This document shows, piece by piece, positions 1 to 64,000 of a stretch of 64,000 nt of DNA (positions are counted from its first letter, which is position 1; each line of letters opens with the position of its first letter). The position numbers and the translations under genes were made by a program. The DNA is taken from positions 147,806 to 211,805 of the forward strand of contig CAYUCS010000001.1 of assembly GCA_964443495.1 (NCBI GenBank), given 5' to 3'. The stretch comes from an uncultured Gammaproteobacteria bacterium. GTDB lineage: Bacteria; Patescibacteriota; Patescibacteriia; Patescibacteriales; GWE2-39-37. The notes under the pieces were generated by a model. The model saw nothing but the letters and a program-made list of their open reading frames with translations, had not been told where the DNA came from and did no database searches.

Positions 1-142
1 TTTGGCCTGAACCCCCACAGGCATTAGCATTGTATTCATATAGTAACATTGATGACGCACATGCCAGTATAAGTCCAGTAATTTTGGCCGATAAATAGGT
101 TTAAAAACTTTACTTTTAGGGGTGTTTAAGCTATATTTGAAG

Positions 143-279
143 TGCACAACCACAATTTAATAACCCGCAAAGATTAGGCGTATTTTTACGCTATTTTTCT
201 ATTCTTACACGTGAGCCGGATCGGGCATTCCGACCAATCATGTGTAAGGGTCTTTGCGGGCTCGAAATGTGGTTGTGCA
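143..279. promoter_or_regulatory. Bipartite inverted repeat upstream of mod: TGCACAACCACA-N9-CCCGCAAAGA (143-173) and its reverse complement with an N7 spacer (251-279). A third TGCACAACCACA copy lies at 328-339, over the mod start codon.
   Basis: Read directly from the sequence; 12+10 nt are identical in both arms. Function (operator or invertible switch) is inference. Confidence 0.35.
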
Positions 280-326
280 GGTCGGATGCCCGTTTTGTTT
301 TTCTGACCTTAAAACACATAGGTCAA

Positions 327-2039
327 ATGCACAACCACAAAACAACTCAACAATTTCAACAAGAAATAAATAAGCTCCAAGCAGAAGTTAAGAAACTTAA
401 AGCCAGAAAAAAATATGGTTTAGTTTGGGAGGAAAAAGAAGAACAGGTGATCTTGGATTGCCAAGACAAACTCCCAATATTAAAAGAAGTTAAAAGTAAG
501 GAAATCAAAACTGACGACGAATTGCCGGTTAATATTTTGATTGAGGGTGATAACTATCACTCTCTTTCTGTTTTAAGCTATACACACAGAGAGAAGATTG
601 ATGTTATTTATATTGACCCGCCATATAATACTGGCAACGCCAGTTGGCGATATAACAATAAAATAATTGACTCCGATGATAGCTTTAAACACAGCAAATT
701 CGCATCATTCATTAATAGTAGATTACGATTAGCAAAAAATCTTCTATCTCCAAACGGAATTATTATATTCACAATAGATGATTACGAAATTCATACATGT
801 AGATTGCTGTTGGATGAAATTTTTGGCGAAAATAATAGATTGGGAACTGCCGTAATCGTACACAATCCTAGGGGCAGAAATGACGACCAATATTTTGCAA
901 CGATGCATGAGTACGCACTTTTTTATTCAAAGAATAACCAATTCGCAAAAATAAAGAAATTTGAATTTAATGAGGAGTCACTCGAAAAGCAATTTCCTCA
1001 TTCTGACTCGCTGTCTCAATATGGAGTAGTCTCATTTATGAGAACGGGAAATAATTCAGATAGGCACACTAGACCAAATCTATTTTATCCAATTTATTGG
1101 GATGGTCATAAATTATCTCTTAAGAAAAGTAAGGGCGCAGTAGAAGTGTTGCCAATCAATGAAAAGGGTGAAGAAAAAACGTGGAGGTGGTCACAAGACA
1201 CGTTCGCAAAAAGTCATGAAACGGAAATATTGGTAAAAAAAGTAAAGGGCACTATTAGACTCTTCAAAAAAAGGAGGCCAGAAATTGTTGGTGGGACAAA
1301 GCCAAAAACTATTTGGTATGATCCAAAATACGATGCCTCAAGTCATGGAGTGGTGTTGCTTGATAAGTTGTTTAGCAAACGTGGCGTATTTCCATATCCA
1401 AAATCACTTCATGCCGTTATAGATTCAATTTTTATAACATCAAATAAAAACAGCACTGTGTTGGACTTTTTCGCTGGTTCAGGAACAACTGGACATGCCG
1501 TATTGGAGTTAAACAAGAAGGATGGCGGCAATAGAAAATTTATATTATGCACAAATAATGAAAATGAAATTTGTGAAGAAGTTACATATCCAAGAGTGAA
1601 AAAAATAATTACTGGATATAAAGATGCAAATGGTAAAAAGGTCGATGGTCTAGGTGGTAATCTAAAATACTACAAAACAGCGTTTGTTGACACTGAGCAT
1701 ATTGCCAAGATAAGCGACGAAAGTAAGATTAAGCTCACGTATCAAGTTGGAGAGATGATTGCATTACGTGAAAATGTTTTGGACGAAATTGAGAAAAATG
1801 ATTGGTGGCAAATCTTTGCTAATGATAATAAGCAATTGGCCATCTACTTCGAGGAGGACAAGAAAAAATTACAGACTTTAGTTGCCAAATTAAATAAAGA
1901 AAACAAATCAACCATTCTGTATATCTTTAGTTGGGGCAAGAATGAGTATAAGAATGAATTTGCCGACTATAAGAATATTAGAGTTGAGGATATACCTGAG
2001 CCCATTTTGGCTGTCTATAAAGAAATTAACAAATTATAA
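327..2039 (+). CDS. mod: Type III restriction-modification DNA methyltransferase (Mod), beta-class N6A/N4C
   Basis: ORF 240..2039 trimmed to ATG 327 (MHNHKTTQQ). Motif IV 'IYIDPPYNTG' precedes motif I 'VLDFFAGSGTTGHA'. Directly abuts a helicase-nuclease Res gene. Confidence 0.85.
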   Translation: MHNHKTTQQFQQEINKLQAEVKKLKARKKYGLVWEEKEEQVILDCQDKLPILKEVKSKEIKTDDELPVNILIEGDNYHSLSVLSYTHREKIDVIYIDPPYNTGNASWRYNNKIIDSDDSFKHSKFASFINSRLRLAKNLLSPNGIIIFTIDDYEIHTCRLLLDEIFGENNRLGTAVIVHNPRGRNDDQYFATMHEYALFYSKNNQFAKIKKFEFNEESLEKQFPHSDSLSQYGVVSFMRTGNNSDRHTRPNLFYPIYWDGHKLSLKKSKGAVEVLPINEKGEEKTWRWSQDTFAKSHETEILVKKVKGTIRLFKKRRPEIVGGTKPKTIWYDPKYDASSHGVVLLDKLFSKRGVFPYPKSLHAVIDSIFITSNKNSTVLDFFAGSGTTGHAVLELNKKDGGNRKFILCTNNENEICEEVTYPRVKKIITGYKDANGKKVDGLGGNLKYYKTAFVDTEHIAKISDESKIKLTYQVGEMIALRENVLDEIEKNDWWQIFANDNKQLAIYFEEDKKKLQTLVAKLNKENKSTILYIFSWGKNEYKNEFADYKNIRVEDIPEPILAVYKEINKL

Positions 2040-2040
2040 T

Positions 2041-4362
2041 ATGTTTCACTTAAAGCCATTTCAAGAAGAGGCTGTTGCCAAATTACGTAAAACATTTTTA
2101 GAGTTGTGGCAGACTGGCAATTATCGGCTTCCTCTCATATTCAAAGCACCGACTGGCAGTGGCAAGACTATTATGATTGCTCAATTGCTCAAAGATTTAA
2201 CTGGTGATCCACAATTTAATGCTGATAAAGCATTTCTGTGGTTTACTTTTAACGAAGAATCATACCAACAAAGCAAGAAGAAGCTCTTTGATTATTACGG
2301 CGGTGCTAGTGAGCTCGATCTCTTGGATTTAAACGATCTCAACCGTGGCCAACTAGAAAAGAACAATGTATTTTTTATCAACTGGCAAAAAATCAAAGAC
2401 TCAACTAAGGATGGCCGAAAACTTCGCCGTGATAACGAGCAAGGCTTAACCTTTGATAACTTTATTACATCTACTCAAGAGGCAGGTCGCGAACTAATCC
2501 TAATAGTTGACGAAGCACATCGTGACAAAGAAACGGATTTAGCCAGTGAACTGATTGATCTGATTAACCCTAGACTTATTTTAGAAATAACAGCTACTCC
2601 TAAGCGTGAACCAAGCGCTGATGATTTGGATGACAAAAAAGCTGGCTATGTCCGAGTTAAACGTGAAGATGTGGTTGAGGCTGGTTTAATTAAGGAAAAG
2701 ATTATTACCCAGACCAAAGAAGATATCGAGCAAGTCCAGAAAAAAGAATATGATCAGGACATGTTGCTGCTTGAATTAGCATACAGTAAGCGTCAAGAGT
2801 TGATTGAGTGCTACAAGAAATTAAAACTCAATATAAACCCTTTGGTCTTAATTCAACTCCCCAATGACGACAAGGCTTCAGGAGAAACAATGAATCAATC
2901 AAAGCTTGATATAGTTAAAAATTATCTTCGTGACCATGGAGTCGATGACGATAAAATCGCTATCTGGTTATCTGAGAAAAAAGAAAATCTTGAGCTGATT
3001 GAGCACAATGACTCAGGGGTTGATTTTCTGATATTCAAACAAGCCGCTGCTACTGGCTGGGATTGCCCAAGGGCTAGTATTTTGGTGATGTTTCGAGAGA
3101 TTAAAACTCCAGTCTTTCATATTCAAACAGTCGGGCGTATTCTGCGTATGCCTGAAGCTGAACATTATCCAATCAAAGATCTAAACATTGCCTATCTATT
3201 TACTAACTACGAAAGAAACCAGATCTTAGCTGAAAGCAATAAGCAAGGTGAAAACAAGCCAGCTGTTTATATTAGTCGCCGCCGAGATGATATTAAGCCC
3301 TTGAGCTTTGAATCTATCTTTATGAGCCGTGCTGATTATAACGATCTTGGGGATAGCTTTCAAGCAACTTTCAAAGAATCTGCTGACAATTACTTCGGTT
3401 TGAAAAAAGATGAGGCTACTGGCCAAATCAAAAATAAAATCGGTAAAGTTATTGATATCGATAATTTACATATTCAGAACGAACTGATCGTGGGAGTAGA
3501 AATCAAAGACTATGACAATTTTATCAGTGACCTCAAAGATAAGGGCGAAGATCTGAGTCTAGATTCATCCAAGAATGACTTGGAACGACTATATAATCTT
3601 ATATGTTTTAATCTCATTGCCCTACAAGAAGATGAGAACAAGAAATACGCGCCAGAACGCTCGTGGGGTAAAGTCAAAACTGCCTTCAATGTTTATTTTG
3701 CTCAAACCCTAAAGATGAAGCGAGATGATTATTATAAACTTATCGTCAAAGACTTGCTCAAACCAGATAGTCAATTAAAAAACATCTTGGCTGAATCATT
3801 GGGTGCTTATCGTACTATCCGCGAGTCTGAAGTTAAGCGTAAAGCCCAGCGAGCTAAAAGAGTTGAAATAGTTGAAGTTCCGCCAAAACTATTATTTTAT
3901 ACTGATGATTTTGAGGCTGTGACCAAAGCCAGTAAATCAGCCATGCAACCTGTATATCTACAGAAGGAATATTTAGGCAAAGTAAACGAAAACAAATTTT
4001 TAGAATACCTTGAAGCCAAGCCAAGTATTGAATGGTGGTATAAGAACGGCGATTTTGGGAGTGAGTTTTTTGCCATACCTTATGTAGATAATGGTCATGA
4101 CAAAATGTTTTATCCTGATTGGATTGTAAAAACTCCCAAAGGTTTACTTATACTGGAAACCAAGGCAGGAGACACTGCGATGTCTGAGCAAACCAAAGCC
4201 AAGGCTGCTGCACTACAAAATTGGATTAAGTCGCAAACTGGTAAGATTGAGGGCGGAATTATAGTGAATGATGCTGGGGTATGGAAAATCAATAAGAATG
4301 AAAAATACCAATACTCTGAGGATTTTAAAGGTTGGGAATTATTGGATAAGTATTTCAACTAA
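2041..4362 (+). CDS. res: Type III restriction enzyme Res subunit (SF2 helicase plus C-terminal nuclease)
   Basis: ORF 1942..4362 trimmed to ATG 2041 (MFHLKPFQEEAV), 1 nt after the mod stop. Contains 'KAPTGSGKT', 'IVDEAHR', 'QTVGRILRM' and a C-terminal 'YPDW...LILETKAG' PD-(D/E)xK-like motif. Confidence 0.85.
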   Translation: MFHLKPFQEEAVAKLRKTFLELWQTGNYRLPLIFKAPTGSGKTIMIAQLLKDLTGDPQFNADKAFLWFTFNEESYQQSKKKLFDYYGGASELDLLDLNDLNRGQLEKNNVFFINWQKIKDSTKDGRKLRRDNEQGLTFDNFITSTQEAGRELILIVDEAHRDKETDLASELIDLINPRLILEITATPKREPSADDLDDKKAGYVRVKREDVVEAGLIKEKIITQTKEDIEQVQKKEYDQDMLLLELAYSKRQELIECYKKLKLNINPLVLIQLPNDDKASGETMNQSKLDIVKNYLRDHGVDDDKIAIWLSEKKENLELIEHNDSGVDFLIFKQAAATGWDCPRASILVMFREIKTPVFHIQTVGRILRMPEAEHYPIKDLNIAYLFTNYERNQILAESNKQGENKPAVYISRRRDDIKPLSFESIFMSRADYNDLGDSFQATFKESADNYFGLKKDEATGQIKNKIGKVIDIDNLHIQNELIVGVEIKDYDNFISDLKDKGEDLSLDSSKNDLERLYNLICFNLIALQEDENKKYAPERSWGKVKTAFNVYFAQTLKMKRDDYYKLIVKDLLKPDSQLKNILAESLGAYRTIRESEVKRKAQRAKRVEIVEVPPKLLFYTDDFEAVTKASKSAMQPVYLQKEYLGKVNENKFLEYLEAKPSIEWWYKNGDFGSEFFAIPYVDNGHDKMFYPDWIVKTPKGLLILETKAGDTAMSEQTKAKAAALQNWIKSQTGKIEGGIIVNDAGVWKINKNEKYQYSEDFKGWELLDKYFN

Positions 4363-4473
4363 ATGGAAGGCGAAGATAATACTGATTTAGTTGAATTTTT
4401 TCGTCTTTTGCTTAAAATAGACCAAAAAATCAACCCTGATAACTACAAAACAGAAGATGAGTCTAAAGAATAA
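4363..4473 (+). CDS. 36-aa ORF (MEGEDNTDLVEFFRLLLKIDQKINPDNYKTEDESKE) starting on the base after the res stop
   Basis: Hand-translated; TAA(4360-62) is followed by ATG(4363), and a hairpin with T-run follows the ORF. No recognisable family. Confidence 0.25.
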   Translation: MEGEDNTDLVEFFRLLLKIDQKINPDNYKTEDESKE

Positions 4474-4497
4474 GGCTAAAATTGGCCTTATTTTTTT
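4472..4497 (+). terminator. Short hairpin (AAGGC/GCCTT) followed by T7 after the R-M operon
   Basis: Stem 4472-4476 / 4485-4489, then TTTTTTT 4491-4497. Confidence 0.45.
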
Positions 4498-4579
4498 ATC
4501 TACGATTGACATTGTAGCTGTTTTGTGCTATTATAAAATATTACTTTTTTCATTATCCAACAATAGGAGGAAAGAAAGA

Positions 4580-4948
4580 ATGAACCTTAAAGAACTATAC
4601 AAGGAAGTTTATGACACCGCCCATGGAATTACGATCGTCTCAGATGATGAACACCATTTTTTTCATGTTGATGAAAATGGCAAACGACTTTACGAAGAAG
4701 CCTACCTAGACGCCACAAGCTTCAAAGAAGATGGGACTGCATTGGTGATGAAATGTTTCGACGACAAAGTCCAAACAAGAGCCGAGGAATTAGCTGAAAT
4801 GATCGCCATGGGTCACTTTAAGGCAGAGGATCTGACCGAGGAAGACTACTATGAAGAAGATACTAGGCGCTACTTATGGGCCAAAATTAACCGTCGTGGT
4901 CAAGTGATTTCTGAGTGGAAAGATAGAAGTCACTATAATCTTTGGTAA
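4580..4948 (+). CDS. Hypothetical protein with WG-repeat-like segments
   Basis: ORF 4457..4948 trimmed to ATG 4580, preceded by AGGAGG (4565-4570). 'HVDENGKRLYEEAYLDATSFKEDGTALV' resembles the WG/KWG repeat pattern. Confidence 0.5.
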   Translation: MNLKELYKEVYDTAHGITIVSDDEHHFFHVDENGKRLYEEAYLDATSFKEDGTALVMKCFDDKVQTRAEELAEMIAMGHFKAEDLTEEDYYEEDTRRYLWAKINRRGQVISEWKDRSHYNLW

Positions 4949-5145
4949 AACCACAAAAGGCTTTGACCGTGCCCTGAGCTATGCTCTAAACGGTCTTTTT
5001 TATTACAAAATTAAATTTTCTGCAATAAATAATCTAAAGTATAATATCCCTTAAACTCCCCTAAAGTGGCTCTAATCAGTTGCAACTGGTGGAGAATTTT
5101 AAGGAACGGAAATTGCCGGATAAATATTCAATTTAGAACATTTAT

Positions 5146-5820
5146 TTAATTCTGTTCATAACCGGATTTTGGCAAATCTTTCAGCCCATCATCTCGTTGC
5201 TTCTTCAGCTCTATCTTTTCTTCCTCTGTAAGCTTAGGCAATTGCGGCTCATCGATTTTCTCAGCTTCCAATATGCCAGCATCTTTTTTTGACTCATCGC
5301 GATGGAACGCAAAGAATTCAGCAACTGATGCCTCAGCTTTTTTGTCGGCTAGATTTTCCATTACCTTCCTTAGCAAGTCCTTCCTTGATAGCTTCTTTGT
5401 CTTCTCGCTTTCCAAATCTTCATATATGCTAGACGAGACTACTCGCAAGCCGCCTCTCGGCTGGACATAGCCGCAACTATAGCAGGTCTCGCCAGGCTTC
5501 AGCTCGTAATGGTCGTGCTTTATCTCGACATAGTTAGTCCGTTTCGGTATGTAAGCCTCATGATTATTCTGCAGCCAAAACCTGACAGCGACCATATTGC
5601 CTCGGTTTATCTCCTTGATCAGGACTGATTCTGCCATATCATTGATATGCTTCCGTCCCAGTGACAAGACTTTGTCGGCCTGCTCCCTGAAATGCTTATT
5701 ATCCTTGAACCAACGATAATAAGTCGCCCTTGAAATGCCCGCCTTCTTGCAGGCGAGCGAAATTATAGGGGTTTCAGAAAGCAGGTCGAGCAATTTAGTT
5801 TGTTCGCCCAAGCGGCTCAT
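5146..5820 (-). CDS. HTH protein resembling a phage terminase small subunit / phBC6A51-type HTH
   Basis: N-terminal 'ACKKAGISRATYYRWFKDNKHF' HTH, then 'AVRFWLQNNHEAY'. Start overlaps the stop of the upstream ParB-MTase by 4 nt. Confidence 0.5.
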   Translation of the reverse strand: MSRLGEQTKLLDLLSETPIISLACKKAGISRATYYRWFKDNKHFREQADKVLSLGRKHINDMAESVLIKEINRGNMVAVRFWLQNNHEAYIPKRTNYVEIKHDHYELKPGETCYSCGYVQPRGGLRVVSSSIYEDLESEKTKKLSRKDLLRKVMENLADKKAEASVAEFFAFHRDESKKDAGILEAEKIDEPQLPKLTEEEKIELKKQRDDGLKDLPKSGYEQN

Positions 5821-7151
5821 GCAATTTTGACTCGCTTCTTGCCAGTGAGCTTCTCCCAGCGATTCAGGATGACCTCGGCATAGACAGGCGATTTTTCCAT
5901 AATGAAACAGCGCCGTTTCAATTTGGTCGAGGCGATGAGGGTCGAGCCGCTGCCACCGAACGGCTCTAAGACCAATTGGTCTCTCTTGGTCAGTATCTTG
6001 ATGTAGGGCATCAATATCTCGATCGGCTTCGTGCCGAAGATGATGCCTTGGCCTGAAGATTTTTCATCAGCCGCTACGAACTCAATGAAATCAGTCGGGC
6101 AATATTTCTTGCCTTTCTCGTAGCCTTCCCATTGCGGCTTGCCATTGATGGCAAATAGAGCTGTCTCGTATTCGTTCTGCACTAATTCTTCTTCGAATTC
6201 CAAGTCAGGCTCGGTCTCTTCGTTAGAAGTCCCGACCATGGCTATGTCGTATTTTGAGAAAAGCTTATGATTGCTGGCATAGCCTTGATTGCGATTCGGC
6301 AAGTGCCAGACTAGCATGTTGCGAACTTTCCAATGCTTTTCCATCTCGTTCCAGATGATGCGGATATTCTTCCAATTTTCGTAGACGATAATGGCGAAAT
6401 TGCTATTCTGCACCTTGGCAACATTATTCATCCATAATTCCGTGAAGTTATCAGGCAGCGATTCGGTCTCAAGGTATCGCCTGTTCTTCTTTGAGCCGAA
6501 GCCAGTCACCGCCTCGCCATGCTTAGTCTTGCCATGGAGGTAATCCAATATATAGGGCGGATCGGTCATGACCATGTCGATCTTATGTTCGCTAGCCAGC
6601 TTTAGCATATCAGCTTCGATAGTTGAATCGCCGCACATAAGCTTTGAGCCGCCCAAATCATAGACATCGCCTTTTTCTACGGTAATGCCAGCGATGTTCA
6701 ATTTGTCTAGCTCTTTCTTAAGGTCGAATTGTTCTTCCTCTGTTTCATCATCGAAGATTGAATCTAATTCCTCGGAATCGAAGCCTATATCGCCTAAGAA
6801 AGTTTCATCGAACTGGGCTAGCAACTTCAAGTCGAATTCGCCTTGGTTCTTGTTGAGCCTGATGCATAATTCCTTCTCCTTATCGATATCAGGAATATTG
6901 ATATAGACCACGGGAACCGCTTGATGTCCTAGCTCTTTAAGGACTTTAAGGCGGAAGTTGCCGCCGACTACGATATTCTTGCGCTCTTCTGCGCTGTTAA
7001 CTAGTAGCGGGTCGACAATGCCGTACCGCTTGATGCTTTCCTTGAGTTGCTCTGTCGCTTCATTATCCCAGTAGCGGGGATTGTAATCAGGGGAGATAAG
7101 CTCGTCCAAATTGACATAGCTGATCCTGAGGTCTTGTTGAGTTGTGCTCAT
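5817..7151 (-). CDS. ParB-like nuclease domain fused to a DNA methyltransferase (N4C/N6A, beta class)
   Basis: N-terminal ParB-type 'ISPDYNPRYW...GIVDPLLV', MTase motif IV 'VMTDPPYILDY' and motif I 'LEPFGGSGSTLIAS'. This architecture is common in phages. Confidence 0.85.
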   Translation of the reverse strand: MSTTQQDLRISYVNLDELISPDYNPRYWDNEATEQLKESIKRYGIVDPLLVNSAEERKNIVVGGNFRLKVLKELGHQAVPVVYINIPDIDKEKELCIRLNKNQGEFDLKLLAQFDETFLGDIGFDSEELDSIFDDETEEEQFDLKKELDKLNIAGITVEKGDVYDLGGSKLMCGDSTIEADMLKLASEHKIDMVMTDPPYILDYLHGKTKHGEAVTGFGSKKNRRYLETESLPDNFTELWMNNVAKVQNSNFAIIVYENWKNIRIIWNEMEKHWKVRNMLVWHLPNRNQGYASNHKLFSKYDIAMVGTSNEETEPDLEFEEELVQNEYETALFAINGKPQWEGYEKGKKYCPTDFIEFVAADEKSSGQGIIFGTKPIEILMPYIKILTKRDQLVLEPFGGSGSTLIASTKLKRRCFIMEKSPVYAEVILNRWEKLTGKKRVKIA

Positions 7152-7562
7152 ACGTTTTTCGGTCCCTTTTTTCCAACAAAAAAAGAAACCAGTTAATTAT
7201 TAAACCAATTTCTCTGTAGCGGATAAGGATTAAGCGTTTTATGACGCTGACAAACGTATTGAGCCGCGACCGCAGAGAAGCAGTCGCTTTTTTCCCCATA
7301 ACCTTCGAAGGAAGGACGGCTGCTGGAGACTTCACCGCTGTGAGACTCCTCGCGCGCAGTTTTGAGCGGGCAATTGTAGTAGAACAACTCGATGTTGTTA
7401 CATACATTTTACCACTCCTGTAAAGGCTTGAGCAGGGGTATAATTGAGAATGAGCCTTTTCTTTCTATGGTTAGGTGAAAAAGAGGTGCTTTTCGACAAA
7501 TTAACTTTTTTCACCAGTAGCAAAGCATCGGTAAAATAAGGCGGTTATCCACAACTTTCATT

Positions 7563-8246
7563 ATGAACTTAGAGCAAGCCATCAAGAACATCGACCGTTC
7601 AGTCAGGAAGCGAAAGCCTGAATGTTTCAATGTCTCTTGGGTCAGGCATAAGTTAGCTAAGTCGTATGCATATATAGAAAAGCACGTAACTACTGAGACA
7701 GGAGAAATCGATTGGGATGAAGTGGTTAGAAGGCTCGAGTATGAGCATCAGAAAATGTGGCTCAAGGGCGTTAAGCGCAAGAAGAAAGTTGAAACTTATG
7801 AGGATATGGATGAGGTCGAGGCAATCTTGAGCAGATATCGGGAGCGTCTTTACACTTTCATGGTACAGACCGACAAAGAGGATAAGAAGATTTGCGATGT
7901 CATAAGCATCCGCCTGGTCCGCACTGCTCAGAAGGGCAATATGCTTGCGCAGGAAAAGGCGATGGGTTTGATCAGACAGTTGGTGGAGCAATGGATGGAA
8001 GACAGGGGTCTCGGTCATTGGCGAGGATATGGCGAATTCATTGATACTAATATCGAGCGATGTATCCGCCGTTATCGATACTCTGGCTCATTTACGACCT
8101 ATCTATATCGCACGCTCCAATATGCTGGCCGTGGCATCAGGCCGCTTGAAGTTTTCTCATTAGATAGCTATTCTCAAATTACAGGGAGACGCAGGTCTGA
8201 GAATGTGGTGCAGAATGAGGAAACCAATGAGATTTATTTATATTAG
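7563..8246 (+). CDS. Hypothetical protein, possibly a sigma-70 region-2-like (phage-type) factor
   Basis: 'CIRRYRYSGSFTTYLYRTLQYAGR' resembles sigma region 2.2-2.4 (FsTYa..wIr). Weak; no region 4 recognised. Confidence 0.35.
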   Translation: MNLEQAIKNIDRSVRKRKPECFNVSWVRHKLAKSYAYIEKHVTTETGEIDWDEVVRRLEYEHQKMWLKGVKRKKKVETYEDMDEVEAILSRYRERLYTFMVQTDKEDKKICDVISIRLVRTAQKGNMLAQEKAMGLIRQLVEQWMEDRGLGHWRGYGEFIDTNIERCIRRYRYSGSFTTYLYRTLQYAGRGIRPLEVFSLDSYSQITGRRRSENVVQNEETNEIYLY

Positions 8247-8249
8247 ACT

Positions 8250-8810
8250 ATGAAATCTAATTCATATCAAAAAGAAGCGCTGGAAATACTAAGGGATATT
8301 TTCGGCGAGCAGATGGTAAAAAATGAGTGGGATTCGGTTACGTATGACGGTCACACCCACAATCACAAGGCAGTATATGCACCTCGCCATGATATCGCTG
8401 TTGGTCCTTTCAATTCGTATGCCGATTTGGATATCGGTAATGACAGGACTAGTGTGATGAAGTCGCATTTACTGACTAAAAAATTATACGATGGAACCTT
8501 GAGTAACAGAGGAAAATTAGATGAAGTCTGGAATAATTTTCCTAGGTGCTATTTGGCTATCGAAATCGAATGTAATGGGTCGTCAAAGCACATGCTCGGC
8601 AGCATAATCAATGCAAGCGTATCAGGCTCGATAGGAATTGTCATTGTTCCTGAGCATAGGAAAGAAAAGGCAAGAAGGATATGCAATTACATCAATAGGC
8701 TTCGAGGCATGGAACGTTTGGAGTTATATACATATGACAACCTGATCGTCTTCGGCCAAGCTGAGTTCCTTGATTTCATCAAGAGCTTTAGGCATGCCAC
8801 CAAAGCTTAG
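8250..8810 (+). CDS. Hypothetical protein with a possible PD-(D/E)xK nuclease core
   Basis: 'PRHDIAVGP' ... 'YLAIEIECNGSSKH' fits the D...ExE..K layout. The assignment is inference from motif spacing only. Confidence 0.4.
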   Translation: MKSNSYQKEALEILRDIFGEQMVKNEWDSVTYDGHTHNHKAVYAPRHDIAVGPFNSYADLDIGNDRTSVMKSHLLTKKLYDGTLSNRGKLDEVWNNFPRCYLAIEIECNGSSKHMLGSIINASVSGSIGIVIVPEHRKEKARRICNYINRLRGMERLELYTYDNLIVFGQAEFLDFIKSFRHATKA

Positions 8811-8988
8811 TCTTGTCCAGTTGAGACAAATAGCTCTCCGTGTCTCATTTGTCTCATTTTAAAACTAGAGAAGACTTATGTTAGATAAAACAGACCCCGA
8901 CCCACGTACTTTTTTGAGACACAGAAAAAGACATCAAAAAACCCTTTAAAACCTCGCTAAGCTGGGCACTTAACCCAGCTAGCCCGCC

Positions 8989-9027
8989 AAATAAATTAGA
9001 CCCCTTTGGGGGGGTCTAATTTATTTT
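8989..9027. terminator. 16-bp AT-flanked hairpin (AAATAAATTAGACCCC / GGGGTCTAATTTATTT)
   Basis: Perfect stem read from the sequence, with an A-run before and a T-run after (bidirectional form). Same style as the hairpins that follow the tRNA genes. Confidence 0.6.
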
Positions 9028-9173
9028 GTGTGAGAAAGTGGGAAGAAGAATTTTCGCTTGATAATAAGTGGTAATCAATCGGAAATAATAACATAGAATG
9101 AGTTGGGTTTAGTGGCAGATTTTAGAAATGATTAAAGGGGCTTCCGCCCCGTTCGAATCCCTCTCTCTCCGCA
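9028..9173 (+). repeat. F-element copy 1: ~145-nt element ending in a hairpin plus a tRNA-Ser T-loop/acceptor 3' strand (GTTCGAATCCCTCTCTCTCCGCA)
   Basis: Alignable with 60398-60539. Hairpin GGGGC-TTCC-GCCCC (9137-9150) abuts the tRNA-like 3' end. There is no 5' acceptor strand and the T-stem cannot form. Confidence 0.5.
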
Positions 9174-9250
9174 CCGCCCTTCATTAGACTTAAGTTTGTG
9201 CATTTAGTATCATTAAGACATAAGCGGTCAAGCGCAGTTAAAATAAAAAA

Positions 9251-10177
9251 ATGACGATCAAAAACAAGATCTTTTTGGGTTTCGTTCCGGTGATTATTTT
9301 AATGTTCGTTTTGGGAGTCTACGGCTTTTTTGCCAATAGGCATGTTGCCAGCATGTTTGTTGAGCATTCTTTTAATGAAATGAAATATGGCAACGCCATC
9401 ACCTCGTTGCGCATTTCTATCATGGAGATGGTGCGTTCGACCGAAGAGTATGATGCCGGCTGGGTCAGCAGGGAGGAGATGGTCAGGGAGGCGGAGGAAC
9501 AAAAAGAGAATATAAATTCAAATTTCGATATTCTTTCGGCCAGCCAGGCACTGAGCGCCGATGTCGCCAAGCAGAGGACTTTAGTGACTGAGTTGTACGC
9601 GCTGAACGGCAAGTTGGTTGAAAAACATGAAGAAGGTGCTGATGTCAGAGAAGGAATAATGCAGGAATTCGACAACAAGACAGCTGAGCTCAAGCTCGGA
9701 TTCGATGCCATGTCAGGCTTGAATGACGAGGTAATGAATTCAAGAATGGAAAACATCCGGTCAGATTCGAATGCTTTTACCGTCATTAGCATGCTCTTGA
9801 TTTTGTTCTGTTTGCTGGCGGCATCGCTGTCGGGTTATCTTATCTCAGCCGCCATTTCCAAACCCATAAAATCATTGATGGAAGCTGCTTTGAATGTCGC
9901 TCGCGGGAATTATGAAACGGAGTTGGCCATCGACTCAGAGGATGAGGTCGGCGGCTTGGCGCGGGCTTTTAAAACGATGGCCGAGAGTATTAAAGGGTCT
10001 CGGGCACAGGTCGAAGCAAAGGCGAAAGAGTTGGAAAAAAAGAACAAAGAGCTTGAAGACACCTTGGATGATTTTTATACCTTAAGGATCGGGATGACTA
10101 GAGATATGGAAAAAGGCGTTCTGGAGGCGGAAAACAGGAAGATAAAGTCGAAAATAAACAAGCTGCGCCGCACATAG
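9251..10177 (+). CDS. Membrane protein with HAMP domain and C-terminal coiled coil (no recognisable output domain)
   Basis: Two TM segments flank a ~170-aa extracytoplasmic region. HAMP 'SKPIKSLMEAALNVARGNYETELAIDSEDEVGGLARAFKTMAESI', then a Lys/Glu-rich coil. Confidence 0.7.
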   Translation: MTIKNKIFLGFVPVIILMFVLGVYGFFANRHVASMFVEHSFNEMKYGNAITSLRISIMEMVRSTEEYDAGWVSREEMVREAEEQKENINSNFDILSASQALSADVAKQRTLVTELYALNGKLVEKHEEGADVREGIMQEFDNKTAELKLGFDAMSGLNDEVMNSRMENIRSDSNAFTVISMLLILFCLLAASLSGYLISAAISKPIKSLMEAALNVARGNYETELAIDSEDEVGGLARAFKTMAESIKGSRAQVEAKAKELEKKNKELEDTLDDFYTLRIGMTRDMEKGVLEAENRKIKSKINKLRRT

Positions 10178-10189
10178 TTTTTAGGGATA

Positions 10190-10223
10190 AAAAAATGCCA
10201 CGACTTTGCGTCGTGGCCTTTTT
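10190..10223. terminator. Bidirectional intrinsic terminator between convergent genes
   Basis: GCCACGAC-TTTGC-GTCGTGGC with an A-run upstream and a T-run downstream. Confidence 0.6.
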
Positions 10224-10235
10224 ATCGGGCGGGAG

Positions 10236-11417
10236 CTAGCCGATGTCTATCCGTGGGAAGTCGGGGCAGTATTCGCGGAAGACTTTGCTGTCTTCGTAAA
10301 GAGCGCGGGAGATGCTGGCGCGATCCATGTCGTTCGGCGTTTCGCCGCAGGCGATCTTGACCCAGAGCTTGGCCATGTAGTATCTCAGCGCATCGGCCAG
10401 GTAGGCTGCTTCGTTGAGCATGTTGTTCGAGCCTGTAGGAATGAAGATGTCGGCGATATTGTCGGTGCCGAGGCGGATCGGTATTTCCCATTTGATCATC
10501 TCAAGCAGGCGCGCGATGCTGTTGTGCAATGGCGCGTCAATCGGCCTGATTTGGCGCATCGACAGAGCGGCTCGGGGACAGCAGATAATCCCGACGTTGT
10601 ACTTCTTCAGGTTGTCGAGCAGCTTTTTGAAGCGGTACTCATCATAGCATGACGGTGAGATGGCATGGACGGCCCAGACGCCAGGCTCGTCGGAACCGGC
10701 TATCGTGGGGCTCCCAAGCCACCTGACGGCTTCGACCAACGTCTCGGTGCCGTTTTCGGACGGGTTGTTGGCCTGGTCAACGTGAATGTGGACTTCCTTG
10801 CCCAGCTCGATGCCTAATTGTAAGACGAGCTTGAGGTGGCGGTCATAACCGATGCGATTCGGCGAGTCGTCCTTTTCCGGCAAGCTGCCGAGGACATCAG
10901 AAATTTCAGCGGCCGCACGGAACATGTCCCAGCGTTCTGACCCTTCATGCTTGAAGCCGAAGATGGGCTGAGGGCCGATCTTGAAATCGATCTTGTCCCG
11001 ATATTTCCGCTTGAGTCCCAGGGCCGCATCGATCGCGACCATGCCGATGTCGGGCGTAGCGTCAATCAGGGAAACTACTCGCTTGGTTCCGTTGGCGATC
11101 ATTTGCTGCAGCTGCCGCTCCATCCTTTCCTTGAGGCTGTCCTTGGTGTAAGCCAAGCCTTTGTGCAGTTCGCCGGTCAGATTCTGCTTGACTGACAAGG
11201 GCAGAGTTGCGGCCTCGAGCGGGTCGATGCCGGCGTGCACCCAGTATTTGGCCTCCAGCGTGTCTGCCCGGTCCAAGTGGGTGTGGGCGTTGATCCAGCC
11301 GTTATGCTTGCGGGCCAGATCGATCAGGATCATTTCGTAACTGGATGGCTCGAAGACATAAGCTTGCTTTTCGGGATTCTTTTTCACTGGCTTTCTCCTT
11401 TCGGTTGTAATGAGCAA
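10236..11417 (-). CDS. Metal-dependent amidohydrolase, cytosine-deaminase-like
   Basis: 'NAHTHLD', 'EVHIHVDQ', 'AVHAIS' and 'LGTDN' match the amidohydrolase metal-ligand pattern. Confidence 0.7.
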   Translation of the reverse strand: MLITTERRKPVKKNPEKQAYVFEPSSYEMILIDLARKHNGWINAHTHLDRADTLEAKYWVHAGIDPLEAATLPLSVKQNLTGELHKGLAYTKDSLKERMERQLQQMIANGTKRVVSLIDATPDIGMVAIDAALGLKRKYRDKIDFKIGPQPIFGFKHEGSERWDMFRAAAEISDVLGSLPEKDDSPNRIGYDRHLKLVLQLGIELGKEVHIHVDQANNPSENGTETLVEAVRWLGSPTIAGSDEPGVWAVHAISPSCYDEYRFKKLLDNLKKYNVGIICCPRAALSMRQIRPIDAPLHNSIARLLEMIKWEIPIRLGTDNIADIFIPTGSNNMLNEAAYLADALRYYMAKLWVKIACGETPNDMDRASISRALYEDSKVFREYCPDFPRIDIG

Positions 11418-11513
11418 AAAAATATCCCGACGGTCGGGATATCAGTCAAAGAACGGATTTTTTAAAAAGCCAGGGGCTTTTTGGTTGGTTGGAAATTCAT
11501 CTTCCCCGGCCAC

Positions 11514-11543
11514 AAAAAAACGCCAAAGCAATTGGCGTTTTTT
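11514..11543. terminator. Bidirectional terminator downstream of marR
   Basis: A-run, CGCCAA-AGCAA-TTGGCG, then T6. Confidence 0.6.
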
Positions 11544-11607
11544 CCTGATTGTGTAGGCTGAAGTAATCATTACCGATATTTTATCACAAATATACGGCTA
11601 GTCAATG

Positions 11608-12036
11608 TCAGATTATCTGGTTGGTGAGGTCGATGAAATCTTCGGATAGCTTTTCGAAACGCTTGGCCTTGGCCGCGGGAATGAGATCTTCCATGAATAT
11701 TTCCGCCCTTTCCAGTCCCTCGTCAAGCTTGGTTTTACCGCTGGCCGTCAAGACAACCAGGCTGGAGCGGGCGTCGTGTTCGTTGGATTCGCGCTTTACC
11801 AGGCCGATCTTTTCCATCGGCAAGAGGATGCGGGTAACGCCGGATGCGGTCAGTCCTAGCTTGTCTGCCAGGTCTGTGCGGCGCATTTTGCCGTCGGATG
11901 ATTGGCGAAGATGCAGCATTATTAAGAATTCGTTCAGCCCTAGGCCGCCCAGTTGGGCGTCAAAGCGCCGTGACATGATAGTTTGGATTTTGGCCAGCCT
12001 TATGAAGAAGGCCAGGGAAGCGCTCGGTGTTCGCAT
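11608..12036 (-). CDS. MarR family transcriptional regulator
   Basis: Winged HTH 'RRTDLADKLGLTASGVTRILLPMEKIGLVKR'. Divergent from a transporter gene. Confidence 0.85.
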   Translation of the reverse strand: MRTPSASLAFFIRLAKIQTIMSRRFDAQLGGLGLNEFLIMLHLRQSSDGKMRRTDLADKLGLTASGVTRILLPMEKIGLVKRESNEHDARSSLVVLTASGKTKLDEGLERAEIFMEDLIPAAKAKRFEKLSEDFIDLTNQII

Positions 12037-12046
12037 ATGTTTGATT

Positions 12047-12079
12047 AATATTTGATATGTAAAGTATATATCAAATATT
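12047..12079. promoter_or_regulatory. Perfect 12-9-12 palindrome AATATTTGATAT-N9-ATATCAAATATT in the marR/CDF divergent intergenic region (candidate MarR operator)
   Basis: Read from the sequence. Begins 11 nt upstream of the marR start; MarR operators are typically palindromes in such regions. Confidence 0.5.
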
Positions 12080-12169
12080 TGCCCATGTCAAGCATCTTTG
12101 GCTAGCCGTGTTTCAAAATCCGTTTTTTGTGTTATATTTAAGGTATTAATCAGTTGCGCATATTATCAA

Positions 12170-13174
12170 ATGGCTAAACATAACCACGCCTCGGGCTTTT
12201 TTTCTGTTTCTCTGGCGATTTTAGGCAACGCCTCCATCACGGCGATAAAATTCATAGGGTTCTTGATATCAGGTTCAAGCGCCCTGTTTTCGGAGTCTAT
12301 CCATAGCTTTGCCGATACGATGAACCAGTCTTTGCTGATGGTCGGCATCAAGCGTTCGATCAAGAAGGCGGACTCCGAGCACACTTATGGCTACGGCCAA
12401 GAGCGCTTCTTGTGGGCGCTGATTTCCGCTTGCGGCATCTTCTTCCTCGGTGCCGGCGTTACGGCAGTCAACGGCATCAATGCCATGAAGCATCCGGAAT
12501 CTATAGTCATCGGGCCGGTGGTTTTTGCCATATTGGCGGCTTCATTCATCGTCGAATCGGTGACTTTCATTGTCGCGATCCGCGAACTCAGGGCCTCTGA
12601 CCCTGAAGCTAGTCTGCCGGAACTGCTCAGGGATGGGGATCCGACTACGATCGCCGTCATCTATGAAGACGGTGTCGCTTTGATCGGCGTACTGGTGGCT
12701 TTGGCATCGGTCACTTTGGTCAAGCTGACAGGCCAGCATTTTTGGGACGGCCTAGGCTCGATCGTCATCGGCTTGATGCTTGCTGCCGTCGCCATTTTGC
12801 TGATCAGGAAAAACAAGGAATATTTGAATCGCAAGGCTATCCCCGAGAATGTCAAAGAGCAGATTATGGAGATACTCGAGTCGGAGCCGGCAGTCGAGCG
12901 GGTCATCAATTTCAAATCATCGATCCTTGACGTCGGTGCCTACCACGTCCTGTGCGAAATCGAGTTCAATGGCGCACACCTTTTGAAGAGGCTCCCGAAT
13001 AATCTCAAGGATGAGTTCGAAGAGATCGATGGTGACTTCGAGGAATTCAAGAAATTCGCCGTTCGCTATATCGACAGGGTGCCGCGCATCGTCGGCACTT
13101 ACATCAACGAAATCGAGGAGAGGATCCAAAGAGAGATTCCGAGCATTATCCATATCGACATTGAAGTCAACTGA
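12170..13174 (+). CDS. Cation diffusion facilitator (CDF) family metal efflux transporter
   Basis: ORF 12098..13174 trimmed to ATG 12170 (MAKHNHAS). 'SESIHSFADTMNQ' TM2 motif, 6 TM segments and a cytoplasmic C-domain. Confidence 0.85.
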   Translation: MAKHNHASGFFSVSLAILGNASITAIKFIGFLISGSSALFSESIHSFADTMNQSLLMVGIKRSIKKADSEHTYGYGQERFLWALISACGIFFLGAGVTAVNGINAMKHPESIVIGPVVFAILAASFIVESVTFIVAIRELRASDPEASLPELLRDGDPTTIAVIYEDGVALIGVLVALASVTLVKLTGQHFWDGLGSIVIGLMLAAVAILLIRKNKEYLNRKAIPENVKEQIMEILESEPAVERVINFKSSILDVGAYHVLCEIEFNGAHLLKRLPNNLKDEFEEIDGDFEEFKKFAVRYIDRVPRIVGTYINEIEERIQREIPSIIHIDIEVN

Positions 13175-13182
13175 CCCGATCG

Positions 13183-13211
13183 CGGCCGCTGTTCAGGCGG
13201 CCGTTTTTTTT
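13183..13211 (+). terminator. Intrinsic terminator after the CDF gene
   Basis: CGGCCGC-TGTTCAG-GCGGCCG followed by T8. Confidence 0.7.
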
Positions 13212-13246
13212 ATATAATAAAGAGGCGTAAACATAAAAAAGAACAT

Positions 13247-15010
13247 ATGCTCAAACATCATTTTCGATTCACTTGGAAGGTGGGCGGGGAGGCCGGTTTC
13301 GGCATCAAGCTGGCCGGACTTTCTTTCGCCAAAGCCTGCATGCGTGCCGGCTACCACACCTTTGACTATACCGAGTACCCGTCCTTGATCCGCGGCGGGC
13401 ACAACACTTATCAGATCACTATCGGCACCGAACCGGTATTTAGCGCCAGTCGCGACGTCGAAGTATTGGTAGCCCTGAACAAGACGACGATAGATAACCA
13501 TTTCAATGAACTTACGGAAGGTTCGGCCATAATCTATGACGGTAGTGAAATCAAGCTGAGTCCGGCCAAATTCAAGGCCAAGAAAATCAGCCTGATTTCC
13601 GTGCCCTTGAAAGAGATCAGTGCGGCTACGGGCGGGGAGATCATGCGCAACGTGGTGGCCATCGGCGCCACGGCGGGCCTGCTCAATCTGCCGTTGTCGA
13701 TCCTGAACGAGATCATCAAGGAGCAATTCGCCGCCAAGCCCCAGGTTATCGATCAGAACATCGAGGCCTTGAAGCAGGGGCAGGAATACGTCAAGAAGCA
13801 TTACGGCAAGATTGATTTCAAGATCAAGCTCGAGCCGATCGCCCGCGAGAAACGCTTGCTGATTGCCGGCAATGAGGCTATGGGCATGGGCGCCTTGGCC
13901 GCGGGGGTTAATTTCTTCGCAGCTTACCCGATGACGCCATCAACCTCCTTGATGCTTTTCTTGGCGGCGCAGGCGGTCAAGACCGGCCTGGTGGTCAAGC
14001 ACGCCGAGGACGAAATCTCGGTCATAAACATGGCTTTGGGCGCGGCCCATGTCGGCGCGCGGGCCATGTGCGGCACTTCGGGCGGCGGTTATGCCTTGAT
14101 GGGCGAGGGCTTAGGCTTGTGCGCGGTAAGTGAGACCCCGTTAGTCATGGTCGATGTGCAACGGCCAGGGCCGGCCACCGGAATGCCGACCTGGACCGAC
14201 CAGGGCGATTTGCAATTCGTCTTGCACAGCGCCCAAGGCGAGTTTCCGCGCATCGTGGCAGCGCCGGGCGATATCGACGAGTGCTTCTCGATTACGGCCG
14301 AGGCGTTCAACTGGGCAGAAAAATACCAGCTGCCAGTTATCCTGCTTTCTGATAAATTTTTGGGCGAAGGCACCGGCACGGTAAACCCGTTCGATACGAG
14401 CAAGGTCAAGATCGAGCGCGGCAAACTGTTGGCCGAAGGGAAAATACCGAAGAATTACAAACGCTATAAAGTGACCGAGGACGGCATCTCGCCACGCACC
14501 TTGCCGGGCATGAAGGACGGTATCTATTGGGCTGATAGCTATGAGCATACCGAGCAGGGCTTTTCGAGCGAGACCATCGAGGATAGGATAGCTCAAGTGG
14601 ACAAGCGGGCCCGCAAGCTGGTGACCGCCGCTAAGGATCTGGACGGCGCCAATTGGTACGGTTCACCAAAAGCTAGGATCACTCTGGTGGCCTGGGGTTC
14701 GACCAAGGGTCCGATCCTGGATGCCATCAAGCTGTTGCCAGCCGACAAGCAGAAACAGATTGCCTTGCTGCACCTGAATATCATCTGGCCGTTCCCGAAC
14801 AAGAAAGTGACTGACGCCATCAAGCCGGTCACCGGCCTCTTGGCCAAGCCGAAGAAGGTGGTTCTGATCGAGAACAATTCCCAGGCCCAGCTCGGGCAGA
14901 TCATCCGCCAAGAAACCGGCATCGAGATCAAAGACAAGATACTCAAATACGACGGCCGGCCGTTCTTTCCCGAGGAATTGGCGGAGAAGATTAATAAATT
15001 AATGAAGTAA
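13247..15010 (+). CDS. korA: 2-oxoacid:ferredoxin oxidoreductase, fused gamma-alpha subunit
   Basis: 587 aa with typical POR/KOR gamma then alpha domain order, followed by the TPP-binding beta subunit 4 nt downstream. Confidence 0.9.
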   Translation: MLKHHFRFTWKVGGEAGFGIKLAGLSFAKACMRAGYHTFDYTEYPSLIRGGHNTYQITIGTEPVFSASRDVEVLVALNKTTIDNHFNELTEGSAIIYDGSEIKLSPAKFKAKKISLISVPLKEISAATGGEIMRNVVAIGATAGLLNLPLSILNEIIKEQFAAKPQVIDQNIEALKQGQEYVKKHYGKIDFKIKLEPIAREKRLLIAGNEAMGMGALAAGVNFFAAYPMTPSTSLMLFLAAQAVKTGLVVKHAEDEISVINMALGAAHVGARAMCGTSGGGYALMGEGLGLCAVSETPLVMVDVQRPGPATGMPTWTDQGDLQFVLHSAQGEFPRIVAAPGDIDECFSITAEAFNWAEKYQLPVILLSDKFLGEGTGTVNPFDTSKVKIERGKLLAEGKIPKNYKRYKVTEDGISPRTLPGMKDGIYWADSYEHTEQGFSSETIEDRIAQVDKRARKLVTAAKDLDGANWYGSPKARITLVAWGSTKGPILDAIKLLPADKQKQIALLHLNIIWPFPNKKVTDAIKPVTGLLAKPKKVVLIENNSQAQLGQIIRQETGIEIKDKILKYDGRPFFPEELAEKINKLMK

Positions 15011-15014
15011 ACAT

Positions 15015-15869
15015 ATGGCCATTGAACAGTTCAACACTATCAATCCGCCGACCTGGTGCCCCGGCTGCGGCAACTACAGCATCTGGAACGAGATCAAGCG
15101 GGCGCTCGACGAGTTGAAGATCCCGCCGCATAAAACCCTGATCGTTTACGGCATCGGCTGCGCGGGCAATATGTACAACACGGTCAACACTTACGCTTGG
15201 CACTCTCTTCATGGCCGCGCAGTCCCGACCGCTATCGGTGCCAAACTGGCCAACAAGGACTTGACGGTTATCGTGGTGGCAGGTGACGGTGACGCCTTGG
15301 GTGAGGGCATGGGGCATTTCATCCACGCCCTGCGCGGCAATGCCGACATTACTTATTTGGTTCATGAAAACAAGGTTTACGGCCTGACTACCGGCCAATC
15401 CGCTCCCACTTCGGACAAGGGTTTCGTGACCAAATCCACCCCAGAGGGATTGATCGAGGTGCCGACAAATCCGGTCAGCCTGGCCATGACGGCTGGCGGC
15501 AGCTTTGTGGCCCGCGGCTATGCCGGGAGGCCGCAGCAGCTCAAGGACTTGATCAAAGCCGGCATCCAGCACAAGGGCTTTTCCTTCGTTGACATTTTAC
15601 AGCCTTGTGTTACATTCAATAAGATCAATACCTATCAGTACTACAACGAAAAGGTGTATGATCTGGCTGAGGCCAAGCATGATCCGTCGGATTTCAATGC
15701 CGCCTTCGCCAAGGCCCGCGAGTGGGGCGCGAAGATTCCGTTGGGGCTGGTCTATCAGGATGCCCGCGAATCTTATGAGGAAGATTTGCCTCAAGAGAAG
15801 GGCAAGGCGATCGTGGCCCGTCCGATCGTGACACGCAATCTGGAAGCTTTATATAAAGATTTTATGTAA
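15015..15869 (+). CDS. korB: 2-oxoacid:ferredoxin oxidoreductase, beta (TPP-binding) subunit
   Basis: 'WCPGCGN' and 'VVAGDGDALGEGMGHF' TPP motif. Confidence 0.9.
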   Translation: MAIEQFNTINPPTWCPGCGNYSIWNEIKRALDELKIPPHKTLIVYGIGCAGNMYNTVNTYAWHSLHGRAVPTAIGAKLANKDLTVIVVAGDGDALGEGMGHFIHALRGNADITYLVHENKVYGLTTGQSAPTSDKGFVTKSTPEGLIEVPTNPVSLAMTAGGSFVARGYAGRPQQLKDLIKAGIQHKGFSFVDILQPCVTFNKINTYQYYNEKVYDLAEAKHDPSDFNAAFAKAREWGAKIPLGLVYQDARESYEEDLPQEKGKAIVARPIVTRNLEALYKDFM

Positions 15870-15913
15870 TCGGTCCGCAGCGGTTTACGAGCCGTCAAGG
15901 ACTTAAAAACCGT

Positions 15914-16498
15914 ATGACAAAAACATTAGAGAATTTGGCCAAGGCCTTCGTCGGCGAGAGCCAGGCACGCAACCGCTATACCATGTATAGCAAGGTGGCC
16001 AAAAAGGAGGGATATGAGCAGATAGCCGCAATCTTTTTGGAAACAGCCGATCAGGAGCGCGAACACGCCGCTCAGCTGTTCAAGATGATCAGCGCCCTGC
16101 AAGCCGAAGCCGGCCAAGCCAACAAGGAAATCAGCATTCCGGCCGGCGTGCCGACCGTCTATGCCACGACCAAGGAGAACTTGGCCGCAGCCATCGGCGG
16201 TGAGAATTACGAGCACACGATCATGTACCCGGAATTTGCCGAGGTTGCCAAGGAAGAAGGCTTGACCCAGGTAGCTGCCCGGCTCCGTTCGATCGCCAAG
16301 GCGGAGGAGCACCACGAAGAGCGCTATGTGAAGCTCTTAAAGGAGGTGGAGGCCGGTACGGTCTTTGAGAAGGACACCGAGGTTTGGTGGTATTGCCGTG
16401 AGTGCGGCTACATGCATTTCGGCAAGCGCCCGCCGGAAAAGTGCCCGTCCTGCGACCATGAGAAGGCCTATTACCAGGTCAAGTGTGAGCAGTATTAA
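15914..16498 (+). CDS. rbr: Rubrerythrin
   Basis: Diiron helices 'ADQEREHA' / 'KAEEHHEERY' and a C-terminal rubredoxin 'CRECGY...CPSCDH'. Confidence 0.9.
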   Translation: MTKTLENLAKAFVGESQARNRYTMYSKVAKKEGYEQIAAIFLETADQEREHAAQLFKMISALQAEAGQANKEISIPAGVPTVYATTKENLAAAIGGENYEHTIMYPEFAEVAKEEGLTQVAARLRSIAKAEEHHEERYVKLLKEVEAGTVFEKDTEVWWYCRECGYMHFGKRPPEKCPSCDHEKAYYQVKCEQY

Positions 16499-16516
16499 AC
16501 AAATAGTACGAAAAAT

Positions 16517-16636
16517 ATGATCCAGGTTGACCAGGTTTATAAATGCAACGTTTGCGGCAACATTGTCAAAGTGGTTGAAGCCGGTGGCGGGGAATTGGTC
16601 TGCTGCGGCCTGCCGATGGCCTTGCAAGAAGAGTAA
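16517..16636 (+). CDS. Desulforedoxin (39 aa; Dfx N-terminal-domain type)
   Basis: Not in the ORF track (too short). Hand translation [39 protein letters not shown] carries the CxxC...CC desulforedoxin signature. Lies 18 nt after rbr. Confidence 0.7.
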
Positions 16637-16696
16637 AAATAGGTTATATTACCGTAATACCGCAAAACACAAGGCTTAATCACCTTGTGTTTTGAT

Positions 16697-16783
16697 GGAG
16701 GGATGTCTGAGCGGTTTAAGGAGACAGTCTTGAAAACTGTTGGCCCTTTACGGGGCCCGTGGGTTCGAATCCCACTCCCTCCG
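16697..16783 (+). tRNA. tRNA-Ser (anticodon UGA)
   Basis: Cloverleaf built by hand: acceptor GGAGGGA/TCCCTCC, anticodon stem ACAGT/ACTGT with loop CTTGAAA, long variable arm, T-arm GTGGG-TTCGAAT-CCCAC, discriminator G. CCA is not encoded (CAC follows). Confidence 0.9.
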
Positions 16784-16792
16784 CACAAAAAC

Positions 16793-16830
16793 AATAGGGC
16801 GCCTGTGAATGCAGGCGCCCTATTGTTTTT
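16793..16830 (+). terminator. 17-bp hairpin plus T-run after tRNA-Ser(UGA)
   Basis: AATAGGGCGCCTG...CAGGCGCCCTATT followed by GTTTTT. Confidence 0.75.
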
Positions 16831-16841
16831 GCATTTGGAAA

Positions 16842-17003
16842 GGAGTGGGATTCGAACGGGCAGCAGTGAGCAAGCCCCTGCTCAGCAGAGCAGGGGCGCA
16901 GTCGAACGCCGCAGAAGTGCCAGGCGGCACTTCTGCGCTGCCCGGGACAACGAGTGTGTCCGCGACGGCGGACACGCGAGGCGCAAATCCCACTCCCTCC
17001 GCA
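16842..17003 (+). ncRNA. Candidate structured RNA, copy A (unassigned family): terminal 9-bp helix, GGGCAGC/GCTGCCC helix enclosing two hairpins, a third hairpin, and a 3' end identical to the tRNA-Ser(UGA) 3' end
   Basis: Full-length alignment with 60596-60755, with compensatory changes in all variable helices. Bracketed by hairpins. Strand is inferred from the T-runs of the flanking terminators. Confidence 0.55.
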
Positions 17004-17047
17004 CCTAAAATAATACCCCTACAAGTTTGTGGGGGTATTATTTTAGG
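17004..17047. terminator. Long AT-flanked hairpin (CCTAAAATAATACCCC...GGGGTATTATTTTAGG)
   Basis: 16-bp stem read from the sequence; symmetric A/T flanks. Confidence 0.6.
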
Positions 17048-17102
17048 TATTTATGAAAGAAAAGCCGGTTGCGTAACGTAATAGTAGTGCTACACTTTAA
17101 GC

Positions 17103-17675
17103 ATGATTACGGAAACCGACTGCCAAAAATATAATGACCTTGAATTGGTCGAATTAGTGTTATCGGATACGGATTATTACGCCTGTCTGGTCAACCGCTA
17201 CATCGAGGCCTTGCGGCGTTACGTGCTTCGGCTTGGCAGCAATCCTACTGATGCCGACGATATCCTTCAGGACGTCTTTTTGAATGCGTATCTGCATTTG
17301 AATGATTTTGATAAGAAGCTGAAATTTTCAAGCTGGATTTATCGTATCGCCCATAACCAGACCGTCAGCGCTTTTCGTAAGTCTAACGTCAGGCCGACGG
17401 TCGAATTGTCCGATCTCGAGCCGTGGCAGGAAATGGTACGGGACAGCTGCCCTGGCGCCAAATTCGACCAAGAGCTGCTTGCGATCAAGACTAAGGCGAT
17501 ACTGGAGAGTCTTGAGCCGAAATATCGCGAGGTGCTGGTGCTGAAATATTTCGAAGATAAGGATTATTCCGAAATGTCAGACATCCTGAAAAAGCCGATG
17601 GGTACGATCGCGACGCTGGTCAGCCGAGCCAAGCGCCAGGTGGCCAAGATGGCTGAAAATGAGAATCTAAAATGA
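17103..17675 (+). CDS. ECF-type RNA polymerase sigma-70 family factor
   Basis: Region 2 'DDILQDVFLNAY...WIYRIAHNQ' and region 4 'DYSEMSDILKKPMGTIATLVSRAKRQ'. Confidence 0.85.
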   Translation: MITETDCQKYNDLELVELVLSDTDYYACLVNRYIEALRRYVLRLGSNPTDADDILQDVFLNAYLHLNDFDKKLKFSSWIYRIAHNQTVSAFRKSNVRPTVELSDLEPWQEMVRDSCPGAKFDQELLAIKTKAILESLEPKYREVLVLKYFEDKDYSEMSDILKKPMGTIATLVSRAKRQVAKMAENENLK

Positions 17676-17679
17676 ACAT

Positions 17680-18405
17680 ATGACTAATATTTCTGATAAA
17701 GTTTTGGACAAAATCAAGAAAGAGCATATCAAGCCTCGTCCGCGTTGGCAGTTCTGGCTGCGGGACGGCGGACAGTGGGCAGGCTTCGTCATGCTTTTGC
17801 TTCTGGCGGCTTTAGCGCTGGGCCTATTGTGGTACTTCTGGTCTGACGGACCCTGGCTGCACGGAGGGCGCTCAATGGGCCTGTTCTTCGGACCAATGCC
17901 GCTAGTTTTGCTGGGGCTGGTAATCCTAGGATGGCTATTGGCCTTGGTCGATTTCAACAGCACCGGCCGAGGCTATCGTTATCCGCTTGTAAAAATAGGC
18001 GTCGCATTGCTGCTTTTGGCGGTGGCATCGGCTTGGGCCTTGAATTTTTTCGGCGTCAGCCAGCGTATGGACAGGACTTTCAGCGGTTCGCCTTTGTATC
18101 AGGACAGGGAATCGTATATGAAAAACGTCTGGCAGCGGCCGGATGAGGGCTTGTTAGCGGGAGAAATATCAAGCGTCGGCGCTGATGGACGGTTTACCTT
18201 CCGCGACTTCGACGGCAAAGATTGGCTGGTCGATGGTTCAGGCGCGGTTTGGCGCCATGGCCTGGTGCCAACTATCGATGCCAAAGTGAAGCTGATCGGC
18301 ACGCCCCGGGGAGGAGATTTTACGGCCGAGGAGGTACGTCCATGGATGGGCCCTGGCGGCTGCGGCATGACGCAGGGAGGAGGCTCATGCCGGATGATGA
18401 GATAA
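17680..18405 (+). CDS. Membrane protein in the anti-sigma position, with a C-terminal GGCGM motif
   Basis: Starts 4 nt after the sigma gene. About 4 TM segments, then an extracytoplasmic domain ending 'GPGGCGMTQGGGSCRMMR'. The anti-sigma role is positional inference. Confidence 0.5.
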   Translation: MTNISDKVLDKIKKEHIKPRPRWQFWLRDGGQWAGFVMLLLLAALALGLLWYFWSDGPWLHGGRSMGLFFGPMPLVLLGLVILGWLLALVDFNSTGRGYRYPLVKIGVALLLLAVASAWALNFFGVSQRMDRTFSGSPLYQDRESYMKNVWQRPDEGLLAGEISSVGADGRFTFRDFDGKDWLVDGSGAVWRHGLVPTIDAKVKLIGTPRGGDFTAEEVRPWMGPGGCGMTQGGGSCRMMR

Positions 18406-18482
18406 GTGAAAGAAAAAATAGGCTGGCTGCGTAATAAGAGTGAAAGGCTTAACTTTCACTCTTATTTATTAAAAAAAAGAAT

Positions 18483-18863
18483 ATGAAAAAGACGTATCTT
18501 TTGGCCGGCCTTGGCGTCGGTCTGGCCCTGACAGCCGCTTCGGCTGCCTACGCCGCAAGCGGCGGTTATGAAGCTTGGCGAAGCGCCATGGGTAGCCGCG
18601 GTGGCCGTGCCACTGCCGTGGTGAACGAACAGAATTTCGACAAGTTCACCGAAATGCATCGGCTGATGGCCGAAGGCAAATACGATGAGGCGCAGAAAGT
18701 CCGAACCGACCTCGGTTTGGGCAACGGCCGCCAAGGCGGTGGCTGCGGCATGAATAATGGCGCCGGCCGCCAAGGCGGCTGCGGGATGCGCGCCGGTGCG
18801 GGTTTCGTGGACGCCAACAACAACGGCGTCTGCGATCACGCCGAGCAGAACAACGCACAGTAA
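18483..18863 (+). CDS. Exported small Gly/Cys/Met-rich protein
   Basis: Signal peptide 'MKKTYLLAGLGVGLALTAASAAYA'. Repeats 'GRQGGGCGM' / 'GRQGGCGM', then 'FVDANNNGVCDHAE'. Confidence 0.6.
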   Translation: MKKTYLLAGLGVGLALTAASAAYAASGGYEAWRSAMGSRGGRATAVVNEQNFDKFTEMHRLMAEGKYDEAQKVRTDLGLGNGRQGGGCGMNNGAGRQGGCGMRAGAGFVDANNNGVCDHAEQNNAQ

Positions 18864-18969
18864 AGGATTGATAGTTCCTCGTCCGGCTTGTCCGGGCGGG
18901 GAACTGTTTGAATGATGGAAAAATCGTTCAAGCAGTTTTTCGCCCGTGACCTAAAATTATCAAAATATT

Positions 18970-20103
18970 ATGAAAAAAAACAATCTCTTGCGGCGGACCG
19001 TCCAGATCGCCGTTTTTTCCTTGCTGATCTTCTTGTCATTGAGCCATATCAAATATGGCATAGAGAAGGCCGCTTCAATAGACGCTTATTGTCCCTACGG
19101 CGCCGTGGAGAGTTTTCTGACCAAGGTTTCTTCCGGCAACTATCTGAATCGCATTTGGACCAGCTCGTTCATCCTGATGGCCATAACCATCCTGGTTACA
19201 GTGTTTTTCGGGCGGGTTTTTTGCTCGTATTTTTGCCCCTTGGGCGCTATCCAGGAGTGGCTCAGAGGGTTGGGCAGAAAAATCGGCATCAAAAAAGATG
19301 TCGAATTGCCGGCAGCGGTTGATAAATATGCCAGGTATCTCAAGTATCTAGTCTTGGTTTTTATCGCTTATTATTCATATCGTGTCGGAGATCTGTTTTT
19401 CCGGAACTATGATCCTTATAATGCCCTGATGCACTTCGGCAATGAATTCGAAGAAAAGATGTTCGCGTACGGCATACTGGGCGCCGTAGCCGTCTCATCT
19501 CTTTTTTCTAAAAGCTGGTGGTGCCGTTACCTCTGTCCGATGGGCGCATTTTTGGGCGTGATAAAAAAAATCAGCCCTTTCAAGATCGTGCGCGACAAGG
19601 CTACTTGCGTGTCTTGCGGCTTGTGCAACAAGTCTTGCCCGGCGAACTTGAACATCAAGGATGCAGACGTCACCGACTCGGCCGATTGCGTCAGTTGCCT
19701 GAACTGCGTGAGTAGCTGCCCTGAAAGCAGCTTGGGCGCGAAAGTCTTCGGCAAGGAGGTGACGACCAAGAAGTTTGCGGCCATCGCTACAGCCGCCTTC
19801 TTTATCCCGCTGGGCGTCGCGGTCATGACTCCGTTATGGCAAAGCAAAGCGCCGTCGAATATTGTCAATTCCCAGGGGCAGGTCGATGTTGCCAATATCC
19901 GAGGCAGCAATTCGCTGAAAAAGGTGATCGAAGAGACGGGTGTGCCTCTTGAGGTGTTTATCAGTGAATTGAACCTGCCTGCCGATGTCGATACCTCTCT
20001 CCTGCTTAAAGAAATTGGGTTGAAGTATAGTCTCAAGAACTCTGAAGGCGCCGCGCTGGAAACCGAGGATTTCCGCGAAGTCATCCGCAAAGCGTCCAAA
20101 TAG
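18970..20103 (+). CDS. Membrane-bound 4Fe-4S polyferredoxin (NapH/MauN-like)
   Basis: 'FCSYFCPLGAIQEW', 'WWCRYLCPMGAFLG', 'CVSCGLCNKSCP', 'CVSCLNCVSSCP'; multiple TM segments. Confidence 0.75.
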   Translation: MKKNNLLRRTVQIAVFSLLIFLSLSHIKYGIEKAASIDAYCPYGAVESFLTKVSSGNYLNRIWTSSFILMAITILVTVFFGRVFCSYFCPLGAIQEWLRGLGRKIGIKKDVELPAAVDKYARYLKYLVLVFIAYYSYRVGDLFFRNYDPYNALMHFGNEFEEKMFAYGILGAVAVSSLFSKSWWCRYLCPMGAFLGVIKKISPFKIVRDKATCVSCGLCNKSCPANLNIKDADVTDSADCVSCLNCVSSCPESSLGAKVFGKEVTTKKFAAIATAAFFIPLGVAVMTPLWQSKAPSNIVNSQGQVDVANIRGSNSLKKVIEETGVPLEVFISELNLPADVDTSLLLKEIGLKYSLKNSEGAALETEDFREVIRKASK

Positions 20104-20122
20104 CATCCGCTAATCGGGGCTA

Positions 20123-20151
20123 TTGACAAGAAATGGATCGTAGCTTACTAT
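20123..20151 (+). promoter_or_regulatory. Sigma-70-type promoter for the arsR operon (TTGACA-17-TACTAT)
   Basis: -35 at 20123-20128 and -10 at 20146-20151; the 17-nt spacer was counted by hand. Confidence 0.5.
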
Positions 20152-20175
20152 ATCAATATAAATTGATATAGTAAG
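20144..20175. promoter_or_regulatory. Perfect 14-4-14 palindrome CTTACTATATCAAT-ATAA-ATTGATATAGTAAG overlapping the -10 (candidate ArsR/SmtB operator)
   Basis: Read from the sequence. Ends 4 nt before the arsR-family start codon. Confidence 0.55.
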
Positions 20176-20179
20176 CGGC

Positions 20180-20443
20180 ATGGACCAAAATCTTCTGCGA
20201 TTCATCAAAGCGATCGGTGAGCCGACCAGGCTTCGTATCTTGCGGCATTTGAAAAATGAGTGCTGCGTAGGAGAGATATGGAAAAAATTGGATTTATCGC
20301 AGAATCTGGCCTCGCATCATCTGCGGGTGCTTAAGGACGCCGAACTGATCTCTGCTGAGAGGCGCGGCTTGAAAATCGTTTACCGTCTAAATGAACGGGA
20401 GCTGAGCAGGGGCTTGAAGCGCTTGGGCGGCTATCTTGAATAA
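20180..20443 (+). CDS. ArsR/SmtB family metalloregulator
   Basis: 'NECCVGEIWKKLDLSQNLASHHLRVLKDAELI' (HTH with a CC site at the ELCVCDL position). Confidence 0.85.
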   Translation: MDQNLLRFIKAIGEPTRLRILRHLKNECCVGEIWKKLDLSQNLASHHLRVLKDAELISAERRGLKIVYRLNERELSRGLKRLGGYLE

Positions 20444-20469
20444 AAAGATTTAAAATTAAGGAGTAAATT

Positions 20470-21369
20470 ATGTTAAAACAAAATGAAAATCTGACCGACA
20501 GACTTTTGAGGGGTGTGTTGGCGGAGGTTTTTTTCATCGCCGGTTATTTTTGGCTTGCAGGTTCATGGCAAATAGTTGCCAATGTTTTGGGCGCAGCCAT
20601 GCTTATTACTGCGATTACAGGATTTTGCAGCGTGTATTCGGTTGCGGGTGTCGATACTAAAAAGTCTTTTGCAGCACCAGGAAAATATTTTGTCATGGCA
20701 TTGGTGGCCGTTTTGGTTGTTTTGCCTTTGGGAGGAGGGTATGCCAGTAGTTTTTTCAGCAAGAAGTTCTTTTTAGAGGACTTCAATTACATGAATAATT
20801 ATTATAAACAGACTTTGTTCAATACCGGACAGGAAAAGCGCCAGGAATCGATCGAGAATTATAACCAGCTAGTAAGCGCCTATGCTGAATTCAAAGGCAA
20901 ATACGCAAAATTCAGGCCAGTCTCGTTGCGTGGCGATAAGAAATTGACCGGCGACTTGGACAGGGTTGAGGCGTTAATCAAGGATGTCGAAGATGAGGTG
21001 CGCAGCGGCGACTTGAAGTCGGCGCATACCGAACTCGAGGAAGTCCGTCCTGTCTGGCAAGATGTCTTCAAGCGCAATGGCTATTCGATGCTGGCTGTTA
21101 CTTTGGTGGACTTTCACGATTCGATGGAAAAGGTGCTGGATCCGGCAAATGCCGGCAATGCCCAAGGAGTCCAAGACGCTTATGTCGATGCCGATTTGAA
21201 ACTCAAAGCAGTCGAGGAGGAGGCGAATGACGATGAAATCAAAGCGATAAGGAATAATTTGGATCAATTGCTCGAGATGGCCAAGCGGCAAGCAGGCAAA
21301 GAGGACTTGTCGAAGCAGGCAGCCGCGCTTAAATCGAGCTTCGTCAAGGTTTATCTGAAAAGGGGATAA
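20470..21369 (+). CDS. DUF2892 (YgaP-like membrane domain) protein with a long helical C-terminal region
   Basis: 'DRLLRGVLAEVFFIAG...ITAITGFCSVYSVAGVDT' matches the DUF2892 pattern. The remainder has no recognised family. Confidence 0.6.
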   Translation: MLKQNENLTDRLLRGVLAEVFFIAGYFWLAGSWQIVANVLGAAMLITAITGFCSVYSVAGVDTKKSFAAPGKYFVMALVAVLVVLPLGGGYASSFFSKKFFLEDFNYMNNYYKQTLFNTGQEKRQESIENYNQLVSAYAEFKGKYAKFRPVSLRGDKKLTGDLDRVEALIKDVEDEVRSGDLKSAHTELEEVRPVWQDVFKRNGYSMLAVTLVDFHDSMEKVLDPANAGNAQGVQDAYVDADLKLKAVEEEANDDEIKAIRNNLDQLLEMAKRQAGKEDLSKQAAALKSSFVKVYLKRG

Positions 21370-21396
21370 AATATTAGTAATTAAATAGCGTAAAAT

Positions 21397-22317
21397 ATGT
21401 ACGACATCGCAATCATCGGAGCCGGCCCTGCCGGCCTGAACGCCTCGATCTATGCCGCGCGGTACGGCTTGAAATCCGTCGTTGTCGGCGCTGTCACTGG
21501 CGGCTTGGCTGGCACGACACATGAGATCGGCAATTGGCTGGGGGTAAAAAAGATAACAGGCTTCGAGCTGGTCCAGAATATGCTCGACCATGCCAAAAGC
21601 TATGATACGCCGATCATCGAAAGGGTGGCCGAAGACATCAAGGCCATTGACGGAGGTTTCCGTTTGGCAGTCGCCGGCTCTGAGCCGATCGAAGCCAAGA
21701 CGGTCATCTTGGCTACGGGTACCAGCCATCGGCACCTCGGCTTGCCGGATGAAGGCAAATACATCGGCAAGGGGCTGTCTTATTGCGCGACTTGCGACGG
21801 CTTCTTTTACAAGGGCAAAGTCGTGGCGGTCGTCGGCGGTAACGATGCGGCAGCCATGGCGGCAACTTATCTGGGGGATATCGCCTCGAAGGTTTATCTG
21901 ATCTACCGCAAGGAGCCGTTGCGCGCCGAGCATTTCTGGCAGGAGGCCATCGCTAAGAACCAGAAAATCGAGATCATTTACAATACCAACTTGACCGGGA
22001 TAGTCGGTGATGAAAAAGTCAGCGGAATCAAGACGCAGGACTTGTCCGGCGAAGAGAAGGAGCTGGCGGTTGACGGTTTCTTTGTCGAAATCGGCTCTGA
22101 ACCGAATACGGAGCTGTTCAAAGAACTGGGTGTAGAATCTGACGAGCAGGGCTTCGTGAAGATAAATAGCGACGGCTCGACAACGGCCAGGGGGGTCTGG
22201 GCTGCCGGAGATCTGACCAACGGTTCTAACAAGTTCAGGCAGATCATTACGGCCGCGGCCGAGGGTGCCATCGCCGTTGCCAGCATCAGCAAGTATCTAA
22301 AGCAGGGCGCCAAATAA
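21397..22317 (+). CDS. trxB: Thioredoxin-disulfide reductase
   Basis: 'IIGAGPAGLNA' FAD site, redox 'CATCDG', 'GGNDAA' NADPH site. Confidence 0.9.
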   Translation: MYDIAIIGAGPAGLNASIYAARYGLKSVVVGAVTGGLAGTTHEIGNWLGVKKITGFELVQNMLDHAKSYDTPIIERVAEDIKAIDGGFRLAVAGSEPIEAKTVILATGTSHRHLGLPDEGKYIGKGLSYCATCDGFFYKGKVVAVVGGNDAAAMAATYLGDIASKVYLIYRKEPLRAEHFWQEAIAKNQKIEIIYNTNLTGIVGDEKVSGIKTQDLSGEEKELAVDGFFVEIGSEPNTELFKELGVESDEQGFVKINSDGSTTARGVWAAGDLTNGSNKFRQIITAAAEGAIAVASISKYLKQGAK

Positions 22318-22319
22318 TT

Positions 22320-23369
22320 ATGCTGGTCAAAGCCCTCGCGTACGTACAGAAGCATCTGTTCCTGCTGATTGTCCTTTCGATTGCGGCCGGTTTGTCAGTC
22401 ACCCGATTCATGGGAGGGATATCGTTTACTCCTTTGTTGTGCCTTTTGGCGGCGGTGTTGATGATATATCCCTCCTTGGTGCCGTTGGATTTCAAGAAAA
22501 TCGGTTCGATCAAGCAGCACAAAAAACTTATAGCCGTGTCTTTGGCTGTGAATTTTATTATCGCACCATTGCTGGCGGTGGCTATCGGTTGGGTTTTTCT
22601 GGCCGATGAACCAGCTTTGTGGCTAGGACTTATCCTGCTCTCGATCCTGCCTGGAGGCGGAATGGTGACGACTTGGGCTTATCGGTCAAAGGCTGATATG
22701 GCGCTGACCGTCAATATAGTCGCAGCCAATCTTTTAGCCGCTATCATTTTGGCCCCGTTTTATCTTTCGGCGGCCATGAATAAGCTGACCGGGCTGATCA
22801 ACGCCCAATCGGCTGGCAGTTGCGTGGTAGCGGAAGCGACCGGAGGCGTATTCGATTGCTTCTTTGGCGGCGGCGTCTCGATAAGCCCCGTAAAGATAGC
22901 CGTGCCGATCATTTTCATCGTTGCCATTCCGTTGGCATTGGCGTATCTTACCCAAAGGCATTATCTGAAAAAGGCCGGTCAGGAAAGGTTCGAGACGATC
23001 AAGGCAAAGTACGCGTCTTTCAGTAATCTGGGTTTGTTGGTCGTCTTGTTCCTGCTGATGTCCATAAAGCAGAATCAGATTATCTTTTCGCGGCCGGATC
23101 TGATTCCGAAGGCCGTTCTAGCCTTGTTGGCCTTCTATGGCGCAAGCCTGATTTTGTCTTGGCGCGTAGGGAAAACGGTCGGCGGCGAGAAGGGCAGGTC
23201 GTTGGTCTGGGGGACTTATTTGCGTTATGTCACCTTGGCGCTAGGCCTGGCCATCTCGATCGTTTACCAAGATCCGGCTTATAGCCTGATCATTATCATC
23301 GCGGTGATGGCATATTTGATCCAGATTCCGAGCTCGTTTTGGTTAGCTGATAAATTAAATAATAAATAA
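22320..23369 (+). CDS. BASS / ACR3-superfamily permease
   Basis: About 10 TM segments. 'LMIYPSLVPLDFKKI' aligns with the ACR3/SBF N-terminal region. The ACR3 catalytic Cys motif was not seen. Confidence 0.65.
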   Translation: MLVKALAYVQKHLFLLIVLSIAAGLSVTRFMGGISFTPLLCLLAAVLMIYPSLVPLDFKKIGSIKQHKKLIAVSLAVNFIIAPLLAVAIGWVFLADEPALWLGLILLSILPGGGMVTTWAYRSKADMALTVNIVAANLLAAIILAPFYLSAAMNKLTGLINAQSAGSCVVAEATGGVFDCFFGGGVSISPVKIAVPIIFIVAIPLALAYLTQRHYLKKAGQERFETIKAKYASFSNLGLLVVLFLLMSIKQNQIIFSRPDLIPKAVLALLAFYGASLILSWRVGKTVGGEKGRSLVWGTYLRYVTLALGLAISIVYQDPAYSLIIIIAVMAYLIQIPSSFWLADKLNNK

Positions 23370-23377
23370 AGAAAATT

Positions 23378-23707
23378 ATGAGCAACGTAATTACGCTTAC
23401 GAATGAAAATTGGGAAAAAGAAGTGATACAGGCCGAATTGCCTGTCTTGGTAGATTTTTGGGCTCCCTGGTGCGGGCCTTGCCGCATGATGGCTCCGGTC
23501 TTGGACGACCTGTCTGTTGATTTGAACGGCAAGCTGATGATTGCCAAGCTGGATGTCGACAATCCGGTCCATCAGGCCATCGCCGTCAAATACCAGATCC
23601 AGTCGATTCCGGCACTGAAGCTGTTCAAGGCCGGTCAGGTCGTAAAGGACTATGTCGGCTATAGGGATAAGGAAACTTTTGCCAACGAACTGGCTGCAGC
23701 ATTATAA
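23378..23707 (+). CDS. trxA: Thioredoxin
   Basis: 'FWAPWCGPCRM' active site; 109 aa. Confidence 0.9.
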   Translation: MSNVITLTNENWEKEVIQAELPVLVDFWAPWCGPCRMMAPVLDDLSVDLNGKLMIAKLDVDNPVHQAIAVKYQIQSIPALKLFKAGQVVKDYVGYRDKETFANELAAAL

Positions 23708-23722
23708 ATTAATAGATCTCGA

Positions 23723-24085
23723 ATGGTAAAAGAACTCGAACCCAGAGAGGCGAAAGCTGAGCTGGAAAAAGGAGCGTTGCTGGTCGATGTGCGCGAGACT
23801 TATGAAGTCGAAGAATTCGCTTGCGATGTGCCAGAGACTTTGGTATTGCCATTGTCCGAATTGCAGCAGCGCTACCAAGAGCTGCCAAAAGACCGCGACT
23901 TGGTCATTGCCTGCGCCGGCGGCGGCCGGAGCCTGTATGCCGCGACTTTCTTGCTTGGCCACGGCTATGAAAGGGTGGCCAATCTGTACGGAGGCGTCTT
24001 TACTTGGAACTCTTTGGGCCTGCCGGTCAAACAGGGCGGCGGCGGAACCGAAAAGAGCGTCAGCAGCTGCAAGCTGTGGCATTAG
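23723..24085 (+). CDS. Rhodanese-domain sulfurtransferase
   Basis: Active-site loop 'CAGGGRS'; 120 aa. Confidence 0.85.
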   Translation: MVKELEPREAKAELEKGALLVDVRETYEVEEFACDVPETLVLPLSELQQRYQELPKDRDLVIACAGGGRSLYAATFLLGHGYERVANLYGGVFTWNSLGLPVKQGGGGTEKSVSSCKLWH

Positions 24086-24120
24086 CAAAGACCGGGCTTT
24101 TTAGGCCCGGTCTTTGCTTT
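24085..24120 (+). terminator. Intrinsic terminator after the rhodanese gene
   Basis: GCAAAGACCGGGC-loop-GCCCGGTCTTTGC (13 bp), then TTT. Confidence 0.7.
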
Positions 24121-24152
24121 ACTCAATCAAAAATATTTGGCATAATATAGTC

Positions 24153-24650
24153 ATGGATCAACAGACCGAACAGGATTTTGGCGTTGCTGAGATTACTTGG
24201 CATGTGCCGGAATACGAGAAACATGAACGTGATCGCCGCTGGTACATTCTAGCTGGCATAGTTGTCGTTGTGCTGATGATTTATGCTTTTTGGACCAAGA
24301 ATTTCCTGTTCATGGGCATTATTCTGCTCGGATCGTTCATCTTGGCCCTGAACGAGAGCCAGGAGGCGCCACAAGTGGAAATCGCCTTGACCGATGAAGG
24401 GGTGGTCGTGGGCCGCAAATTTTATGATTACGACCAACTTAAGAATTTCGGCATCGTTTACAAGCCGAATATCAACGCGAAAAACCTGTATTTCGAGTTC
24501 AAGTCGCCGGTCAAACAGCGGCTCTCGATTCCTTTGATGGAACAGGATCCTTTGGCCATTAGGAAGGAATTATTGAAGTATCTGCCCGAAGATTTAGAGC
24601 GGACCAATCGTCCGTTATCGGAAAATCTGTCACGCTTGCTAAAACTGTAA
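24153..24650 (+). CDS. Hypothetical two-TM membrane protein
   Basis: ORF 24114..24650 trimmed to ATG 24153, because the upstream codons lie inside the terminator hairpin. Confidence 0.55.
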   Translation: MDQQTEQDFGVAEITWHVPEYEKHERDRRWYILAGIVVVVLMIYAFWTKNFLFMGIILLGSFILALNESQEAPQVEIALTDEGVVVGRKFYDYDQLKNFGIVYKPNINAKNLYFEFKSPVKQRLSIPLMEQDPLAIRKELLKYLPEDLERTNRPLSENLSRLLKL

Positions 24651-24724
24651 TTTCGTGTTACTATGCATGAGTTGAGTCGATTTTGACCGACTTTATTTTT
24701 ATTTTAAGCTAAAATTAGCTATTA

Positions 24725-24796
24725 GCACTCGTCGTTCAACGGATAGGACGCAAGCTTGCGGAGCTTGTAATCTAGGTTCGATTCCTAGCGAGTGCA
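24725..24796 (+). tRNA. tRNA-Arg (anticodon GCG)
   Basis: Acceptor GCACTCG/CGAGTGC, D-stem GTTC/GGAC, anticodon stem CAAGC/GCTTG with loop TTGCGGA, T-arm CTAGG-TTCGATT-CCTAG. 72 nt; CCA is not encoded. Confidence 0.9.
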
Positions 24797-24797
24797 C

Positions 24798-24837
24798 AAA
24801 TAAAATTGCCGTACCGAATGGTGCGGCTATTTTATTT
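24798..24837. terminator. AT-flanked hairpin after tRNA-Arg
   Basis: AAATAAAAT-GCCGTACC-GAAT-GGTGCGGC-TATTTTATTT (one G:T pair). Confidence 0.5.
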
Positions 24838-24840
24838 GCG

Positions 24841-24909
24841 TATTTGCTGGGCAGAAGAGAATTTAGTTGCGGCGTGGGGTTTAACCCCTTCGATTCCTAG
24901 CGAGTGCAC
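24841..24909 (+). repeat. F-type element copy 3: TTTAG block, hairpin GGGGT-TTA-ACCCC, then a 21-nt exact copy of the tRNA-Arg 3' end (TTCGATTCCTAGCGAGTGCAC)
   Basis: 24889-24909 is identical to 24777-24797. The hairpin abuts the T-loop sequence exactly as in F copies 1 and 2. Confidence 0.45.
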
Positions 24910-24916
24910 CTTACCG

Positions 24917-24951
24917 CAAAGCCCTCATTTTATTGAAAAATGAGGGCTTTG
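24917..24951. other. Long hairpin CAAAGCCCTCA...TGAGGGCTTTG following the F-type element
   Basis: 11-bp GC-containing stem plus an inner AT extension. No clear T-run, so terminator function is uncertain. Confidence 0.45.
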
Positions 24952-24966
24952 TGTTATGCTGTTTCT

Positions 24967-27066
24967 ATGTTAACTTTAGGGACTTCAATCAAGGAAATGA
25001 GCCGGGTGGGCGCCTTGACCGCCAAGAAGCTCAAGTCGCTCGATATCGAGACGGTCGAGGATCTTTTGCTGTACTTTCCTTTCCGTTACGACGACTATAG
25101 CCAGCCGGTCAAGATTAATCAGCTGGTCCCGGGCACTAATGCCTGCCTGACGGGGCAGGTTGAATTGTTGCAGAATAAGCGCAGTTTCAGGAAGCATATT
25201 TCAGTGACAGAGGCGCTGGTCAGCGATGAGACCGGTTCGGTCAAGGTCGTCTGGTTCAACCAGCCGTTCATCATCAAGAACCTGAAGGAGGGCGACAAGG
25301 TCTCTTTGGCTGGCAAGGTGGAAGAGGATTATGCCGGACCGTTCCTGGCCAGCCCGACTTATGAGAAGCTGTCTGATGACGACAGCGCCGTGCATACTCA
25401 GGGCTTGGTCCCAAATTATCATTTGACTGCCAATTTGACGCAGAAGCAATTGCGGTTCCTGATGAAGCAGGTCGTCGGTCTGGCAAGCAAGCTGACTGAC
25501 TGGCTGCCGGACGAAATCCGGAAGGCGAACAAGCTGTTGACCCTGGCCGAGGCGGTGCGGCTGATACATTTTCCTCGCAGCCATGAAGAGATTTCAGCCG
25601 CCAAAAAGCGCTTGGCCTTCAACGAGCTTTTTCTGATCCAGCTAGTTGCGCAGCAGAATCAGCGCGGGATCTCCAAGACCAAAGCGCCGGCTATCATTTT
25701 TGACGAGGAGCTTACCAAGAAGTTCGTGTCCAACCTGCCATTCACTTTGACTGATGCTCAGCGCAAGGCGGCTTGGGCGATCTTGAAGAACTTAGAACAG
25801 GACACTCCGATGACCAGACTGCTTGAAGGTGATGTCGGCAGCGGCAAGACTGTGGTGGCGGCCCTGGTAGCGCTCAACGCCGCCGCGAATGGCTGGCAGT
25901 CGGCCATTTTGGTGCCGACGGAAATACTGGCCAAGCAGCATTTCGCCAGCATCTCGAAATTATTGGGAGATTTTAATATCACGGTCGGATTAGTGACGAG
26001 AAGCGAGAAGAAGTTAAGCAGGGAGATCGAAGCGACGGACAGTGAAGACGGGAAGAAGAAGACTAAGAAGCCTGACGCGTCCTTGATCGTGCGCCAGTCC
26101 GATATCTTGGTCGGTACCCATGCCTTAATTCAAGAAGACGTCAGGTTTGAAAAGTTGGGCTTGGTGGTGGTTGATGAGCAGCATCGATTCGGCGTGGCTC
26201 AGCGCCAGAATCTTTTGGAAAAATCAGGAGTCGAGGGTTTGTCGCCGCATCTGCTGTCAATGACGGCTACGCCGATTCCGCGGAGCTTGGCCTTGGCTCT
26301 GTATGGCGACCTTGATATTTCTGTTCTGAACGAGCTGCCTGCGGGACGGAAGCCGATCAAGACCAGGATCGTTTCGGAAGAAAAGCGCATGCTAGCCTAC
26401 AAGTTCATCCGTGAACAGATCGAGGCCGGGCGGCAGGTGTTCGTCATCTGCCCGTTGATCGATCCTTCCGACAAGCTGGGCGTGAAGTCGGTCAATGATG
26501 AACATGAGAAATTGAATAAGCAGATTTTTCCGGACTTGGAGGTCGGCTTGCTTCATGGCAAGCTCAAGGCCGCGGAAAAAGAGCAGGTGATGGCCGATTT
26601 TGCTGCCGGCAAGACCAAGATCCTGGTTTCGACCTCGGTGGTCGAAGTGGGAGTGGATGTGCCGAACGCTACGGTAATGATGATCGAAGGCGCCGAACGT
26701 TTCGGCTTGGCGCAATTGCACCAGTTCCGCGGACGAGTCGGCAGGAGCGATCATCAATCATATTGCATGCTGTTCACCGAAAGCAATTCGCCGGAAACTT
26801 TGCGGCGGCTCGAGGCGCTGGAGCAGCACAATGACGGTTTCGCCCTGGCCAAGATCGATTTGGAGCTGCGCGGTCCGGGCGAGGTTTACGGGCAATTGCA
26901 GAAAGGTTTTCCAGAACTGAAGCTAGCCTCGCTATTCGATTACGAATTGATGGAGATGGCCAAGAAGGCGGCTAGCGAGCTACTGGATAGAGACCCGGAA
27001 TTGGCAAACAATGAGCTTTTGAGAAATGAGTCCGCGCATTGGCGTGGGAATATCCACTGGGAATAA
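24967..27066 (+). CDS. recG: ATP-dependent DNA helicase RecG
   Basis: ORF 24940..27066 trimmed to ATG 24967, because 24940 lies in the hairpin. Contains 'GDVGSGKT' and 'VVDEQHRFG', with an N-terminal wedge/OB region. Confidence 0.9.
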   Translation: MLTLGTSIKEMSRVGALTAKKLKSLDIETVEDLLLYFPFRYDDYSQPVKINQLVPGTNACLTGQVELLQNKRSFRKHISVTEALVSDETGSVKVVWFNQPFIIKNLKEGDKVSLAGKVEEDYAGPFLASPTYEKLSDDDSAVHTQGLVPNYHLTANLTQKQLRFLMKQVVGLASKLTDWLPDEIRKANKLLTLAEAVRLIHFPRSHEEISAAKKRLAFNELFLIQLVAQQNQRGISKTKAPAIIFDEELTKKFVSNLPFTLTDAQRKAAWAILKNLEQDTPMTRLLEGDVGSGKTVVAALVALNAAANGWQSAILVPTEILAKQHFASISKLLGDFNITVGLVTRSEKKLSREIEATDSEDGKKKTKKPDASLIVRQSDILVGTHALIQEDVRFEKLGLVVVDEQHRFGVAQRQNLLEKSGVEGLSPHLLSMTATPIPRSLALALYGDLDISVLNELPAGRKPIKTRIVSEEKRMLAYKFIREQIEAGRQVFVICPLIDPSDKLGVKSVNDEHEKLNKQIFPDLEVGLLHGKLKAAEKEQVMADFAAGKTKILVSTSVVEVGVDVPNATVMMIEGAERFGLAQLHQFRGRVGRSDHQSYCMLFTESNSPETLRRLEALEQHNDGFALAKIDLELRGPGEVYGQLQKGFPELKLASLFDYELMEMAKKAASELLDRDPELANNELLRNESAHWRGNIHWE

Positions 27067-27072
27067 TTAAAT

Positions 27073-27224
27073 TAAGAGGCGGGATTATATTCTTTCAGTC
27101 AGGATAAAAAAGACGAAGTCTTTTTGTATGGTCGGGAATTCATGTTCCTTGACCAAAATTCTGGGGCTTTTCTTCGAAAAACTTACGAATTTTTATTCCT
27201 TCAAGAATATAATCCCGCCTCTTA
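27073..27224. repeat. 22-bp perfect inverted repeat (TAAGAGGCGGGATTATATTCTT / AAGAATATAATCCCGCCTCTTA) flanking 108 bp between convergent recG and mpg
   Basis: Arms at 27073-27094 and 27203-27224, read directly. Inner AAAAAGAC-GAA-GTCTTTTT hairpin at about 27107-27125. Confidence 0.6.
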
Positions 27225-27226
27225 GT

Positions 27227-27793
27227 CTAGTATTTTGAAACGAAGGCGTTGTTTTTGATATAGAACCGCCATGGCTTGTCTTTGTATTCTCCGGCGTAGT
27301 CTATGCCGATGCGCGGCTTGGCTACGATGCTTTCGGGCTTCAAAATAAAATTTTTGGCACGTCCTTCGATCCAGAGGCCGTGCTTTTTAGTGTGGAGCGG
27401 CAGACCATTGAAAGACCTGTCGATAGCCAGTGCTTTGGTCAGCCTGGCCGGGCCATCGGTTCTGGTTTTGTTTGGCGTTAATGGTTCAAGCGCGCGGATC
27501 AGCACAGCCGCCGGGTAATCCTTGGGGCCGGTTACGGCATTGAGCATGTGGTGCATGCCATAGGTAAAATAGACATAAGCAATGCCGCCTGCTTCGAACA
27601 TCGGCTGATTGCGCGGCGTGCGGCCGCGGCTGGCGTGCGAGCCCTTGTCGAGCGGCCCGTCGTAGGCTTCGGTCTCGACAATCAAGTATTTGGCAATGCG
27701 GCCATCAGGAAAGCGGCGCACTAAAAAACAGCCCAGCAGGTCTTGGGCTATTTTTAAAGTTGGTTGGAGATAGAAGGATTTAGGTAACAGCAT
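27227..27793 (-). CDS. DNA-3-methyladenine glycosylase (Mpg/AAG family)
   Basis: 'FYLQPTLKIAQDLLGCFLVRR...IVETEAY' is typical of the MPG family. Confidence 0.85.
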   Translation of the reverse strand: MLLPKSFYLQPTLKIAQDLLGCFLVRRFPDGRIAKYLIVETEAYDGPLDKGSHASRGRTPRNQPMFEAGGIAYVYFTYGMHHMLNAVTGPKDYPAAVLIRALEPLTPNKTRTDGPARLTKALAIDRSFNGLPLHTKKHGLWIEGRAKNFILKPESIVAKPRIGIDYAGEYKDKPWRFYIKNNAFVSKY

Positions 27794-29142
27794 TATTTGA
27801 AGGTGAAGAAAGATGCTAGGTTGTCTATGTTCTTTACTGGCAGGGCTTTGATTTTCTTGCCGCCCTCGGCTTTGGCTGGCACCATGGCCTGCTTGAAGCC
27901 GAGCTTTTCCGCTTCATTCAGACGTTGCCCGAGTTTCGAAGCGGGGCGGACTTCGCCGCCCAGGCCGACTTCGCCTAAGGCGATAGTCTGCGCTGGCAAG
28001 GGTTCATTCAAAAGGGAGGAGATGATGGCGGCGCAGACCGCTAAATCCAGGGCTGGATCATTGATCTTGAGTCCGCCGACGACGTTGATGATGACGTCCT
28101 GGTTGGCCAGATTGACCTTGGCGCGTTTCATCAGAACAGCGATTAGGACTTGTAAGCGGTTAAGGTCGAAGCCCGAGGCTTTGCGTTGCGGGTAACCGAA
28201 GACAGTCTTGGTGACTAGAGCCTGTACCTCGACCAGGAATGGTCTTGTGCCCTCAAGGATGCAGCTGACAGCGGCGCCAGCCAGGTGCTCGCTGTCCGCT
28301 TCCAAGAATATGCCCCCGGGGTTAGTGACCTCCTCGAAGCCGCCACCGGTCATGGAGAATACGCCCAGCTCATTGACCGAGCCGAAGCGGTTCTTGCTGG
28401 CGCGCAAGAGGCGGTAATCGTGCTGGGTTTCGCTTTCAAGGTATAGGACGGTATCGACAATGTGTTCGAGGCTTTTCGGTCCCGCCACCGCGCCATCCTT
28501 GGTGATGTGGCCGATCAGGATGACGGCGACGCTTTTCTGTTTGGCCAGTTCGAGCAGCTTGACCGCGCTGGCGCGGATTTGGCTGACGCTGCCAGCTTCC
28601 GACGGCAGGTTGAAGGAATAGATAGTCTGGATCGAGTCCACGATCAGGACGACCGGCTTCGATTCTTCGGCAGTGGCGACAATTTTTTCGACATTGGTCT
28701 CGTTGAGGAAGCCGATGGTGCCCGGATCGATGGACAAGCGCTCAAGCCGTTCCTTGACCTGATGGGCCGATTCCTCGCCGCTGACGTAAAGTACGGGCTG
28801 TTTATTGGCCAGGTATCCGGCCAACTGGGCCACGAGAGTCGATTTGCCGATACCGGGTTCACCTGCCAAAAGGACAAAGGAGTCCGGCATCAGTCCGCCG
28901 CCCAGGACGCGGTCGCACTCGGCCAAGCCGGTCGACAGCCGGTTGAAGTTCCGTTCGTTGATTTCCTTGAGATTTATGACGTTCGCTGCGGCCGGCTTCT
29001 GACTTTGGGTTTTTTGTTCTTGCGGCGTCAGGCTTTGTTCCTCAAGCGTGCCCCAGGAGCCGCACTCGGTGCAGCGGCCGCCCCATTTGGGGAATTGGGC
29101 ATCGCATTTGCGGCAAATGAAAACAGTGGATATTTTGGACAT
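27793..29142 (-). CDS. radA: DNA repair protein RadA/Sms
   Basis: Trimmed to MSKISTVFICRKC. Zn ribbon 'CRKCDAQFPKWGGRCTECGSW', Walker A 'GEPGIGKST', 'KNRFG', and a Lon-like C-domain. Confidence 0.9.
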   Translation of the reverse strand: MSKISTVFICRKCDAQFPKWGGRCTECGSWGTLEEQSLTPQEQKTQSQKPAAANVINLKEINERNFNRLSTGLAECDRVLGGGLMPDSFVLLAGEPGIGKSTLVAQLAGYLANKQPVLYVSGEESAHQVKERLERLSIDPGTIGFLNETNVEKIVATAEESKPVVLIVDSIQTIYSFNLPSEAGSVSQIRASAVKLLELAKQKSVAVILIGHITKDGAVAGPKSLEHIVDTVLYLESETQHDYRLLRASKNRFGSVNELGVFSMTGGGFEEVTNPGGIFLEADSEHLAGAAVSCILEGTRPFLVEVQALVTKTVFGYPQRKASGFDLNRLQVLIAVLMKRAKVNLANQDVIINVVGGLKINDPALDLAVCAAIISSLLNEPLPAQTIALGEVGLGGEVRPASKLGQRLNEAEKLGFKQAMVPAKAEGGKKIKALPVKNIDNLASFFTFK

Positions 29143-29194
29143 ATGTTCAAATAAAAACAGCACTCCTCGCTGTTTTTATATTGGTTTTGATTTA

Positions 29195-29932
29195 TTATTT
29201 TTTGAGCAACGATTCGACAGTCTGTTTCAATTCAGCGAAAGTAACCTCGCCCATGAATTCCTTGTCGTTGACAAACAGGAAGGGTACTCCGGTGATGCCT
29301 AGGGCATTGGCCTCGGTCATGTTGTCATTGACCGCTTTGGCCGTAATATTGTTCTGGAAACATTGATTGAAATCCAGCATGTTCAGCTTGAGATTTTTGG
29401 CGATCGATGTCAACAGCTCCGGGCTCAGCTTGTTGCCGCCCTGGAAGGCAAGGTCGTGGTATTGCCAGAATTTTCCTTGGTTAGCGGCGCAGCGGCCGGC
29501 AATGGCTGCCCGATGCGACAACGATTTGACGTCCTTTTCCGGGTAGTCTTTCCAGATCAACTTGATTTTGCCCGGGTAGGCGTCCATGAGCTGGCGTACT
29601 TGCAGTTCTTGCGAGCCGCAGTAAGCGCAGGTAAAGTCAGAGAACTGGATTATCGTGATGGGTGATTGCATGTCGCCGAGGACCGGATCGGCACCGTTGA
29701 TTATGGGCTTGGTGATCAGATCCTTGGCTGTCGGAACCTTGGTGATGAAAGGGTCGGTCTGGAATCGAGCGTAAGGATCCTGCGCGCCATCCTGGCCAGC
29801 CGTCGCGGGTTGCTCAGGGAAGAGCAATCCGCGCAAAAGCATTACGCTGAAAATGAAAACAAAGACGGCGATGAAGGAAGAAATGATGAGTAAGGGCGTA
29901 AAAAATTTTTGGCTGGTTATTTTCTTTTTCAT
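29195..29932 (-). CDS. DsbA/thioredoxin-fold thiol:disulfide oxidoreductase, membrane-anchored
   Basis: N-terminal TM segment and CxxC 'FTCAYCG'. Confidence 0.8.
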   Translation of the reverse strand: MKKKITSQKFFTPLLIISSFIAVFVFIFSVMLLRGLLFPEQPATAGQDGAQDPYARFQTDPFITKVPTAKDLITKPIINGADPVLGDMQSPITIIQFSDFTCAYCGSQELQVRQLMDAYPGKIKLIWKDYPEKDVKSLSHRAAIAGRCAANQGKFWQYHDLAFQGGNKLSPELLTSIAKNLKLNMLDFNQCFQNNITAKAVNDNMTEANALGITGVPFLFVNDKEFMGEVTFAELKQTVESLLKK

Positions 29933-29983
29933 AGTGGCTTGTTGTGGTTAATGATTGTGCTGGCGAGGTCCGCGGGGCTGCGC

Positions 29984-31234
29984 CTATTTTAGATTTATCT
30001 TGTGCAGCTGGCCGGTAGCGTTGTCGCTGAAATAGAGATATTTCTGATCCGGGCTGACCATGATGTTTTTGATGGTGTAGTCGCCCTCAGGAATGGCGAT
30101 GCGCCGTTTGTCGCCAGTAGCCGAGTCGATCTGATAAAGGTCGTCGATCGTGTTCTGGGCCAATTCAGGGAAGAGTCCGGCTCCTTCTTCAAGGTTGCGC
30201 GGCACGGCGCAGAACAGGCTGGTGCCGGCAGAGAAGTTGCATTTGTCCGCCCAGGTATTCACGTTCAGGTTGCGACGGTTTGAGCCGATGCTGTCTCCCT
30301 GGGAATCAACCACCCACAAGCCGGGCTTCATGTCAGTCTGGCTGGAGTAAACGCTGTACACCAGCTGATTGCCTTGCGGCGACCACTTGGGCTCGAAGCC
30401 GCGTCCTTCGACGATAGTCGATTTGAAATTTTCTCCGTTCAGGCCGATGAAATAGACTTCTTGCCGGTCGAAATCCTTGCCCTCGGCATAAAGCGCAGCC
30501 ACTTGGTTGTTGGGGGACCATTCGGTGTAGACTTGGTCTTCTTTGTCTCCCAGTTGCTCGATGCCTTTGACTTGGCTGCCGTCGCTGCTCACCGTGGCCA
30601 CCCAGCGATTATCCGGATCTTCGCCGATGCTTTTAAAAACCAGGTTGCTGCCATCGGGCGAATAAGAGAAGTCTTTCCAGTGGGCGGGCAAAGTGACCTG
30701 TTTCTGATTGTTGAAATCATAAATAATGTTCGAGCCGTCAGGATATTCCAGTACTGCATTATTCTTATTCGGTGACCAGACTACGTTCTCCACTTTGTAA
30801 AAAACCTTGTCGGAAATCGCCTTGGCGTTGCCATCGGGGTCGATGCGGTAGAATTTGCCGTCGTTCTTATCGTAATATTGCAGGCCCTTGCCATCTCCGG
30901 AAAGAGTTGATCCGAGCGTCGGGCTTTTGGTGAGGGTATCGGTCTTCGTGACGTTTCCAGAGGCGACCGGGTCGACTGGCCTGGCAACCGTAGTCGTGGC
31001 CGCTCCTGACAAGCCTCCGGTCTTGTCTCCGCTATCTATGATCTGGCCGCCAGTGCCGGTATTGGCCGTCGGCAAGCCGCTGCCGCCAGTCGTGGTGGCC
31101 GTCTGGTCGCCGCCAGTGCCGGTCGGGGCGGCTGATTTGAAAAACAAGGAGTAGAGGAAATAGCCGATGAATATGACAATGCCGACAAAGCCGGCGACTA
31201 GGAAAATTTTTTTATACCTATTGAAAAAATCCAT
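29984..31234 (-). CDS. Membrane-anchored TolB-like (PD40/WD40-like) beta-propeller protein
   Basis: N-terminal TM segment, Gly/Thr-rich linker, and repeated 'WSPNK', 'YSPDGS', 'WSPNNQ', 'WSPQGN' PD40-type motifs. Confidence 0.65.
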   Translation of the reverse strand: MDFFNRYKKIFLVAGFVGIVIFIGYFLYSLFFKSAAPTGTGGDQTATTTGGSGLPTANTGTGGQIIDSGDKTGGLSGAATTTVARPVDPVASGNVTKTDTLTKSPTLGSTLSGDGKGLQYYDKNDGKFYRIDPDGNAKAISDKVFYKVENVVWSPNKNNAVLEYPDGSNIIYDFNNQKQVTLPAHWKDFSYSPDGSNLVFKSIGEDPDNRWVATVSSDGSQVKGIEQLGDKEDQVYTEWSPNNQVAALYAEGKDFDRQEVYFIGLNGENFKSTIVEGRGFEPKWSPQGNQLVYSVYSSQTDMKPGLWVVDSQGDSIGSNRRNLNVNTWADKCNFSAGTSLFCAVPRNLEEGAGLFPELAQNTIDDLYQIDSATGDKRRIAIPEGDYTIKNIMVSPDQKYLYFSDNATGQLHKINLK

Positions 31235-31353
31235 AGTGGCTATTTTATTGAATTATCGATTTGTGTTATAATTAATGGAAGGAAGTTTTTGCGGTGAACT
31301 TAATCATATTATATAATATTAACGAAAGTTATTAAAGAGTAACTGCCATATAT

Positions 31354-32409
31354 ATGGGATTATTATCAAGCGTCAGCTATCTCGGAATCGACATAGGCAC
31401 CTCAAGCATAAAAATAGTCGAATTGAAAAAGGTCAAAGGCCGGCCGGCGCTGTCTTCATATGGCTTCAGCGAGGGCAAGGACTCGAGCTTGAGCATCGAT
31501 TGGCAGAACAATCCCAAGAAAGCCGCGCAAGTCATCAACAAGATCAGGCTGGAGGCTGGCATTGCCGGAAGGCAAGCTGTCGCCGCCTTGCCGACTTATG
31601 CGGTCTTTTCGTCGGTTCTGAATCTGACCAATGTCGACCCCAAGGAGATTGATGCTGCCGTCCGCTGGGAGGCGAAAAAGGTCATTCCGGTGGCGCTTGA
31701 GGATATGATTCTGGATTGGCGGCGCATCGAGGATGAGCCCGGCCAGGCATCCGTACCTGGAAATTTCAAAATTCTTTTGACCGGAGCCCCAAGGACTTTG
31801 GTAAAGAAATATATCGATATATTCAAGGAGGCGCAAATCAATCTTTTGAGCTTGGAAACGGAGACCTTTTCTCTGGTGCGGGCCCTTTTAGGCAAAGACA
31901 AGAGCGTCATCATGATGGTGGAACTCGGCACTAACACTACGGATATAGCTGTCGTGGACAAGGGCATTCCCGTGTTGTCCCGCAGCATCGATGTCGGCGG
32001 CTTGACCATCACCAAAGCGATCGGTGACAATCTCGGCGTCGGACTCGAGCGTGCGGAGCAGTTCAAATACGACATGGGCGGCACGGCCCTGGAGTCATCG
32101 GGCCAGGACATCGTTCCCAAAACGATCATCGAGACCATCAATCCGATCATGAACGAGGTGAAATACGTTTTGAACATGTATGAAAGCAAGAATAACAAGC
32201 GGGTGGAAAAGATCGTCCTCTCGGGCGGCGCCTCGCTTCTGGCCAGTTTTTCCGACTACTTGGCCAAAGAATTGAATCTTAACGTGATCATCGGCGACCC
32301 CTGGAACAGGCTATCTTATCCGGCGGAGCTGAAGCCGGTACTTGACGAGATCGGCCCCAGGATGTCGGTTGCAGTAGGGTTGGCATTGAGACAGCTCGAC
32401 TCAAATTAA
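31354..32409 (+). CDS. pilM: Type IV pilus assembly protein PilM (actin-like ATPase)
   Basis: 'LGIDIGTSSIKIVEL' phosphate-1 motif; 351 aa; heads the pilus operon. Confidence 0.85.
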   Translation: MGLLSSVSYLGIDIGTSSIKIVELKKVKGRPALSSYGFSEGKDSSLSIDWQNNPKKAAQVINKIRLEAGIAGRQAVAALPTYAVFSSVLNLTNVDPKEIDAAVRWEAKKVIPVALEDMILDWRRIEDEPGQASVPGNFKILLTGAPRTLVKKYIDIFKEAQINLLSLETETFSLVRALLGKDKSVIMMVELGTNTTDIAVVDKGIPVLSRSIDVGGLTITKAIGDNLGVGLERAEQFKYDMGGTALESSGQDIVPKTIIETINPIMNEVKYVLNMYESKNNKRVEKIVLSGGASLLASFSDYLAKELNLNVIIGDPWNRLSYPAELKPVLDEIGPRMSVAVGLALRQLDSN

Positions 32410-32410
32410 A

Positions 32411-33154
32411 ATGGCGGAAAACAAGAAAACAAAAAAAGACAGCGAAATGCCTGTGAATGGGGATAGCCCCATTGATTTGTCGTCCGGCCTGAAAGAGGAG
32501 GCGCCCAAGCCGGAAACGATCAGTGAACAGCTGGCTAGGATTTCTGATAAAATCAGGGCGAAATTCGAATTCCTATCCGGACCGAAGCGGAACGAGGGCG
32601 TTCTCGCGACCGACTTGATCAAAAGCGAGGTCATAACCTTTTTCGATTGGCAGCGCAACCTGACGTTGCTATCTATTTTTTTAGCGATTGATTTCATGAT
32701 CATTTTCGCTGGCTATAAGGGTGTCGAGTGGTGGCAAGCCCAGAAGCAGAAGGAAATCGAGTCGGTAGTCCAGCAATTCAATCTGCTCGAAGCGGAGAAG
32801 AAGAGGGAAGAGGTTGACCTGGACAAGATCATCGATCTGCAGCGGAAATTGGACCAAGTCACTTTCCTGCTCAATCGCCATGTGCGCTGGACTAATCTTT
32901 TCAAATTTTTGGAAGAAAATACGCTTTCAACGGTTTACTTCGATAATTTCAGCGGCTCCATCAATGGCAGCTATACTTTCAAGGCGCACGCCAGCAGTTT
33001 TTATGAGGTGGCGCAGCAGATTAACGTGTTGCGACGCAATCCAAAGGTCATTTCCGTCGTTGTCACTGGCGGAGGAGTCGATTCCGCTTCTAAAAGCGTC
33101 AGCTTCGACTTGGCATTGTCAATCAAGAGCGACGTGTTTACTGAGAAAAAGTAA
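32411..33154 (+). CDS. PilN-like bitopic pilus alignment protein
   Basis: Position after pilM; single TM segment 'LLSIFLAIDFMIIFAGY' followed by a coiled coil. Confidence 0.55.
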   Translation: MAENKKTKKDSEMPVNGDSPIDLSSGLKEEAPKPETISEQLARISDKIRAKFEFLSGPKRNEGVLATDLIKSEVITFFDWQRNLTLLSIFLAIDFMIIFAGYKGVEWWQAQKQKEIESVVQQFNLLEAEKKREEVDLDKIIDLQRKLDQVTFLLNRHVRWTNLFKFLEENTLSTVYFDNFSGSINGSYTFKAHASSFYEVAQQINVLRRNPKVISVVVTGGGVDSASKSVSFDLALSIKSDVFTEKK

Positions 33155-33158
33155 TTGA

Positions 33159-33788
33159 ATGAAGATAGAAAAAGACAAAAAGCAATTGATCAAGGCGGTA
33201 AACGATTTTTTGATCGACTATTTCCGCTGGCTTGCCACTCTGATGGTCTTGGCCGTCTTTTCAATCGGCGCTTTTTTTGTCGTTTTGCCGAAATATCAGG
33301 AGGTGTCACGGGAGATCAACGAAACTTTGACCGACCAGGACAACAAGTATCGGACCGTTTCGCAGTATGTTAACGATTTGAGAAAAGTCAATGCCGAATA
33401 CCGCGCCATAGACCAGACCAGCTTGGAACGGATGAAGAAGTTTTTGCCGACAGATCCGGAAACCGAGGACCTTCTGGTTCAGCTTGAGTCTTTGAGCAGG
33501 AGCCAGGGCATCAACCTGACCAGTTTGAACTTGTCTTCGGAGGGCAAGAAGGCTTCGGGCAATCCGTTCGCTGGCAACGAAGGGGGCAATGCCAGCTTGG
33601 CGGCCGACATCGGCCGAGTAAAGATAAATCTGGCAGCCAAGAACGTTGATTACAATTTGCTGAAAGATTTTTTAGGCAGCCTGGAGAAGAGTTTGCGGCT
33701 GCTCGATGTCTATAATGTTGACTTCCAGCCAAGCTACGGCTCCATGACTCTGGAAATATACGCTTATTATCTAAAGAGCGCTCAATAG
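33159..33788 (+). CDS. PilO-like bitopic pilus alignment protein
   Basis: Position; TM segment 'LATLMVLAVFSIGAFFVVL' plus a coiled coil. Confidence 0.5.
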   Translation: MKIEKDKKQLIKAVNDFLIDYFRWLATLMVLAVFSIGAFFVVLPKYQEVSREINETLTDQDNKYRTVSQYVNDLRKVNAEYRAIDQTSLERMKKFLPTDPETEDLLVQLESLSRSQGINLTSLNLSSEGKKASGNPFAGNEGGNASLAADIGRVKINLAAKNVDYNLLKDFLGSLEKSLRLLDVYNVDFQPSYGSMTLEIYAYYLKSAQ

Positions 33789-33791
33789 CAT

Positions 33792-34097
33792 ATGGTCAAG
33801 ATGGACAAAAATTTAGTCGGGTTAGCCATTCTGGTTATGCTGTTTTTGCTGGCGGGTGCCGGCTTGTTTTGGCTGAAGAGCCTGAGCTGGACGAAAATGC
33901 CTAACGATTTGCCGGATTTCTTGACGGGAGCCAACAAGGCCAAAGCCAGCACGGTGCGCGCTATCAAGTCATTGAACCTCAAGGCTCTGCAGAACTCTGA
34001 GCTTAATGGCTTGAAAGAGATCGAAGTTCCAAGTTCTACGCCTGAGTTAGGAAATCTTAACCCATTCTCTAAGCCATCAAGGCCGAGCGGTAATTGA
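33792..34097 (+). CDS. Small membrane-anchored hypothetical protein (PilP position)
   Basis: TM segment 'LVGLAILVMLFLLAGAGLFWL'. Tight spacing within the operon. Confidence 0.4.
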   Translation: MVKMDKNLVGLAILVMLFLLAGAGLFWLKSLSWTKMPNDLPDFLTGANKAKASTVRAIKSLNLKALQNSELNGLKEIEVPSSTPELGNLNPFSKPSRPSGN

Positions 34098-34098
34098 T

Positions 34099-35841
34099 AT
34101 GACAAAACAAGAAGAGATTCTTGAACTGTTGAAGAAGAAAAAAATATTGACTGAAGCGCAGGTCAATCAGGCGACGGAGCAGGCGGCGGCCAAGCAGCAG
34201 GCGGTCGAAGATTTTTTATTGGAGACCAAGCTGGTCGAGCCGGAAAAACTGACCGAAGTCAAAGCCCAAGCTTACGGCTTGCAGTACGAGAACCTGACGG
34301 CCAAGAAAGTTATCGAGTTCGCTCTCAATACCTTGCCGACCGAGGTCGCGGAAAATTATAAGATGGTCTGTTTCGACCGTGAATCGACCCACATCAAGGT
34401 GGGCGTCATCGATCCTGACAATTTCAAGGCGATTGAGGCGGTCCAATTCTTAGCCAAGGAACAGGGCTTGTTTGTCCAGTTCTTCCTGGTTTCCAACAAT
34501 AGTTTCACCCATGTTTTCCGCCAGTATCGTTCGCTGTCCAAGGAGATTTCCGTCGCTTTGAAACTCAAGGAGGACGAAGAAGAGGAGCGCAAGGAGCAGC
34601 AGAAGAAAGAAGAGGAGGAAATCGAGGAAATAATCGGCAGCGCGCCGGTCATCAAGATCGTCTCCGTCATCCTGCGCCACGCCGTAGAAGGCGGCGCCAG
34701 CGATATCCATATAGAGCCGATGCAGAAAGAAGCCCGCGTGCGCTACCGCATCGATGGCATCCTGCGGACCTCTTTGGTCTTGCCCAGGAACATCCATGAG
34801 GCTATCGTCGCTCGCGTCAAGGTGCTTTCCAATTTGAAGCTAGATGAGACTCGCATCCCTCAGGATGGGCGCATCCGGCAGGTCATAAACGGCAAAGAAG
34901 TTGATTTTCGCGTCTCGACCTTGCCGCTAGTCAGCGAAGAAAAAGTCGTTATGCGCGTTTTGGACGTAACTAAGGGCGCTCCGACTTTGGAGGACCTGGG
35001 GTTCGGCGGCCGTTCATTGGCCACGATCAATGAAAACATCAAGAAGACGAACAAGATGTTCCTGGTGGTCGGTCCGACCGGCTCCGGCAAATCGACAACG
35101 CTTTATTCGGTCTTGCATATGGTTAACAAGGAGGGCGTTAATATCTCGACCCTCGAGGATCCGGTCGAATATTTCATGCCCGGCGTCAATCAGTCGCAGG
35201 TGCGGCCGGAGGTCGGCTTCACTTTCGCCAGCGGCTTGCGCGCGCTATTGCGCCAAGACCCGAACATCATCATGGTCGGTGAAATCCGCGACAGCGAAAC
35301 TGCCGAGCTGGCGATCCATGCCAGCTTGACCGGCCATTTCGTGCTATCGACGATGCACACTAACAGTGCTGTCGGTACGATACCGCGCCTTTTGGACATG
35401 AAAGTCGAGGCTTTCCTGCTCGGCTCGACCTTGAGCACGGTCCTGGCCCAGCGCTTGGCCCGGAAGATCTGCCAGCATTGCAAAGTCGAGGACGCGATGC
35501 CGGATGATTTGATCGCCGAGGTCAGACAGGAGTTCGAGCGCATCCCGAAAGAGATAATCGCGGAAGAGTTCGGCGATCAAAAATTCGAGAAGCTAGTTTT
35601 CTTCAAGGGAAAAGGGTGTCCGCGTTGCGGCAATTCCGGTTATGCCGGACGTGTCGCGGTCGCCGAAATAGTGGATGTCAATGACGATTTGCGCCACAAG
35701 ATAATCGAGCAGGGGCATGCCATCAAGGATGACGATATCAGGGAGAGCCAGATCTTCATCTCGATGATGCAGGATGGCATCATCAAATCGCTAAAGGGCC
35801 TGACCACTATCCAGGAAGTCATGCGCGTCATGCGTGACTAG
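34099..35841 (+). CDS. pilB: Type IV pilus extension ATPase PilB (GspE family)
   Basis: Walker A 'GPTGSGKSTT', Asp/His boxes, tetracysteine 'CQHC...CPRCGNSGY', and an N-terminal GspE_N-like domain. Confidence 0.9.
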   Translation: MTKQEEILELLKKKKILTEAQVNQATEQAAAKQQAVEDFLLETKLVEPEKLTEVKAQAYGLQYENLTAKKVIEFALNTLPTEVAENYKMVCFDRESTHIKVGVIDPDNFKAIEAVQFLAKEQGLFVQFFLVSNNSFTHVFRQYRSLSKEISVALKLKEDEEEERKEQQKKEEEEIEEIIGSAPVIKIVSVILRHAVEGGASDIHIEPMQKEARVRYRIDGILRTSLVLPRNIHEAIVARVKVLSNLKLDETRIPQDGRIRQVINGKEVDFRVSTLPLVSEEKVVMRVLDVTKGAPTLEDLGFGGRSLATINENIKKTNKMFLVVGPTGSGKSTTLYSVLHMVNKEGVNISTLEDPVEYFMPGVNQSQVRPEVGFTFASGLRALLRQDPNIIMVGEIRDSETAELAIHASLTGHFVLSTMHTNSAVGTIPRLLDMKVEAFLLGSTLSTVLAQRLARKICQHCKVEDAMPDDLIAEVRQEFERIPKEIIAEEFGDQKFEKLVFFKGKGCPRCGNSGYAGRVAVAEIVDVNDDLRHKIIEQGHAIKDDDIRESQIFISMMQDGIIKSLKGLTTIQEVMRVMRD

Positions 35842-35877
35842 TTCTGTTAAAGCCGTTTTATTGCTATAATCAAATAT

Positions 35878-36258
35878 ATGCCAGCCACAAAAAGCAAAAT
35901 CTTAATAATCGAGGATGATTCGTTCCTGTTGACGATGTATGCCACTAAATTCGAATTGGAGAATTTTCAGGTAGTAACAGCCGAGGACGGGGAAAAGGGC
36001 TTGAAATTGGCCCAAAAGGAAATTCCGGATATCATTCTCCTGGATGTACTGCTGCCGAAGCTTAACGGCTTCGAGGTGCTCAAGGCACTGAAGGAGAACT
36101 CCGACACCAGGGACATCAAGGTGCTGCTGTTGACTAATTTGAGCCAAAGAGGCGAGGTCCAGCAAGGATTGTCATTGGGGGCGGTCGACTACCTGATCAA
36201 AGCCCATTATATGCCGTCGGAGGTGGTCGAAAAAGTGAACAAGATATTGGCTAAATAA
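35878..36258 (+). CDS. Single-domain response regulator (CheY-like receiver)
   Basis: 'ILIIEDD', phospho-acceptor 'DIILLDVLLP', 'LLTN', 'DYLIKA'. Confidence 0.85.
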   Translation: MPATKSKILIIEDDSFLLTMYATKFELENFQVVTAEDGEKGLKLAQKEIPDIILLDVLLPKLNGFEVLKALKENSDTRDIKVLLLTNLSQRGEVQQGLSLGAVDYLIKAHYMPSEVVEKVNKILAK

Positions 36259-36366
36259 TTAATTTACAATTTTCAATTTTCAAACAATGACAAAATGATT
36301 CAATTTTTCAATTAGTAAATTGGAATATTGAAAAATTGTTTAGAAATTAGAAATTAGAAATTTCAC
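36259..36366. repeat. AT-rich palindromic/tandem spacer R1: CAATTTTTCAAT (36301-12) / ATTGAAAAATTG (36327-38), and TAGAAAT x3 (36341-61)
   Basis: Read directly. Shares AATTTTCAATT and AAACAAT...TTTTTCAA blocks with 57568-57649. Confidence 0.5.
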
Positions 36367-37416
36367 GTGGAGGTCCCCTCAATTTTCCTTAATCGCATAT
36401 TGTCTGAAACGGCTCGCAAGAAGGCGATGAGCCTGCACCTGACTGTCGGCAGCCAGCCGATTTGGCGTTTGAGCAACGAGCTTATGCCGATGCCGGATAC
36501 GGATATAATGACTAGCGACCTGCTGGTGAAGCTTCTGGGCGTCGTATTGACCGAAGAGGAGCAGGCGGAGCTGACCCAGAAGAAGGAACTGGTCGTAGTC
36601 AAGAAGATCGCTGATGCCTTCCGCTTCCGCATCAATCTTTTTTATCAGAAAAAATTGCCGGCCATCACTTTTTATTATATTCCCGACAATATAGAAACTT
36701 TCGCCGCTCTCAATCTGCCGCCGATCATCGCGGATTTGGCCAAGTACAAGAATGGCCTGTGCGTTATCGCGGGATCCTACGGCTCCGGCAAGACGACGAC
36801 CGTCGCCAGTATGATCGAGGAGATAAATCGCACGGAAAAACGCCGCATCGTAACGCTTGAGAATCCGGTCGAGTATTCGTTCGTAAGCAAGCAATCGATC
36901 GTCGAACAGCGGCAAGTCGGTATCGACACGCCGACTTTCTTGTCCGGGCTCAGGTATTGCCTCGAAGAGGATGTCGATTTGGTATATGTCGGCGACGCCA
37001 GGGAAAATTTCGACACGTCCGCCTCGCTGGCCCTGGAGCTGGCTGCCGGCAACGCCATGGTGATAGCTGAGATCACCGCCAGCAATGTCGTAAAGGTGAT
37101 CGAGCGCCTGATGGTTGCTGCCGTGTCTTCCGGCATGACCGAAGAGGTTGCGCGCCACGCTATTGCCGATGTCCTTTCGGCTGTGCTGGTCTTGAAACTT
37201 TTGCCGCGCCGCGGCGGCGGGCTGATTCCCGCGGCCGAAGTGCTTGTCGGCACTCCGGCGATCAAGTCGCTCATCAGGGAGGGGAAATTTTACCAGATAG
37301 ACAGCGCTATCCAGACATCCAGAAAAGACGGCATGATCAATATGGATCGGGCTATCGAAGACCTGATTCGCCTGGGCGAAGTCCGGGCCGAAGATGCTAA
37401 GATACAAATCGGTTAA
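36367..37416 (+). CDS. pilT: Type IV pilus retraction ATPase PilT
   Basis: GTG start. 'AMSLHLTVGSQPIWRL' aligns with the PilT 'ASDLHL..G.pP..R' motif. Walker A 'GSYGSGKTTT'. Confidence 0.85.
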   Translation: MEVPSIFLNRILSETARKKAMSLHLTVGSQPIWRLSNELMPMPDTDIMTSDLLVKLLGVVLTEEEQAELTQKKELVVVKKIADAFRFRINLFYQKKLPAITFYYIPDNIETFAALNLPPIIADLAKYKNGLCVIAGSYGSGKTTTVASMIEEINRTEKRRIVTLENPVEYSFVSKQSIVEQRQVGIDTPTFLSGLRYCLEEDVDLVYVGDARENFDTSASLALELAAGNAMVIAEITASNVVKVIERLMVAAVSSGMTEEVARHAIADVLSAVLVLKLLPRRGGGLIPAAEVLVGTPAIKSLIREGKFYQIDSAIQTSRKDGMINMDRAIEDLIRLGEVRAEDAKIQIG

Positions 37417-37418
37417 TT

Positions 37419-38621
37419 ATGCCAATTTTCCAATATCGCGCCCAAGACAAGAATAGGAATTCGGTCAACGGCTTGGTGGAAGCGCCGAGCGAAGAAGTGG
37501 CCGTTGATTTGTTGCGCGAAAAAAGCTTGTCCGTACTGTATATAAAAGAGGAAAAGCAGAACCGCCTGAGCAGTCTGCCTTTTTTGAATCGGATCAAGGT
37601 CAAGGACATCGTCATTTTTTCCAGGCAATTCGCCGTGCTCATCTCGGCGAACGTGGCCATGGTCCAGTCGTTGAAGATCGTCTTGGATCAAACGGAGAAT
37701 CCCAAGCTGAAAGGCATCATCAGCGAAGTTGCCGACGATGTCGAGGCAGGCACCAGGCTGTCCGAGGCTTTGGCCAAACACCCTAAAGTCTTTACCAATT
37801 TCTTCATCAGCGTCATCCGTTCGGGCGAGACATCGGGCAAGCTTGAGGAGGTTTTGAACTACTTGGCTGACGAGATGGAGAAGGATTATGACATGATGTC
37901 CAAGATCAAGGGCGCCATGATATACCCGGCCATCATCTTCATCCTCCTGATCGTCGTCGGCATCGTCATGATGGTCGTGGTAGTGCCGAAATTGACCAGC
38001 ATCCTGACTGAGACCGGCACGGAATTGCCCCTGGCTACCAAGATATTGATCGGACTATCGGATTTCCTGGTCAGCTATTGGTGGGTACTGCTGGTCGGCT
38101 CGATCGCGCTAGGCGCCGGCTTCCGTTTTTATGCGGCCACCCCTTTCGGCAAGCGGAATATCGATCTGATAAAATTGAATCTGCCAGTTTTCGGCACGCT
38201 GTTCCGGCGGATTTACCTTGTCAGGTTCACCCGTTCGATGCAGACGCTGCTCTTGGGCGGGGTTACGATCACCAAGAGCTTGAAGATCTCGGCCGATGTC
38301 GTCGGCAACGAGATATATAAGGAGCTGATCGAGGAAACGGTCAAACAGGTCGAGGATGGCAACTCGATTTCCTCGGTTTTCGTGCAGAGCCCCGAGGTGC
38401 CCAAGATGGTCGGGCAGATGATGTCGGTCGGCGAGAAGACAGGCAAGCTGGACGTGGTCCTGGAGCGCATCACCTATTTTTACGGCCGCGAAATCAACAA
38501 TATTATCGCCAACCTGATGACTTTGATGGAGCCTTTCATCCTGATAATCATGGGCGTGGCGGTGGTCGGCGTAATCATGGCGATCATGCAGCCTATGTAT
38601 AATATGCAGGCCGGCGTATAA
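37419..38621 (+). CDS. pilC: Type IV pilus platform protein PilC (GspF family)
   Basis: 400 aa with duplicated GspF domains and 3 TM segments. Confidence 0.9.
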   Translation: MPIFQYRAQDKNRNSVNGLVEAPSEEVAVDLLREKSLSVLYIKEEKQNRLSSLPFLNRIKVKDIVIFSRQFAVLISANVAMVQSLKIVLDQTENPKLKGIISEVADDVEAGTRLSEALAKHPKVFTNFFISVIRSGETSGKLEEVLNYLADEMEKDYDMMSKIKGAMIYPAIIFILLIVVGIVMMVVVVPKLTSILTETGTELPLATKILIGLSDFLVSYWWVLLVGSIALGAGFRFYAATPFGKRNIDLIKLNLPVFGTLFRRIYLVRFTRSMQTLLLGGVTITKSLKISADVVGNEIYKELIEETVKQVEDGNSISSVFVQSPEVPKMVGQMMSVGEKTGKLDVVLERITYFYGREINNIIANLMTLMEPFILIIMGVAVVGVIMAIMQPMYNMQAGV

Positions 38622-38653
38622 ATTGACAAAATATATAAAATTCAGGTTTTTTG

Positions 38654-38662
38654 TGGTATAAT
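38654..38662 (+). promoter_or_regulatory. Extended -10 promoter element TGGTATAAT upstream of the pilin gene
   Basis: TG at 38654-55 and TATAAT at 38657-62; strong RBS GGGAGGTG before ATG 38750. No good -35 at 17 nt. Confidence 0.45.
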
Positions 38663-38749
38663 GTGGATAAGTTAATTTGTAATTAATCCGTTTGTCCGTG
38701 ACCCGTCTAGACGGCAGCCCGGGCAAATACAAGGAAGGGAGGTGAATAA

Positions 38750-39214
38750 ATGAAATTGAATAAAGAAAAGGGTTTTACTTTGATCGAGTTGTTGGTGGTT
38801 ATCGCTATTATCGGCGTCTTGTCGACTTTGGCCGTAGTTTCACTTAACAATGCTCGTCAGAAGTCCCGCGATTCCAAGCGCGTCGGCGATGTCAAGCAGA
38901 TCCAGAATGCTTTGGAACTGTTTTACAACGATGCTAACGGCTATCCGGCAGCTGTCACGGCTCCAGGAGCTATCCAGTTCGGTACTACCAAGTACATGAA
39001 CCAGGTTCCTACTGCTCCGACACAGATCGATGCTCCTTGCACGAACGCAAACGTGGCTTATATCTATAACACCGCGAACGCAGCTTCGTCTTTGGGTTCG
39101 GATGGTTCCACGACCGTCTTTACGACCTATTCGCTCACTTATTGTCTAGGTGGCGAAACTGGCGGCATCTCGGCCGGTATCCATACTGCCACTCCAGGCG
39201 GCATGACTCAGTAG
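38750..39214 (+). CDS. pilA: Major type IV pilin
   Basis: Prepilin leader and cleavage/methylation site 'MKLNKEKG|FTLIELLVVIAIIGVL'. Own promoter and terminator. Confidence 0.85.
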   Translation: MKLNKEKGFTLIELLVVIAIIGVLSTLAVVSLNNARQKSRDSKRVGDVKQIQNALELFYNDANGYPAAVTAPGAIQFGTTKYMNQVPTAPTQIDAPCTNANVAYIYNTANAASSLGSDGSTTVFTTYSLTYCLGGETGGISAGIHTATPGGMTQ

Positions 39215-39252
39215 TAGAATTCTTAATGGATCCAATTAAGGGTTTTATATAT

Positions 39253-39287
39253 AAATAGGGGCGATATTCGCCTCTATTTATTTTTTT
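39253..39287 (+). terminator. Intrinsic terminator after the pilin gene
   Basis: AAATAGGGGCG-loop-CGCCTCTATTT (one G:T pair), then T7. Confidence 0.65.
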
Positions 39288-39311
39288 AGCGATTTAGGGT
39301 AAGGTTTGTAT

Positions 39312-41618
39312 ATGATTAATCGTGAAAAATTGGCCAAATATCTTGATTTGACCATCATTTATGGCATTTGCGGGCTCGTGATAGCCTTGCCGCTTTATTT
39401 TACCGTAATTAAAAAGACGGCTCCGGGATTCGTCATAAATCTAGCCATCGACAAGTCGGTTATTTTCAATATTTTTATCGAGATTTTGTCAGTGCTTGCC
39501 TTATTTAAGGTTTTTATTAGCGAAAAAGTGACTATTTATGGCAGCCTCAGGAAATACGTCTTATTCTTGCCTTTTTTTATCTTGGTGGCGGTGGCGGTAA
39601 TCTTTTCAGTCGATCGCCACACTAGCATTTACGGTTTTTACTGGCGGCAGCAGGGATTGATAACCTATGTGCATTATCTTCTCTTCTTAGCAGTGCTGGC
39701 CATCAGCCTGTCTGGCAGGCGGGTCGTAGAAAAGCTGATTGCGAGCATCTCGATAGGGAGCCTGTTGGTCAGCGTAATCGGCTTGCTGCATTGGCTTGAT
39801 TTGGACTTTCTGAAACTCCAAAGGTTCGAGGATGTCCGTCCGGGGTCTACGTTGGGACAGCCGGTATTCTTGGGGAATTATCTGGTACTGACATCATTCC
39901 TGGCATTGTACAAGCTCAGGTCGGCTTCGAGTTCTTGGGGCAGGGTGTCGTATGCTTTGATTTTTTTGGTAAACACTGCTTGTCTCGTGGTGACCTATAC
40001 CCGGGCCGCATGGCTCGGCTTCATTGTCGGCGGCATGCTGCTTTCGGCCTACTATGTCAATAATTTCCTTAAAAATCGGTTCAGGCCAGGGCGAGCGTTC
40101 TATTTCGCCACCATCGGCACGCTCGCAATCATATTGGTGGCAGCATTGAGCTCGGTCGGGTCATCTCAGCAGAATACGGTCGGCGCCCGGCTTAAAAGCA
40201 GTTTTGATTTTTCCGTCGGCTCGGTATTTTTGCGTTTCCAGTATTGGAAAGGCGCATTGGAGCTCATCGGCAAGAGTCCGTTGATCGGCTACGGCCTTGA
40301 GAGCCAGCACGTGCTATTTTTGGATTATTACAACTCAGAATGGGCGGAAAGGGAAAATATTAATGCATTTTCGGATCGCGCCCATAATGAATATCTGGAT
40401 ATCGCCTTGACGAGCGGCCTATCGGGCTTGGCGGCCTACCTGCTGCTTATCGGCTTCATCGTTTCGGTTTTTTTCAAACGCTGGCGCAACCGGGAGGGCG
40501 AAGACGGCGAATTGGAATTGTTTTTAGCCGTCAGTCTTCTGGCGTATTCGGTCAGCGTGTTTTTCAGCTTCTCAACCATTGAAGTGAGCGCCTTGTTTTG
40601 GCTTTACTTGGCAATCTTGGCGGCTGCGAACGGCGGCTTCAAAGCTAACGAGAACGCGCTCGACTTCTTGAAAAAATTCCGCTTCGTCGGCTGGTATGTC
40701 TTGGGCGCGGTGGTCGTAATCGCGGCGATCCAGGTCGTTGAGAATTCTTACCGGGTACGAGCCGATTATTACGCGGTCAAAGGCAGGTTCTCAAGCGCCA
40801 ATGGAGATCAAGCGGCCACCCTGAGCAACTATTATAGGGCCACGGCACTCAACCCCAATGAAGAGCTGTACCGCGATTATTATCTTTCTGAGATGATAAA
40901 TCTCAAATCAAGCGTCATAACTCTCGACGACGGGCAGAAACAGGATAATTTCGAGATAGTCGATTCGATCATCGGCAAAGACCAGGGACTGGATTCCAAC
41001 TACTTCAGGGAGATGCGCAAAGCTACGGCCTATGATTATTTCTTCAGGCAGGGAAAGGCAGAATACCTTGAACGGTCGGAAAAGATTTACGAATCATTAA
41101 TAGCCCGATATCCCAATCTTCCGGACCCGTATTATTATAAGGGGCTGCTTTATTATCACGCGAAACGCTACGAGGAGGCTGCGGCGATGATGGAGAAAGT
41201 TTTCCCGCTGCTTCCAGATCCGAATGGCGAGGCGGTCAATCAACAGCACAAGGAAATAATCAACCGCTATTCCGGCCAGCGATACTTCATGCTGGGCATG
41301 GCTTATTTCCAGCTCGGAGAATACGCCAAAAGCAATGAAGCTCTTGAGCGGGCAATCGCTGCAAATCCTTATGCCGCTAACGTTTATCAGCAGATCGGGT
41401 GGAATTACTACAAGTTGAAAAAAATCGACCAAGCGATCGAGTATTATAAGCGCGCACTCACCTTCGCCCCATTCGACTATCAGGGCCAGTTGCAGATCGG
41501 CAAGTTCTATCTGGAAAAAAAGAATAACGACGAGGCACGGCGCTATTTCAAGATGGCAGAGTCCCTTAACCCCAAGGATCCGTCGATCAAGGATCTTTTG
41601 GATAAAGTAAAGAAATAA
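39312..41618 (+). CDS. O-antigen-ligase-like (Wzy_C) polytopic membrane protein with C-terminal TPR repeats (candidate pilin O-oligosaccharyltransferase)
   Basis: ATG at 39312. More than 10 TM segments, 'RAHNEYLDIALTSGLSG' Wzy_C signature, and TPR-like repeats in the last ~250 aa. The pilin-glycosylation role is inferred from position. Confidence 0.7.
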   Translation: MINREKLAKYLDLTIIYGICGLVIALPLYFTVIKKTAPGFVINLAIDKSVIFNIFIEILSVLALFKVFISEKVTIYGSLRKYVLFLPFFILVAVAVIFSVDRHTSIYGFYWRQQGLITYVHYLLFLAVLAISLSGRRVVEKLIASISIGSLLVSVIGLLHWLDLDFLKLQRFEDVRPGSTLGQPVFLGNYLVLTSFLALYKLRSASSSWGRVSYALIFLVNTACLVVTYTRAAWLGFIVGGMLLSAYYVNNFLKNRFRPGRAFYFATIGTLAIILVAALSSVGSSQQNTVGARLKSSFDFSVGSVFLRFQYWKGALELIGKSPLIGYGLESQHVLFLDYYNSEWAERENINAFSDRAHNEYLDIALTSGLSGLAAYLLLIGFIVSVFFKRWRNREGEDGELELFLAVSLLAYSVSVFFSFSTIEVSALFWLYLAILAAANGGFKANENALDFLKKFRFVGWYVLGAVVVIAAIQVVENSYRVRADYYAVKGRFSSANGDQAATLSNYYRATALNPNEELYRDYYLSEMINLKSSVITLDDGQKQDNFEIVDSIIGKDQGLDSNYFREMRKATAYDYFFRQGKAEYLERSEKIYESLIARYPNLPDPYYYKGLLYYHAKRYEEAAAMMEKVFPLLPDPNGEAVNQQHKEIINRYSGQRYFMLGMAYFQLGEYAKSNEALERAIAANPYAANVYQQIGWNYYKLKKIDQAIEYYKRALTFAPFDYQGQLQIGKFYLEKKNNDEARRYFKMAESLNPKDPSIKDLLDKVKK

Positions 41619-41621
41619 TGC

Positions 41622-42833
41622 ATGTTTTTTCCTGAGTTGATAAAATCCATTAAGCCGGGAGATAAGGTTTTGGAGGTCGGCCCCGGTGCCAGCCCCTTCC
41701 GCCGCGCCGATATTTTCTTGGAAAAAGAATATGAGAGCGAGGAGGAAAAATTCGCCCAAAAAGCTTACAGGACTTACCAGACTGACAGCAAGAAGACGGT
41801 TTTTTATAAAGGCGGCAAATTCCCGTTCGCTGATGGAGAGTTCGATTATGTCGTCTGTTCGCACGTGATCGAGCACATACCCAAGGAGGAGCTGGACCAA
41901 TTCATTCGAGAGCTGGCCAGGGTGGCCAAGCGCGGTTACATCGAGTTTCCCAACGTGCTTTATGAATTCGTCAATTATCAGCCTGTCCATCTTTGGCTCA
42001 TGAATTATCGGGATGGGGTGATGTACTTCGCGGATAAGAGCGGATTCAGGACCAGCAAGATACACGCCGCTTTCCGGGAGATGGTCTACGGTTCGGATGC
42101 TTATCTGTATAAGGCCTTTGAACGCTACAAAGAGGCTTTTTTCTGCGGTTTCGAGTGGGAGGGCAAGATAAATTACCGGTTCGTGGAGAATTATGATGAG
42201 TTAATCGCCGATCAGGATTTGAATCGCCTCAAGCTCTATTTTGCCGATAGGCCGTCATTATGGCGCCGTCTGCACGTCGTTTCGGTGAGGCTCAAGATTA
42301 AGGCCAGGAAGGCCCTATCGCTTATGAAAAATATGTTGGATAACAAAAACTATTACATCGACAAGTCGGCTATCCTGGAAAACGAGGCGTTGATAGAGAT
42401 CGGCCAAGGCGCTGAAATCAAGGAGGGTGTCATCATAAAGACTTATGACAACAAGGTGATAATCGGCAAGAATGTCCAGCTGAATCCGTTTTCGGTCATC
42501 TATGGCGGCAGTGGCGTCATTATCGGCGATAACGTGATCATGGCTCCTCATTGCATGGTGGCGGCTGGCAATCATAACCATCGCCAGCTCGAGCAGCCGA
42601 TGCGTTTCGCGCCGAGTGTCAGCCGCGGCCCGATCGTCATTGAAGACGATGTCTGGATAGGCGCGAATTGCACCATAGTTGACGGCGTACGCATCGGCAA
42701 AGGCGCGGTGGTCGGGGCGAATAGCGTGGTCAATCGCGATGTCCCGCCTTACGCCGTTGTCGGCGGCGTGCCAGCAAAAATGCTCGCCGATCGGCGCGAG
42801 CTAGCGAGTAAAAACGATGATGCGAAAGATTAA
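41622..42833 (+). CDS. Fusion of a class I SAM methyltransferase and a hexapeptide-repeat (LbH) acetyltransferase
   Basis: 'VLEVGPGASP' motif I at the N-terminus. C-terminal 'IGDNVIMAPHCMV...IEDDVWIGANCTIVDGVRIGKGAVVGANSVV' hexapeptide repeats. Confidence 0.7.
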   Translation: MFFPELIKSIKPGDKVLEVGPGASPFRRADIFLEKEYESEEEKFAQKAYRTYQTDSKKTVFYKGGKFPFADGEFDYVVCSHVIEHIPKEELDQFIRELARVAKRGYIEFPNVLYEFVNYQPVHLWLMNYRDGVMYFADKSGFRTSKIHAAFREMVYGSDAYLYKAFERYKEAFFCGFEWEGKINYRFVENYDELIADQDLNRLKLYFADRPSLWRRLHVVSVRLKIKARKALSLMKNMLDNKNYYIDKSAILENEALIEIGQGAEIKEGVIIKTYDNKVIIGKNVQLNPFSVIYGGSGVIIGDNVIMAPHCMVAAGNHNHRQLEQPMRFAPSVSRGPIVIEDDVWIGANCTIVDGVRIGKGAVVGANSVVNRDVPPYAVVGGVPAKMLADRRELASKNDDAKD

Positions 42834-43554
42834 GGAACGAATAAATTTCGGCCCGATGAACCGGCGAAACCGGGAGCTGTGGCTGGAAAAGACATTGCAA
42901 GGCATCGAGCCCGGACTCAGGATCCTGGACGCCGGCGCCGGGGAGCTTCGTTATAAGAAGTTCTGTCAGCATCTTGACTATGTGAGCCAGGATTTCGGAC
43001 AGTACGATGGCTCCGGGAATGGCGAAGCGTTGCAGGAGAAGTCTTGGGACAATTCGAAGCTCGATATCGTGAGCGATATTGCATCAATCCCAGTCGATGA
43101 TTCATCGTTCGACGCGGTGATGTGCGTCGAAGTGCTGGAGCATGTGCCCGAGCCGATCAAGGCGATAGCCGAATTTTCAAGGATATTGAAGCCTGGCGGC
43201 AGGCTGGTATTGACTGCGCCAGTCGATTCGTTGGCGCATTTCGCTCCGTATTATTTTTACAACGGCTATAGCAAATATTGGCATGAAAAATTTTTGGACC
43301 GTTACGGCTTCGATATCATCGAGCTGCTGCCGAACGGCAATTACTTCCAATTCATCGCTCAAGAGGCGGCACGGACGATAAGCGCGGCCAAAGAATATTC
43401 TTCGGCCGGCCGGCTGGCTAATTTGTTTCTGAAAATCACCTCAGTCCCATTCATTTTAGCTTTGATGGCCGTGGATAGGAAAAATAATAACTCTGAAGAA
43501 CTTGCAAGCTTCGGCTACCATGTCCTGGCGGTTAAGCGTAAGAACCAGCTATGA
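42817..43554 (+). CDS. Class I SAM-dependent methyltransferase
   Basis: 'RILDAGAGE' motif I and 'FDAVMCVEVLEHV'. Confidence 0.75.
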   Translation: MMRKIKERINFGPMNRRNRELWLEKTLQGIEPGLRILDAGAGELRYKKFCQHLDYVSQDFGQYDGSGNGEALQEKSWDNSKLDIVSDIASIPVDDSSFDAVMCVEVLEHVPEPIKAIAEFSRILKPGGRLVLTAPVDSLAHFAPYYFYNGYSKYWHEKFLDRYGFDIIELLPNGNYFQFIAQEAARTISAAKEYSSAGRLANLFLKITSVPFILALMAVDRKNNNSEELASFGYHVLAVKRKNQL

Positions 43555-44435
43555 TCATAGTCAATATTTCCGGTGGGGCGGGTAACCAGCTTTTTAATTA
43601 TGCTTTTGGCCGCAGCCTGTCCGAATTTTACAAGGTGCCGCTCAAGCTTGACATAACCGGCTATAAGCACGACCGGCTAAGGAATTATGTTTTGACGGAT
43701 TTCAATATATGCGGCGATTATGCAACGCCGGAAGAGGTGGCAAGGCTGAAAAAGACCGACCCCGGGAGCCTGCTGTCCAAGCTTCATTATATCAGGGAGG
43801 CCTTGAAGCCGCGCGACCGCCGCAGCTATATCCGCGAGTCGAGCTTTTCTTTCGACGAGAAGGTGTTCGGTCTTGATATGAAGCGCGACCGCTACTTCAA
43901 GGGCCGATGGCAAAGCGAGAAATATTTCAAGGCGATCGAAGGATCTTTACGCTCGGAGCTTGAACTGAAGCCGGCATTGCAGGATGACCGTTATCGCCAG
44001 ATGGGTGAGGTTATCGGTTCGGCAGAGGCGGTTTCTTTGCATGTCAGGCGTGGCGATTACGCGTCCAGCAAAAGCACTAATCTGGTCCATGGTACTTGTC
44101 CGGTCGAGTATTATCGGCGTGCCGTCGACGAGATCAGGGAAAAGGCCGCCGATCCTAAATTTTTCATCTTCTCCGACGATATTGAGTGGGTCAAGCAGAA
44201 CTTGGATTTCGTCGGGCCGGCTGAATACGTGTCCGGGCGCGGATTTTCAGATTCTCAGGAACTTTCGCTTTTGAGCTTGTGCCGGCATCACATAATCTCG
44301 AATAGCACTTTTTCGTGGTGGGGGGCTTGGCTTTGCCGCGATGCGGGCAAGGTGGTCATAGCGCCGAAACGCTGGTTCGGCTACGTCACTAACGATACTA
44401 AGGATTTGCTGCCTGCCGGCTGGCGGGCGATTTGA
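43551..44435 (+). CDS. Glycosyltransferase family 11 (alpha-1,2-fucosyltransferase-like)
   Basis: 'GGAGNQLFNYAFG', 'SLHVRRGDY', 'SNSTFSWWGAWL'. Confidence 0.8.
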   Translation: MIIVNISGGAGNQLFNYAFGRSLSEFYKVPLKLDITGYKHDRLRNYVLTDFNICGDYATPEEVARLKKTDPGSLLSKLHYIREALKPRDRRSYIRESSFSFDEKVFGLDMKRDRYFKGRWQSEKYFKAIEGSLRSELELKPALQDDRYRQMGEVIGSAEAVSLHVRRGDYASSKSTNLVHGTCPVEYYRRAVDEIREKAADPKFFIFSDDIEWVKQNLDFVGPAEYVSGRGFSDSQELSLLSLCRHHIISNSTFSWWGAWLCRDAGKVVIAPKRWFGYVTNDTKDLLPAGWRAI

Positions 44436-44439
44436 AGAA

Positions 44440-45597
44440 ATGGAACGATTACGCGCTAAAAAGATATTATTTGTCGATCACACGCCGTTCGTCGGCGGGG
44501 CGCAGCTTTCGCTAATCGCTCACGTCGAGTCGTTAGATAAGGCGGAATTCATCGGCGAGATAGCGTGCTCAACGCAAGCTGAGCAGCTCGGTTTGGCACA
44601 AAAATATAGCCAGGCTGGGATCGTCTTCGCAAGCGTCGATTTTCCCAGGCTGCGGCCGTTCGGCGTCAAAGCTGTCGGCCGCTGGTTCAGGAGCGTGTCC
44701 GAGTTAAGGCGGCTCGTGCGTAGCCGCAAACCCGATTTGGTGGTAGCCAATACCGTGCGCGCGAGTCTTGTAGCGTCTTTGGCGGCGTTCCTCGAGGGGG
44801 TGCCGTCTTGCTGGTTCATCAGGGACATGACCTTTCCGCTAGGGTTGTTCATGGCGTTCGGCATCCTGCCAAGACGGATAATCTTCAATTCTAAAGCCAC
44901 GAAGCGCCACTATGCCTCCGCTTTTTGGGGCGGCGTAAAGGGAGAGCTTGTTTATATCGGCCGTAATTTCCATAAGAAATTACAGCACGCTGACCATGGC
45001 GCCATCGCAAGGCAAAGGAATGAGTGGCGTGACGGGCAGGATGTCTTGCTAGTCGGCTTCGTCGGAAGACTGGTGCGCTGGAAAGGCGCACAGACGCTTG
45101 TCGAGGCGATGCGTATATTGAAGCGCAGAGGAGTGCCGGCGAAGGCGATAATACTTGGCACTGGAAGCGGTCAGGAAGGGGATAATGAGGACGAGCTGAA
45201 AAGGGCGGCGGAAGCCTGGGGACTGTCCGGCCATGTCATATTTGCCGGCCATAAGAACGACCTGGTTGTGCCGATGGCCGCCCTTGATGCCTTGGCTTTG
45301 ACATCGATAGAGCCTGAACCGTTTTCTTCAGCTGTAGTCGATGCCATGCAGGCGGGCTTGGTCGTGGTCGGCACGGCTATCGGCGGCACGCCGGAAATAG
45401 TAAAAGATGGAGAGACCGGGCTCCTGGTTTCGCCGGATCGTCCGGAAGAGCTCGCAGCGGCGGTAGAAAGGCTGGTTAAGGACAAGGGCTTGTTTGATCG
45501 GTTGTCAGCTAATGGCCGCGAGTCGGCCGTCGGCGAGTATGCGGCCGAACATACGACGGCTCAAATCATGAAAATTTATTCATCAATCGTGAACTGA
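44440..45597 (+). CDS. Glycosyltransferase family 4 (GT-B)
   Basis: C-terminal E-x7-E region 'EPEPFSSAVVDAMQAGLVVVGTAIGGTPEIV'. Confidence 0.85.
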   Translation: MERLRAKKILFVDHTPFVGGAQLSLIAHVESLDKAEFIGEIACSTQAEQLGLAQKYSQAGIVFASVDFPRLRPFGVKAVGRWFRSVSELRRLVRSRKPDLVVANTVRASLVASLAAFLEGVPSCWFIRDMTFPLGLFMAFGILPRRIIFNSKATKRHYASAFWGGVKGELVYIGRNFHKKLQHADHGAIARQRNEWRDGQDVLLVGFVGRLVRWKGAQTLVEAMRILKRRGVPAKAIILGTGSGQEGDNEDELKRAAEAWGLSGHVIFAGHKNDLVVPMAALDALALTSIEPEPFSSAVVDAMQAGLVVVGTAIGGTPEIVKDGETGLLVSPDRPEELAAAVERLVKDKGLFDRLSANGRESAVGEYAAEHTTAQIMKIYSSIVN

Positions 45598-47459
45598 TGT
45601 GCGGCATTGTAGGAAAAATTAATTACGGCGACTCTGGCGTCATCGAAGCCGCACAGCTTAAGGCTATGCGCGACACTTTGGCGCATCGCGGTCCGGATGA
45701 TGCCGGTTTGTTCATTGACGGATCGGTCGGTCTTGGGTTCCGGCGCTTGAGCATAATCGATTTATCCAAGGCCGGGGCGCAGCCGATGAGCAATGAAGAT
45801 GGCATGATCTGGGTGGTGTTCAACGGCGAGTGTTATAATTATCGCGAACTAAGGGAAGGCCTCAAAGCTAAAGGGCACTTATTCAAATCAGATAGCGACA
45901 CGGAGGTCATGGTCCATGCGTACGAGGAATACGGCGTGGATTTCTTAAAGCAGGTAAACGGCATGTTTTCTTTGGCGGTCTATGACAAGGCGGCAGGCAA
46001 AATATTCCTGTCTGTCGATCGCTTCGGGGTCAAGCCGCTGTATTATTTTGCCGGTGCCGGAACGTTTATCTTCGGCTCCGAAGCCAAGGCCTTGATCGCT
46101 GATGGGTCAATGGCGAAAGAGCTGGATCCGGCGGCAGTCAGGCAATACTTCAACCTGGGCTACATCGCTGCGCCGCGTACTATTCTCAAGGGAATGCGCA
46201 AAGTCAAGCCAGGACACTGGCTCGAGCTGGACGCCGCCACCGGCAAAGTATCCGAGCAGCGTAGATACTGGCAGCTCGAGGTCGCTCGTGGCAGCAGGCG
46301 CCCGGCTGATTATCAGGCTGAATTCGAACAATTATTCCAGGAAGCGGTTGAGCGTCGGCTAATCAGCGATGTTCCGCTAGGGCTGTTCTTGAGCGGAGGC
46401 CTTGATTCGACGGCAGTACTTATGGCCATGGACCGAGTCGGGCGCAAAGGAGTGGAAACCTTTTCCATCGGTTTTGAGGAAGATGCGTTTGACGAGAGCA
46501 AATATAGCCGGATGGCAGCTGAAAGATTCCGGTCGAAGCATCATGAATTCAAAGTGCGGACTGATGCGGTCGAGCTGCTGCCTAAGCTTGCCATGCATTT
46601 CGATGAGCCATTCGATGACCCTTCAGCCTTGCCGACTTATTATCTGGCGCGGGAAACCAGGAAAAACGTAACCGTGGCCCTGAGCGGCGACGGCGGCGAT
46701 GAGCTTCTGGCCGGCTATCCTCGTTACGGCACTTTCGAAAAATTAATCCGGTACCAATCGATGCTTCCGTTGGGGCTGTCTCGGACCCTGGCCGGAGCAG
46801 CCGGCAAGATGTTGCCCGATAGTTCGAAGACGAGCAGAAGGCTTTATTTGGCTTCGCTCGGCTTGGCTGCCGGTTACCAGGAGCACATGTCGGCATTTAC
46901 GATCAATGAGACCGCTGAGATTTCGGGCGACGCTTTGGCTGATGATGGCGGTTGCGGGATTATTTTCGATGGAATTTTGGCCGAGATCGAGTCCGATGTC
47001 GTGACTAGCCTGCAATATCTTGATAGCCGTACGTATTTGCCGGGGGACATCTTGGTGAAAGTTGATCGCGCCTCGATGGCTAACTCGTTGGAAGTGCGGT
47101 CGCCTTTTCTGGATTATACTTTGTGGGAAAAGGTTTTTTCCTATCCTCTTGAAGCGCTTCATGCCGGCGGCTCATCCAAGCTGCCGCTCAAGAAGATGCT
47201 TGCGCCGCTGCTGGGGCACGATTTCGTGTCCAGGAAAAAGATGGGCTTCGGCGTCCCTCTTAATGACTGGTTCAGCGGCGATTTGCGAGGCTTTGCCGAC
47301 GAGCTGCTTTTGGGTGATAAGACAAGAAATCGGGGATATGTTAATATGAACTATGCTAAGCGGATTTTGGAGGAACATCAGGCGGGCAGGCGCGACCATT
47401 CAAGAAAGATTTGGAACCTGCTGTTTTTTGAGCAATGGTGCCGGATTTGGCTTGATTAA
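45597..47459 (+). CDS. asnB: Asparagine synthase (glutamine-hydrolysing) family amidotransferase
   Basis: 'MCGIVG' N-terminal nucleophile and 'LFLSGGLDST' PP-loop. Confidence 0.9.
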   Translation: MCGIVGKINYGDSGVIEAAQLKAMRDTLAHRGPDDAGLFIDGSVGLGFRRLSIIDLSKAGAQPMSNEDGMIWVVFNGECYNYRELREGLKAKGHLFKSDSDTEVMVHAYEEYGVDFLKQVNGMFSLAVYDKAAGKIFLSVDRFGVKPLYYFAGAGTFIFGSEAKALIADGSMAKELDPAAVRQYFNLGYIAAPRTILKGMRKVKPGHWLELDAATGKVSEQRRYWQLEVARGSRRPADYQAEFEQLFQEAVERRLISDVPLGLFLSGGLDSTAVLMAMDRVGRKGVETFSIGFEEDAFDESKYSRMAAERFRSKHHEFKVRTDAVELLPKLAMHFDEPFDDPSALPTYYLARETRKNVTVALSGDGGDELLAGYPRYGTFEKLIRYQSMLPLGLSRTLAGAAGKMLPDSSKTSRRLYLASLGLAAGYQEHMSAFTINETAEISGDALADDGGCGIIFDGILAEIESDVVTSLQYLDSRTYLPGDILVKVDRASMANSLEVRSPFLDYTLWEKVFSYPLEALHAGGSSKLPLKKMLAPLLGHDFVSRKKMGFGVPLNDWFSGDLRGFADELLLGDKTRNRGYVNMNYAKRILEEHQAGRRDHSRKIWNLLFFEQWCRIWLD

Positions 47460-47462
47460 GAT

Positions 47463-48326
47463 ATGATAGCTATGGAAAACGGAAACAAATGTCCGGCCTG
47501 CCACGGCCAGCATATCAGGGAGGCTTTTTTGGAGTTCGGTTTCAAGGTCTTCGGGTGCGATGATTGCGGACACCTTTTTTCAACAGCGGCGGTGGGGCAA
47601 GATTACGACGGCTATTTTTCGCAGAGCATCAGCTCTGAGGCAGTCCTGGCTGCCGCCAAAGCGCACGAGCGATTGTTTGATGACTTTATCTCTGAAGTCC
47701 TTCCGAAGAAAAGCGGTGGCAAGCTGCTCGATGTCGGGACCGGTTATGGTTTTTTCGTCAAGGCGGTACAGGAAAAGACCGATTGGCAGGCGTGGGGAGT
47801 GGAAACGTCAGCCGCGGCGGTGGCAGTCGCTGAACGGGAGCTGGGGCTTAAGACTGTGGTCCATGGGGCGGTGCAGGCGTCCGACTTGCCGGGACCTTTC
47901 GATGTCATAACCATGTTCGATGTGCTCGAACACGTGCCTGATCCGGATTTGCTGCTAGCCTCGATCAGAAAATTGCTGGCTTCCGATGGATTATTGTTCA
48001 TCCATACGCCCAACGCGACCATGCAGCTGGCCAAGGCCAAGCTGAAGCGCTTGGTGCATAACGGAGTAAAGCCAGGCGTCCATTATCTTGAGGCCGGCGA
48101 TCATGTCAATGTTTACACTCAGCGATCGGCCAGGACAGTGCTTGGACGTAATGGATTCAATGAGGTGTCGTTCCTGCATCTCCATCATTTGCAAATCGTT
48201 TCCGGCAGCCGCAATCCTTTTAAAATTTTCCTGAAGAACGCCTGGCACGCCGTTTCCATCGTCTGCCATTGGTTGACTGCCGGGAAGGCCAATATCGATA
48301 ATTTATTCATAATCGCCAAGAAATAA
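47463..48326 (+). CDS. Class I SAM-dependent methyltransferase with an N-terminal Zn-ribbon
   Basis: 'CPACHG...CDDCGH' and 'LLDVGTGYG' motif I. Confidence 0.75.
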   Translation: MIAMENGNKCPACHGQHIREAFLEFGFKVFGCDDCGHLFSTAAVGQDYDGYFSQSISSEAVLAAAKAHERLFDDFISEVLPKKSGGKLLDVGTGYGFFVKAVQEKTDWQAWGVETSAAAVAVAERELGLKTVVHGAVQASDLPGPFDVITMFDVLEHVPDPDLLLASIRKLLASDGLLFIHTPNATMQLAKAKLKRLVHNGVKPGVHYLEAGDHVNVYTQRSARTVLGRNGFNEVSFLHLHHLQIVSGSRNPFKIFLKNAWHAVSIVCHWLTAGKANIDNLFIIAKK

Positions 48327-48328
48327 TA

Positions 48329-49027
48329 ATGACTGCACGCAAGCTGTCGGTGGTGATGCCGGCCTACAATGAAGAGAAGACCATACTCAAGATAATTTTC
48401 AGGGTCGAAGAGGCTTTGTCCGCACTCGATATGCCGAGCGAGCTGATAATCGTCGATGATTGCTCGACCGACCGCACCCCGGATGCTTTGCAGTCGGTTG
48501 CCGGCCGCCATAACGTTTTGCATCATGAGGCAAATCGGGGCAAGGCGGCAGCTCTGCGCACCGGTTTCGCGGCCGCAACCGGCGACATCATCCTGATCCA
48601 GGATGCTGATCTCGAATACGACCCGTCCGATTATCCGGCGCTATTGAAGCCGATTTTGGCTGGAGAGTGCGAGGTCGTTTACGGCTCGCGTTTCTTGAGA
48701 CGCGGGCATCATCCCCGATACCGCCTGTTTTATTTGGGCAACAAAGTGCTGTCGTTGTTATCTAGCCTGGTTTTCGGCCAGCGTATCAGCGACATGGAGA
48801 CTTGTTATAAAGTCTTTACCCGTGAAGTCCTGTCGAAGGTCAAGCTCAAATCGGAGCGCTTTAATTTTGAGCCAGAGATCACGGCTAAAATAATCAGAGC
48901 GGGGCACAGGATCAAAGAAGTTCCCATCAGCTACGATAGCCGCAGCTTCGAAGATGGCAAGAAAATCGGTTGGCGGGACGGGGTGGCCGCAATTTATTGC
49001 CTTGTAAAATATAGATTCTTCGATTGA
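48329..49027 (+). CDS. Glycosyltransferase family 2 (polyprenol-phosphate glycosyltransferase-like)
   Basis: 'SVVMPAYNEE', 'IVDDCSTD', 'LIQDADLEYDP'. Confidence 0.85.
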   Translation: MTARKLSVVMPAYNEEKTILKIIFRVEEALSALDMPSELIIVDDCSTDRTPDALQSVAGRHNVLHHEANRGKAAALRTGFAAATGDIILIQDADLEYDPSDYPALLKPILAGECEVVYGSRFLRRGHHPRYRLFYLGNKVLSLLSSLVFGQRISDMETCYKVFTREVLSKVKLKSERFNFEPEITAKIIRAGHRIKEVPISYDSRSFEDGKKIGWRDGVAAIYCLVKYRFFD

Positions 49028-49650
49028 TGAGCATCGCAAATTATTACCAGCCGGAAACGCTGAGCACTATTAATTTCATCCCGCCTGTTTTCTGGGGCAG
49101 GATTTCGCTTACGGTCATCGTCGGCTCAGCATTTTTGGCCGCCTTTTTGCTGGTTTACCTGCGCGGGCGCAGTCAAGGCAAACCATTGAGGGCAGGTTCG
49201 GTCGTCCGCCTGATCGGCTTCTTTTGGTTGCCGTTGCTGTCCGTTTTTATCTATAACCAGTTTCGCGATTTTCAAGATAATTGGTCTTATCCGGCTGACC
49301 GGCCAGGCAAGGAAATTGCCAGGCTGTGCGACATTGATCAACGCCAAGGGCTTGGCGGCTTGCTTTGCGCCATTAATGGCTATATGGCTTATGTTAAGAA
49401 GACTTTGCCGGAGGGGGCAACCATAAGGCTGGCAGTCGCCCCGGGAATCGAAAATAATTTTTATTATAGCTTGCTGGATCGGGCGAGGTTCGTGAAGGAC
49501 GCCGATTATGTGCTGATGTATTATCCCCAAGGCTACTTGGTGAAGGATAACGCGGTGTATGAACGGAGCGGCAAGTTGGCCGCGGAGTTTGCCGGTTACA
49601 AGCCGGTCCGGGTATTTTCTCCGCTCCAGGCGGTTTTGGTAAAAAAATGA
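49027..49650 (+). CDS. Hypothetical membrane protein
   Basis: ATG overlaps the preceding stop by 1 nt. Two N-terminal TM segments; no recognised family. Confidence 0.45.
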   Translation: MSIANYYQPETLSTINFIPPVFWGRISLTVIVGSAFLAAFLLVYLRGRSQGKPLRAGSVVRLIGFFWLPLLSVFIYNQFRDFQDNWSYPADRPGKEIARLCDIDQRQGLGGLLCAINGYMAYVKKTLPEGATIRLAVAPGIENNFYYSLLDRARFVKDADYVLMYYPQGYLVKDNAVYERSGKLAAEFAGYKPVRVFSPLQAVLVKK

Positions 49651-49651
49651 T

Positions 49652-50971
49652 ATGGTCATATTCGGCATTCTGATATTCTTGCTTTCCGTGCTTCTTTTCG
49701 GCTATCTGACGCTGTTGCGTTTGAAGTTGGATTTCGGTTTTTGGGCAAATGCCGCTCTTTCTTTCGGCTTAGGCAGCGGCCTTGTCACTATCCAGCTTTT
49801 TATCTGGATGTTCCTCCTGCGCCAGTCCCATGTTGCTCCTGGATTTGTCTTGCTTCTGCTCATCGAATTGTCAGTCCTTCTTTATTTTTTGTGGCCGTCT
49901 CTTGACTTGAAGAATATCGGCATCTCGCCGATCGAGCTGAAGGGCAAAGAACTGGCGCTTTTGGCTGTGATTTTGGCGCAGTCGGCGGCAATCATGTTCA
50001 GCGCGCTGACCCGGCCGGTCGTGACGTCGGACAGCCTTTCGATGTGGTCGCTCAAGGCTAAGGCGCTCTATTATAGCGGTAAAGTGGATTTCTTGCCGGA
50101 GGGGTTCTTTTACCTGGGGGGCGGCGGACACGTGAATTACCCTTGGCACTTGCCGCTGTTCGAGCTCTGGTTTTATAAATGCCTTGGCAGCTTCGATGAT
50201 TTGGCGGCCAACCTTTTGCCTTTCATGTATCTTGCATTCCTGCTCGCCCTGGCTTATGCCGCGGCCAGAAAATATTTTTCTCGCTCCGTGGCCCTGTCAT
50301 TCTGCTTGCTGCTTTCGACTATGCCGCTGATTTCCTATCATAGCTACAATATGTATGCTGACTTGCCGTTGGGCTTTTTTGCGGCAGCTGCCTTTTTCCT
50401 TCTGTGGGAATGGATAAATAATCGACAGCCTAGCTCCTTGCTGGCTTCGGGCTTGTTTATGGGGCTGGCCTGGTGGACTAAGAGCGAAGGATTGATCTAT
50501 CTCATGGCCGGCGCTATCGTCTTCGTTCTGGTTTCGCGGAGGCGCGCCCTGAAGGAGGCAAAGCTCCTCTTGGGCGGCCTGGCAATAATTTTGCCCTGGC
50601 TCATGTATCTTTGGTACAATGAATTAGGAATAAGCAATGTCGAGCCGGGCCTAGGCTTGCATCCCGAGGTGCTTGGGACGCTGGCCAACACCTTGTTCGT
50701 CGGCGGCAATTGGAACATCTTCTGGTACGCTGTCGTCGCAGTGCTTCTTTATGCCCTGATGTCATCGGGCAAGAGCAAAATCTGGTGGGCTTGGCTGTAT
50801 CTAGGCCTGTGCCTCGGCGGATTCGCGGCCATGTATCTCGTCACCAATAATTTCCGCTATGCTCTTGACTATACGGCCGTTGCCAGAAATATTCTCGCCT
50901 CGGTACCGCTCTCGGTGCTCGTCGTTATAATAACGCTGGGCGAGTCGGAAAAAAGTAAGAAAAATCAATGA
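49652..50971 (+). CDS. GT-C fold polytopic glycosyltransferase (ArnT/PMT_2-like)
   Basis: About 11 TM segments and a short-loop architecture typical of lipid-linked-sugar transferases. Follows a GT2 polyprenol-P transferase. Confidence 0.6.
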   Translation: MVIFGILIFLLSVLLFGYLTLLRLKLDFGFWANAALSFGLGSGLVTIQLFIWMFLLRQSHVAPGFVLLLLIELSVLLYFLWPSLDLKNIGISPIELKGKELALLAVILAQSAAIMFSALTRPVVTSDSLSMWSLKAKALYYSGKVDFLPEGFFYLGGGGHVNYPWHLPLFELWFYKCLGSFDDLAANLLPFMYLAFLLALAYAAARKYFSRSVALSFCLLLSTMPLISYHSYNMYADLPLGFFAAAAFFLLWEWINNRQPSSLLASGLFMGLAWWTKSEGLIYLMAGAIVFVLVSRRRALKEAKLLLGGLAIILPWLMYLWYNELGISNVEPGLGLHPEVLGTLANTLFVGGNWNIFWYAVVAVLLYALMSSGKSKIWWAWLYLGLCLGGFAAMYLVTNNFRYALDYTAVARNILASVPLSVLVVIITLGESEKSKKNQ

Positions 50972-51795
50972 TTATATTTTTCATCTTCGTGTTCGCTTTC
51001 GGCCTGATTATCGGCTCTTTTTTGAACTGCCTGATATGGAGGCTGCATAAAGCGGAAACGGTTTTGGGGCGGTCATATTGCCCGCACTGCCAGCACCAGC
51101 TGGCCTGGTATGATAACGTGCCAGTGCTGAGCTTCGCCTTGCTTCGAGGCAGGTGCCGTTACTGCCGCAAGCCGATTTCTTGGCAGTATCCATTGGTCGA
51201 GATGGTGACAGGAGTCTTATTCCTGACGGCCTTTATTCTTGAATTGAGTAAAATACAGTTAACGGGCGATAATTTCCAATCTTTCCCTTGGGGACAAGCC
51301 AGTTTTCAATTGGTCAGAGACTGGTTCGTGATCGCAGTGATGATGGTAATTTTTATCTATGACCTGCGGTGGTATCTGATTTTGGATAAGGTGACATTCC
51401 CGTCGATGGCGATCGTGATTTTGTTTAATCTGTTCTTGGAATTCGGCTTGTCTGGCGGGGAGGCGGTATTGAGTTGGCGCAATTGGCTGATTTCTGGTAT
51501 AATAGGTGGTAGCTTCTTCTTATTGCAGTTTATTGCCACCAAAGGTAAGGGCATCGGCGGCGGCGATTTACGCCTCGGGTTGCTTATGGGATTGATCCTG
51601 GGCTGGCAAGGCTTGGTGGTAGCCCTGTTCGTGGCCTATTTCTCCGGCTCGATCATCGGGCTCTCGCTTATCATGGCTGGCAAGAAGCAGTGGGGTTCCA
51701 AATTGCCTTTCGGAGTTTTTCTCGCCCCGGCCACTATCGTCGCCCTTTTCTGGGGGCAGCCGATCTGGCAATGGTTCTCCCAATGGCTATATTAA
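50968..51795 (+). CDS. pilD: Prepilin peptidase / N-methyltransferase PilD (A24 family)
   Basis: 'CPHCQHQLAWYDNVPVLSF...GRCRYC' Zn motif and catalytic 'GGGDLRLG'. Confidence 0.9.
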   Translation: MIIFFIFVFAFGLIIGSFLNCLIWRLHKAETVLGRSYCPHCQHQLAWYDNVPVLSFALLRGRCRYCRKPISWQYPLVEMVTGVLFLTAFILELSKIQLTGDNFQSFPWGQASFQLVRDWFVIAVMMVIFIYDLRWYLILDKVTFPSMAIVILFNLFLEFGLSGGEAVLSWRNWLISGIIGGSFFLLQFIATKGKGIGGGDLRLGLLMGLILGWQGLVVALFVAYFSGSIIGLSLIMAGKKQWGSKLPFGVFLAPATIVALFWGQPIWQWFSQWLY

Positions 51796-51799
51796 TATC

Positions 51800-53326
51800 A
51801 TGAAGACTCGGCAAAAAAATACAGGTATCGGTCTGGCAACCAATCTTTTTCTAGGCTTAGTAACGCTAGCTGCTTTGGGGCAGCTTTATTTTTATCTTTT
51901 CGGTCCGGGATATGAGCTGGTACGCGCCCAGTCAACCACTAACGGCGGCAATGTCCATGGCTATGCCTGGTCGAGCAATTTCGGCTGGGTCAGCTTCAAT
52001 TGCAATCAGACAGACAGCAATACCTGCGCCAGCCATCCCTATGGCGTCAGCATCGATGCCGTCACCGGCCAGTTTTCGGGCTATGCCTGGTCCAGCAATG
52101 CCGGCTGGATCTATTTCGGACCGCCGGAAGAAATGGCCGAGGTCATCGCCTCGAGTTCGTCGCCGAATTCGCCCCATCAGTGGCCGGTTTACAGCTTTAC
52201 TGACCGGCGGGTCAGAGGCTGGGCCAAGGTCGTCTCCATGCCAGGCGATGAAGGATGGATCGATTTCACGCGCGATACGGACAATTATCAGCCGGGCATC
52301 AGGGGCACGATCGATGACGCGACCAAGCAGGTCAGGTTCGATGGTTGGGCTTGGGATGGCGATGCTGCGAAGAAGGCTGGTGTCGGTTGGATCGAATTCA
52401 GCAGCGCTCGCCCCGGTTTCGTTTATGCCACGGGCTTGACCGGCCCGATGGCCACCAACCTGGTATCGCCGATCCGGACGCTTGATGCGGCCTGCGCCTC
52501 CGGCGATTCCAAGACGATCGGCGTCAGCTTCAATTACGAGAACAATTACAAATATTGCTACAATGCAGCCGGTGACACGACTAACTCAAGGACGTGCCGA
52601 GATGACGAGCACTGCTCCGACCGTTTCGGCGCGAGTTACCCGACTTGCAAGCAGGGACGTATGGCCAAATACGATTTCGTTCTCAAGTCCGATGTTGCGG
52701 GGAATGAGCCGAGCTGGCCTGCAGCCAGCGGCGATGAAGTCGGAACTACGACTTACCGCATCGCGGAAAACAATGCCGGTATCAGTTTTTATAGTAATAA
52801 TGATGCCGATTTTAATGACCAGATCGCTTGGGGTGCCAAATATCATGTCTGGGTCAGGACCTGGGATGAAAATGACCAGACCTCCGGCTGGGTATCGCTG
52901 GATCGAACAGATGACGGCGGCTGGATTATCGAGGATGGCGACCAAACAACCTTCACTATGCCGGAACACAGCGTCCCTCGCGTAGCTTTTACTTGGACGC
53001 CGGCGAACCCAAGCAAAGAGGAAATCGTGACCTTCGAACCCACTGATTCGACTTCGACCACGGCCGTTTATCGCGGTACGGCCGGCGAAGAAACGATCGG
53101 AGTGAGGCCGGACACGGCATCGGGCGATAGCTGGAGCTGGATTTTCAATAACGGCAACCCGGCCACCTCTACCGAGGAGCGGCCGAAGGTCCAGATGGTC
53201 AATAATGGCCTGACCTCGATTACTTTGACCCTGAGGGATGCTGACGGCTATCAATGTACCAGCACTCCGCAAACCTTCAACGCCAACTTGAAATTGCCGA
53301 ATTGGAAAGAAAATAACCCCAAATAA
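51800..53326 (+). CDS. Large exported/anchored protein with repeated G(Y/W)AW...GW(I/V)xF motifs and a PKD-like C-terminal domain
   Basis: N-terminal hydrophobic segment. Repeats 'GYAWSSNFGWVSF', 'GYAWSSNAGWIYF', 'GWAKVVSMPGDEGWIDF', 'GWAWDGDAAKKAGVGWIEF'. Located between pilD and the minor pilins. Confidence 0.6.
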   Translation: MKTRQKNTGIGLATNLFLGLVTLAALGQLYFYLFGPGYELVRAQSTTNGGNVHGYAWSSNFGWVSFNCNQTDSNTCASHPYGVSIDAVTGQFSGYAWSSNAGWIYFGPPEEMAEVIASSSSPNSPHQWPVYSFTDRRVRGWAKVVSMPGDEGWIDFTRDTDNYQPGIRGTIDDATKQVRFDGWAWDGDAAKKAGVGWIEFSSARPGFVYATGLTGPMATNLVSPIRTLDAACASGDSKTIGVSFNYENNYKYCYNAAGDTTNSRTCRDDEHCSDRFGASYPTCKQGRMAKYDFVLKSDVAGNEPSWPAASGDEVGTTTYRIAENNAGISFYSNNDADFNDQIAWGAKYHVWVRTWDENDQTSGWVSLDRTDDGGWIIEDGDQTTFTMPEHSVPRVAFTWTPANPSKEEIVTFEPTDSTSTTAVYRGTAGEETIGVRPDTASGDSWSWIFNNGNPATSTEERPKVQMVNNGLTSITLTLRDADGYQCTSTPQTFNANLKLPNWKENNPK

Positions 53327-53332
53327 ATAGCG

Positions 53333-53362
53333 AAAAACTGCCCGGCCAGGGCAGTTTTTTTG
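53333..53362 (+). terminator. Intrinsic terminator
   Basis: AAAAACTGCCC-GGCCA-GGGCAGTTTTT, then T-rich sequence. Confidence 0.65.
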
Positions 53363-53404
53363 TTTGGAAAATGGCGCTCGCTGTGGTATGATTTAGTTGA
53401 ATAT

Positions 53405-53980
53405 ATGATAAAAAACCGTTCAAATCCCATCAAGCAAGCGGCCGGCTTCACTTTTATCGAAATGTCCGTCAGTGTCACCATCATCGGGCTTCTGGCCGCA
53501 TTGTTCGTGAGCAATTACCGCGCCGCTGAAAGGCAGCAGCGGCTTTTCGCCGCGGCCGATCAGTTAGTCAGCGATATCCGCTTGATGCAAAGCTACGCCT
53601 TGGGGGCCAAGAAGTATGAAGGACAGGTGCCGCTCGGCGGCTGGGGGACGTATCTGTCCGTGACCGACCCAGGCAGGTATTTGCTCTATGCCGATACTTG
53701 CGCGGCTGGAATCGGAACTTACCAAGTCGCCTGCGCCACCAGCACCCCGGATGCCATCATCAAGACGGGCACCCTGCCTAGGGATATCGTAATCAGCGGC
53801 AGCGGGCTGTCTGTAGATAATTCGTCGGTTAACGATGTCAGTTTGCTGTTTTTCCCGCCCGACCCCAAGACTAGCATCAATTTGACCGGCCAAAGCCTGA
53901 AAATCGTGCTGACCGACACGTTGACTAGCAGGACCAAGGAGATAGATATTAATTCTTTCGGCTTGATAGATCTGCGTTGA
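53405..53980 (+). CDS. Minor (pseudo)pilin with a prepilin-type N-terminus
   Basis: Trimmed to ATG 53405. 'QAAG|FTFIEMSVSVTIIGLLAA'. Confidence 0.75.
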   Translation: MIKNRSNPIKQAAGFTFIEMSVSVTIIGLLAALFVSNYRAAERQQRLFAAADQLVSDIRLMQSYALGAKKYEGQVPLGGWGTYLSVTDPGRYLLYADTCAAGIGTYQVACATSTPDAIIKTGTLPRDIVISGSGLSVDNSSVNDVSLLFFPPDPKTSINLTGQSLKIVLTDTLTSRTKEIDINSFGLIDLR

Positions 53981-53981
53981 T

Positions 53982-54503
53982 ATGAAAAAGTGGCTTGATA
54001 AAATCAGCGGCAACGACGGCTTCTCGTTCATCGAGTTGCTGGCAGTCATGTTCATCGTCAATGTCGCCTTAGTTACCATGATCAGCATGTCGCTGCAGGC
54101 TATCCAGACCGAAAGGTTCAACCGCAACGTCTTGATCGCGGCGCAGCTGGCCCAGGAGGGCGCCGAGCTGGTCCGAAACATCCGCGACAACGATTGGCAG
54201 GCCGGCGTTTCGCCAAACTCGATCTTTGATTCCTCGAATGACGGAGTTTATGCCATCGATTACACCCTCGGTGCCGCCACCGCCTTGGCTGGCGGCCTGT
54301 CTGATGACAACTCGAAGCTTTATTTGGATGGGTCCGGGTATTACTCCCATGACAGTAACGGAACCTCGACGAAGTTCAGGCGAGCCATCACTATCATGAC
54401 TGCCGGCACTGCCTCGACCAGCGTGGTCAGCGAGGTGCGGTTTAGCGACGGCGTAAACGCTCGAAATTATAAAGTTGAAACAATGCTTTATGATTGGAAA
54501 TGA
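53982..54503 (+). CDS. Minor pilin (PilV-like)
   Basis: 'GNDG|FSFIELLAVMFIVNVAL'. Confidence 0.75.
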   Translation: MKKWLDKISGNDGFSFIELLAVMFIVNVALVTMISMSLQAIQTERFNRNVLIAAQLAQEGAELVRNIRDNDWQAGVSPNSIFDSSNDGVYAIDYTLGAATALAGGLSDDNSKLYLDGSGYYSHDSNGTSTKFRRAITIMTAGTASTSVVSEVRFSDGVNARNYKVETMLYDWK

Positions 54504-55081
54504 TATAAAAGGAAAAAAATCGGGCTTAAGCGGGGAAGACGGGTTCAGCCTTCTGGAAATCCTCATGTCCATGCTGGTTTTCAATCTGATGATCCTGGCG
54601 ATCGGCGGCATCTTCACCCAGATGATCAACGGCCAGCGTGCCGCTATCGTCGGGAAGAACATCGGCGAGAACATGTCCTATACCTTGGAGGTGATGGCCA
54701 AGGAGCTGCGAGCGGCTAAGCGTGATAATTTTTTGGGCACCCGCGACTGCACCGAGGCGGTCGATGGCGTAGAAGTCGCCGATGGCCGCATCTATTCGAC
54801 CTCGACTACGGCCGGTGAGCTGACTTTTCAGAATAAGAACGGGGAGTGCGTCAAATATTATATTTCCGGCGATACGCTCATGGTCGAGCGGGTCTCATCC
54901 TTGTCATCGGTCGTGGCTTCGACCACTTCGAGCCAGGTCGGCATTAACAGATTTGATTTTATAATCACCGACAATGACACGAGCCAGCCTCGGGTCACTT
55001 TGATGATCGAAGCCGAAGGCAAAAATAAGTCTGTCGGCAAACAGGTAGTCAGGCTGCAAACCACGGTTTCATCCAGGGCGT

Positions 55082-55095
<14 letters not shown>
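54490..55095 (+). CDS. Minor pilin (PilW-like)
   Basis: Trimmed to ATG 54490. 'GEDG|FSLLEILMSMLVFNLMIL'. Confidence 0.7.
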
Positions 55096-57567
<2,472 letters not shown>

Positions 57568-57570
<3 letters not shown>

Positions 57571-57649
57571 TTTTCAATTATCAATTTAAAATTTTTAAAC
57601 AATTTTTCAACATCCCGATTTTCAAGATTATAAAATTGAAAATTATTTT
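57568..57649. repeat. AT-rich palindromic spacer R2: TAATTTTCAATT (57568-79) / AATTGAAAATTA (57634-45)
   Basis: Read directly. Shares sequence blocks with R1 (36259-36366). Confidence 0.45.
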
Positions 57650-57943
57650 ATGCATTTGACCAAGCAAGAAATCGAGCACGTCGCCAAGCTGGCGAGATTG
57701 GAGCTGACTGAGGAGGAAATAAGCAAGTACGGCGAACAGTTGTCCGCCGTGTTGTCATATATCGACCAGTTGTCTGAGGTCGATACGGCCGGCGTGGAGC
57801 CGACCGCGCAGGTGACCGGACTGGAAAATGTCTGGCGCGAGGACGAAGTCGAGGTTTGGGACGAGACTCAGGCCAGGAACGCGCTTGAGCTGGCCCCAGA
57901 ATTGGATGATGGCCAGATCAAGGTCAAGCGGATTCTTGAGTAA
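57650..57943 (+). CDS. gatC: Asp/Glu-tRNA(Asn/Gln) amidotransferase subunit C
   Basis: 97 aa; 'IEHVAKLARLELTEEE...QLS' is typical of GatC. Confidence 0.9.
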   Translation: MHLTKQEIEHVAKLARLELTEEEISKYGEQLSAVLSYIDQLSEVDTAGVEPTAQVTGLENVWREDEVEVWDETQARNALELAPELDDGQIKVKRILE

Positions 57944-57959
57944 GGATTAAATTCTATTT

Positions 57960-59417
57960 ATGAAATTGAACGAACTGACAATAGCGGAAGCGCAAAAGAA
58001 ACTTGAGGCCGGCGAGGTGACTTCGGTCGAATTGACCGAGGCTTGCTTGGCCCGCATCGACGAGGTCGATGGCCAGGTCAAGGCCTGCTTGATCGTCACC
58101 GTCGAAGAGGCTTTGGCCGCTGCCCGCGCCGCTGACGAACGTCGCGCTTCGGGCGAGACCGGGCCTTTGCTCGGCATCCCGTATCTGTGCAAGGACAACA
58201 TCATGACCGCCGGCATCAGGACAACCGCCGCTTCGAAGATGATGGAGAACTATGTCGCCCCTTACGACGCGACAATCGTCGCGAGACTGAAGGAGGCCGG
58301 TGCCGTCCTTTTAGGTAAGACCAACCTGGATGAGTTCGCTCACGGTGCTTCGACGGAGAACAGCGCTTTCGGCACTACCCATAATCCATACGACTTGGAG
58401 CGCGTGCCGGGCGGTTCTTCGGGCGGTTCAGCTGCGGCCGTGGCGGCTGATATGTGCCTTTTCGCGCTCGGTACCGACACGGGCGGCTCGATCCGTTGCC
58501 CGGCTAGCTTTTGCGGCATCGTGGGACTCAAGCCGACCTATGGCCGCGGCTCGCGCTTCGGCTTGGTCGCCATGACCAGCTCGACCGACGTGCCTGGCCC
58601 GATGACTAAGACGGCCGAAGATGCGGCTATCGTCGAGCAGGTGATTGCCGGACTTGACCGCTATGACGCTACGACCGTCGATCGCCCCGTACCGGATTAT
58701 CAAGAAGAATTGAATGCGCCGCTTAAAGGCAAAAAAATCGGCCTACCCAAGGAATATTTTACAGACGGCATCGAGCCGGAAGCCGCCGCCGCCGTCAAGG
58801 AAGCTATCGAAGAGTACAAGAAGCTCGGTGCTGAATTCGTCGAAGTCAGCCTGCCGCACACCAAATACGGCGTGCCGGTCTATTATATAATCACTCCGTC
58901 CGAGGTCAGCTCGAACCTGGCTCGCCATGACGGCATCCGCTACGGTTATTCGACCTACGCAGACGAGAACGGCCTGGACAAGGTCTATGCCAATAGCCGC
59001 GGCCAAGGATTCGGTCAAGAGTCCAAGCGCCGCATCATGCTTGGCACCTATGCTTTGTCGGCCGGCTATTTCGACGCCTACTATCTCCAGGCGCAGAAGG
59101 TGAGGACCAAGATCAAGGAAGACTTCGACAAGGCGTTGGCCGAGGTCGATCTGCTCCTGACCCCGACCTCGCCTCACCCGGCTTTCAAGATCGGGGAACA
59201 GGCGGCTGATCCGTTGAAGATGTATCTTGAAGATATCTTCGTCACCGGCGCTTCGCTGGCCGGGTTACCGGCTTTGGCCATCCCTTGCGGCACCGCCCAA
59301 GGCCTGCCCGTCGGCTTGCAGCTCATCGGCCGCGCCTTCGAAGAGTCAACCCTCTTGTCGGCTGCGCACCAGTATCAGCAGGCTACCGCTTGGCATAAGA
59401 ACAAACCTAATCTTTAA
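57960..59417 (+). CDS. gatA: Asp/Glu-tRNA(Asn/Gln) amidotransferase subunit A
   Basis: Amidase signature 'GGSSGGSAAAVAAD...GTDTGGSIR'. Confidence 0.92.
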   Translation: MKLNELTIAEAQKKLEAGEVTSVELTEACLARIDEVDGQVKACLIVTVEEALAAARAADERRASGETGPLLGIPYLCKDNIMTAGIRTTAASKMMENYVAPYDATIVARLKEAGAVLLGKTNLDEFAHGASTENSAFGTTHNPYDLERVPGGSSGGSAAAVAADMCLFALGTDTGGSIRCPASFCGIVGLKPTYGRGSRFGLVAMTSSTDVPGPMTKTAEDAAIVEQVIAGLDRYDATTVDRPVPDYQEELNAPLKGKKIGLPKEYFTDGIEPEAAAAVKEAIEEYKKLGAEFVEVSLPHTKYGVPVYYIITPSEVSSNLARHDGIRYGYSTYADENGLDKVYANSRGQGFGQESKRRIMLGTYALSAGYFDAYYLQAQKVRTKIKEDFDKALAEVDLLLTPTSPHPAFKIGEQAADPLKMYLEDIFVTGASLAGLPALAIPCGTAQGLPVGLQLIGRAFEESTLLSAAHQYQQATAWHKNKPNL

Positions 59418-59426
59418 AATAAGAGT

Positions 59427-60221
59427 ATGAATCAAGGAGAAAAGCCGCTCGGCCAGGCAACGGCCAAAATGACGATCGTCGTCTTGGCTCTTGTCTTGGT
59501 CACCGCCCTCGGACTCTGGATCGCCCAGAAGCAGATTCCGCCCGTCACGCCCGCCGGTCAGGTGGCAACCTCGACGTCGGAACAAGACCAGCTTGACCAG
59601 GTGCGGGAGGCTGAGCAGCAGAAAACTGGCAGCTTCGACGAATCGAAGCTCGGCAAAGTCTTGCCCGTGCGTCCGGCTGATGACAAGGACCACGTCTGGG
59701 GCAGCTTGAGCGCCAAGGTTGTCATGATAATCTATGATGATTTCGAGTGCCCGTTCTGTGCTGATTATTACGATACCGTCGAAAAGGCCAAGGCCGAGTT
59801 CGGCGACCAACTGGCTGTCGTCTTCCGCCATAACCCGCTTTTGAATATCCATGCCTATGCTTTGAAAGCGGCCGTCGCCAGCGAGTGCGCGGCCGAGCAG
59901 GGCAAGTTCTGGGAGATGTACCGCAAGCTGTTCGCCGACAACAAGGCTGGCCGGATGTATGACAAGCAGTTCAAGGACGATGCCAAGGCGATCGGCCTGG
60001 ATCAGGCTAAATTCAACCAGTGCTTGGACACTGACAAGTACAAGGACGAGGTGATAAACGAGATGATCGAAGCTAAGACCTTCAACGTCAACGGTACTCC
60101 GACGACCTTCATAAACGGGGAAATCGTAGTCGGGGCTAATCCTTATGAAGACCTGACCGCCAGCGATGGCCGGAAAATCGAAGGGTTGAAAAACATCATC
60201 TCTAGACAATTGCAAAAATAA
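59427..60221 (+). CDS. DsbA/thioredoxin-fold thiol:disulfide oxidoreductase, membrane-anchored
   Basis: TM segment 'MTIVVLALVLVTALGLWI' and CxxC 'FECPFCA'. Confidence 0.8.
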   Translation: MNQGEKPLGQATAKMTIVVLALVLVTALGLWIAQKQIPPVTPAGQVATSTSEQDQLDQVREAEQQKTGSFDESKLGKVLPVRPADDKDHVWGSLSAKVVMIIYDDFECPFCADYYDTVEKAKAEFGDQLAVVFRHNPLLNIHAYALKAAVASECAAEQGKFWEMYRKLFADNKAGRMYDKQFKDDAKAIGLDQAKFNQCLDTDKYKDEVINEMIEAKTFNVNGTPTTFINGEIVVGANPYEDLTASDGRKIEGLKNIISRQLQK

Positions 60222-60233
60222 TTAGTATTATAG

Positions 60234-60260
60234 AAAACGCCTGCTTCTGGCGGGCGTTTT
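60234..60260 (+). terminator. Intrinsic terminator after the dsbA-like gene
   Basis: AAAACGCC...GGCGTTTT. Confidence 0.55.
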
Positions 60261-60266
60261 CATTTA

Positions 60267-60356
60267 GGAGAGATCGCATAGTGGTCGAGTGCGCTCGCTT
60301 GGAAAGCGGGTAAGCTGTCAAAGGCTTCGAGGGTTCAAATCCCTCTCTCTCCGCCA
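60267..60356 (+). tRNA. tRNA-Ser (anticodon GGA), CCA encoded
   Basis: Acceptor GGAGAGA/TCTCTCC, anticodon stem CTCGC/GCGGG with loop TTGGAAA, long variable arm, T-arm GAGGG-TTCAAAT-CCCTC, G73, CCA. Confidence 0.92.
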
Positions 60357-60391
60357 ATAAAAATACCCACCATTCGGTGGGTATTTTTATT
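60357..60391. terminator. AT-flanked hairpin after tRNA-Ser(GGA)
   Basis: ATAAAAATACCCACC-ATTC-GGTGGGTATTTTTAT. Confidence 0.6.
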
Positions 60392-60397
60392 GGTCGG

Positions 60398-60539
60398 ACG
60401 TGAGAAGTATGAAAACCCTTGTTTGATAATGGGTGAATAAAAGCCAGAAGTATTAATAAGAATAATCTCGACATTTAGCGGCAGGTTTTTGAAATGATCG
60501 ATAGGGCTTCCGCCCTGTTCAAATCCCTCTCTCTCCGCT
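60398..60539 (+). repeat. F-element copy 2 (homologous to 9028-9173), ending AGGGC-TTCC-GCCCT hairpin plus GTTCAAATCCCTCTCTCTCCGC
   Basis: Aligned by eye with copy 1 over ~145 nt. The last 18 nt are identical to the tRNA-Ser(GGA) 3' end. Confidence 0.5.
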
Positions 60540-60540
60540 C

Positions 60541-60583
60541 ATAAAACAATACCCCCACAATCCTGTGGGGGGTATTGTTTTAT
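60541..60583. terminator. AT-flanked hairpin between F copy 2 and structured element B
   Basis: ATAAAACAATACCCCCACA-ATCC-TGTGGGGGGTATTGTTTTAT (one bulge). Confidence 0.55.
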
Positions 60584-60595
60584 GTATCGAGAAAA

Positions 60596-60755
60596 AGAGA
60601 GGGATTTGAACGGGCAGCAGTGAGCAAGACCCTTCGCACCAGCGAAGGGTCGCAGTCGAACGCCGCAGAAGTGATGGGTATCACTTCTGCGCTGCCCAGG
60701 GCAACGAACCCGTCCGCGGCGGCGGACGGGTGAGGCGGGAATCCCTCTCTCCGCA
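60596..60755 (+). ncRNA. Candidate structured RNA, copy B (same unassigned family as 16842-17003)
   Basis: Same conserved single-stranded blocks and helices as copy A, with compensatory changes. Terminal helix AGAGAGGGA/TCCCTCTCT. The 5' 16 nt are the exact reverse complement of tRNA-Ser(GGA) 60333-60348. Confidence 0.55.
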
Positions 60756-60766
60756 CTAATAAAATA

Positions 60767-60797
60767 GAGGGTGAAATCAATCACCCTCGTTTTTTTT
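60767..60797 (+). terminator. Intrinsic terminator after element B
   Basis: GAGGGTGA-AATCAA-TCACCCTC followed by G + T8. Confidence 0.75.
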
Positions 60798-60810
60798 CTG
60801 TCAGAACTCC

Positions 60811-61353
60811 TTATCGGTTTTTGAGGATACCGGAATATCCTTGTTTTTCCAGCCACTCGCGCTGGCTCAGGCGTCCGGTACCGGCATCGTAGATGACGAG
60901 CGCTAGCCAGAGCAGGAGCAGCAGGATGGTGGCGGTCTTTTCGTTCGAGTTGCCGTAAAGGTAGGTAATCGGCAGTAGGATGGCCAAGAGGTAGAGAAAC
61001 AGCGGCACGATCGCCAAATTGTGGTAAACATCCACTGCTTGGCCGAGCTGCCAGTTCGAGCTCGCTAACACACCCGCTTCGATGATGACGCCGATGGCCA
61101 GGCAGACGAACGCCAGGCACAGGTGGTACAGGTCTGAAGTCAGCCAAGATGGCAGGATCTGTACGCGTTTCAGGACGGTCACTGCGATCAGGATGACCAC
61201 GATCAGTCCGATGTCGCCGTAGCGGGCGGCATGGGAGACGTTGTAGGAGAAACCCTCAAGGGTTTCGCGGCCGGCATCGACGACGAAGCCGGTCAGGAGA
61301 TAGAGCAGGAGCGCTAGCCCCCAGATGGGCAATTGGTAAAGAGCATTATGCAT
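60811..61353 (-). CDS. Hypothetical polytopic membrane protein
   Basis: ORF trimmed to the ATG preceded by AGGAGG (MHNALYQLPIWG). About 6 TM segments; no recognised family. Confidence 0.55.
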   Translation of the reverse strand: MHNALYQLPIWGLALLLYLLTGFVVDAGRETLEGFSYNVSHAARYGDIGLIVVILIAVTVLKRVQILPSWLTSDLYHLCLAFVCLAIGVIIEAGVLASSNWQLGQAVDVYHNLAIVPLFLYLLAILLPITYLYGNSNEKTATILLLLLWLALVIYDAGTGRLSQREWLEKQGYSGILKNR

Positions 61354-61473
61354 GGCAAAGCCTCCTTTCGGGCATTTTTTGATGTTTTTGCTAAGCAAAG
61401 ATTCTTCACTATAGTATAAAAAGGCGTAATTGTCAATTAATAATCCCCAGTGTTTATCGGCCTCCCGCTTGCA

Positions 61474-61502
61474 TTGACATTTTAGCTTATTTTTGCTATG
61501 AT
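61474..61502 (+). promoter_or_regulatory. Sigma-70-type promoter TTGACA-17-TATGAT for the RRM protein gene
   Basis: -35 at 61474-79 and -10 at 61497-502; spacer counted by hand. Implies a ~110-nt 5' UTR. Confidence 0.55.
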
Positions 61503-61620
61503 TATCTCCGTAAGTGTTTCTCTGTAAGTTTTCTCTTCCTTGTCATGCAAATGCGAGAGTAGAGGCGAAGTTAGGAGAAGGTCGCCTTACATTTTATAAA
61601 ATATAAGTTTCCAAACTTGT

Positions 61621-61956
61621 ATGGCAAAGAAGTTATACGTCGGCAACTTGTCTTATAGCTCCAACGAGCAGTCTCTTCGCGAGGCTTTCGCTCCGTTCGG
61701 TGCTATCACTTCAGTGAGCATCATCACTGATAAGATGACTGGCCGCTCCAAGGGTTTCGGTTTCGTCGAAATGGAAAATGACGACGAGGCACAGCAGGCA
61801 ATCGATGCTATGAACGGCAAAGAAGTCGATGGCCGCACCCTGACCGTTAACGAGGCTCGTCCGATGACTGAGCGCCCTCCTCGCCGTGATTTCAATCGCG
61901 GTGGTGATCGCGGTGGTTTCGGCGGTGGCAATCGTGAACGTCGTTCCAGCTGGTAA
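61621..61956 (+). CDS. RRM-type RNA-binding protein with a Gly/Arg-rich tail
   Basis: RNP2 'LYVGNL', RNP1 'KGFGFVEM', and C-terminal 'RGGDRGGFGGGNRERR'. Confidence 0.9.
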   Translation: MAKKLYVGNLSYSSNEQSLREAFAPFGAITSVSIITDKMTGRSKGFGFVEMENDDEAQQAIDAMNGKEVDGRTLTVNEARPMTERPPRRDFNRGGDRGGFGGGNRERRSSW

Positions 61957-61974
61957 ACATCAGTAGTTAACGAT

Positions 61975-62008
61975 AAAAAAAAGTCCCGGATTATCCGGGA
62001 CTTTTTTT
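61975..62008. terminator. Bidirectional intrinsic terminator between convergent genes
   Basis: A8-GTCCCGG-ATTAT-CCGGGAC-T7. Confidence 0.75.
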
Positions 62009-62028
62009 GCGGTCAAGAAATATGAGGA

Positions 62029-62775
62029 CTAGCCCAGTTTCTTGAGCAACGCCATTATGATGATGCCCAGGATGATGCCCAGGAATTGCTGCAAGGTCTT
62101 GGAGAGGGCGGTGTGTTTCTTTAATTCGGGAATCAGGTCGGCGGTGGCGATGTAGATGAAGCCGCCCGCCGTGACCGGCAGGATGTAATCGGTCAAGTTG
62201 AGCACCTTGGTGCTGAGCAGCAGGGTCGCGGCCGCGCCGATGACCGAAAGCAGGGCGGAGAGAAAGTTGTAAGTCAGGGCTTTGACCCTGGTGTAGCCGG
62301 AGTGGATCAGGACGCCGAGATCGCCGATTTCCTGCGGCACTTCATGAGCCAGCACGGCAACCAGCGTGGCTACGCCCAACGGTATGCTGACCAGGAAGGC
62401 GCCGGCGATGACCGCGCCATCGATGAAGTTGTGCAGGGCGTCACCGACCAAGTTCATCACGCCTAAGGTCTCGTTGTGGGCGCACTCCTCGTGATTGTGG
62501 CAATGGTGCCAGTGAACGATCTTTTCCAGTACGAAAAACATCAGGACGCCCGCCAGGAAAAGATACCAGACGAGCAGGCTGCCGTCTGATTTTTCCGCGG
62601 CCTCGGGCAAGAGGTGGATGGCGGCGTCGCCAAGCATCGTGCCGGCAGAAAGGCTGACCAGGAACATGATGATGCGTTCGGTCTTGGACTCGGAAAAGAA
62701 GAGAAAGAATATCCCGATCAGGGAGGCGACCGAAACCAGGAAGACGCTGCCGAAAATGTAGAGGTAGAGTGACAT
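62029..62775 (-). CDS. ZIP family divalent-metal transporter (ZupT-like)
   Basis: 'HEVPQEIGD' signature, His-rich loop 'HWHHCHNHEECAH', 8 TM segments. Confidence 0.85.
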   Translation of the reverse strand: MSLYLYIFGSVFLVSVASLIGIFFLFFSESKTERIIMFLVSLSAGTMLGDAAIHLLPEAAEKSDGSLLVWYLFLAGVLMFFVLEKIVHWHHCHNHEECAHNETLGVMNLVGDALHNFIDGAVIAGAFLVSIPLGVATLVAVLAHEVPQEIGDLGVLIHSGYTRVKALTYNFLSALLSVIGAAATLLLSTKVLNLTDYILPVTAGGFIYIATADLIPELKKHTALSKTLQQFLGIILGIIIMALLKKLG

Positions 62776-62819
62776 GAGGTATGTTAATAATTACTTTAAT
62801 TGTAGCACAAAACCCCTTT

Positions 62820-62848
62820 TTGACCTAAGCAGCTTAATGCCATATAAT
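62820..62848 (+). promoter_or_regulatory. Near-consensus sigma-70 promoter TTGACC-17-TATAAT
   Basis: -35 at 62820-25 and -10 at 62843-48. Lies 28 nt upstream of ATG 62876. Confidence 0.6.
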
Positions 62849-62875
62849 GTTAGCACTAATAACTGATTTCGCAAT

Positions 62876-63244
62876 ATGGATTTTGCCCTTGACAAAAACA
62901 AGATAAATATGTCTGGTGATGCCATCCTGCGCCGCGCCGGCTATGGTTTTATCCATGACAGCAAGACCGGCAAGGACAGTTATGTCCGACGGATGACCCG
63001 GGATTTCTATCCTCGCCTGCACATGTACGTCAAGGAAGACCAGCAGAGCGTAGTCTTCAGCTTGCATCTGGACCAGAAGTGGGCTAGTTATCAAGGAAGT
63101 CATATGCATAACGCCGAATATGACGGCCCGATCGTCGCCGGCGAAGTCGAGCGCCTGAAGCAGGTGGTGATAAGCCTTATGGGGCAGACGCAAGTGACGC
63201 CGGCGCAAGAAATCAAAAAGAAGTGGTATAAGTTTTGGGGGTGA
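62876..63244 (+). CDS. Hypothetical protein (122 aa)
   Basis: ORF with its own strong promoter; no family recognised. Confidence 0.5.
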   Translation: MDFALDKNKINMSGDAILRRAGYGFIHDSKTGKDSYVRRMTRDFYPRLHMYVKEDQQSVVFSLHLDQKWASYQGSHMHNAEYDGPIVAGEVERLKQVVISLMGQTQVTPAQEIKKKWYKFWG

Positions 63245-63328
63245 AAATTTTAAATTTCAAATTTTAAATTTCAAATGGCGCTTGTTGCAACTTTTTTGAA
63301 ATTTAAAATTTAAAATTTAAAATTCAAA
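63245..63328. repeat. AT-rich palindromic/tandem spacer R3: AATTTTAAATTTCA x2 (63246-73), complementary TGAAATTTAAAATT (63297-310), ATTTAAA x3
   Basis: Read directly. The centre GGCGCTTGTTGC is the only GC-containing part. Confidence 0.45.
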
Positions 63329-64000
63329 GTGAATCCCTCCGATGAAATAAAAGCCAAACTCGACCTCGTGGACGTCATCCGCGGTTACATCGACCTCAAG
63401 CCGGCCGGTGTGAATTTCCGTGCCAATTGCCCGTTCCACCGCGAGAAGTCGCCTTCGTTCATCGTCAGTCCGGACAAGCAGATCTGGCATTGCTTCGGCT
63501 GCGGCAAGGGCGGCGATCTCTTTACCTTTGTCATGGACATCGAGGGGTTGTCATTCATCGAGACCTTGCGCCTGCTCGCGCCCAAGGCAGGCGTCGAGCT
63601 CAAGCAGGCCGACCCGAAGCTGGCGTCGCAGCGTAGCCGCGCGCTCGATGCCATGGAACTCGCCACCAAATATTATCACCATATTCTCACCACCTCGAAG
63701 CAGGCCCAGCCGGCGCGCGACTACCTGGCCAAGCGCGGTCTTTCCGAAGAGACGATCAACGAATGGCGCATCGGCTACAGCCCTGACAGCTGGGATGATC
63801 TGGTCAACTTCCTCGGCAGCCGCGGCTTCACTCCCAATGAGATTTTCGGGGCTGGACTTTCGACCAAGAAGGAGGGCGCAAGCCGTTTCTACAACCGTTT
63901 CCGCGGCCGTATCATGTTTCCAATTGCCGACGCCAACGGCGACGTCGTCGCTTTTACGGCGCGCGTCAGCCCCGAGAAAGAGGCCACGGAAAAGATGGGC
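63329..64000 (+). CDS. dnaG: DNA primase DnaG (N-terminal part; continues past the window end)
   Basis: Not in the ORF track (open at the window end). Hand translation from GTG 63329 gives MNPSDEIKAKLDLVDVIRGYIDLK...CPFHREKSPSFIVSPDKQIWHCFGCGKGGDLFTF Zn-finger, then the start of the TOPRIM-proximal region. Confidence 0.85.
   Translation, partial: MNPSDEIKAKLDLVDVIRGYIDLKPAGVNFRANCPFHREKSPSFIVSPDKQIWHCFGCGKGGDLFTFVMDIEGLSFIETLRLLAPKAGVELKQADPKLASQRSRALDAMELATKYYHHILTTSKQAQPARDYLAKRGLSEETINEWRIGYSPDSWDDLVNFLGSRGFTPNEIFGAGLSTKKEGASRFYNRFRGRIMFPIADANGDVVAFTARVSPEKEATEKMG

Follow-up and report, generated by a model that had tools for sequence, protein, structure and literature searches.

A conserved multi-hairpin element forms the body of a 218-bp insertion at tRNA genes and is a candidate recombination module

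In the window analyzed here (the whole stretch of DNA, 64,000 nt), two copies of an element of about 160 nt lie 3' of tRNA-Ser genes and share a conserved multi-hairpin structure with genuine compensatory change. The first-pass annotation had taken the element for an independent locus. Instead, it is the body of an insertion of roughly 218 bp that includes the upstream terminator, and relatives lack the element at the same site. On balance, and with modest confidence, we read it as the main part of a non-autonomous, site-specific insertion at the segment of a tRNA gene that runs from the T-loop to the 3' end, with a core that serves as a cis-acting recombination module. The features of the first copy (copy A) and its surroundings are as follows.

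16697..16784, + strand: tRNA-Ser(UGA), the target gene of copy A (ARAGORN; Rfam tRNA, 54 bits)
16768..16786, + strand: direct repeat 1, AATCCCACTCCCTCCGCAC, the tRNA 3' end from T-loop position 58 (empty-site alignment)
16787..16841, + strand: Term1, a bidirectional hairpin borne by the element, with an 11-nt spacer; missing in L007 and L003
16842..16857, + strand: X(-), the inverted 16-mer GTTCGAATCCCACTCC, exact reverse complement of tRNA positions 53-68
16858..16985, + strand: conserved core, with helix P2 around hairpins P3 and P4 (three-way junction)
within 16858..16985, + strand: 3' part of the core, with hairpin P5 after P2 and invariant junction blocks
16986..17004, + strand: direct repeat 2, whose first 11 nt pair with X(-) to give helix P1
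17004..17047, + strand: Term2, the original host terminator of the tRNA, outside the insertion; it follows the tRNA directly in L007 (terminator scan)

Insertion status was established at the copy A locus, tRNA-Ser(UGA), by comparison with relatives that were located through the neighboring ECF sigma protein (94% identity in L007, 83% in L003/L012). In L007 and L003/L012, tRNA-Ser(UGA) is joined directly to a terminator, which is followed by the same downstream flank as in the window. Aligned against L007 and L003, the window holds a clean extra block of 218 bp at this gene. The L007 terminator aligns with Term2 of the window, while in L003 this place is taken by a terminator of its own. The sigma-factor loci of the more distant relatives L005, L009, and L010 carry no tRNA-Ser at this place and are uninformative. 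The unit thus defined runs, in order, from the tRNA with repeat 1 through a bidirectional terminator, a spacer, the inverted 16-mer, the three-hairpin core, and repeat 2 to the host terminator. The target tRNA is left intact (ARAGORN, Rfam) and now has a new terminator that came with the insertion. Hairpin/T-run terminators on both sides of each copy, as described previously, were recovered by the terminator scan. The Term1 region of copy A is homologous in design to its counterparts in copies B and C (see below), and its stem covaries; together with the tRNA end and the 16-mer, Term1 of copy A folds into a 95-nt hairpin (z = -14).

The boundary repeats copy the tRNA 3' end. They always begin at AATCCC (T-loop position 58) and extend at least to the discriminator base and up to 3 nt past it, with lengths of 19 nt in A (16768-16786 = 16986-17004), 17 nt in B (a CT slip), and 16 nt in C. 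These lengths and positions fit a fixed 16-bp duplication plus chance identity, and they fit an att identity block equally well. It had been claimed that the 3' end of the element repeats the end of the neighboring tRNA; it does so exactly in A, and one CT unit shorter in B (60740-60756). The second copy and its surroundings comprise the following features.

60267..60356, + strand: tRNA-Ser(GGA), the target gene of copy B (ARAGORN, Rfam)
60357..60541, + strand: R-type mini-insertion, AT-rich and unstructured (folding z about 0), between tRNA-Ser(GGA) and copy B
60539..60595, + strand: Term1 and spacer of copy B (terminator scan; folding)
60596..60611, + strand: X(-) of copy B, exact reverse complement of GTTCAAATCCCTCTCT in tRNA-Ser(GGA)
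60612..60739, + strand: conserved core of copy B (fold, alignment, covariation)
60740..60756, + strand: direct repeat 2 of copy B, AATCCCTCTCTCCGCAC, one CT unit short of the tRNA end
60767..60797, + strand: terminator 3' of copy B, presumed to be the host terminator (terminator scan)

The structure is well defined in both window copies. The alignment of A (16842-17003) with B (60596-60757) spans both copies completely, in 162 columns and with no internal gap, as previously described except that the end of B is corrected to 60757, and all four blocks said to be invariant between them were found. The minimum free energy is -101 kcal/mol for A, against a shuffle mean of -66 (z = -8.3), and -93.4 kcal/mol for B, against -61 (z = -8.1). 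The consensus structure has 53 pairs, and between A and B ten of these change on both sides while none is broken; the only one-sided change turns a G.U into a G-C pair. When the same 21 stem substitutions were placed at random, none of 300,000 placements preserved all pairs. The compensatory substitutions reported for the hairpins are consequently upheld. A compensated terminal helix had also been reported; the helix is there, but it is 11 bp long rather than 9 (GGAGTGGGATT/AATCCCACTCC, P1). The stems are almost purely Watson-Crick, with a single G.U among approximately 150 pair cells of the strong helices, and 6 of the 10 two-sided changes are of the transversion type. For these two reasons, the covariation looks more like that of DNA palindromes than that of a typical RNA. 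The few G.T pairs that are present lie on the + strand.

A third copy (copy C) was found via a spurious open reading frame in another metagenome, on an unrelated contig, 3' of a tRNA-Gln gene. Its layout is the same as that of A and B, and its repeat matches tRNA-Gln perfectly. The first-pass annotation had raised the question of whether the element always follows a tRNA-Ser gene, which copy C answers in the negative. Because copy C lies on an unrelated contig, at a different tRNA, and in the same layout, the element must move from one tRNA gene to another and from host to host. Core identity is 80-82% in every pair of copies, compared with 32-48% for Term1 plus spacer. Across the three copies, the stems show 15 two-sided pair changes with 98% of cells paired, a result equaled by none of 500 shuffles. 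The covariation falls in P3, P4, and P5, the junction blocks are invariant, and approximately 75 unpaired or junction nucleotides are invariant across copies. As far as sequence comparison can tell, selection seems to act on the core.

The 5' 16-mers of A and B had been described as exact reverse complements of the adjacent tRNA, and so they are (16763-16778 and 60333-60348, respectively). Matches expected by chance number 0.06 for A and 0.02 for B, even if two mismatches are allowed, and the tRNA itself is the sole other exact match to the copy A 16-mer in the window. The match to the adjacent tRNA is not universal: complementarity is 16/16, 16/16, and 14/16 in A, B, and C, for three copies in which most of the matching positions are common to all three tRNAs. 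All 11 positions of P1 pair in A and in B, and 9 of 11 do so in C. The earlier argument that the ends track the neighboring tRNA, which those of a MITE with fixed terminal repeats would not do, is borne out for the direct repeats and for the 16-mers of A and B.

Insertion of small DNA segments at tRNA ends is a general process in this genome. Several other mini-insertions with tRNA-end repeat boundaries occur in it, at every tRNA gene of the window, and these are unstructured. For example, the R-type mini-insertion at locus B consists of a terminator, an arm of about 125 nt, and a 22-nt tRNA-end repeat at 60517-60538; the partial copy of the tRNA end that precedes copy B spans 60517-60540. It is homologous to 8985-9175, the right end of a 9-kb low-GC island; an island gene look-up aimed at the left end of that island returned no record. 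A 112-bp mini-insertion is carried by tRNA-Arg, with a variant in the relative L012. The terminator hairpins of mini-insertions also reach into the tRNA 3' end; none of four native terminators that we folded (those of L007 and L003 and two Term2 hairpins of the window) extends in this way.

No copy contains or adjoins a recombinase gene, as judged from the window genes scanned and from L011, and the 218-bp unit contains no credible open reading frame. As a tRNA-targeting integrative element, the unit can only be a non-autonomous derivative. Within the reading that we favor, the core would be the equivalent of an attP arm acting in cis, and P1 would be the attachment sequence itself, paired with its own inverted copy. 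Since P1 contains the attachment sequence, the fold is probably tied to recombination and not to a cargo function. That the site might be used as folded single-stranded DNA, with the helix rebuilding a duplex copy of the target, is something we purely infer; the recombinase would presumably be provided in trans. Several points count against an attachment module. A double-stranded circle of only 218 bp would be very small, and neither an excised circle nor a junction was seen. The arms of the other tRNA-end mini-insertions have z values of about 0, so a fold of this kind is not required of ordinary att arms. A functional RNA, too, is classically recognized by covarying stems together with invariant junctions. 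Pairing is not strict in every copy: in C, the 16-mer fails to match the repeat of that copy at 2 of 11 positions. [quoted passage not shown]

Known systems resemble the unit in part. Elements that integrate at tRNA 3' ends by means of a tyrosine integrase include the actinomycete AICEs (PMC2440964) and phage mv4, which uses tRNA-Ser (bioRxiv 10.1101/2023.11.06.565760). The unit shares with such elements and their integrase-less derivatives the insertion at a tRNA 3' end, direct repeats of the tRNA end, an intact tRNA, empty sites in relatives, and tandem accumulation at one tRNA (locus B). However, it measures 218 bp and has neither a gene nor an integrase of its own, the arm at its attachment core is a GC-rich conserved three-hairpin fold and not an AT-rich array of protein sites, its inverted target copy pairs with the attachment core, and it has three tRNA targets in three copies. 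With CTXphi attP(+) (PMC3442271, PMC6744903) and integron attC (PMC4792948), it has in common that inverted site copies can fold into a hairpin that rebuilds the duplex, that structure is conserved while stem sequence varies, and that the order repeat, rest, inverted copy, hairpin loop, repeat is the product expected when replication resolves a single strand exchange. Integron integrases recombine single- and double-stranded partners (PMC4792948), and single-stranded use of the present site would be by analogy. Unlike those sites, the unit targets a tRNA gene rather than dif or attI, its paired arms enclose a branched multi-hairpin with invariant junctions, and no link to Xer or IntI is seen. 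On inspection of A and B, TTCGAAC/GTTCGAA do not fit the attC boxes RYYYAAC/GTTRRRY (R''/L''-L'/R'), and no dif-like 28-mer with XerC/XerD arms was seen.

Like the IS110 bridge RNAs and ssr9 of ISPpu9 (PMC11208160, PMC12288879), the unit is a small, structured, non-coding module with a target-matching sequence, site-specific insertion, and a palindromic target, and it could spread alone with an enzyme acting in trans. A module consisting only of a small RNA can indeed spread as a minicircle with the transposase in trans (PMC12288879). The unit differs in having no DEDD transposase nearby and no visible promoter, in matching its target through a terminal 16-mer instead of split guides in internal loops, and in its long direct repeats. 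MITEs and REPIN-type palindromic repeats are likewise short, non-coding, hairpin-rich, non-autonomous, and present in several copies. In contrast to them, the inverted repeats here are not terminal: the insert starts with Term1 and ends with the core, and the 16-mer sits 55 nt inside the left end of the inserted DNA. These inverted repeats also change with the target, insertion is at tRNA 3' ends only, and copy number is very low.

An alternative that we consider unlikely, while taking it seriously, is that the element is a free-standing gene for a structured non-coding RNA of about 160 nt that acts in trans, by protein binding or by pairing of its 5' 16 nt with tRNA-Ser, the tRNA-end repeats reflecting only the mode in which the gene arrived. 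Such a gene would account for the very stable fold, the covarying stems with invariant junction blocks, the conservation in two hosts despite diverged flanks, and the location of the few G.T pairs. However, a consensus scan around A and B revealed no promoter-like site on either strand, and bidirectional terminators stand on both sides. No model in Rfam 15 (tmRNA, 6S, RNase P, SRP, riboswitches, ribozymes, HEARO/omega RNA, and others) matched the core of A, B, or C at the gathering threshold or at E <= 10, and ARAGORN found neither a tRNA nor a tmRNA in the element, in agreement with the earlier statement that it fits no known RNA family. In addition, a cargo RNA would not need a terminal helix made of the attachment repeat, the scarcity of G.U pairs and the many transversion-type double changes are unlike RNA, and the copy C 16-mer is complementary to the adjacent tRNA at 14 of 16 positions only. 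Those same pairing statistics are what templated correction predicts, which favors an inert scar: the attP arms left by an ordinary integrase-type island after internal deletion, with the hairpins and the match of 16-mer to tRNA kept by palindrome correction (template switching) and not by function. The att-bounded mini-insertions at other tRNA genes, one of which matches an island end, and the lack of genes and promoter point the same way. Nevertheless, we regard this as quite improbable. The same order of terminator, spacer, 16-mer, and core in two hosts and at three tRNAs means either that one deletion product has spread or that the unit is itself the element, and palindrome correction cannot explain the invariant unpaired and junction nucleotides beside a terminator part with so little identity. 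The first-pass annotation had named, among the findings that would refute it, that the element always lies inside integrated islands with identical att repeats at their boundaries (a pure recombination scar). Repeats made of the tRNA end do bound the unit, which goes part of the way toward that refutation; a core conserved to this degree across hosts makes the unit more than a simple scar.

Pairing with nucleic acid could also steer the module, the 16-mer pairing with the tRNA gene as well as with the unit's own attachment copy and the recombinase coming in trans, whether through an RNA guide or a single-stranded attP. We think this improbable, though worth bearing in mind; if it were true, altering 16 nt would retarget the element to another tRNA gene. 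In a more specific version, which we hold to be rather doubtful, the 16-nt segment would be a programmable guide that brings a recombinase or nuclease, supplied in trans, to the tRNA gene by base pairing, much as do the IS110 bridge RNA, the IscB/TnpB omega RNA, or the homing guide of a CRISPR-associated transposon (CAST); it could act as single-stranded DNA or as part of an RNA, at the 5' end if transcribed from the + strand and at the 3' end if from the - strand. The complementarity in A and B is exactly 16 nt and stops sharply at the same tRNA position. Moreover, the 16-mer follows the three positions that differ between the two tRNAs, and one of these (T-loop position 57) is not part of the direct repeat. 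The 16-mer varies next to a constant scaffold, and copy C resembles an off-target insertion in which one end of the guide has two mismatches. There is precedent for small-RNA modules that stand alone and rely on a transposase in trans (PMC12288879). On the other side, neither the scanned genes of the window nor L011 include a recombinase or nuclease gene, the consensus scan found no promoter, and neither omega RNA/HEARO nor any other Rfam model matches. Bridge RNA guides sit in internal loops and make no 16-19-bp repeats, and with a nuclease the guide would hit its own locus. The tracking of the target amounts to three covarying positions, two of which are equally explained by pairing with the unit's own repeat. 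Very improbable, in our view, is a SINE-like retroelement, in which a reverse transcriptase acting in trans would use a trimmed 218-nt tRNA read-through RNA as its template at a nicked tRNA gene, after tRNA-processing enzymes had cut at the two discriminators and the tRNA-like 3' end had annealed to the target. The two discriminator bases can be taken as the exact limits of the unit, which makes the repeat 16 nt from T-loop position 58 to the discriminator, and in copy C the repeat is purely target-like while the 16-mer is not. However, the idea is pure inference: no reverse transcriptase was seen, Term1 should block read-through transcription, and there is neither 5' truncation nor a tail. 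No SINE-like element of this kind is known from bacteria. A small protein-coding gene spanning the element is hardly credible. One + frame (GFERAAVSK...QSNAAEV...TSALP) is open in A, B, and C and was annotated by a gene caller in copy C (P0121), but the opposite strand likewise has two frames that stay open over parts of the element, start and stop positions vary among copies, and the stem substitutions come as mirrored pairs. Among 1.84 billion representative proteins, a profile of the plus frame matched only the copy C pseudo-ORF.

Other candidates were considered and rejected. One was the TIGR array, in which repeats of 8-12 nt stand in tandem with spacers of 9 nt (PMC12045711). A casposon-type or other MITE was set aside as the insertion ends have no terminal inverted repeats, a group I intron or split tRNA given no Rfam signal and a site outside the anticodon loop, and a minus-strand pseudo-tRNA given that tRNA likeness is confined to 16 nt. 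An IS91-type insertion at GTTC does not fit the copy A boundary.

Searches for further relatives were extensive, and no full-length relative was found, so that three copies are known. The exact two-block pattern AGTGAGCAAG...GCAGTCGAACGC had no match in viral contigs or in GTDB representative genomes. In JGI metagenome contigs, it had one chance match in a coding region, and that collection also missed copy C, which bears the pattern, making this weak evidence of absence. Single-block patterns gave one chance match in viral contigs, and blastn of the element against phages and plasmids gave none. A search with a six-frame concatenated pseudo-protein yielded nothing after 8000 junk candidates, nor did the minus frame. 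Back-translated scans of GTDB genomes and viral contigs returned no relative, exact look-ups of the pseudo-ORFs were negative, and the P0121 cluster has one member. A covariance-model search of the window (filters off) and all fetched loci detected no further or degenerate copies.

It is common for DNA to insert at tRNA 3' ends, and beside the crossover one normally sees protein-binding sites in an unstructured array. Here, instead, we find a gene-less 218-bp unit with a conserved branched hairpin fold, whose closing helix consists of the attachment sequence and an inverted copy of the target. If the fold is a working recombination site, it would be a third kind of folded, structure-recognized attachment site, after attC and CTXphi attP(+), and one directed to tRNA genes. 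In that case, Candidate Phyla Radiation bacteria, about whose mobile elements little is known, would also possess a minimal mobile unit. Should the 16-mer truly steer targeting, the unit would be a compact, reprogrammable insertion device. In practical terms, such units mimic novel RNA genes in sequence scans and disrupt short-read assemblies at tRNA genes.

When both loci were read and aligned, copies A (16842-17003) and B (60596-60757), which lie behind tRNA-Ser(UGA) and tRNA-Ser(GGA), proved collinear over 162 nt, with GAACGGGCAGCAGTGAGCAAG, CGCAGTCGAACGCCGCAGAAGTG, CACTTCTGCGCTGCCC and CAACGA as invariant blocks, and the end-to-end alignment described in the first-pass annotation was thus borne out. 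The two share one architecture, in which a closing helix (P1) is followed by a three-way junction, with P2 around P3 and P4, and by P5 as a hairpin of its own. P1 had been put at 9 bp; the helix is present but measures 11 bp. Folding energies are -101 kcal/mol for A and -93 kcal/mol for B (z = -8.3 and -8.1 against dinucleotide shuffles). The claim that the hairpins change in sequence and stay paired also stands: on the consensus structure, ten pair differences between A and B are two-sided, one is one-sided (G.U to G-C), and none breaks a pair. Divergence is alike in stems (21/106) and non-stem positions (9/49), and when the 21 stem substitutions were placed at random, none of 300,000 placements kept all pairs. 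The first 16 nt of each copy (the 16-mer) are, as annotated, the exact reverse complement of positions 53-68 of the adjoining tRNA-Ser, with 0.06 and 0.02 matches expected by chance.

Comparison with relatives shows that this element is part of something larger. Directly downstream of A lies an ECF sigma factor, and its homologues put the genome among the Candidate Phyla Radiation (CPR; Falkowbacteria/Parcubacteria-like names). Two relatives have the same neighborhood: L007, with a sigma protein 94% identical to that of the window, and L003/L012 (GCA_013336275.1), at 83%. In L007 and L003, a terminator comes immediately after tRNA-Ser(UGA), with the conserved flank TTTATGAAAGAAAAG behind it. 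The L007 terminator can be aligned to Term2, the original tRNA terminator of the host, and L003 has its own at the corresponding position. Alignment to these empty sites leaves a single clean gap of 218 columns, and the extra DNA in the window is flanked by a 19-nt direct repeat, AATCCCACTCCCTCCGCAC, at 16768-16786 and 16986-17004. The inserted unit A consists of the following parts:

16787-16841, bidirectional terminator and spacer, carried by the element
16842-16857, inverted 16-mer
16858-16985, core (the three-hairpin body)
16986-17004, second direct repeat

What was first described as the element thus makes up the right three quarters of a 218-bp mobile unit. Its 3' end does copy the tRNA 3' end, as had been noted, and the copy is an attachment-type repeat of the insertion. 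Insertion is site-specific, at T-loop position 58; the tRNA end is regenerated and a terminator is supplied. Promoter-like sites occur upstream of the tRNAs only, and the hairpins on either side of the element, previously described as terminators, score as such on both strands. A short-read contig of the same strain (L002 1-20, Logan ERR3839025) begins within the second repeat of A (window 16996 onward), and the relatives' contigs L004 and L007 likewise begin inside or beside the tRNA. Assemblies thus break at tRNA-end repeats, and the cause could be a population in which the site is filled in some cells and empty in others, or mere repeat collapse.

DNA pattern scans of viral, GTDB representative and JGI metagenome contigs recovered no further copy. 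However, the JGI scan also missed L011, a contig that carries the exact pattern, as the collection lacks some JGI contigs; its negative result is consequently weak evidence. L011 (JGI 3300029959, Ga0272380_10046549) was reached instead through a plus-frame translation profile of A and B, which gave one match, a spurious 83-aa ORF, among 1.84 billion representative proteins. Copy C lies there at 175-337 and scores 160 bits with the covariance model built from A and B, a search that the first-pass annotation had proposed. Because of its GC-rich palindromes, the element has several frames open on both strands (16842-17003, 60596-60757 and L011 178-429), and in C an 83-aa protein was called. Such pseudo-ORFs offer a usable handle for finding non-coding repeats via protein databases.

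Copy C has the layout of A and B (tRNA, terminator, spacer, 16-mer, core, repeat) but follows tRNA-Gln(UUG), and the element is not restricted to tRNA-Ser; its spread covers three tRNA genes and two hosts. Apart from the element, L011 and the window have nothing in common. The terminator of C has AAAACA...TGTTTT flanks and a covarying stem, and its 16-nt repeat, AATCCCTGTCCCCGAG, matches tRNA-Gln perfectly and ends at the discriminator. Its 16-mer, GGAATGGGATTCGAAC, matches tRNA-Gln at 14/16 positions and resembles the Ser(UGA) version with one change. Neither of two ideas tested, that copies always follow tRNA-Ser and that the 16-mer always matches the adjoining tRNA, holds for C.

Core identity is 80-82% in all three pairs of copies, so C is about as close to A and B as these are to one another, while the terminator (Term1) and spacer of the element are 32-48% identical. 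These comparisons show that the copies are old and that constraint on the core is strong. Covariation across the three copies comprises 15 two-sided pair changes, with 98.1% of cells paired, and neither shuffles (0/500) nor slid registers came near this pairing. P2 and the base of P4 do not vary, and the junction strands J2/3 (AGTGAGCAAG), J3/4 (CGCAGTCGAACGC), CAACGA and GAGGCG are invariant. About 50 nt separate two direct copies of TCGAACG (16852-16860 and 16902-16910, and also in B and C), of which one ends the inverted 16-mer and the other lies in J3/4; NNGCAG follows each. The CAACGA of the next junction is related to it. Such repetition might mark binding sites for a protein, or the motifs could be T-loop-like. 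Pairing is nearly all Watson-Crick, with one G.U in about 150 strong-helix cells and one C.A in copy C, and 6/10 of the double changes between A and B are of transversion type. Such a pattern is uncommon in RNA covariation and accords with hairpins in DNA or with templated correction of palindromes, which weakens the inference from compensation to RNA.

Every tRNA gene of the window carries tRNA-end insertion units. At locus B, the order is tRNA, R-type unit, repeat, Term1, 16-mer, core, shortened repeat (one CT unit lost from the outer repeat) and terminator. The R-type unit, of a second mini-insertion family, is separate (60357-60541, 185 bp) and consists of a terminator, an AT-rich arm of about 125 nt, a GGGGCTTCCGCCCC hairpin and a 22-nt tRNA-Ser-end repeat. 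The locus is a tandem of two insertions, as expected from successive integrations into a regenerated tRNA end, on which view copy B would be the older event. The same unit is homologous to 8985-9175, the last 190 bp of a low-GC island, and the R-type thus occurs twice in the window (repeat 22-23 nt). This 9-kb island (1-9175, 36-45% GC, its left end and any integrase beyond the window) encodes two DNA methylases, a type III restriction helicase subunit, a ParB-methylase fusion and an HTH protein, and ends with a 23-nt copy of the tRNA-Ser 3' end (9151/9153-9175). In L012, tRNA-Ser(GCU), the equivalent of the island site, and tRNA-Ser(UGA) are both empty. Within the island, CTGGGCACTTAACCCAGCTAGCCCGCC (8951-8985) immediately precedes the R-type terminator and resembles a T-arm and acceptor 3' strand (5-bp stem, 7-nt loop, 7 nt, GCC); ARAGORN called no tRNA there, and it may be the remnant of a further tRNA-end repeat.

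The unit at tRNA-Arg(GCG) spans 24798-24909 (112 bp), with a perfect 21-nt 3'-end repeat at 24777-24797 and 24889-24909. Its L012 counterpart (17708-17835) is different and longer, with an extra CCTGCCTGCC/GGCAGGCAGG hairpin, a repeat shorter by 5 nt, and the GGGGCTTCCGCCCC hairpin that adjoins the repeat in the R-type arm. In all three families, an inverted copy after the terminator lets the terminator hairpin reach into the tRNA 3' end, by a perfect 16 bp in A and B, by 11+3 bp in C, by 12 further pairs (some G.U) in the Arg unit, and with bulges in the R-type unit. Of native terminators, four were folded (those of L007 and L003 and the two Term2 of the window), and none has this extension. 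It thus seems that an inverted copy of the attachment core across a hairpin is characteristic of the tRNA-end insertions of this lineage. Among these families, a highly structured conserved core is found in A/B/C only, with z of -6 to -8 even under DNA parameters, as against about 0 for the arms of the others, including the unstructured R-type arm.

With respect to known systems, ARAGORN and Rfam returned three tRNAs and nothing else across the whole window, and the cores of A, B and C gave zero Rfam matches, permissive scans included. These checks had been suggested in the first-pass annotation; membership of an Rfam family was rejected, as none fits. A MITE was rejected as well, in agreement with that annotation, since the insertion ends have no terminal inverted repeats. 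The element has neither the consensus boxes that mark attC and dif-type sites nor, as bridge RNAs do, an associated gene and guides borne in loops. With its repeats, its empty sites and its accumulation in tandem, it behaves like a tRNA-targeting integrative element, but it has no integrase and can thus be nothing other than a non-autonomous derivative. Among the genes scanned near A and B, across 20-44 kb and on L011, none for a recombinase, transposase, reverse transcriptase or HUH protein was found. We class it as a gene-less insertion of miniature size at tRNA ends, whose attachment module is folded and conserved, and thus as a variant on known tRNA-end insertions.

The fold is strongly constrained, and its closing helix holds the attachment sequence. 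We infer that the fold serves as the cis-acting recombination module and, because pairing is conserved and stem sequence is not, that its recognition is probably in single-stranded form. A folded single-stranded circle would recombine with the duplex target by a single strand exchange, and replication would resolve the product; the integrated order of repeat, short part, inverted copy, branched loop and repeat is the product expected from these steps. CTXphi integrates in this way (PMC3442271), and integron integrases recombine single- and double-stranded partners (PMC4792948). The integration of CTXphi has been called intrinsically irreversible (PMC6744903); the same property, if it held here, would fit the accumulated fossils and tandems. 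We think it improbable that base pairing of the 16-mer steers insertion in a guide-like manner. In favor of such steering, the inverted copy is sharply 16 nt long and tracks a T-loop position outside the repeat, and copy C would then resemble an off-target hop. The evidence for either mechanism comes from three copies, and no enzyme was found in the genes scanned near A and B, across 20-44 kb and on L011. One way in which an element that has to bring the tRNA 3' end could change target is imprecise excision that captures a new tRNA end and terminator. Element terminators do resemble native tRNA terminators, such as CACAAACAAAG... after tRNA-Ser(GCU) in L012.

The genes scanned near A and B and across 20-44 kb are ordinary for CPR (pyruvate:ferredoxin oxidoreductase, rubrerythrin, RecG, RadA and type IV pilus). 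The pilus cluster (31354-39214) encodes PilM, two T2SSE ATPases, a PilC-like T2SSF and a prepilin with an N-methylation motif. Such a cluster is ordinary in CPR genomes and would be relevant here if DNA uptake supplies single-stranded DNA. It is followed by an O-antigen ligase/TPR protein and then by a cluster of glycosyl- and methyltransferases.

Follow-up and report, generated by a model that had tools for sequence, protein, structure and literature searches.

tRNA genes are classical landing pads of genomic islands, and a direct repeat spanning the tRNA from its T-loop to its 3' terminus is the textbook footprint of a tyrosine integrase. To our knowledge, the elements described at tRNA genes carry an integrase of their own. 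The ssrA islands of Dehalococcoides are reportedly built by tandem accretion at the tmRNA gene. CIMEs are deletion derivatives of conjugative elements and have no conserved structured core. In the attC sites of integrons and the attP(+) site of CTX-phi, which is recombined by XerCD, single-strand folds imitate double-stranded recombination sites; attC itself, 57-141 nt long, forms one imperfect hairpin with the cores R'' (RYYYAAC) and R' (GTTRRRY), and occurs in arrays near IntI. Mobile elements are thought to be scarce in the streamlined genomes of the CPR. Tycheposons of Prochlorococcus, also in a streamlined genome, are tandem elements separated by partial tRNAs (10.1101/2020.12.28.424599). 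Casposase generates a 15-bp duplication at the 3' end of tRNA-Pro, with recognition of a T-loop segment; most of the casposon duplication is situated downstream of the tRNA, which it overlaps by 5 bp (PMC5137440).

The window that we analysed, a stretch of 64,000 nucleotides, comes from an uncultured groundwater member of Candidatus Falkowbacteria (CPR). All features below are on its plus strand unless stated otherwise. A tRNA-Ser(GGA) gene at 60267..60356 is the anchor of an array of two different modules, F and B. The gene was called by ARAGORN and Rfam (RF00005, 55.9 bits), with a cloverleaf above the RF00005 gathering threshold and an anticodon; F and B themselves received no tRNA or tmRNA call from ARAGORN or Rfam. 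The F2 unit begins directly behind the gene with a hairpin, H(F2) (60357..60393), read from the sequence as an A-tract, a GC stem and a T-tract, which looks like a bidirectional terminator and has counterparts 5' of the paralogue F1 and of the F copy in the related contig L002. F2 without this hairpin (60394-60540) has a weakly structured body (60394..60516; fold z-score -0.65), in which a 3' motif, TTTTNGAAATGAT..GGGCTTCCGCCC, is conserved in the alignment with F1 and the L002 copy, and a sense repeat (60517..60540). The repeat ends GTTCAAATCCCTCTCTCTCCGC, copies tRNA-Ser(GGA) directly from the T-loop to the 3' end with 22/22 matches, and lies 184 bp from the tRNA copy. It appears to be the site behind which B2 inserted.

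The B2 unit opens with the hairpin H(B2) (60541..60583), detected by the terminator scan at 60552-60571 on both strands, and the outer arms of this hairpin, AAAACAATA/TATTGTTTT, align with those of the hairpin 5' of the paralogue B1. B2 itself (60597-60756) comprises an antisense 5' arm, GAGAGGGATTTGAAC (60597..60611), a core (60612..60739) in which helix P2 encloses HP1 and HP2 and is followed by HP3, with invariant junctions between the helices, and a sense 3' arm, AATCCCTCTC--TCCGCAC (60740..60756), which is a direct repeat of the tRNA-type end. Together with the A at 60596, the antisense arm is the exact 16-nt reverse complement of the upstream tRNA-type end GTTCAAATCCCTCTCT (16/16 matches, p<0.0005). 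It pairs with the sense arm, which closes the B fold. The module ends AATCCCTCTCTCCGCAC, the tRNA end less one TC. Behind it stands a native bidirectional terminator (60767..60797; a hairpin at 60767-60788 plus T8 in the terminator scan) that the array shares with a convergent membrane-protein gene on the minus strand (60811-61398).

The order given in the earlier note (tRNA, hairpin, F, hairpin, B and a T8 terminator) was confirmed by ARAGORN, Rfam and the sequence, as were its tRNA 3'-end copies at the ends of both modules and its complementarity of the 3' end of F2 to the 5' arm of B2, which extends over 33 nt at 79%. It had also described the modules as carrying no gene, and we found no ORF of note in them. 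Allowing up to 3 mismatches, the 17-mer AATCCCTCTCTCTCCGC occurs 6 times in the window, compared with a mean of 0.34 in shuffled sequences (0/100 reached 6), and chance is thereby excluded as the origin of the repeated tRNA-end copies.

Related modules occur elsewhere in the window; the paralogues B1 and F1 and the tRNA-Arg module were absent from the earlier note. tRNA-Ser(TGA) with its CAC trailer (16697..16786) is the target of the B1 unit of 218 bp (16787..17004), which consists of a hairpin (16787-16830), an antisense arm (16842-16857), a core (16858-16985) and a sense repeat (16986-17004). The arms of B1 without the hairpin (16842-17004), the paralogue of B2, match tRNA-Ser(TGA), and 19 nt of the tRNA end are repeated at the borders of the unit. 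The F1 unit (8990..9174; 9028-9174 without the hairpin), paralogous to F2, is built of a hairpin, a body and the sense repeat GTTCGAATCCCTCTCTCTCCGCAC (9151-9174) and is located at the right-hand border of a low-GC restriction-modification island. tRNA-Arg(GCG) (24725-24797) is followed by a module of a third type. This module measures 112 bp (24798..24909): behind a hairpin and a body of ~50 nt, it repeats the tRNA 3' end exactly over 20 nt (24890-24909). The direct repeats of tRNA 3' ends that bound the inserts are thus 22 nt for F2, 19 nt for B1, 17 nt with a 2-nt gap for B2 and 20 nt for the tRNA-Arg module, and 16 nt for B3, a copy on a metagenome contig.

Homologues of B were found on metagenome contigs by translating B as a pseudo-ORF and searching protein collections. 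B3 lies behind tRNA-Gln(TTG) in L146, where the 16-nt repeat is an exact copy of the end of that tRNA. B4 lies behind tRNA-Gln(CTG) in L147, and B5, which has no tRNA directly upstream, follows an Mrr/AIPR gene pair in the same contig, so that B4 and B5 flank this pair of defence genes. The unit is 218 bp long at both B loci of the window and 215 bp in L146, and the core of ~128 nt recurs with 81-83% identity at four or five loci of different organisms. The known copies number five, seemingly from two or three organisms. The targets of B include Ser(TGA), Ser(GGA), Gln(TTG) and Gln(CTG), with another type of module at Arg(GCG), and the Ser-specific framing of the earlier note does not stand. 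Judged from these copies, B appears to be a previously undescribed family of strongly folded mobile elements of ~220 bp that reside behind different tRNA genes.

Exact patterns of the B core and of F had 0 matches each in a collection of genome contigs that did not include the source genome, and the exact B pattern had 8 matches in metagenome contigs, all by chance and in coding sequence. These are weak negatives; the metagenome scan missed the JGI contig with B3 despite its matching the pattern. In viral contigs, the B patterns had single chance matches only, and the tRNA-end pattern of Ser(GGA) recovered >120 loci and that of Ser(TGA) 7, which shows that prophages commonly have their boundary at the tRNA-Ser end. 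At no such viral locus was a B or F body present (blastn, nhmmer), and the B1 unit had no match in phage and plasmid collections (blastn).

The predicted fold of B has a minimum free energy of -94 to -101 kcal/mol and z-scores of -6.7 to -9, whereas the z-scores of F are -0.65 to -2.5. The internal structure that had been ascribed to both modules therefore held for B and not for F. The core of B folds into three hairpins within two helices. Across three copies, 97.6% of the cells were paired and 15/56 pairs had double (compensatory) changes; 0/500 shuffles reached the observed values and slid controls gave at most 2. For F, by comparison, such changes were seen in 4/34 pairs and the covariation term was ~0. 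The stems of B are perfect helices of 10-11 bp, almost free of bulges. Its 5' arm is antisense to the T-loop and stem of the tRNA and part of the acceptor, and this match is significant in B1-B4 (p<0.0005). The antisense arm was not significant in F and the tRNA-Arg module (p = 0.04-0.5), and the idea of a long hairpin, which is set out below, is thus limited to B. The T-loop part of the arm tracks the local tRNA: TTCGAAT in B1, TTCAAAT in B2, TTCGAAT in B3 and TTCGAGT in B4, with the arm of B5 of the same type as that of B4. The 3' arm of B3 is target-type (Gln), whereas its 5' arm retains 2 mismatches; hence the repeat derives from the target or an att site, and the 5' arm is part of the element.

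Comparison with relatives revealed empty sites. B1 is missing at the tRNA-Ser(TGA) site of two close relatives, L007, whose sigma factor is 94% identical, and L004/L005 (83%). There, tRNA-Ser(TGA), a terminator and the sigma gene stand in a row without B, and the sequence of L007 downstream of ...CCGCAC (CTAA..TTAGGTTTTTATGAAAG) matches that found 3' of B1 in the window. At the orthologous tRNA-Ser(GGA) in L002 (GatA 93% identical), F is present and B2 is absent. Genes also turn over at this locus, where L002 has RibD_C and adh_short and L016 has a methyltransferase. By these comparisons element B is a real insertion, and an accessory one because it is missing from close relatives at the same loci. 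F is common to a relative and hence older than B at tRNA-Ser(GGA). Serial insertion, as the earlier note had put it, is borne out by the empty sites, by F without B in L002 and by the Gln copies; no integrase was seen among the neighbours of any copy or among the window and island ORFs examined. Among the three readings offered there (a decayed integration hotspot, cis-mobilisable mini-elements or a co-transcribed tRNA-sRNA operon), mini-elements fit best.

It seems to us somewhat more probable than otherwise that the array results from serial insertions of small, gene-less and non-autonomous integrative elements at the tRNA's 3' end, mobilised in trans. Each unit brings its own terminator-like hairpin, placed directly 3' of an intact tRNA end, so that transcription of the tRNA probably remains terminated. 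The direct repeat at the end of the unit starts at T-loop position ~54-58 and covers the discriminator and a further 0-3 nt; it would recreate the landing site, behind which the next element could insert. At this locus F would have arrived first and B2 later, giving the order tRNA, F2, B2. In B, pairing between the 5' antisense arm and the 3' repeat closes the core of ~128 nt with three hairpins. After circular permutation, as expected of an excised form, the repeat, the unit hairpin and the antisense arm would become one long hairpin (a 36-bp hairpin plus the core is predicted) that imitates the double-stranded end of a tRNA gene. The folded strand, which may form in single-stranded DNA or in RNA, would act in cis as the site of a recombinase provided in trans, for which a T-loop-class tyrosine integrase is the likeliest candidate, and the elements may be mobile at present.

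The helper enzyme of B and F is hypothetical, because neither the surroundings of any copy nor the window ORFs checked contained an integrase, a Cas1, an HUH enzyme, a reverse transcriptase or a transposase. Domains of the Phage_integrase or recombinase type were likewise missing from the neighbours of the copies and from the island ORFs checked, the window covering 64,000 nucleotides of a 772-kb genome. Two further observations fit poorly with this explanation. Classical integrase exchange leaves the local-type repeat copies at three tRNAs unexplained, as they would need a matching attP in each B lineage or true target-site duplication, and the T-loop part of the 5' arm matches the local tRNA with no partner inside the element.

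The duplication of the target is the starting point of another explanation, in which the same mini-elements insert by a cut-and-fill reaction between 16-22 bp staggered nicks at the T-loop and the tRNA end, made by a Cas1/casposase-like enzyme or another transposase instead of by site-specific recombination of identical att sites. In every case the two repeat copies agree in type with the local tRNA (even in B3, whose 5' arm does not), the repeat starts constantly at A58 in B1-B3, and the B2 repeat retains the ...CCGCAC tail of the F end in L002, which suggests that it originated from the target; casposase at the 3' end of tRNA-Pro is a precedent (PMC5137440). We nevertheless hold this route to be unlikely, as the unit has no terminal inverted repeats, no casposase, Cas1 or transposase gene was present in the ORFs checked, and the repeat, 16-22 bp long depending on the copy, is internal to the tRNA while the casposon duplication is placed just after it. 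A repeat from the T-loop to the 3' end also fits tyrosine integrases. A doubtful alternative, to which we give more weight than to cut-and-fill, is that B and perhaps F are functional small RNAs transcribed with the tRNA or just after it. The closing helix of B mimics the minihelix of acceptor and T-stem, and RNase P, RNase Z and the CCA-adding enzyme could process it, or the antisense arm could pair with the 3' half of the tRNA and modulate tRNA maturation; what moves would then be a small island with an RNA gene as its cargo. Such a role would agree with the covarying stems and invariant single-stranded junctions, a classical signature of functional RNA, with the orientation of all B copies along the tRNA and their ends at terminators, with the predicted pairing of the antisense arm to the 3' half of its own tRNA in a read-through transcript, and with wobbles that favour the tRNA strand (U.G on the plus strand in B1 HP3, B2 P1, B5 HP1 and the invariant helix P2a, and one pair only for the minus strand). 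It is opposed by the strong terminator-like hairpin that separates the tRNA from B in every copy (a hairpin of this kind precedes each module), by the sites of close relatives that lack B and by the near-perfect helices, which would be unusual in an old RNA family. Neither F nor B contained a recognisable sigma-70-type promoter. Rfam 15 at the gathering score returned only tRNAs in the window, L146 and L147, and below threshold there was nothing credible at E<=10 over 60000-61000 and none at E<=1 over 8100-9300. Several named candidates were also rejected: tmRNA or permuted tmRNA, tRNA-Sec or allo-tRNA, SRP, 6S and Y RNA for F and B (no ARAGORN or Rfam support, wrong architecture); an ncRNA of a retron or other reverse transcriptase (no gene for such an enzyme in the ORFs checked); an origin of the repeats in tRNA-primed reverse transcription, since they copy the CAC trailer of the gene and not the mature CCA end; and B as a minus-strand gene ending at its own hairpin, for which a promoter would have to lie in the host flank and which the wobbles slightly disfavour.

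We consider it quite improbable that the modules are inert scars left by internal deletion of full-size islands, with no function or further mobility. F1 does lie at the edge of a restriction-modification island, B4 and B5 flank the Mrr/AIPR genes, F is weakly structured and genes come and go at the tRNA-Ser(GGA) locus (L002, L016). However, independent deletions would not yield the same 215-218-bp unit at three tRNAs, no integrase fragment was found, and the pairing of the B core has been kept through compensatory changes across loci and organisms with its junctions invariant; the suggestion of simple remnants of full-size integrase islands finds no support here. Hardly credible at all as a full explanation is a replication artefact, by which template switching at the terminator palindrome duplicated the tRNA end in inverted and direct orientation with no mobile element involved. 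The order of direct copy, hairpin, inverted copy and, further on, direct copy does recall duplication/inverted-triplication structures, and the match of the 5' arm to the local T-loop could result from palindrome-templated correction. Such an origin is contradicted by the sharing of one core among copies at four or five loci and by a core that is not derived from local sequence, and template switching may at most have a secondary role in keeping the 5' arm matched.

Returning to mobile elements acting with an enzyme in trans, we also entertain, with considerable doubt, a more specific possibility: B may be the cis-acting heart of a new tRNA-anchored, integron-like cassette system of the CPR, with insertion guided by base pairing or mimicry. 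A single-stranded DNA or an RNA of ~220 nt would, by its antisense and tRNA-type arms, imitate or recognise the tRNA gene's 3' end, with targeting as in attC or the CTX-phi attP, or guide-like. Arrays would grow behind tRNAs and may carry defence cargo, as in B4-Mrr/AIPR-B5. The smallest units described here measure 112-218 bp and are gene-less, and B keeps a precise fold and a target-complementary arm; it appears to move between different tRNAs and organisms, and it brackets defence genes. Should B serve as the recombination site of a system acting in trans, it would reveal a route of gene-cassette exchange in the CPR, add a structured motif to the few that are recombined in folded form, and offer a compact, programmable-looking targeting module. 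On the practical side, such repeats break metagenome assemblies at tRNA genes and yield spurious ORF and partial-tRNA calls.

The modules share with tycheposons and ssrA islands the stacking behind one tRNA, the partial 3' copies in between, the streamlined hosts, the defence or adaptive cargo and the variation from strain to strain. Those islands, however, span kilobases and encode tyrosine or serine recombinases, whereas the units of 112-218 bp have no genes and no integrase was seen. Measured against integrase-type tRNA islands, the bounding repeat and the empty-site polymorphism are both present, and an adjoining integrase gene was not found. Like CIMEs, the modules have attL/attR-type repeats at both sides, no recombination or transfer genes, and a tandem arrangement at one att site. 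With casposons they have in common the target at the tRNA 3' end, the involvement of the T-loop segment and the long repeat; casposons, however, carry terminal inverted repeats, a casposase and PolB, none of which was found here, nor is there a duplication of 14-15 bp. B resembles MITEs in being small, non-coding, non-autonomous and foldable by inverted arms. In MITEs, all copies have the same terminal repeats and the target duplications are short, whereas the arms of B vary with the local tRNA, the ends of its unit (the hairpin and ...GAGGCGGG) form no inverted repeats, and the repeat is 16-22 nt long and site-specific.

The likeness to attC and the CTX-phi attP concerns B alone: inverted arms fold, structure is conserved over sequence, and an enzyme in trans is proposed. 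B differs from attC in its 160 nt and its branching into three hairpins, and its TTCGAAC/GTTCGAA is by eye unlike the attC cores. Its target is a tRNA end and not attI or dif, and no IntI was seen. The order B4-Mrr/AIPR-B5, on the other hand, is cassette-like in the manner of attC arrays. From tycheposons and ssrA islands B further departs in its conserved fold and in its arm antisense to the target.

Behind the tRNA-Ser(GGA) gene (60267-60356, called by ARAGORN and Rfam), the sequence contains a hairpin whose GC stem is flanked by an A-tract and a T-tract (60357-60393), the gene-less module F2 (60394-60540), a second hairpin of this kind (60541-60583), the strongly folded module B2 (60597-60756; 3' end AATCCCTCTCTCCGCAC) and a hairpin with T8 (60767-60797), which is also the terminator of the convergent gene at 60811-61398. 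The order tRNA, hairpin, F, hairpin, B and terminator proposed in the earlier note was right in every detail according to ARAGORN, Rfam and the sequence. The last 22 nt of F2 (GTTCAAATCCCTCTCTCTCCGC) are identical to tRNA-Ser(GGA) from the T-loop to the discriminator, and the 17-mer of the tRNA end has six copies in the window, where 0.34 would be expected. The complementarity that the note had described between the 3' end of F2 and the 5' arm of B2 was recovered as an inverted pair in the repeat search. In front of both tRNA-Ser genes (GGA, 60232-60266; TGA, 16651-16696), an A-tract/hairpin/T-tract element, which may be the terminator of the upstream gene, lies between a promoter-like site (TAGACA-17-TATTAT for GGA; TTGCAA-17-TATATT for TGA) and the tRNA 5' end.

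The repeat search of the window also identified B1, a 174-nt copy (16839-17012) with 79% identity to B2, directly behind tRNA-Ser(TGA) (16697-16784). The 3' end of B1 (AATCCCACTCCCTCCGCAC) is the exact end of this tRNA, and its 5' start (GGAGTGGGATTCGAAC) is the exact reverse complement of the T-loop, the T-stem and part of the acceptor, while the 5' start of B2 (AGAGAGGGATTTGAAC) is complementary to the Ser(GGA)-type end with its TTCAAAT T-loop. At both loci, the repeat copies are spaced 218 bp apart.

The presence/absence polymorphism that the earlier note had in mind was seen at orthologous loci. We recovered the tRNA-Ser(TGA) locus from two relatives via the downstream sigma-factor gene. 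The locus of L007 (sigma factor 94% identical) reads ...CCCACTCCCTCCGCAC|CTAACAAAAGCC...TTAGGTTTTTATGAAAGAAAAG, and in the window this type of flank (CTAAAATAATACCCC...TTAGGTATTTATGAAAGAAAAG) comes after B1, not after the tRNA; in L004/L005 (83%), the tRNA is followed by a terminator and the sigma gene, without B. The GatA of the window (57960-59417) is 100% identical to a protein on a 772-kb NCBI contig and 93% identical to that of Candidatus Falkowbacteria GCA_013336275.1 (L002), which places the window in a CPR/Patescibacteria genome. In L002, F lies behind tRNA-Ser(GGA) and B is absent; RibD_C and short-chain dehydrogenase (adh_short) genes follow (L002, 12686-14109), neither of which is in the window. 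B is thus an insertion. Because this relative has F without B, F is the older resident, and the array was built by B2 arriving later behind the tRNA-type end of F. In one metagenome contig, a methyltransferase gene lies between dsbA and tRNA-Ser(GGA) (L016, 2660-3379). This contig and another (GatA 98% and 91% identical) both stop inside the tRNA (L016, 3386-3422; L148, 2687-2729), as expected if downstream repeats or strain-level variation break the assembly. The locus is a hotspot of gene gain and loss, its content differing between close relatives.

Exact-pattern scans of public DNA collections for B and F yielded nothing real, and the metagenome scan missed a contig that carries B. Homologs of B were found by translating it as a pseudo-ORF and searching protein collections, which brought the known copies to five, one truncated and one decayed. 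In a JGI contig (3300029959), tRNA-Gln(TTG) is followed by a hairpin and B3, which has a conserved core and a 3' arm that is an exact 16-nt repeat of the tRNA end. In a Logan contig (SRR22387746), tRNA-Gln(CTG) is followed by a hairpin and the more diverged B4. Between B4 and B5, which is cut by the contig end, there are an Mrr-type nuclease gene (Mrr_cat/NA-iREase1) and an AIPR (abortive-infection) gene (4341-7039), and a decayed tRNA-Gln-like end (...CCTGAGCCA) and a hairpin precede B5. The arrangement resembles a defence cassette with a B unit on either side. Therefore, B is not Ser-specific and can bracket defence-gene cargo; its mobility is suggested by the presence/absence pattern and the multiple targets. 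Phage and plasmid collections had no match to B, and viral contigs with the same tRNA end carried no B or F body.

The 5' arm of B3 (GGAATGGG) has two mismatches to its Gln-type 3' arm and differs by one base from the B1 arm. Because the two arms differ in type, the repeat derives from the target or att site, and the element carries the 5' arm along. However, the T-loop part of the 5' arm finds no partner within B, and it agrees with the local tRNA in B1 and B3 (ATTCGAAC), B2 (ATTTGAAC) and B4 (ACTCGAAC, the form also found in B5). Candidate causes are selection that favours pairing with the tRNA copy upstream, and palindrome-templated correction. The T-loop-complement-like heptamer TCGAACG at the end of the antisense arm has a second copy in the core junction GCAGTCGAACGCC (in B2, TTGAACG at 60607-60613 and the second at 60654-60660; likewise in B1 and B3-B5), and this repeated heptamer could be a protein-binding motif.

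The folding energy of single B copies is -94 to -101 kcal/mol, with z-scores of -6.7 to -9. An alignment of three copies has 56 pairs with 97.6% pairing, and both sides have changed in 15 of them, values equalled by none of 500 shuffles; slid partners gave at most 2. In the architecture, the 5' arm pairs with the 3' repeat as the closing helix P1, helix P2 surrounds the hairpins HP1 and HP2, and the hairpin HP3 completes the fold. The junctions CAGUGAGCAAG and GCAGUCGAACGCC, with the shared GCAACGA and GAGGCG, are the same in B1, B2 and B3 and differ only a little in B4, and wobble pairs are slightly biased to the tRNA strand. B could fold as RNA or as single-stranded DNA. In the predicted fold of the circularly permuted unit, the expected excised form, the repeat, its own hairpin and the antisense arm combine into a single long hairpin of 36 bp adjoining the three-hairpin core; in a predicted read-through transcript, the antisense arm pairs instead with the 3' half of the tRNA itself.

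The relatives of F2 are the paralogue F1 (9028-9174) and the orthologue in GCA_013336275.1, which is closer to F1, preceding hairpin included. A 3' motif is conserved in F, as is a 5-bp hairpin in which one position is compensated; the overall fold of F is weak. F1 abuts the right end of a low-GC segment (1 to ~9000, extending leftwards beyond the window; 36-45% GC versus ~52% elsewhere) with type III restriction-modification genes (Mod, Res), a ParB-methylase, an HTH_Tnp_1_2 protein and several family-less ORFs, which is probably an integrated defence island. Directly 5' of the F1 hairpin (8962-8990), a T-arm-like hairpin (GCTGGG-CACTTAA-CCCAGC) and TAGCCCGCCA form a tRNA-like end fragment only (...GCCCGCCA). 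No 5' tRNA half was found there, nor any Rfam match at E<=1; the fragment may be what is left of the 3' part of another tRNA, i.e. an old att repeat. tRNA-Arg(GCG) (24725-24797) is followed by a 112-bp module (24798-24909) with an imperfect A/T-flanked hairpin, a ~50-nt body containing a small GGGG-TTTAA-CCCC hairpin and, at its end, 20 nt that repeat the tRNA 3' end exactly (TCGATTCCTAGCGAGTGCAC), so all three tRNA genes of the window carry modules. An antisense arm like that of B was not supported by a shuffle test in F or in this module (p = 0.04-0.5, compared to <0.0005 for B1-B4). Elsewhere, an inverted repeat between recG and a methylpurine glycosylase gene (27068-27229), whose 27-nt arms are 93% complementary and 108 nt apart (TAAATTAAGAGGCGGGATTATATTCTT...), may be another small element, and intergenic AT-rich repeats of the type AATTTTCAATT/AAATTTAAAATTT occur at 36261-36327, 57569-57593 and 63246-63324, the last forming a 30-nt inverted repeat (97%).

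The explanation with the best support is that non-autonomous integrative units without genes inserted serially at tRNA 3' ends. Every unit would bring a terminator for the tRNA, and its far end would recreate the landing site. Neither the neighbours of any copy nor the window ORFs examined included an integrase, Cas1, HUH enzyme or reverse transcriptase. In the long hairpin of permuted B, a folded strand seems to imitate the end of the tRNA gene, which suggests a trans-acting recombinase that would work on the folded strand, as recombinases do with attC and CTX-phi.

Inert scars or a purely local replication artefact are unlikely, because the unit size is constant, the stems covary and the same core occurs at four or five loci. 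A functional sRNA carried by a mini-island is a less probable reading than serial insertion but a possible one. Rfam has no family for B or F, and a sigma-70-type promoter was found 5' of neither module, whereas both tRNA-Ser genes have one. ARAGORN called no tmRNA or extra tRNA, and ORFs across B are artefacts of GC-rich stems. A cut-and-fill enzyme that truly duplicates its target has to be taken seriously as an alternative, because the two repeat copies match the local tRNA type in every case and casposases produce a comparable duplication at a tRNA-Pro end (PMC5137440).

With serial insertion as the preferred reading, the array is a small-scale counterpart of the way in which tRNA-targeting islands, tycheposons among them, accumulate by tandem accretion (10.1101/2020.12.28.424599). 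It differs from them in the conserved folded core and the target-complementary arm of B, which are not described for those elements.
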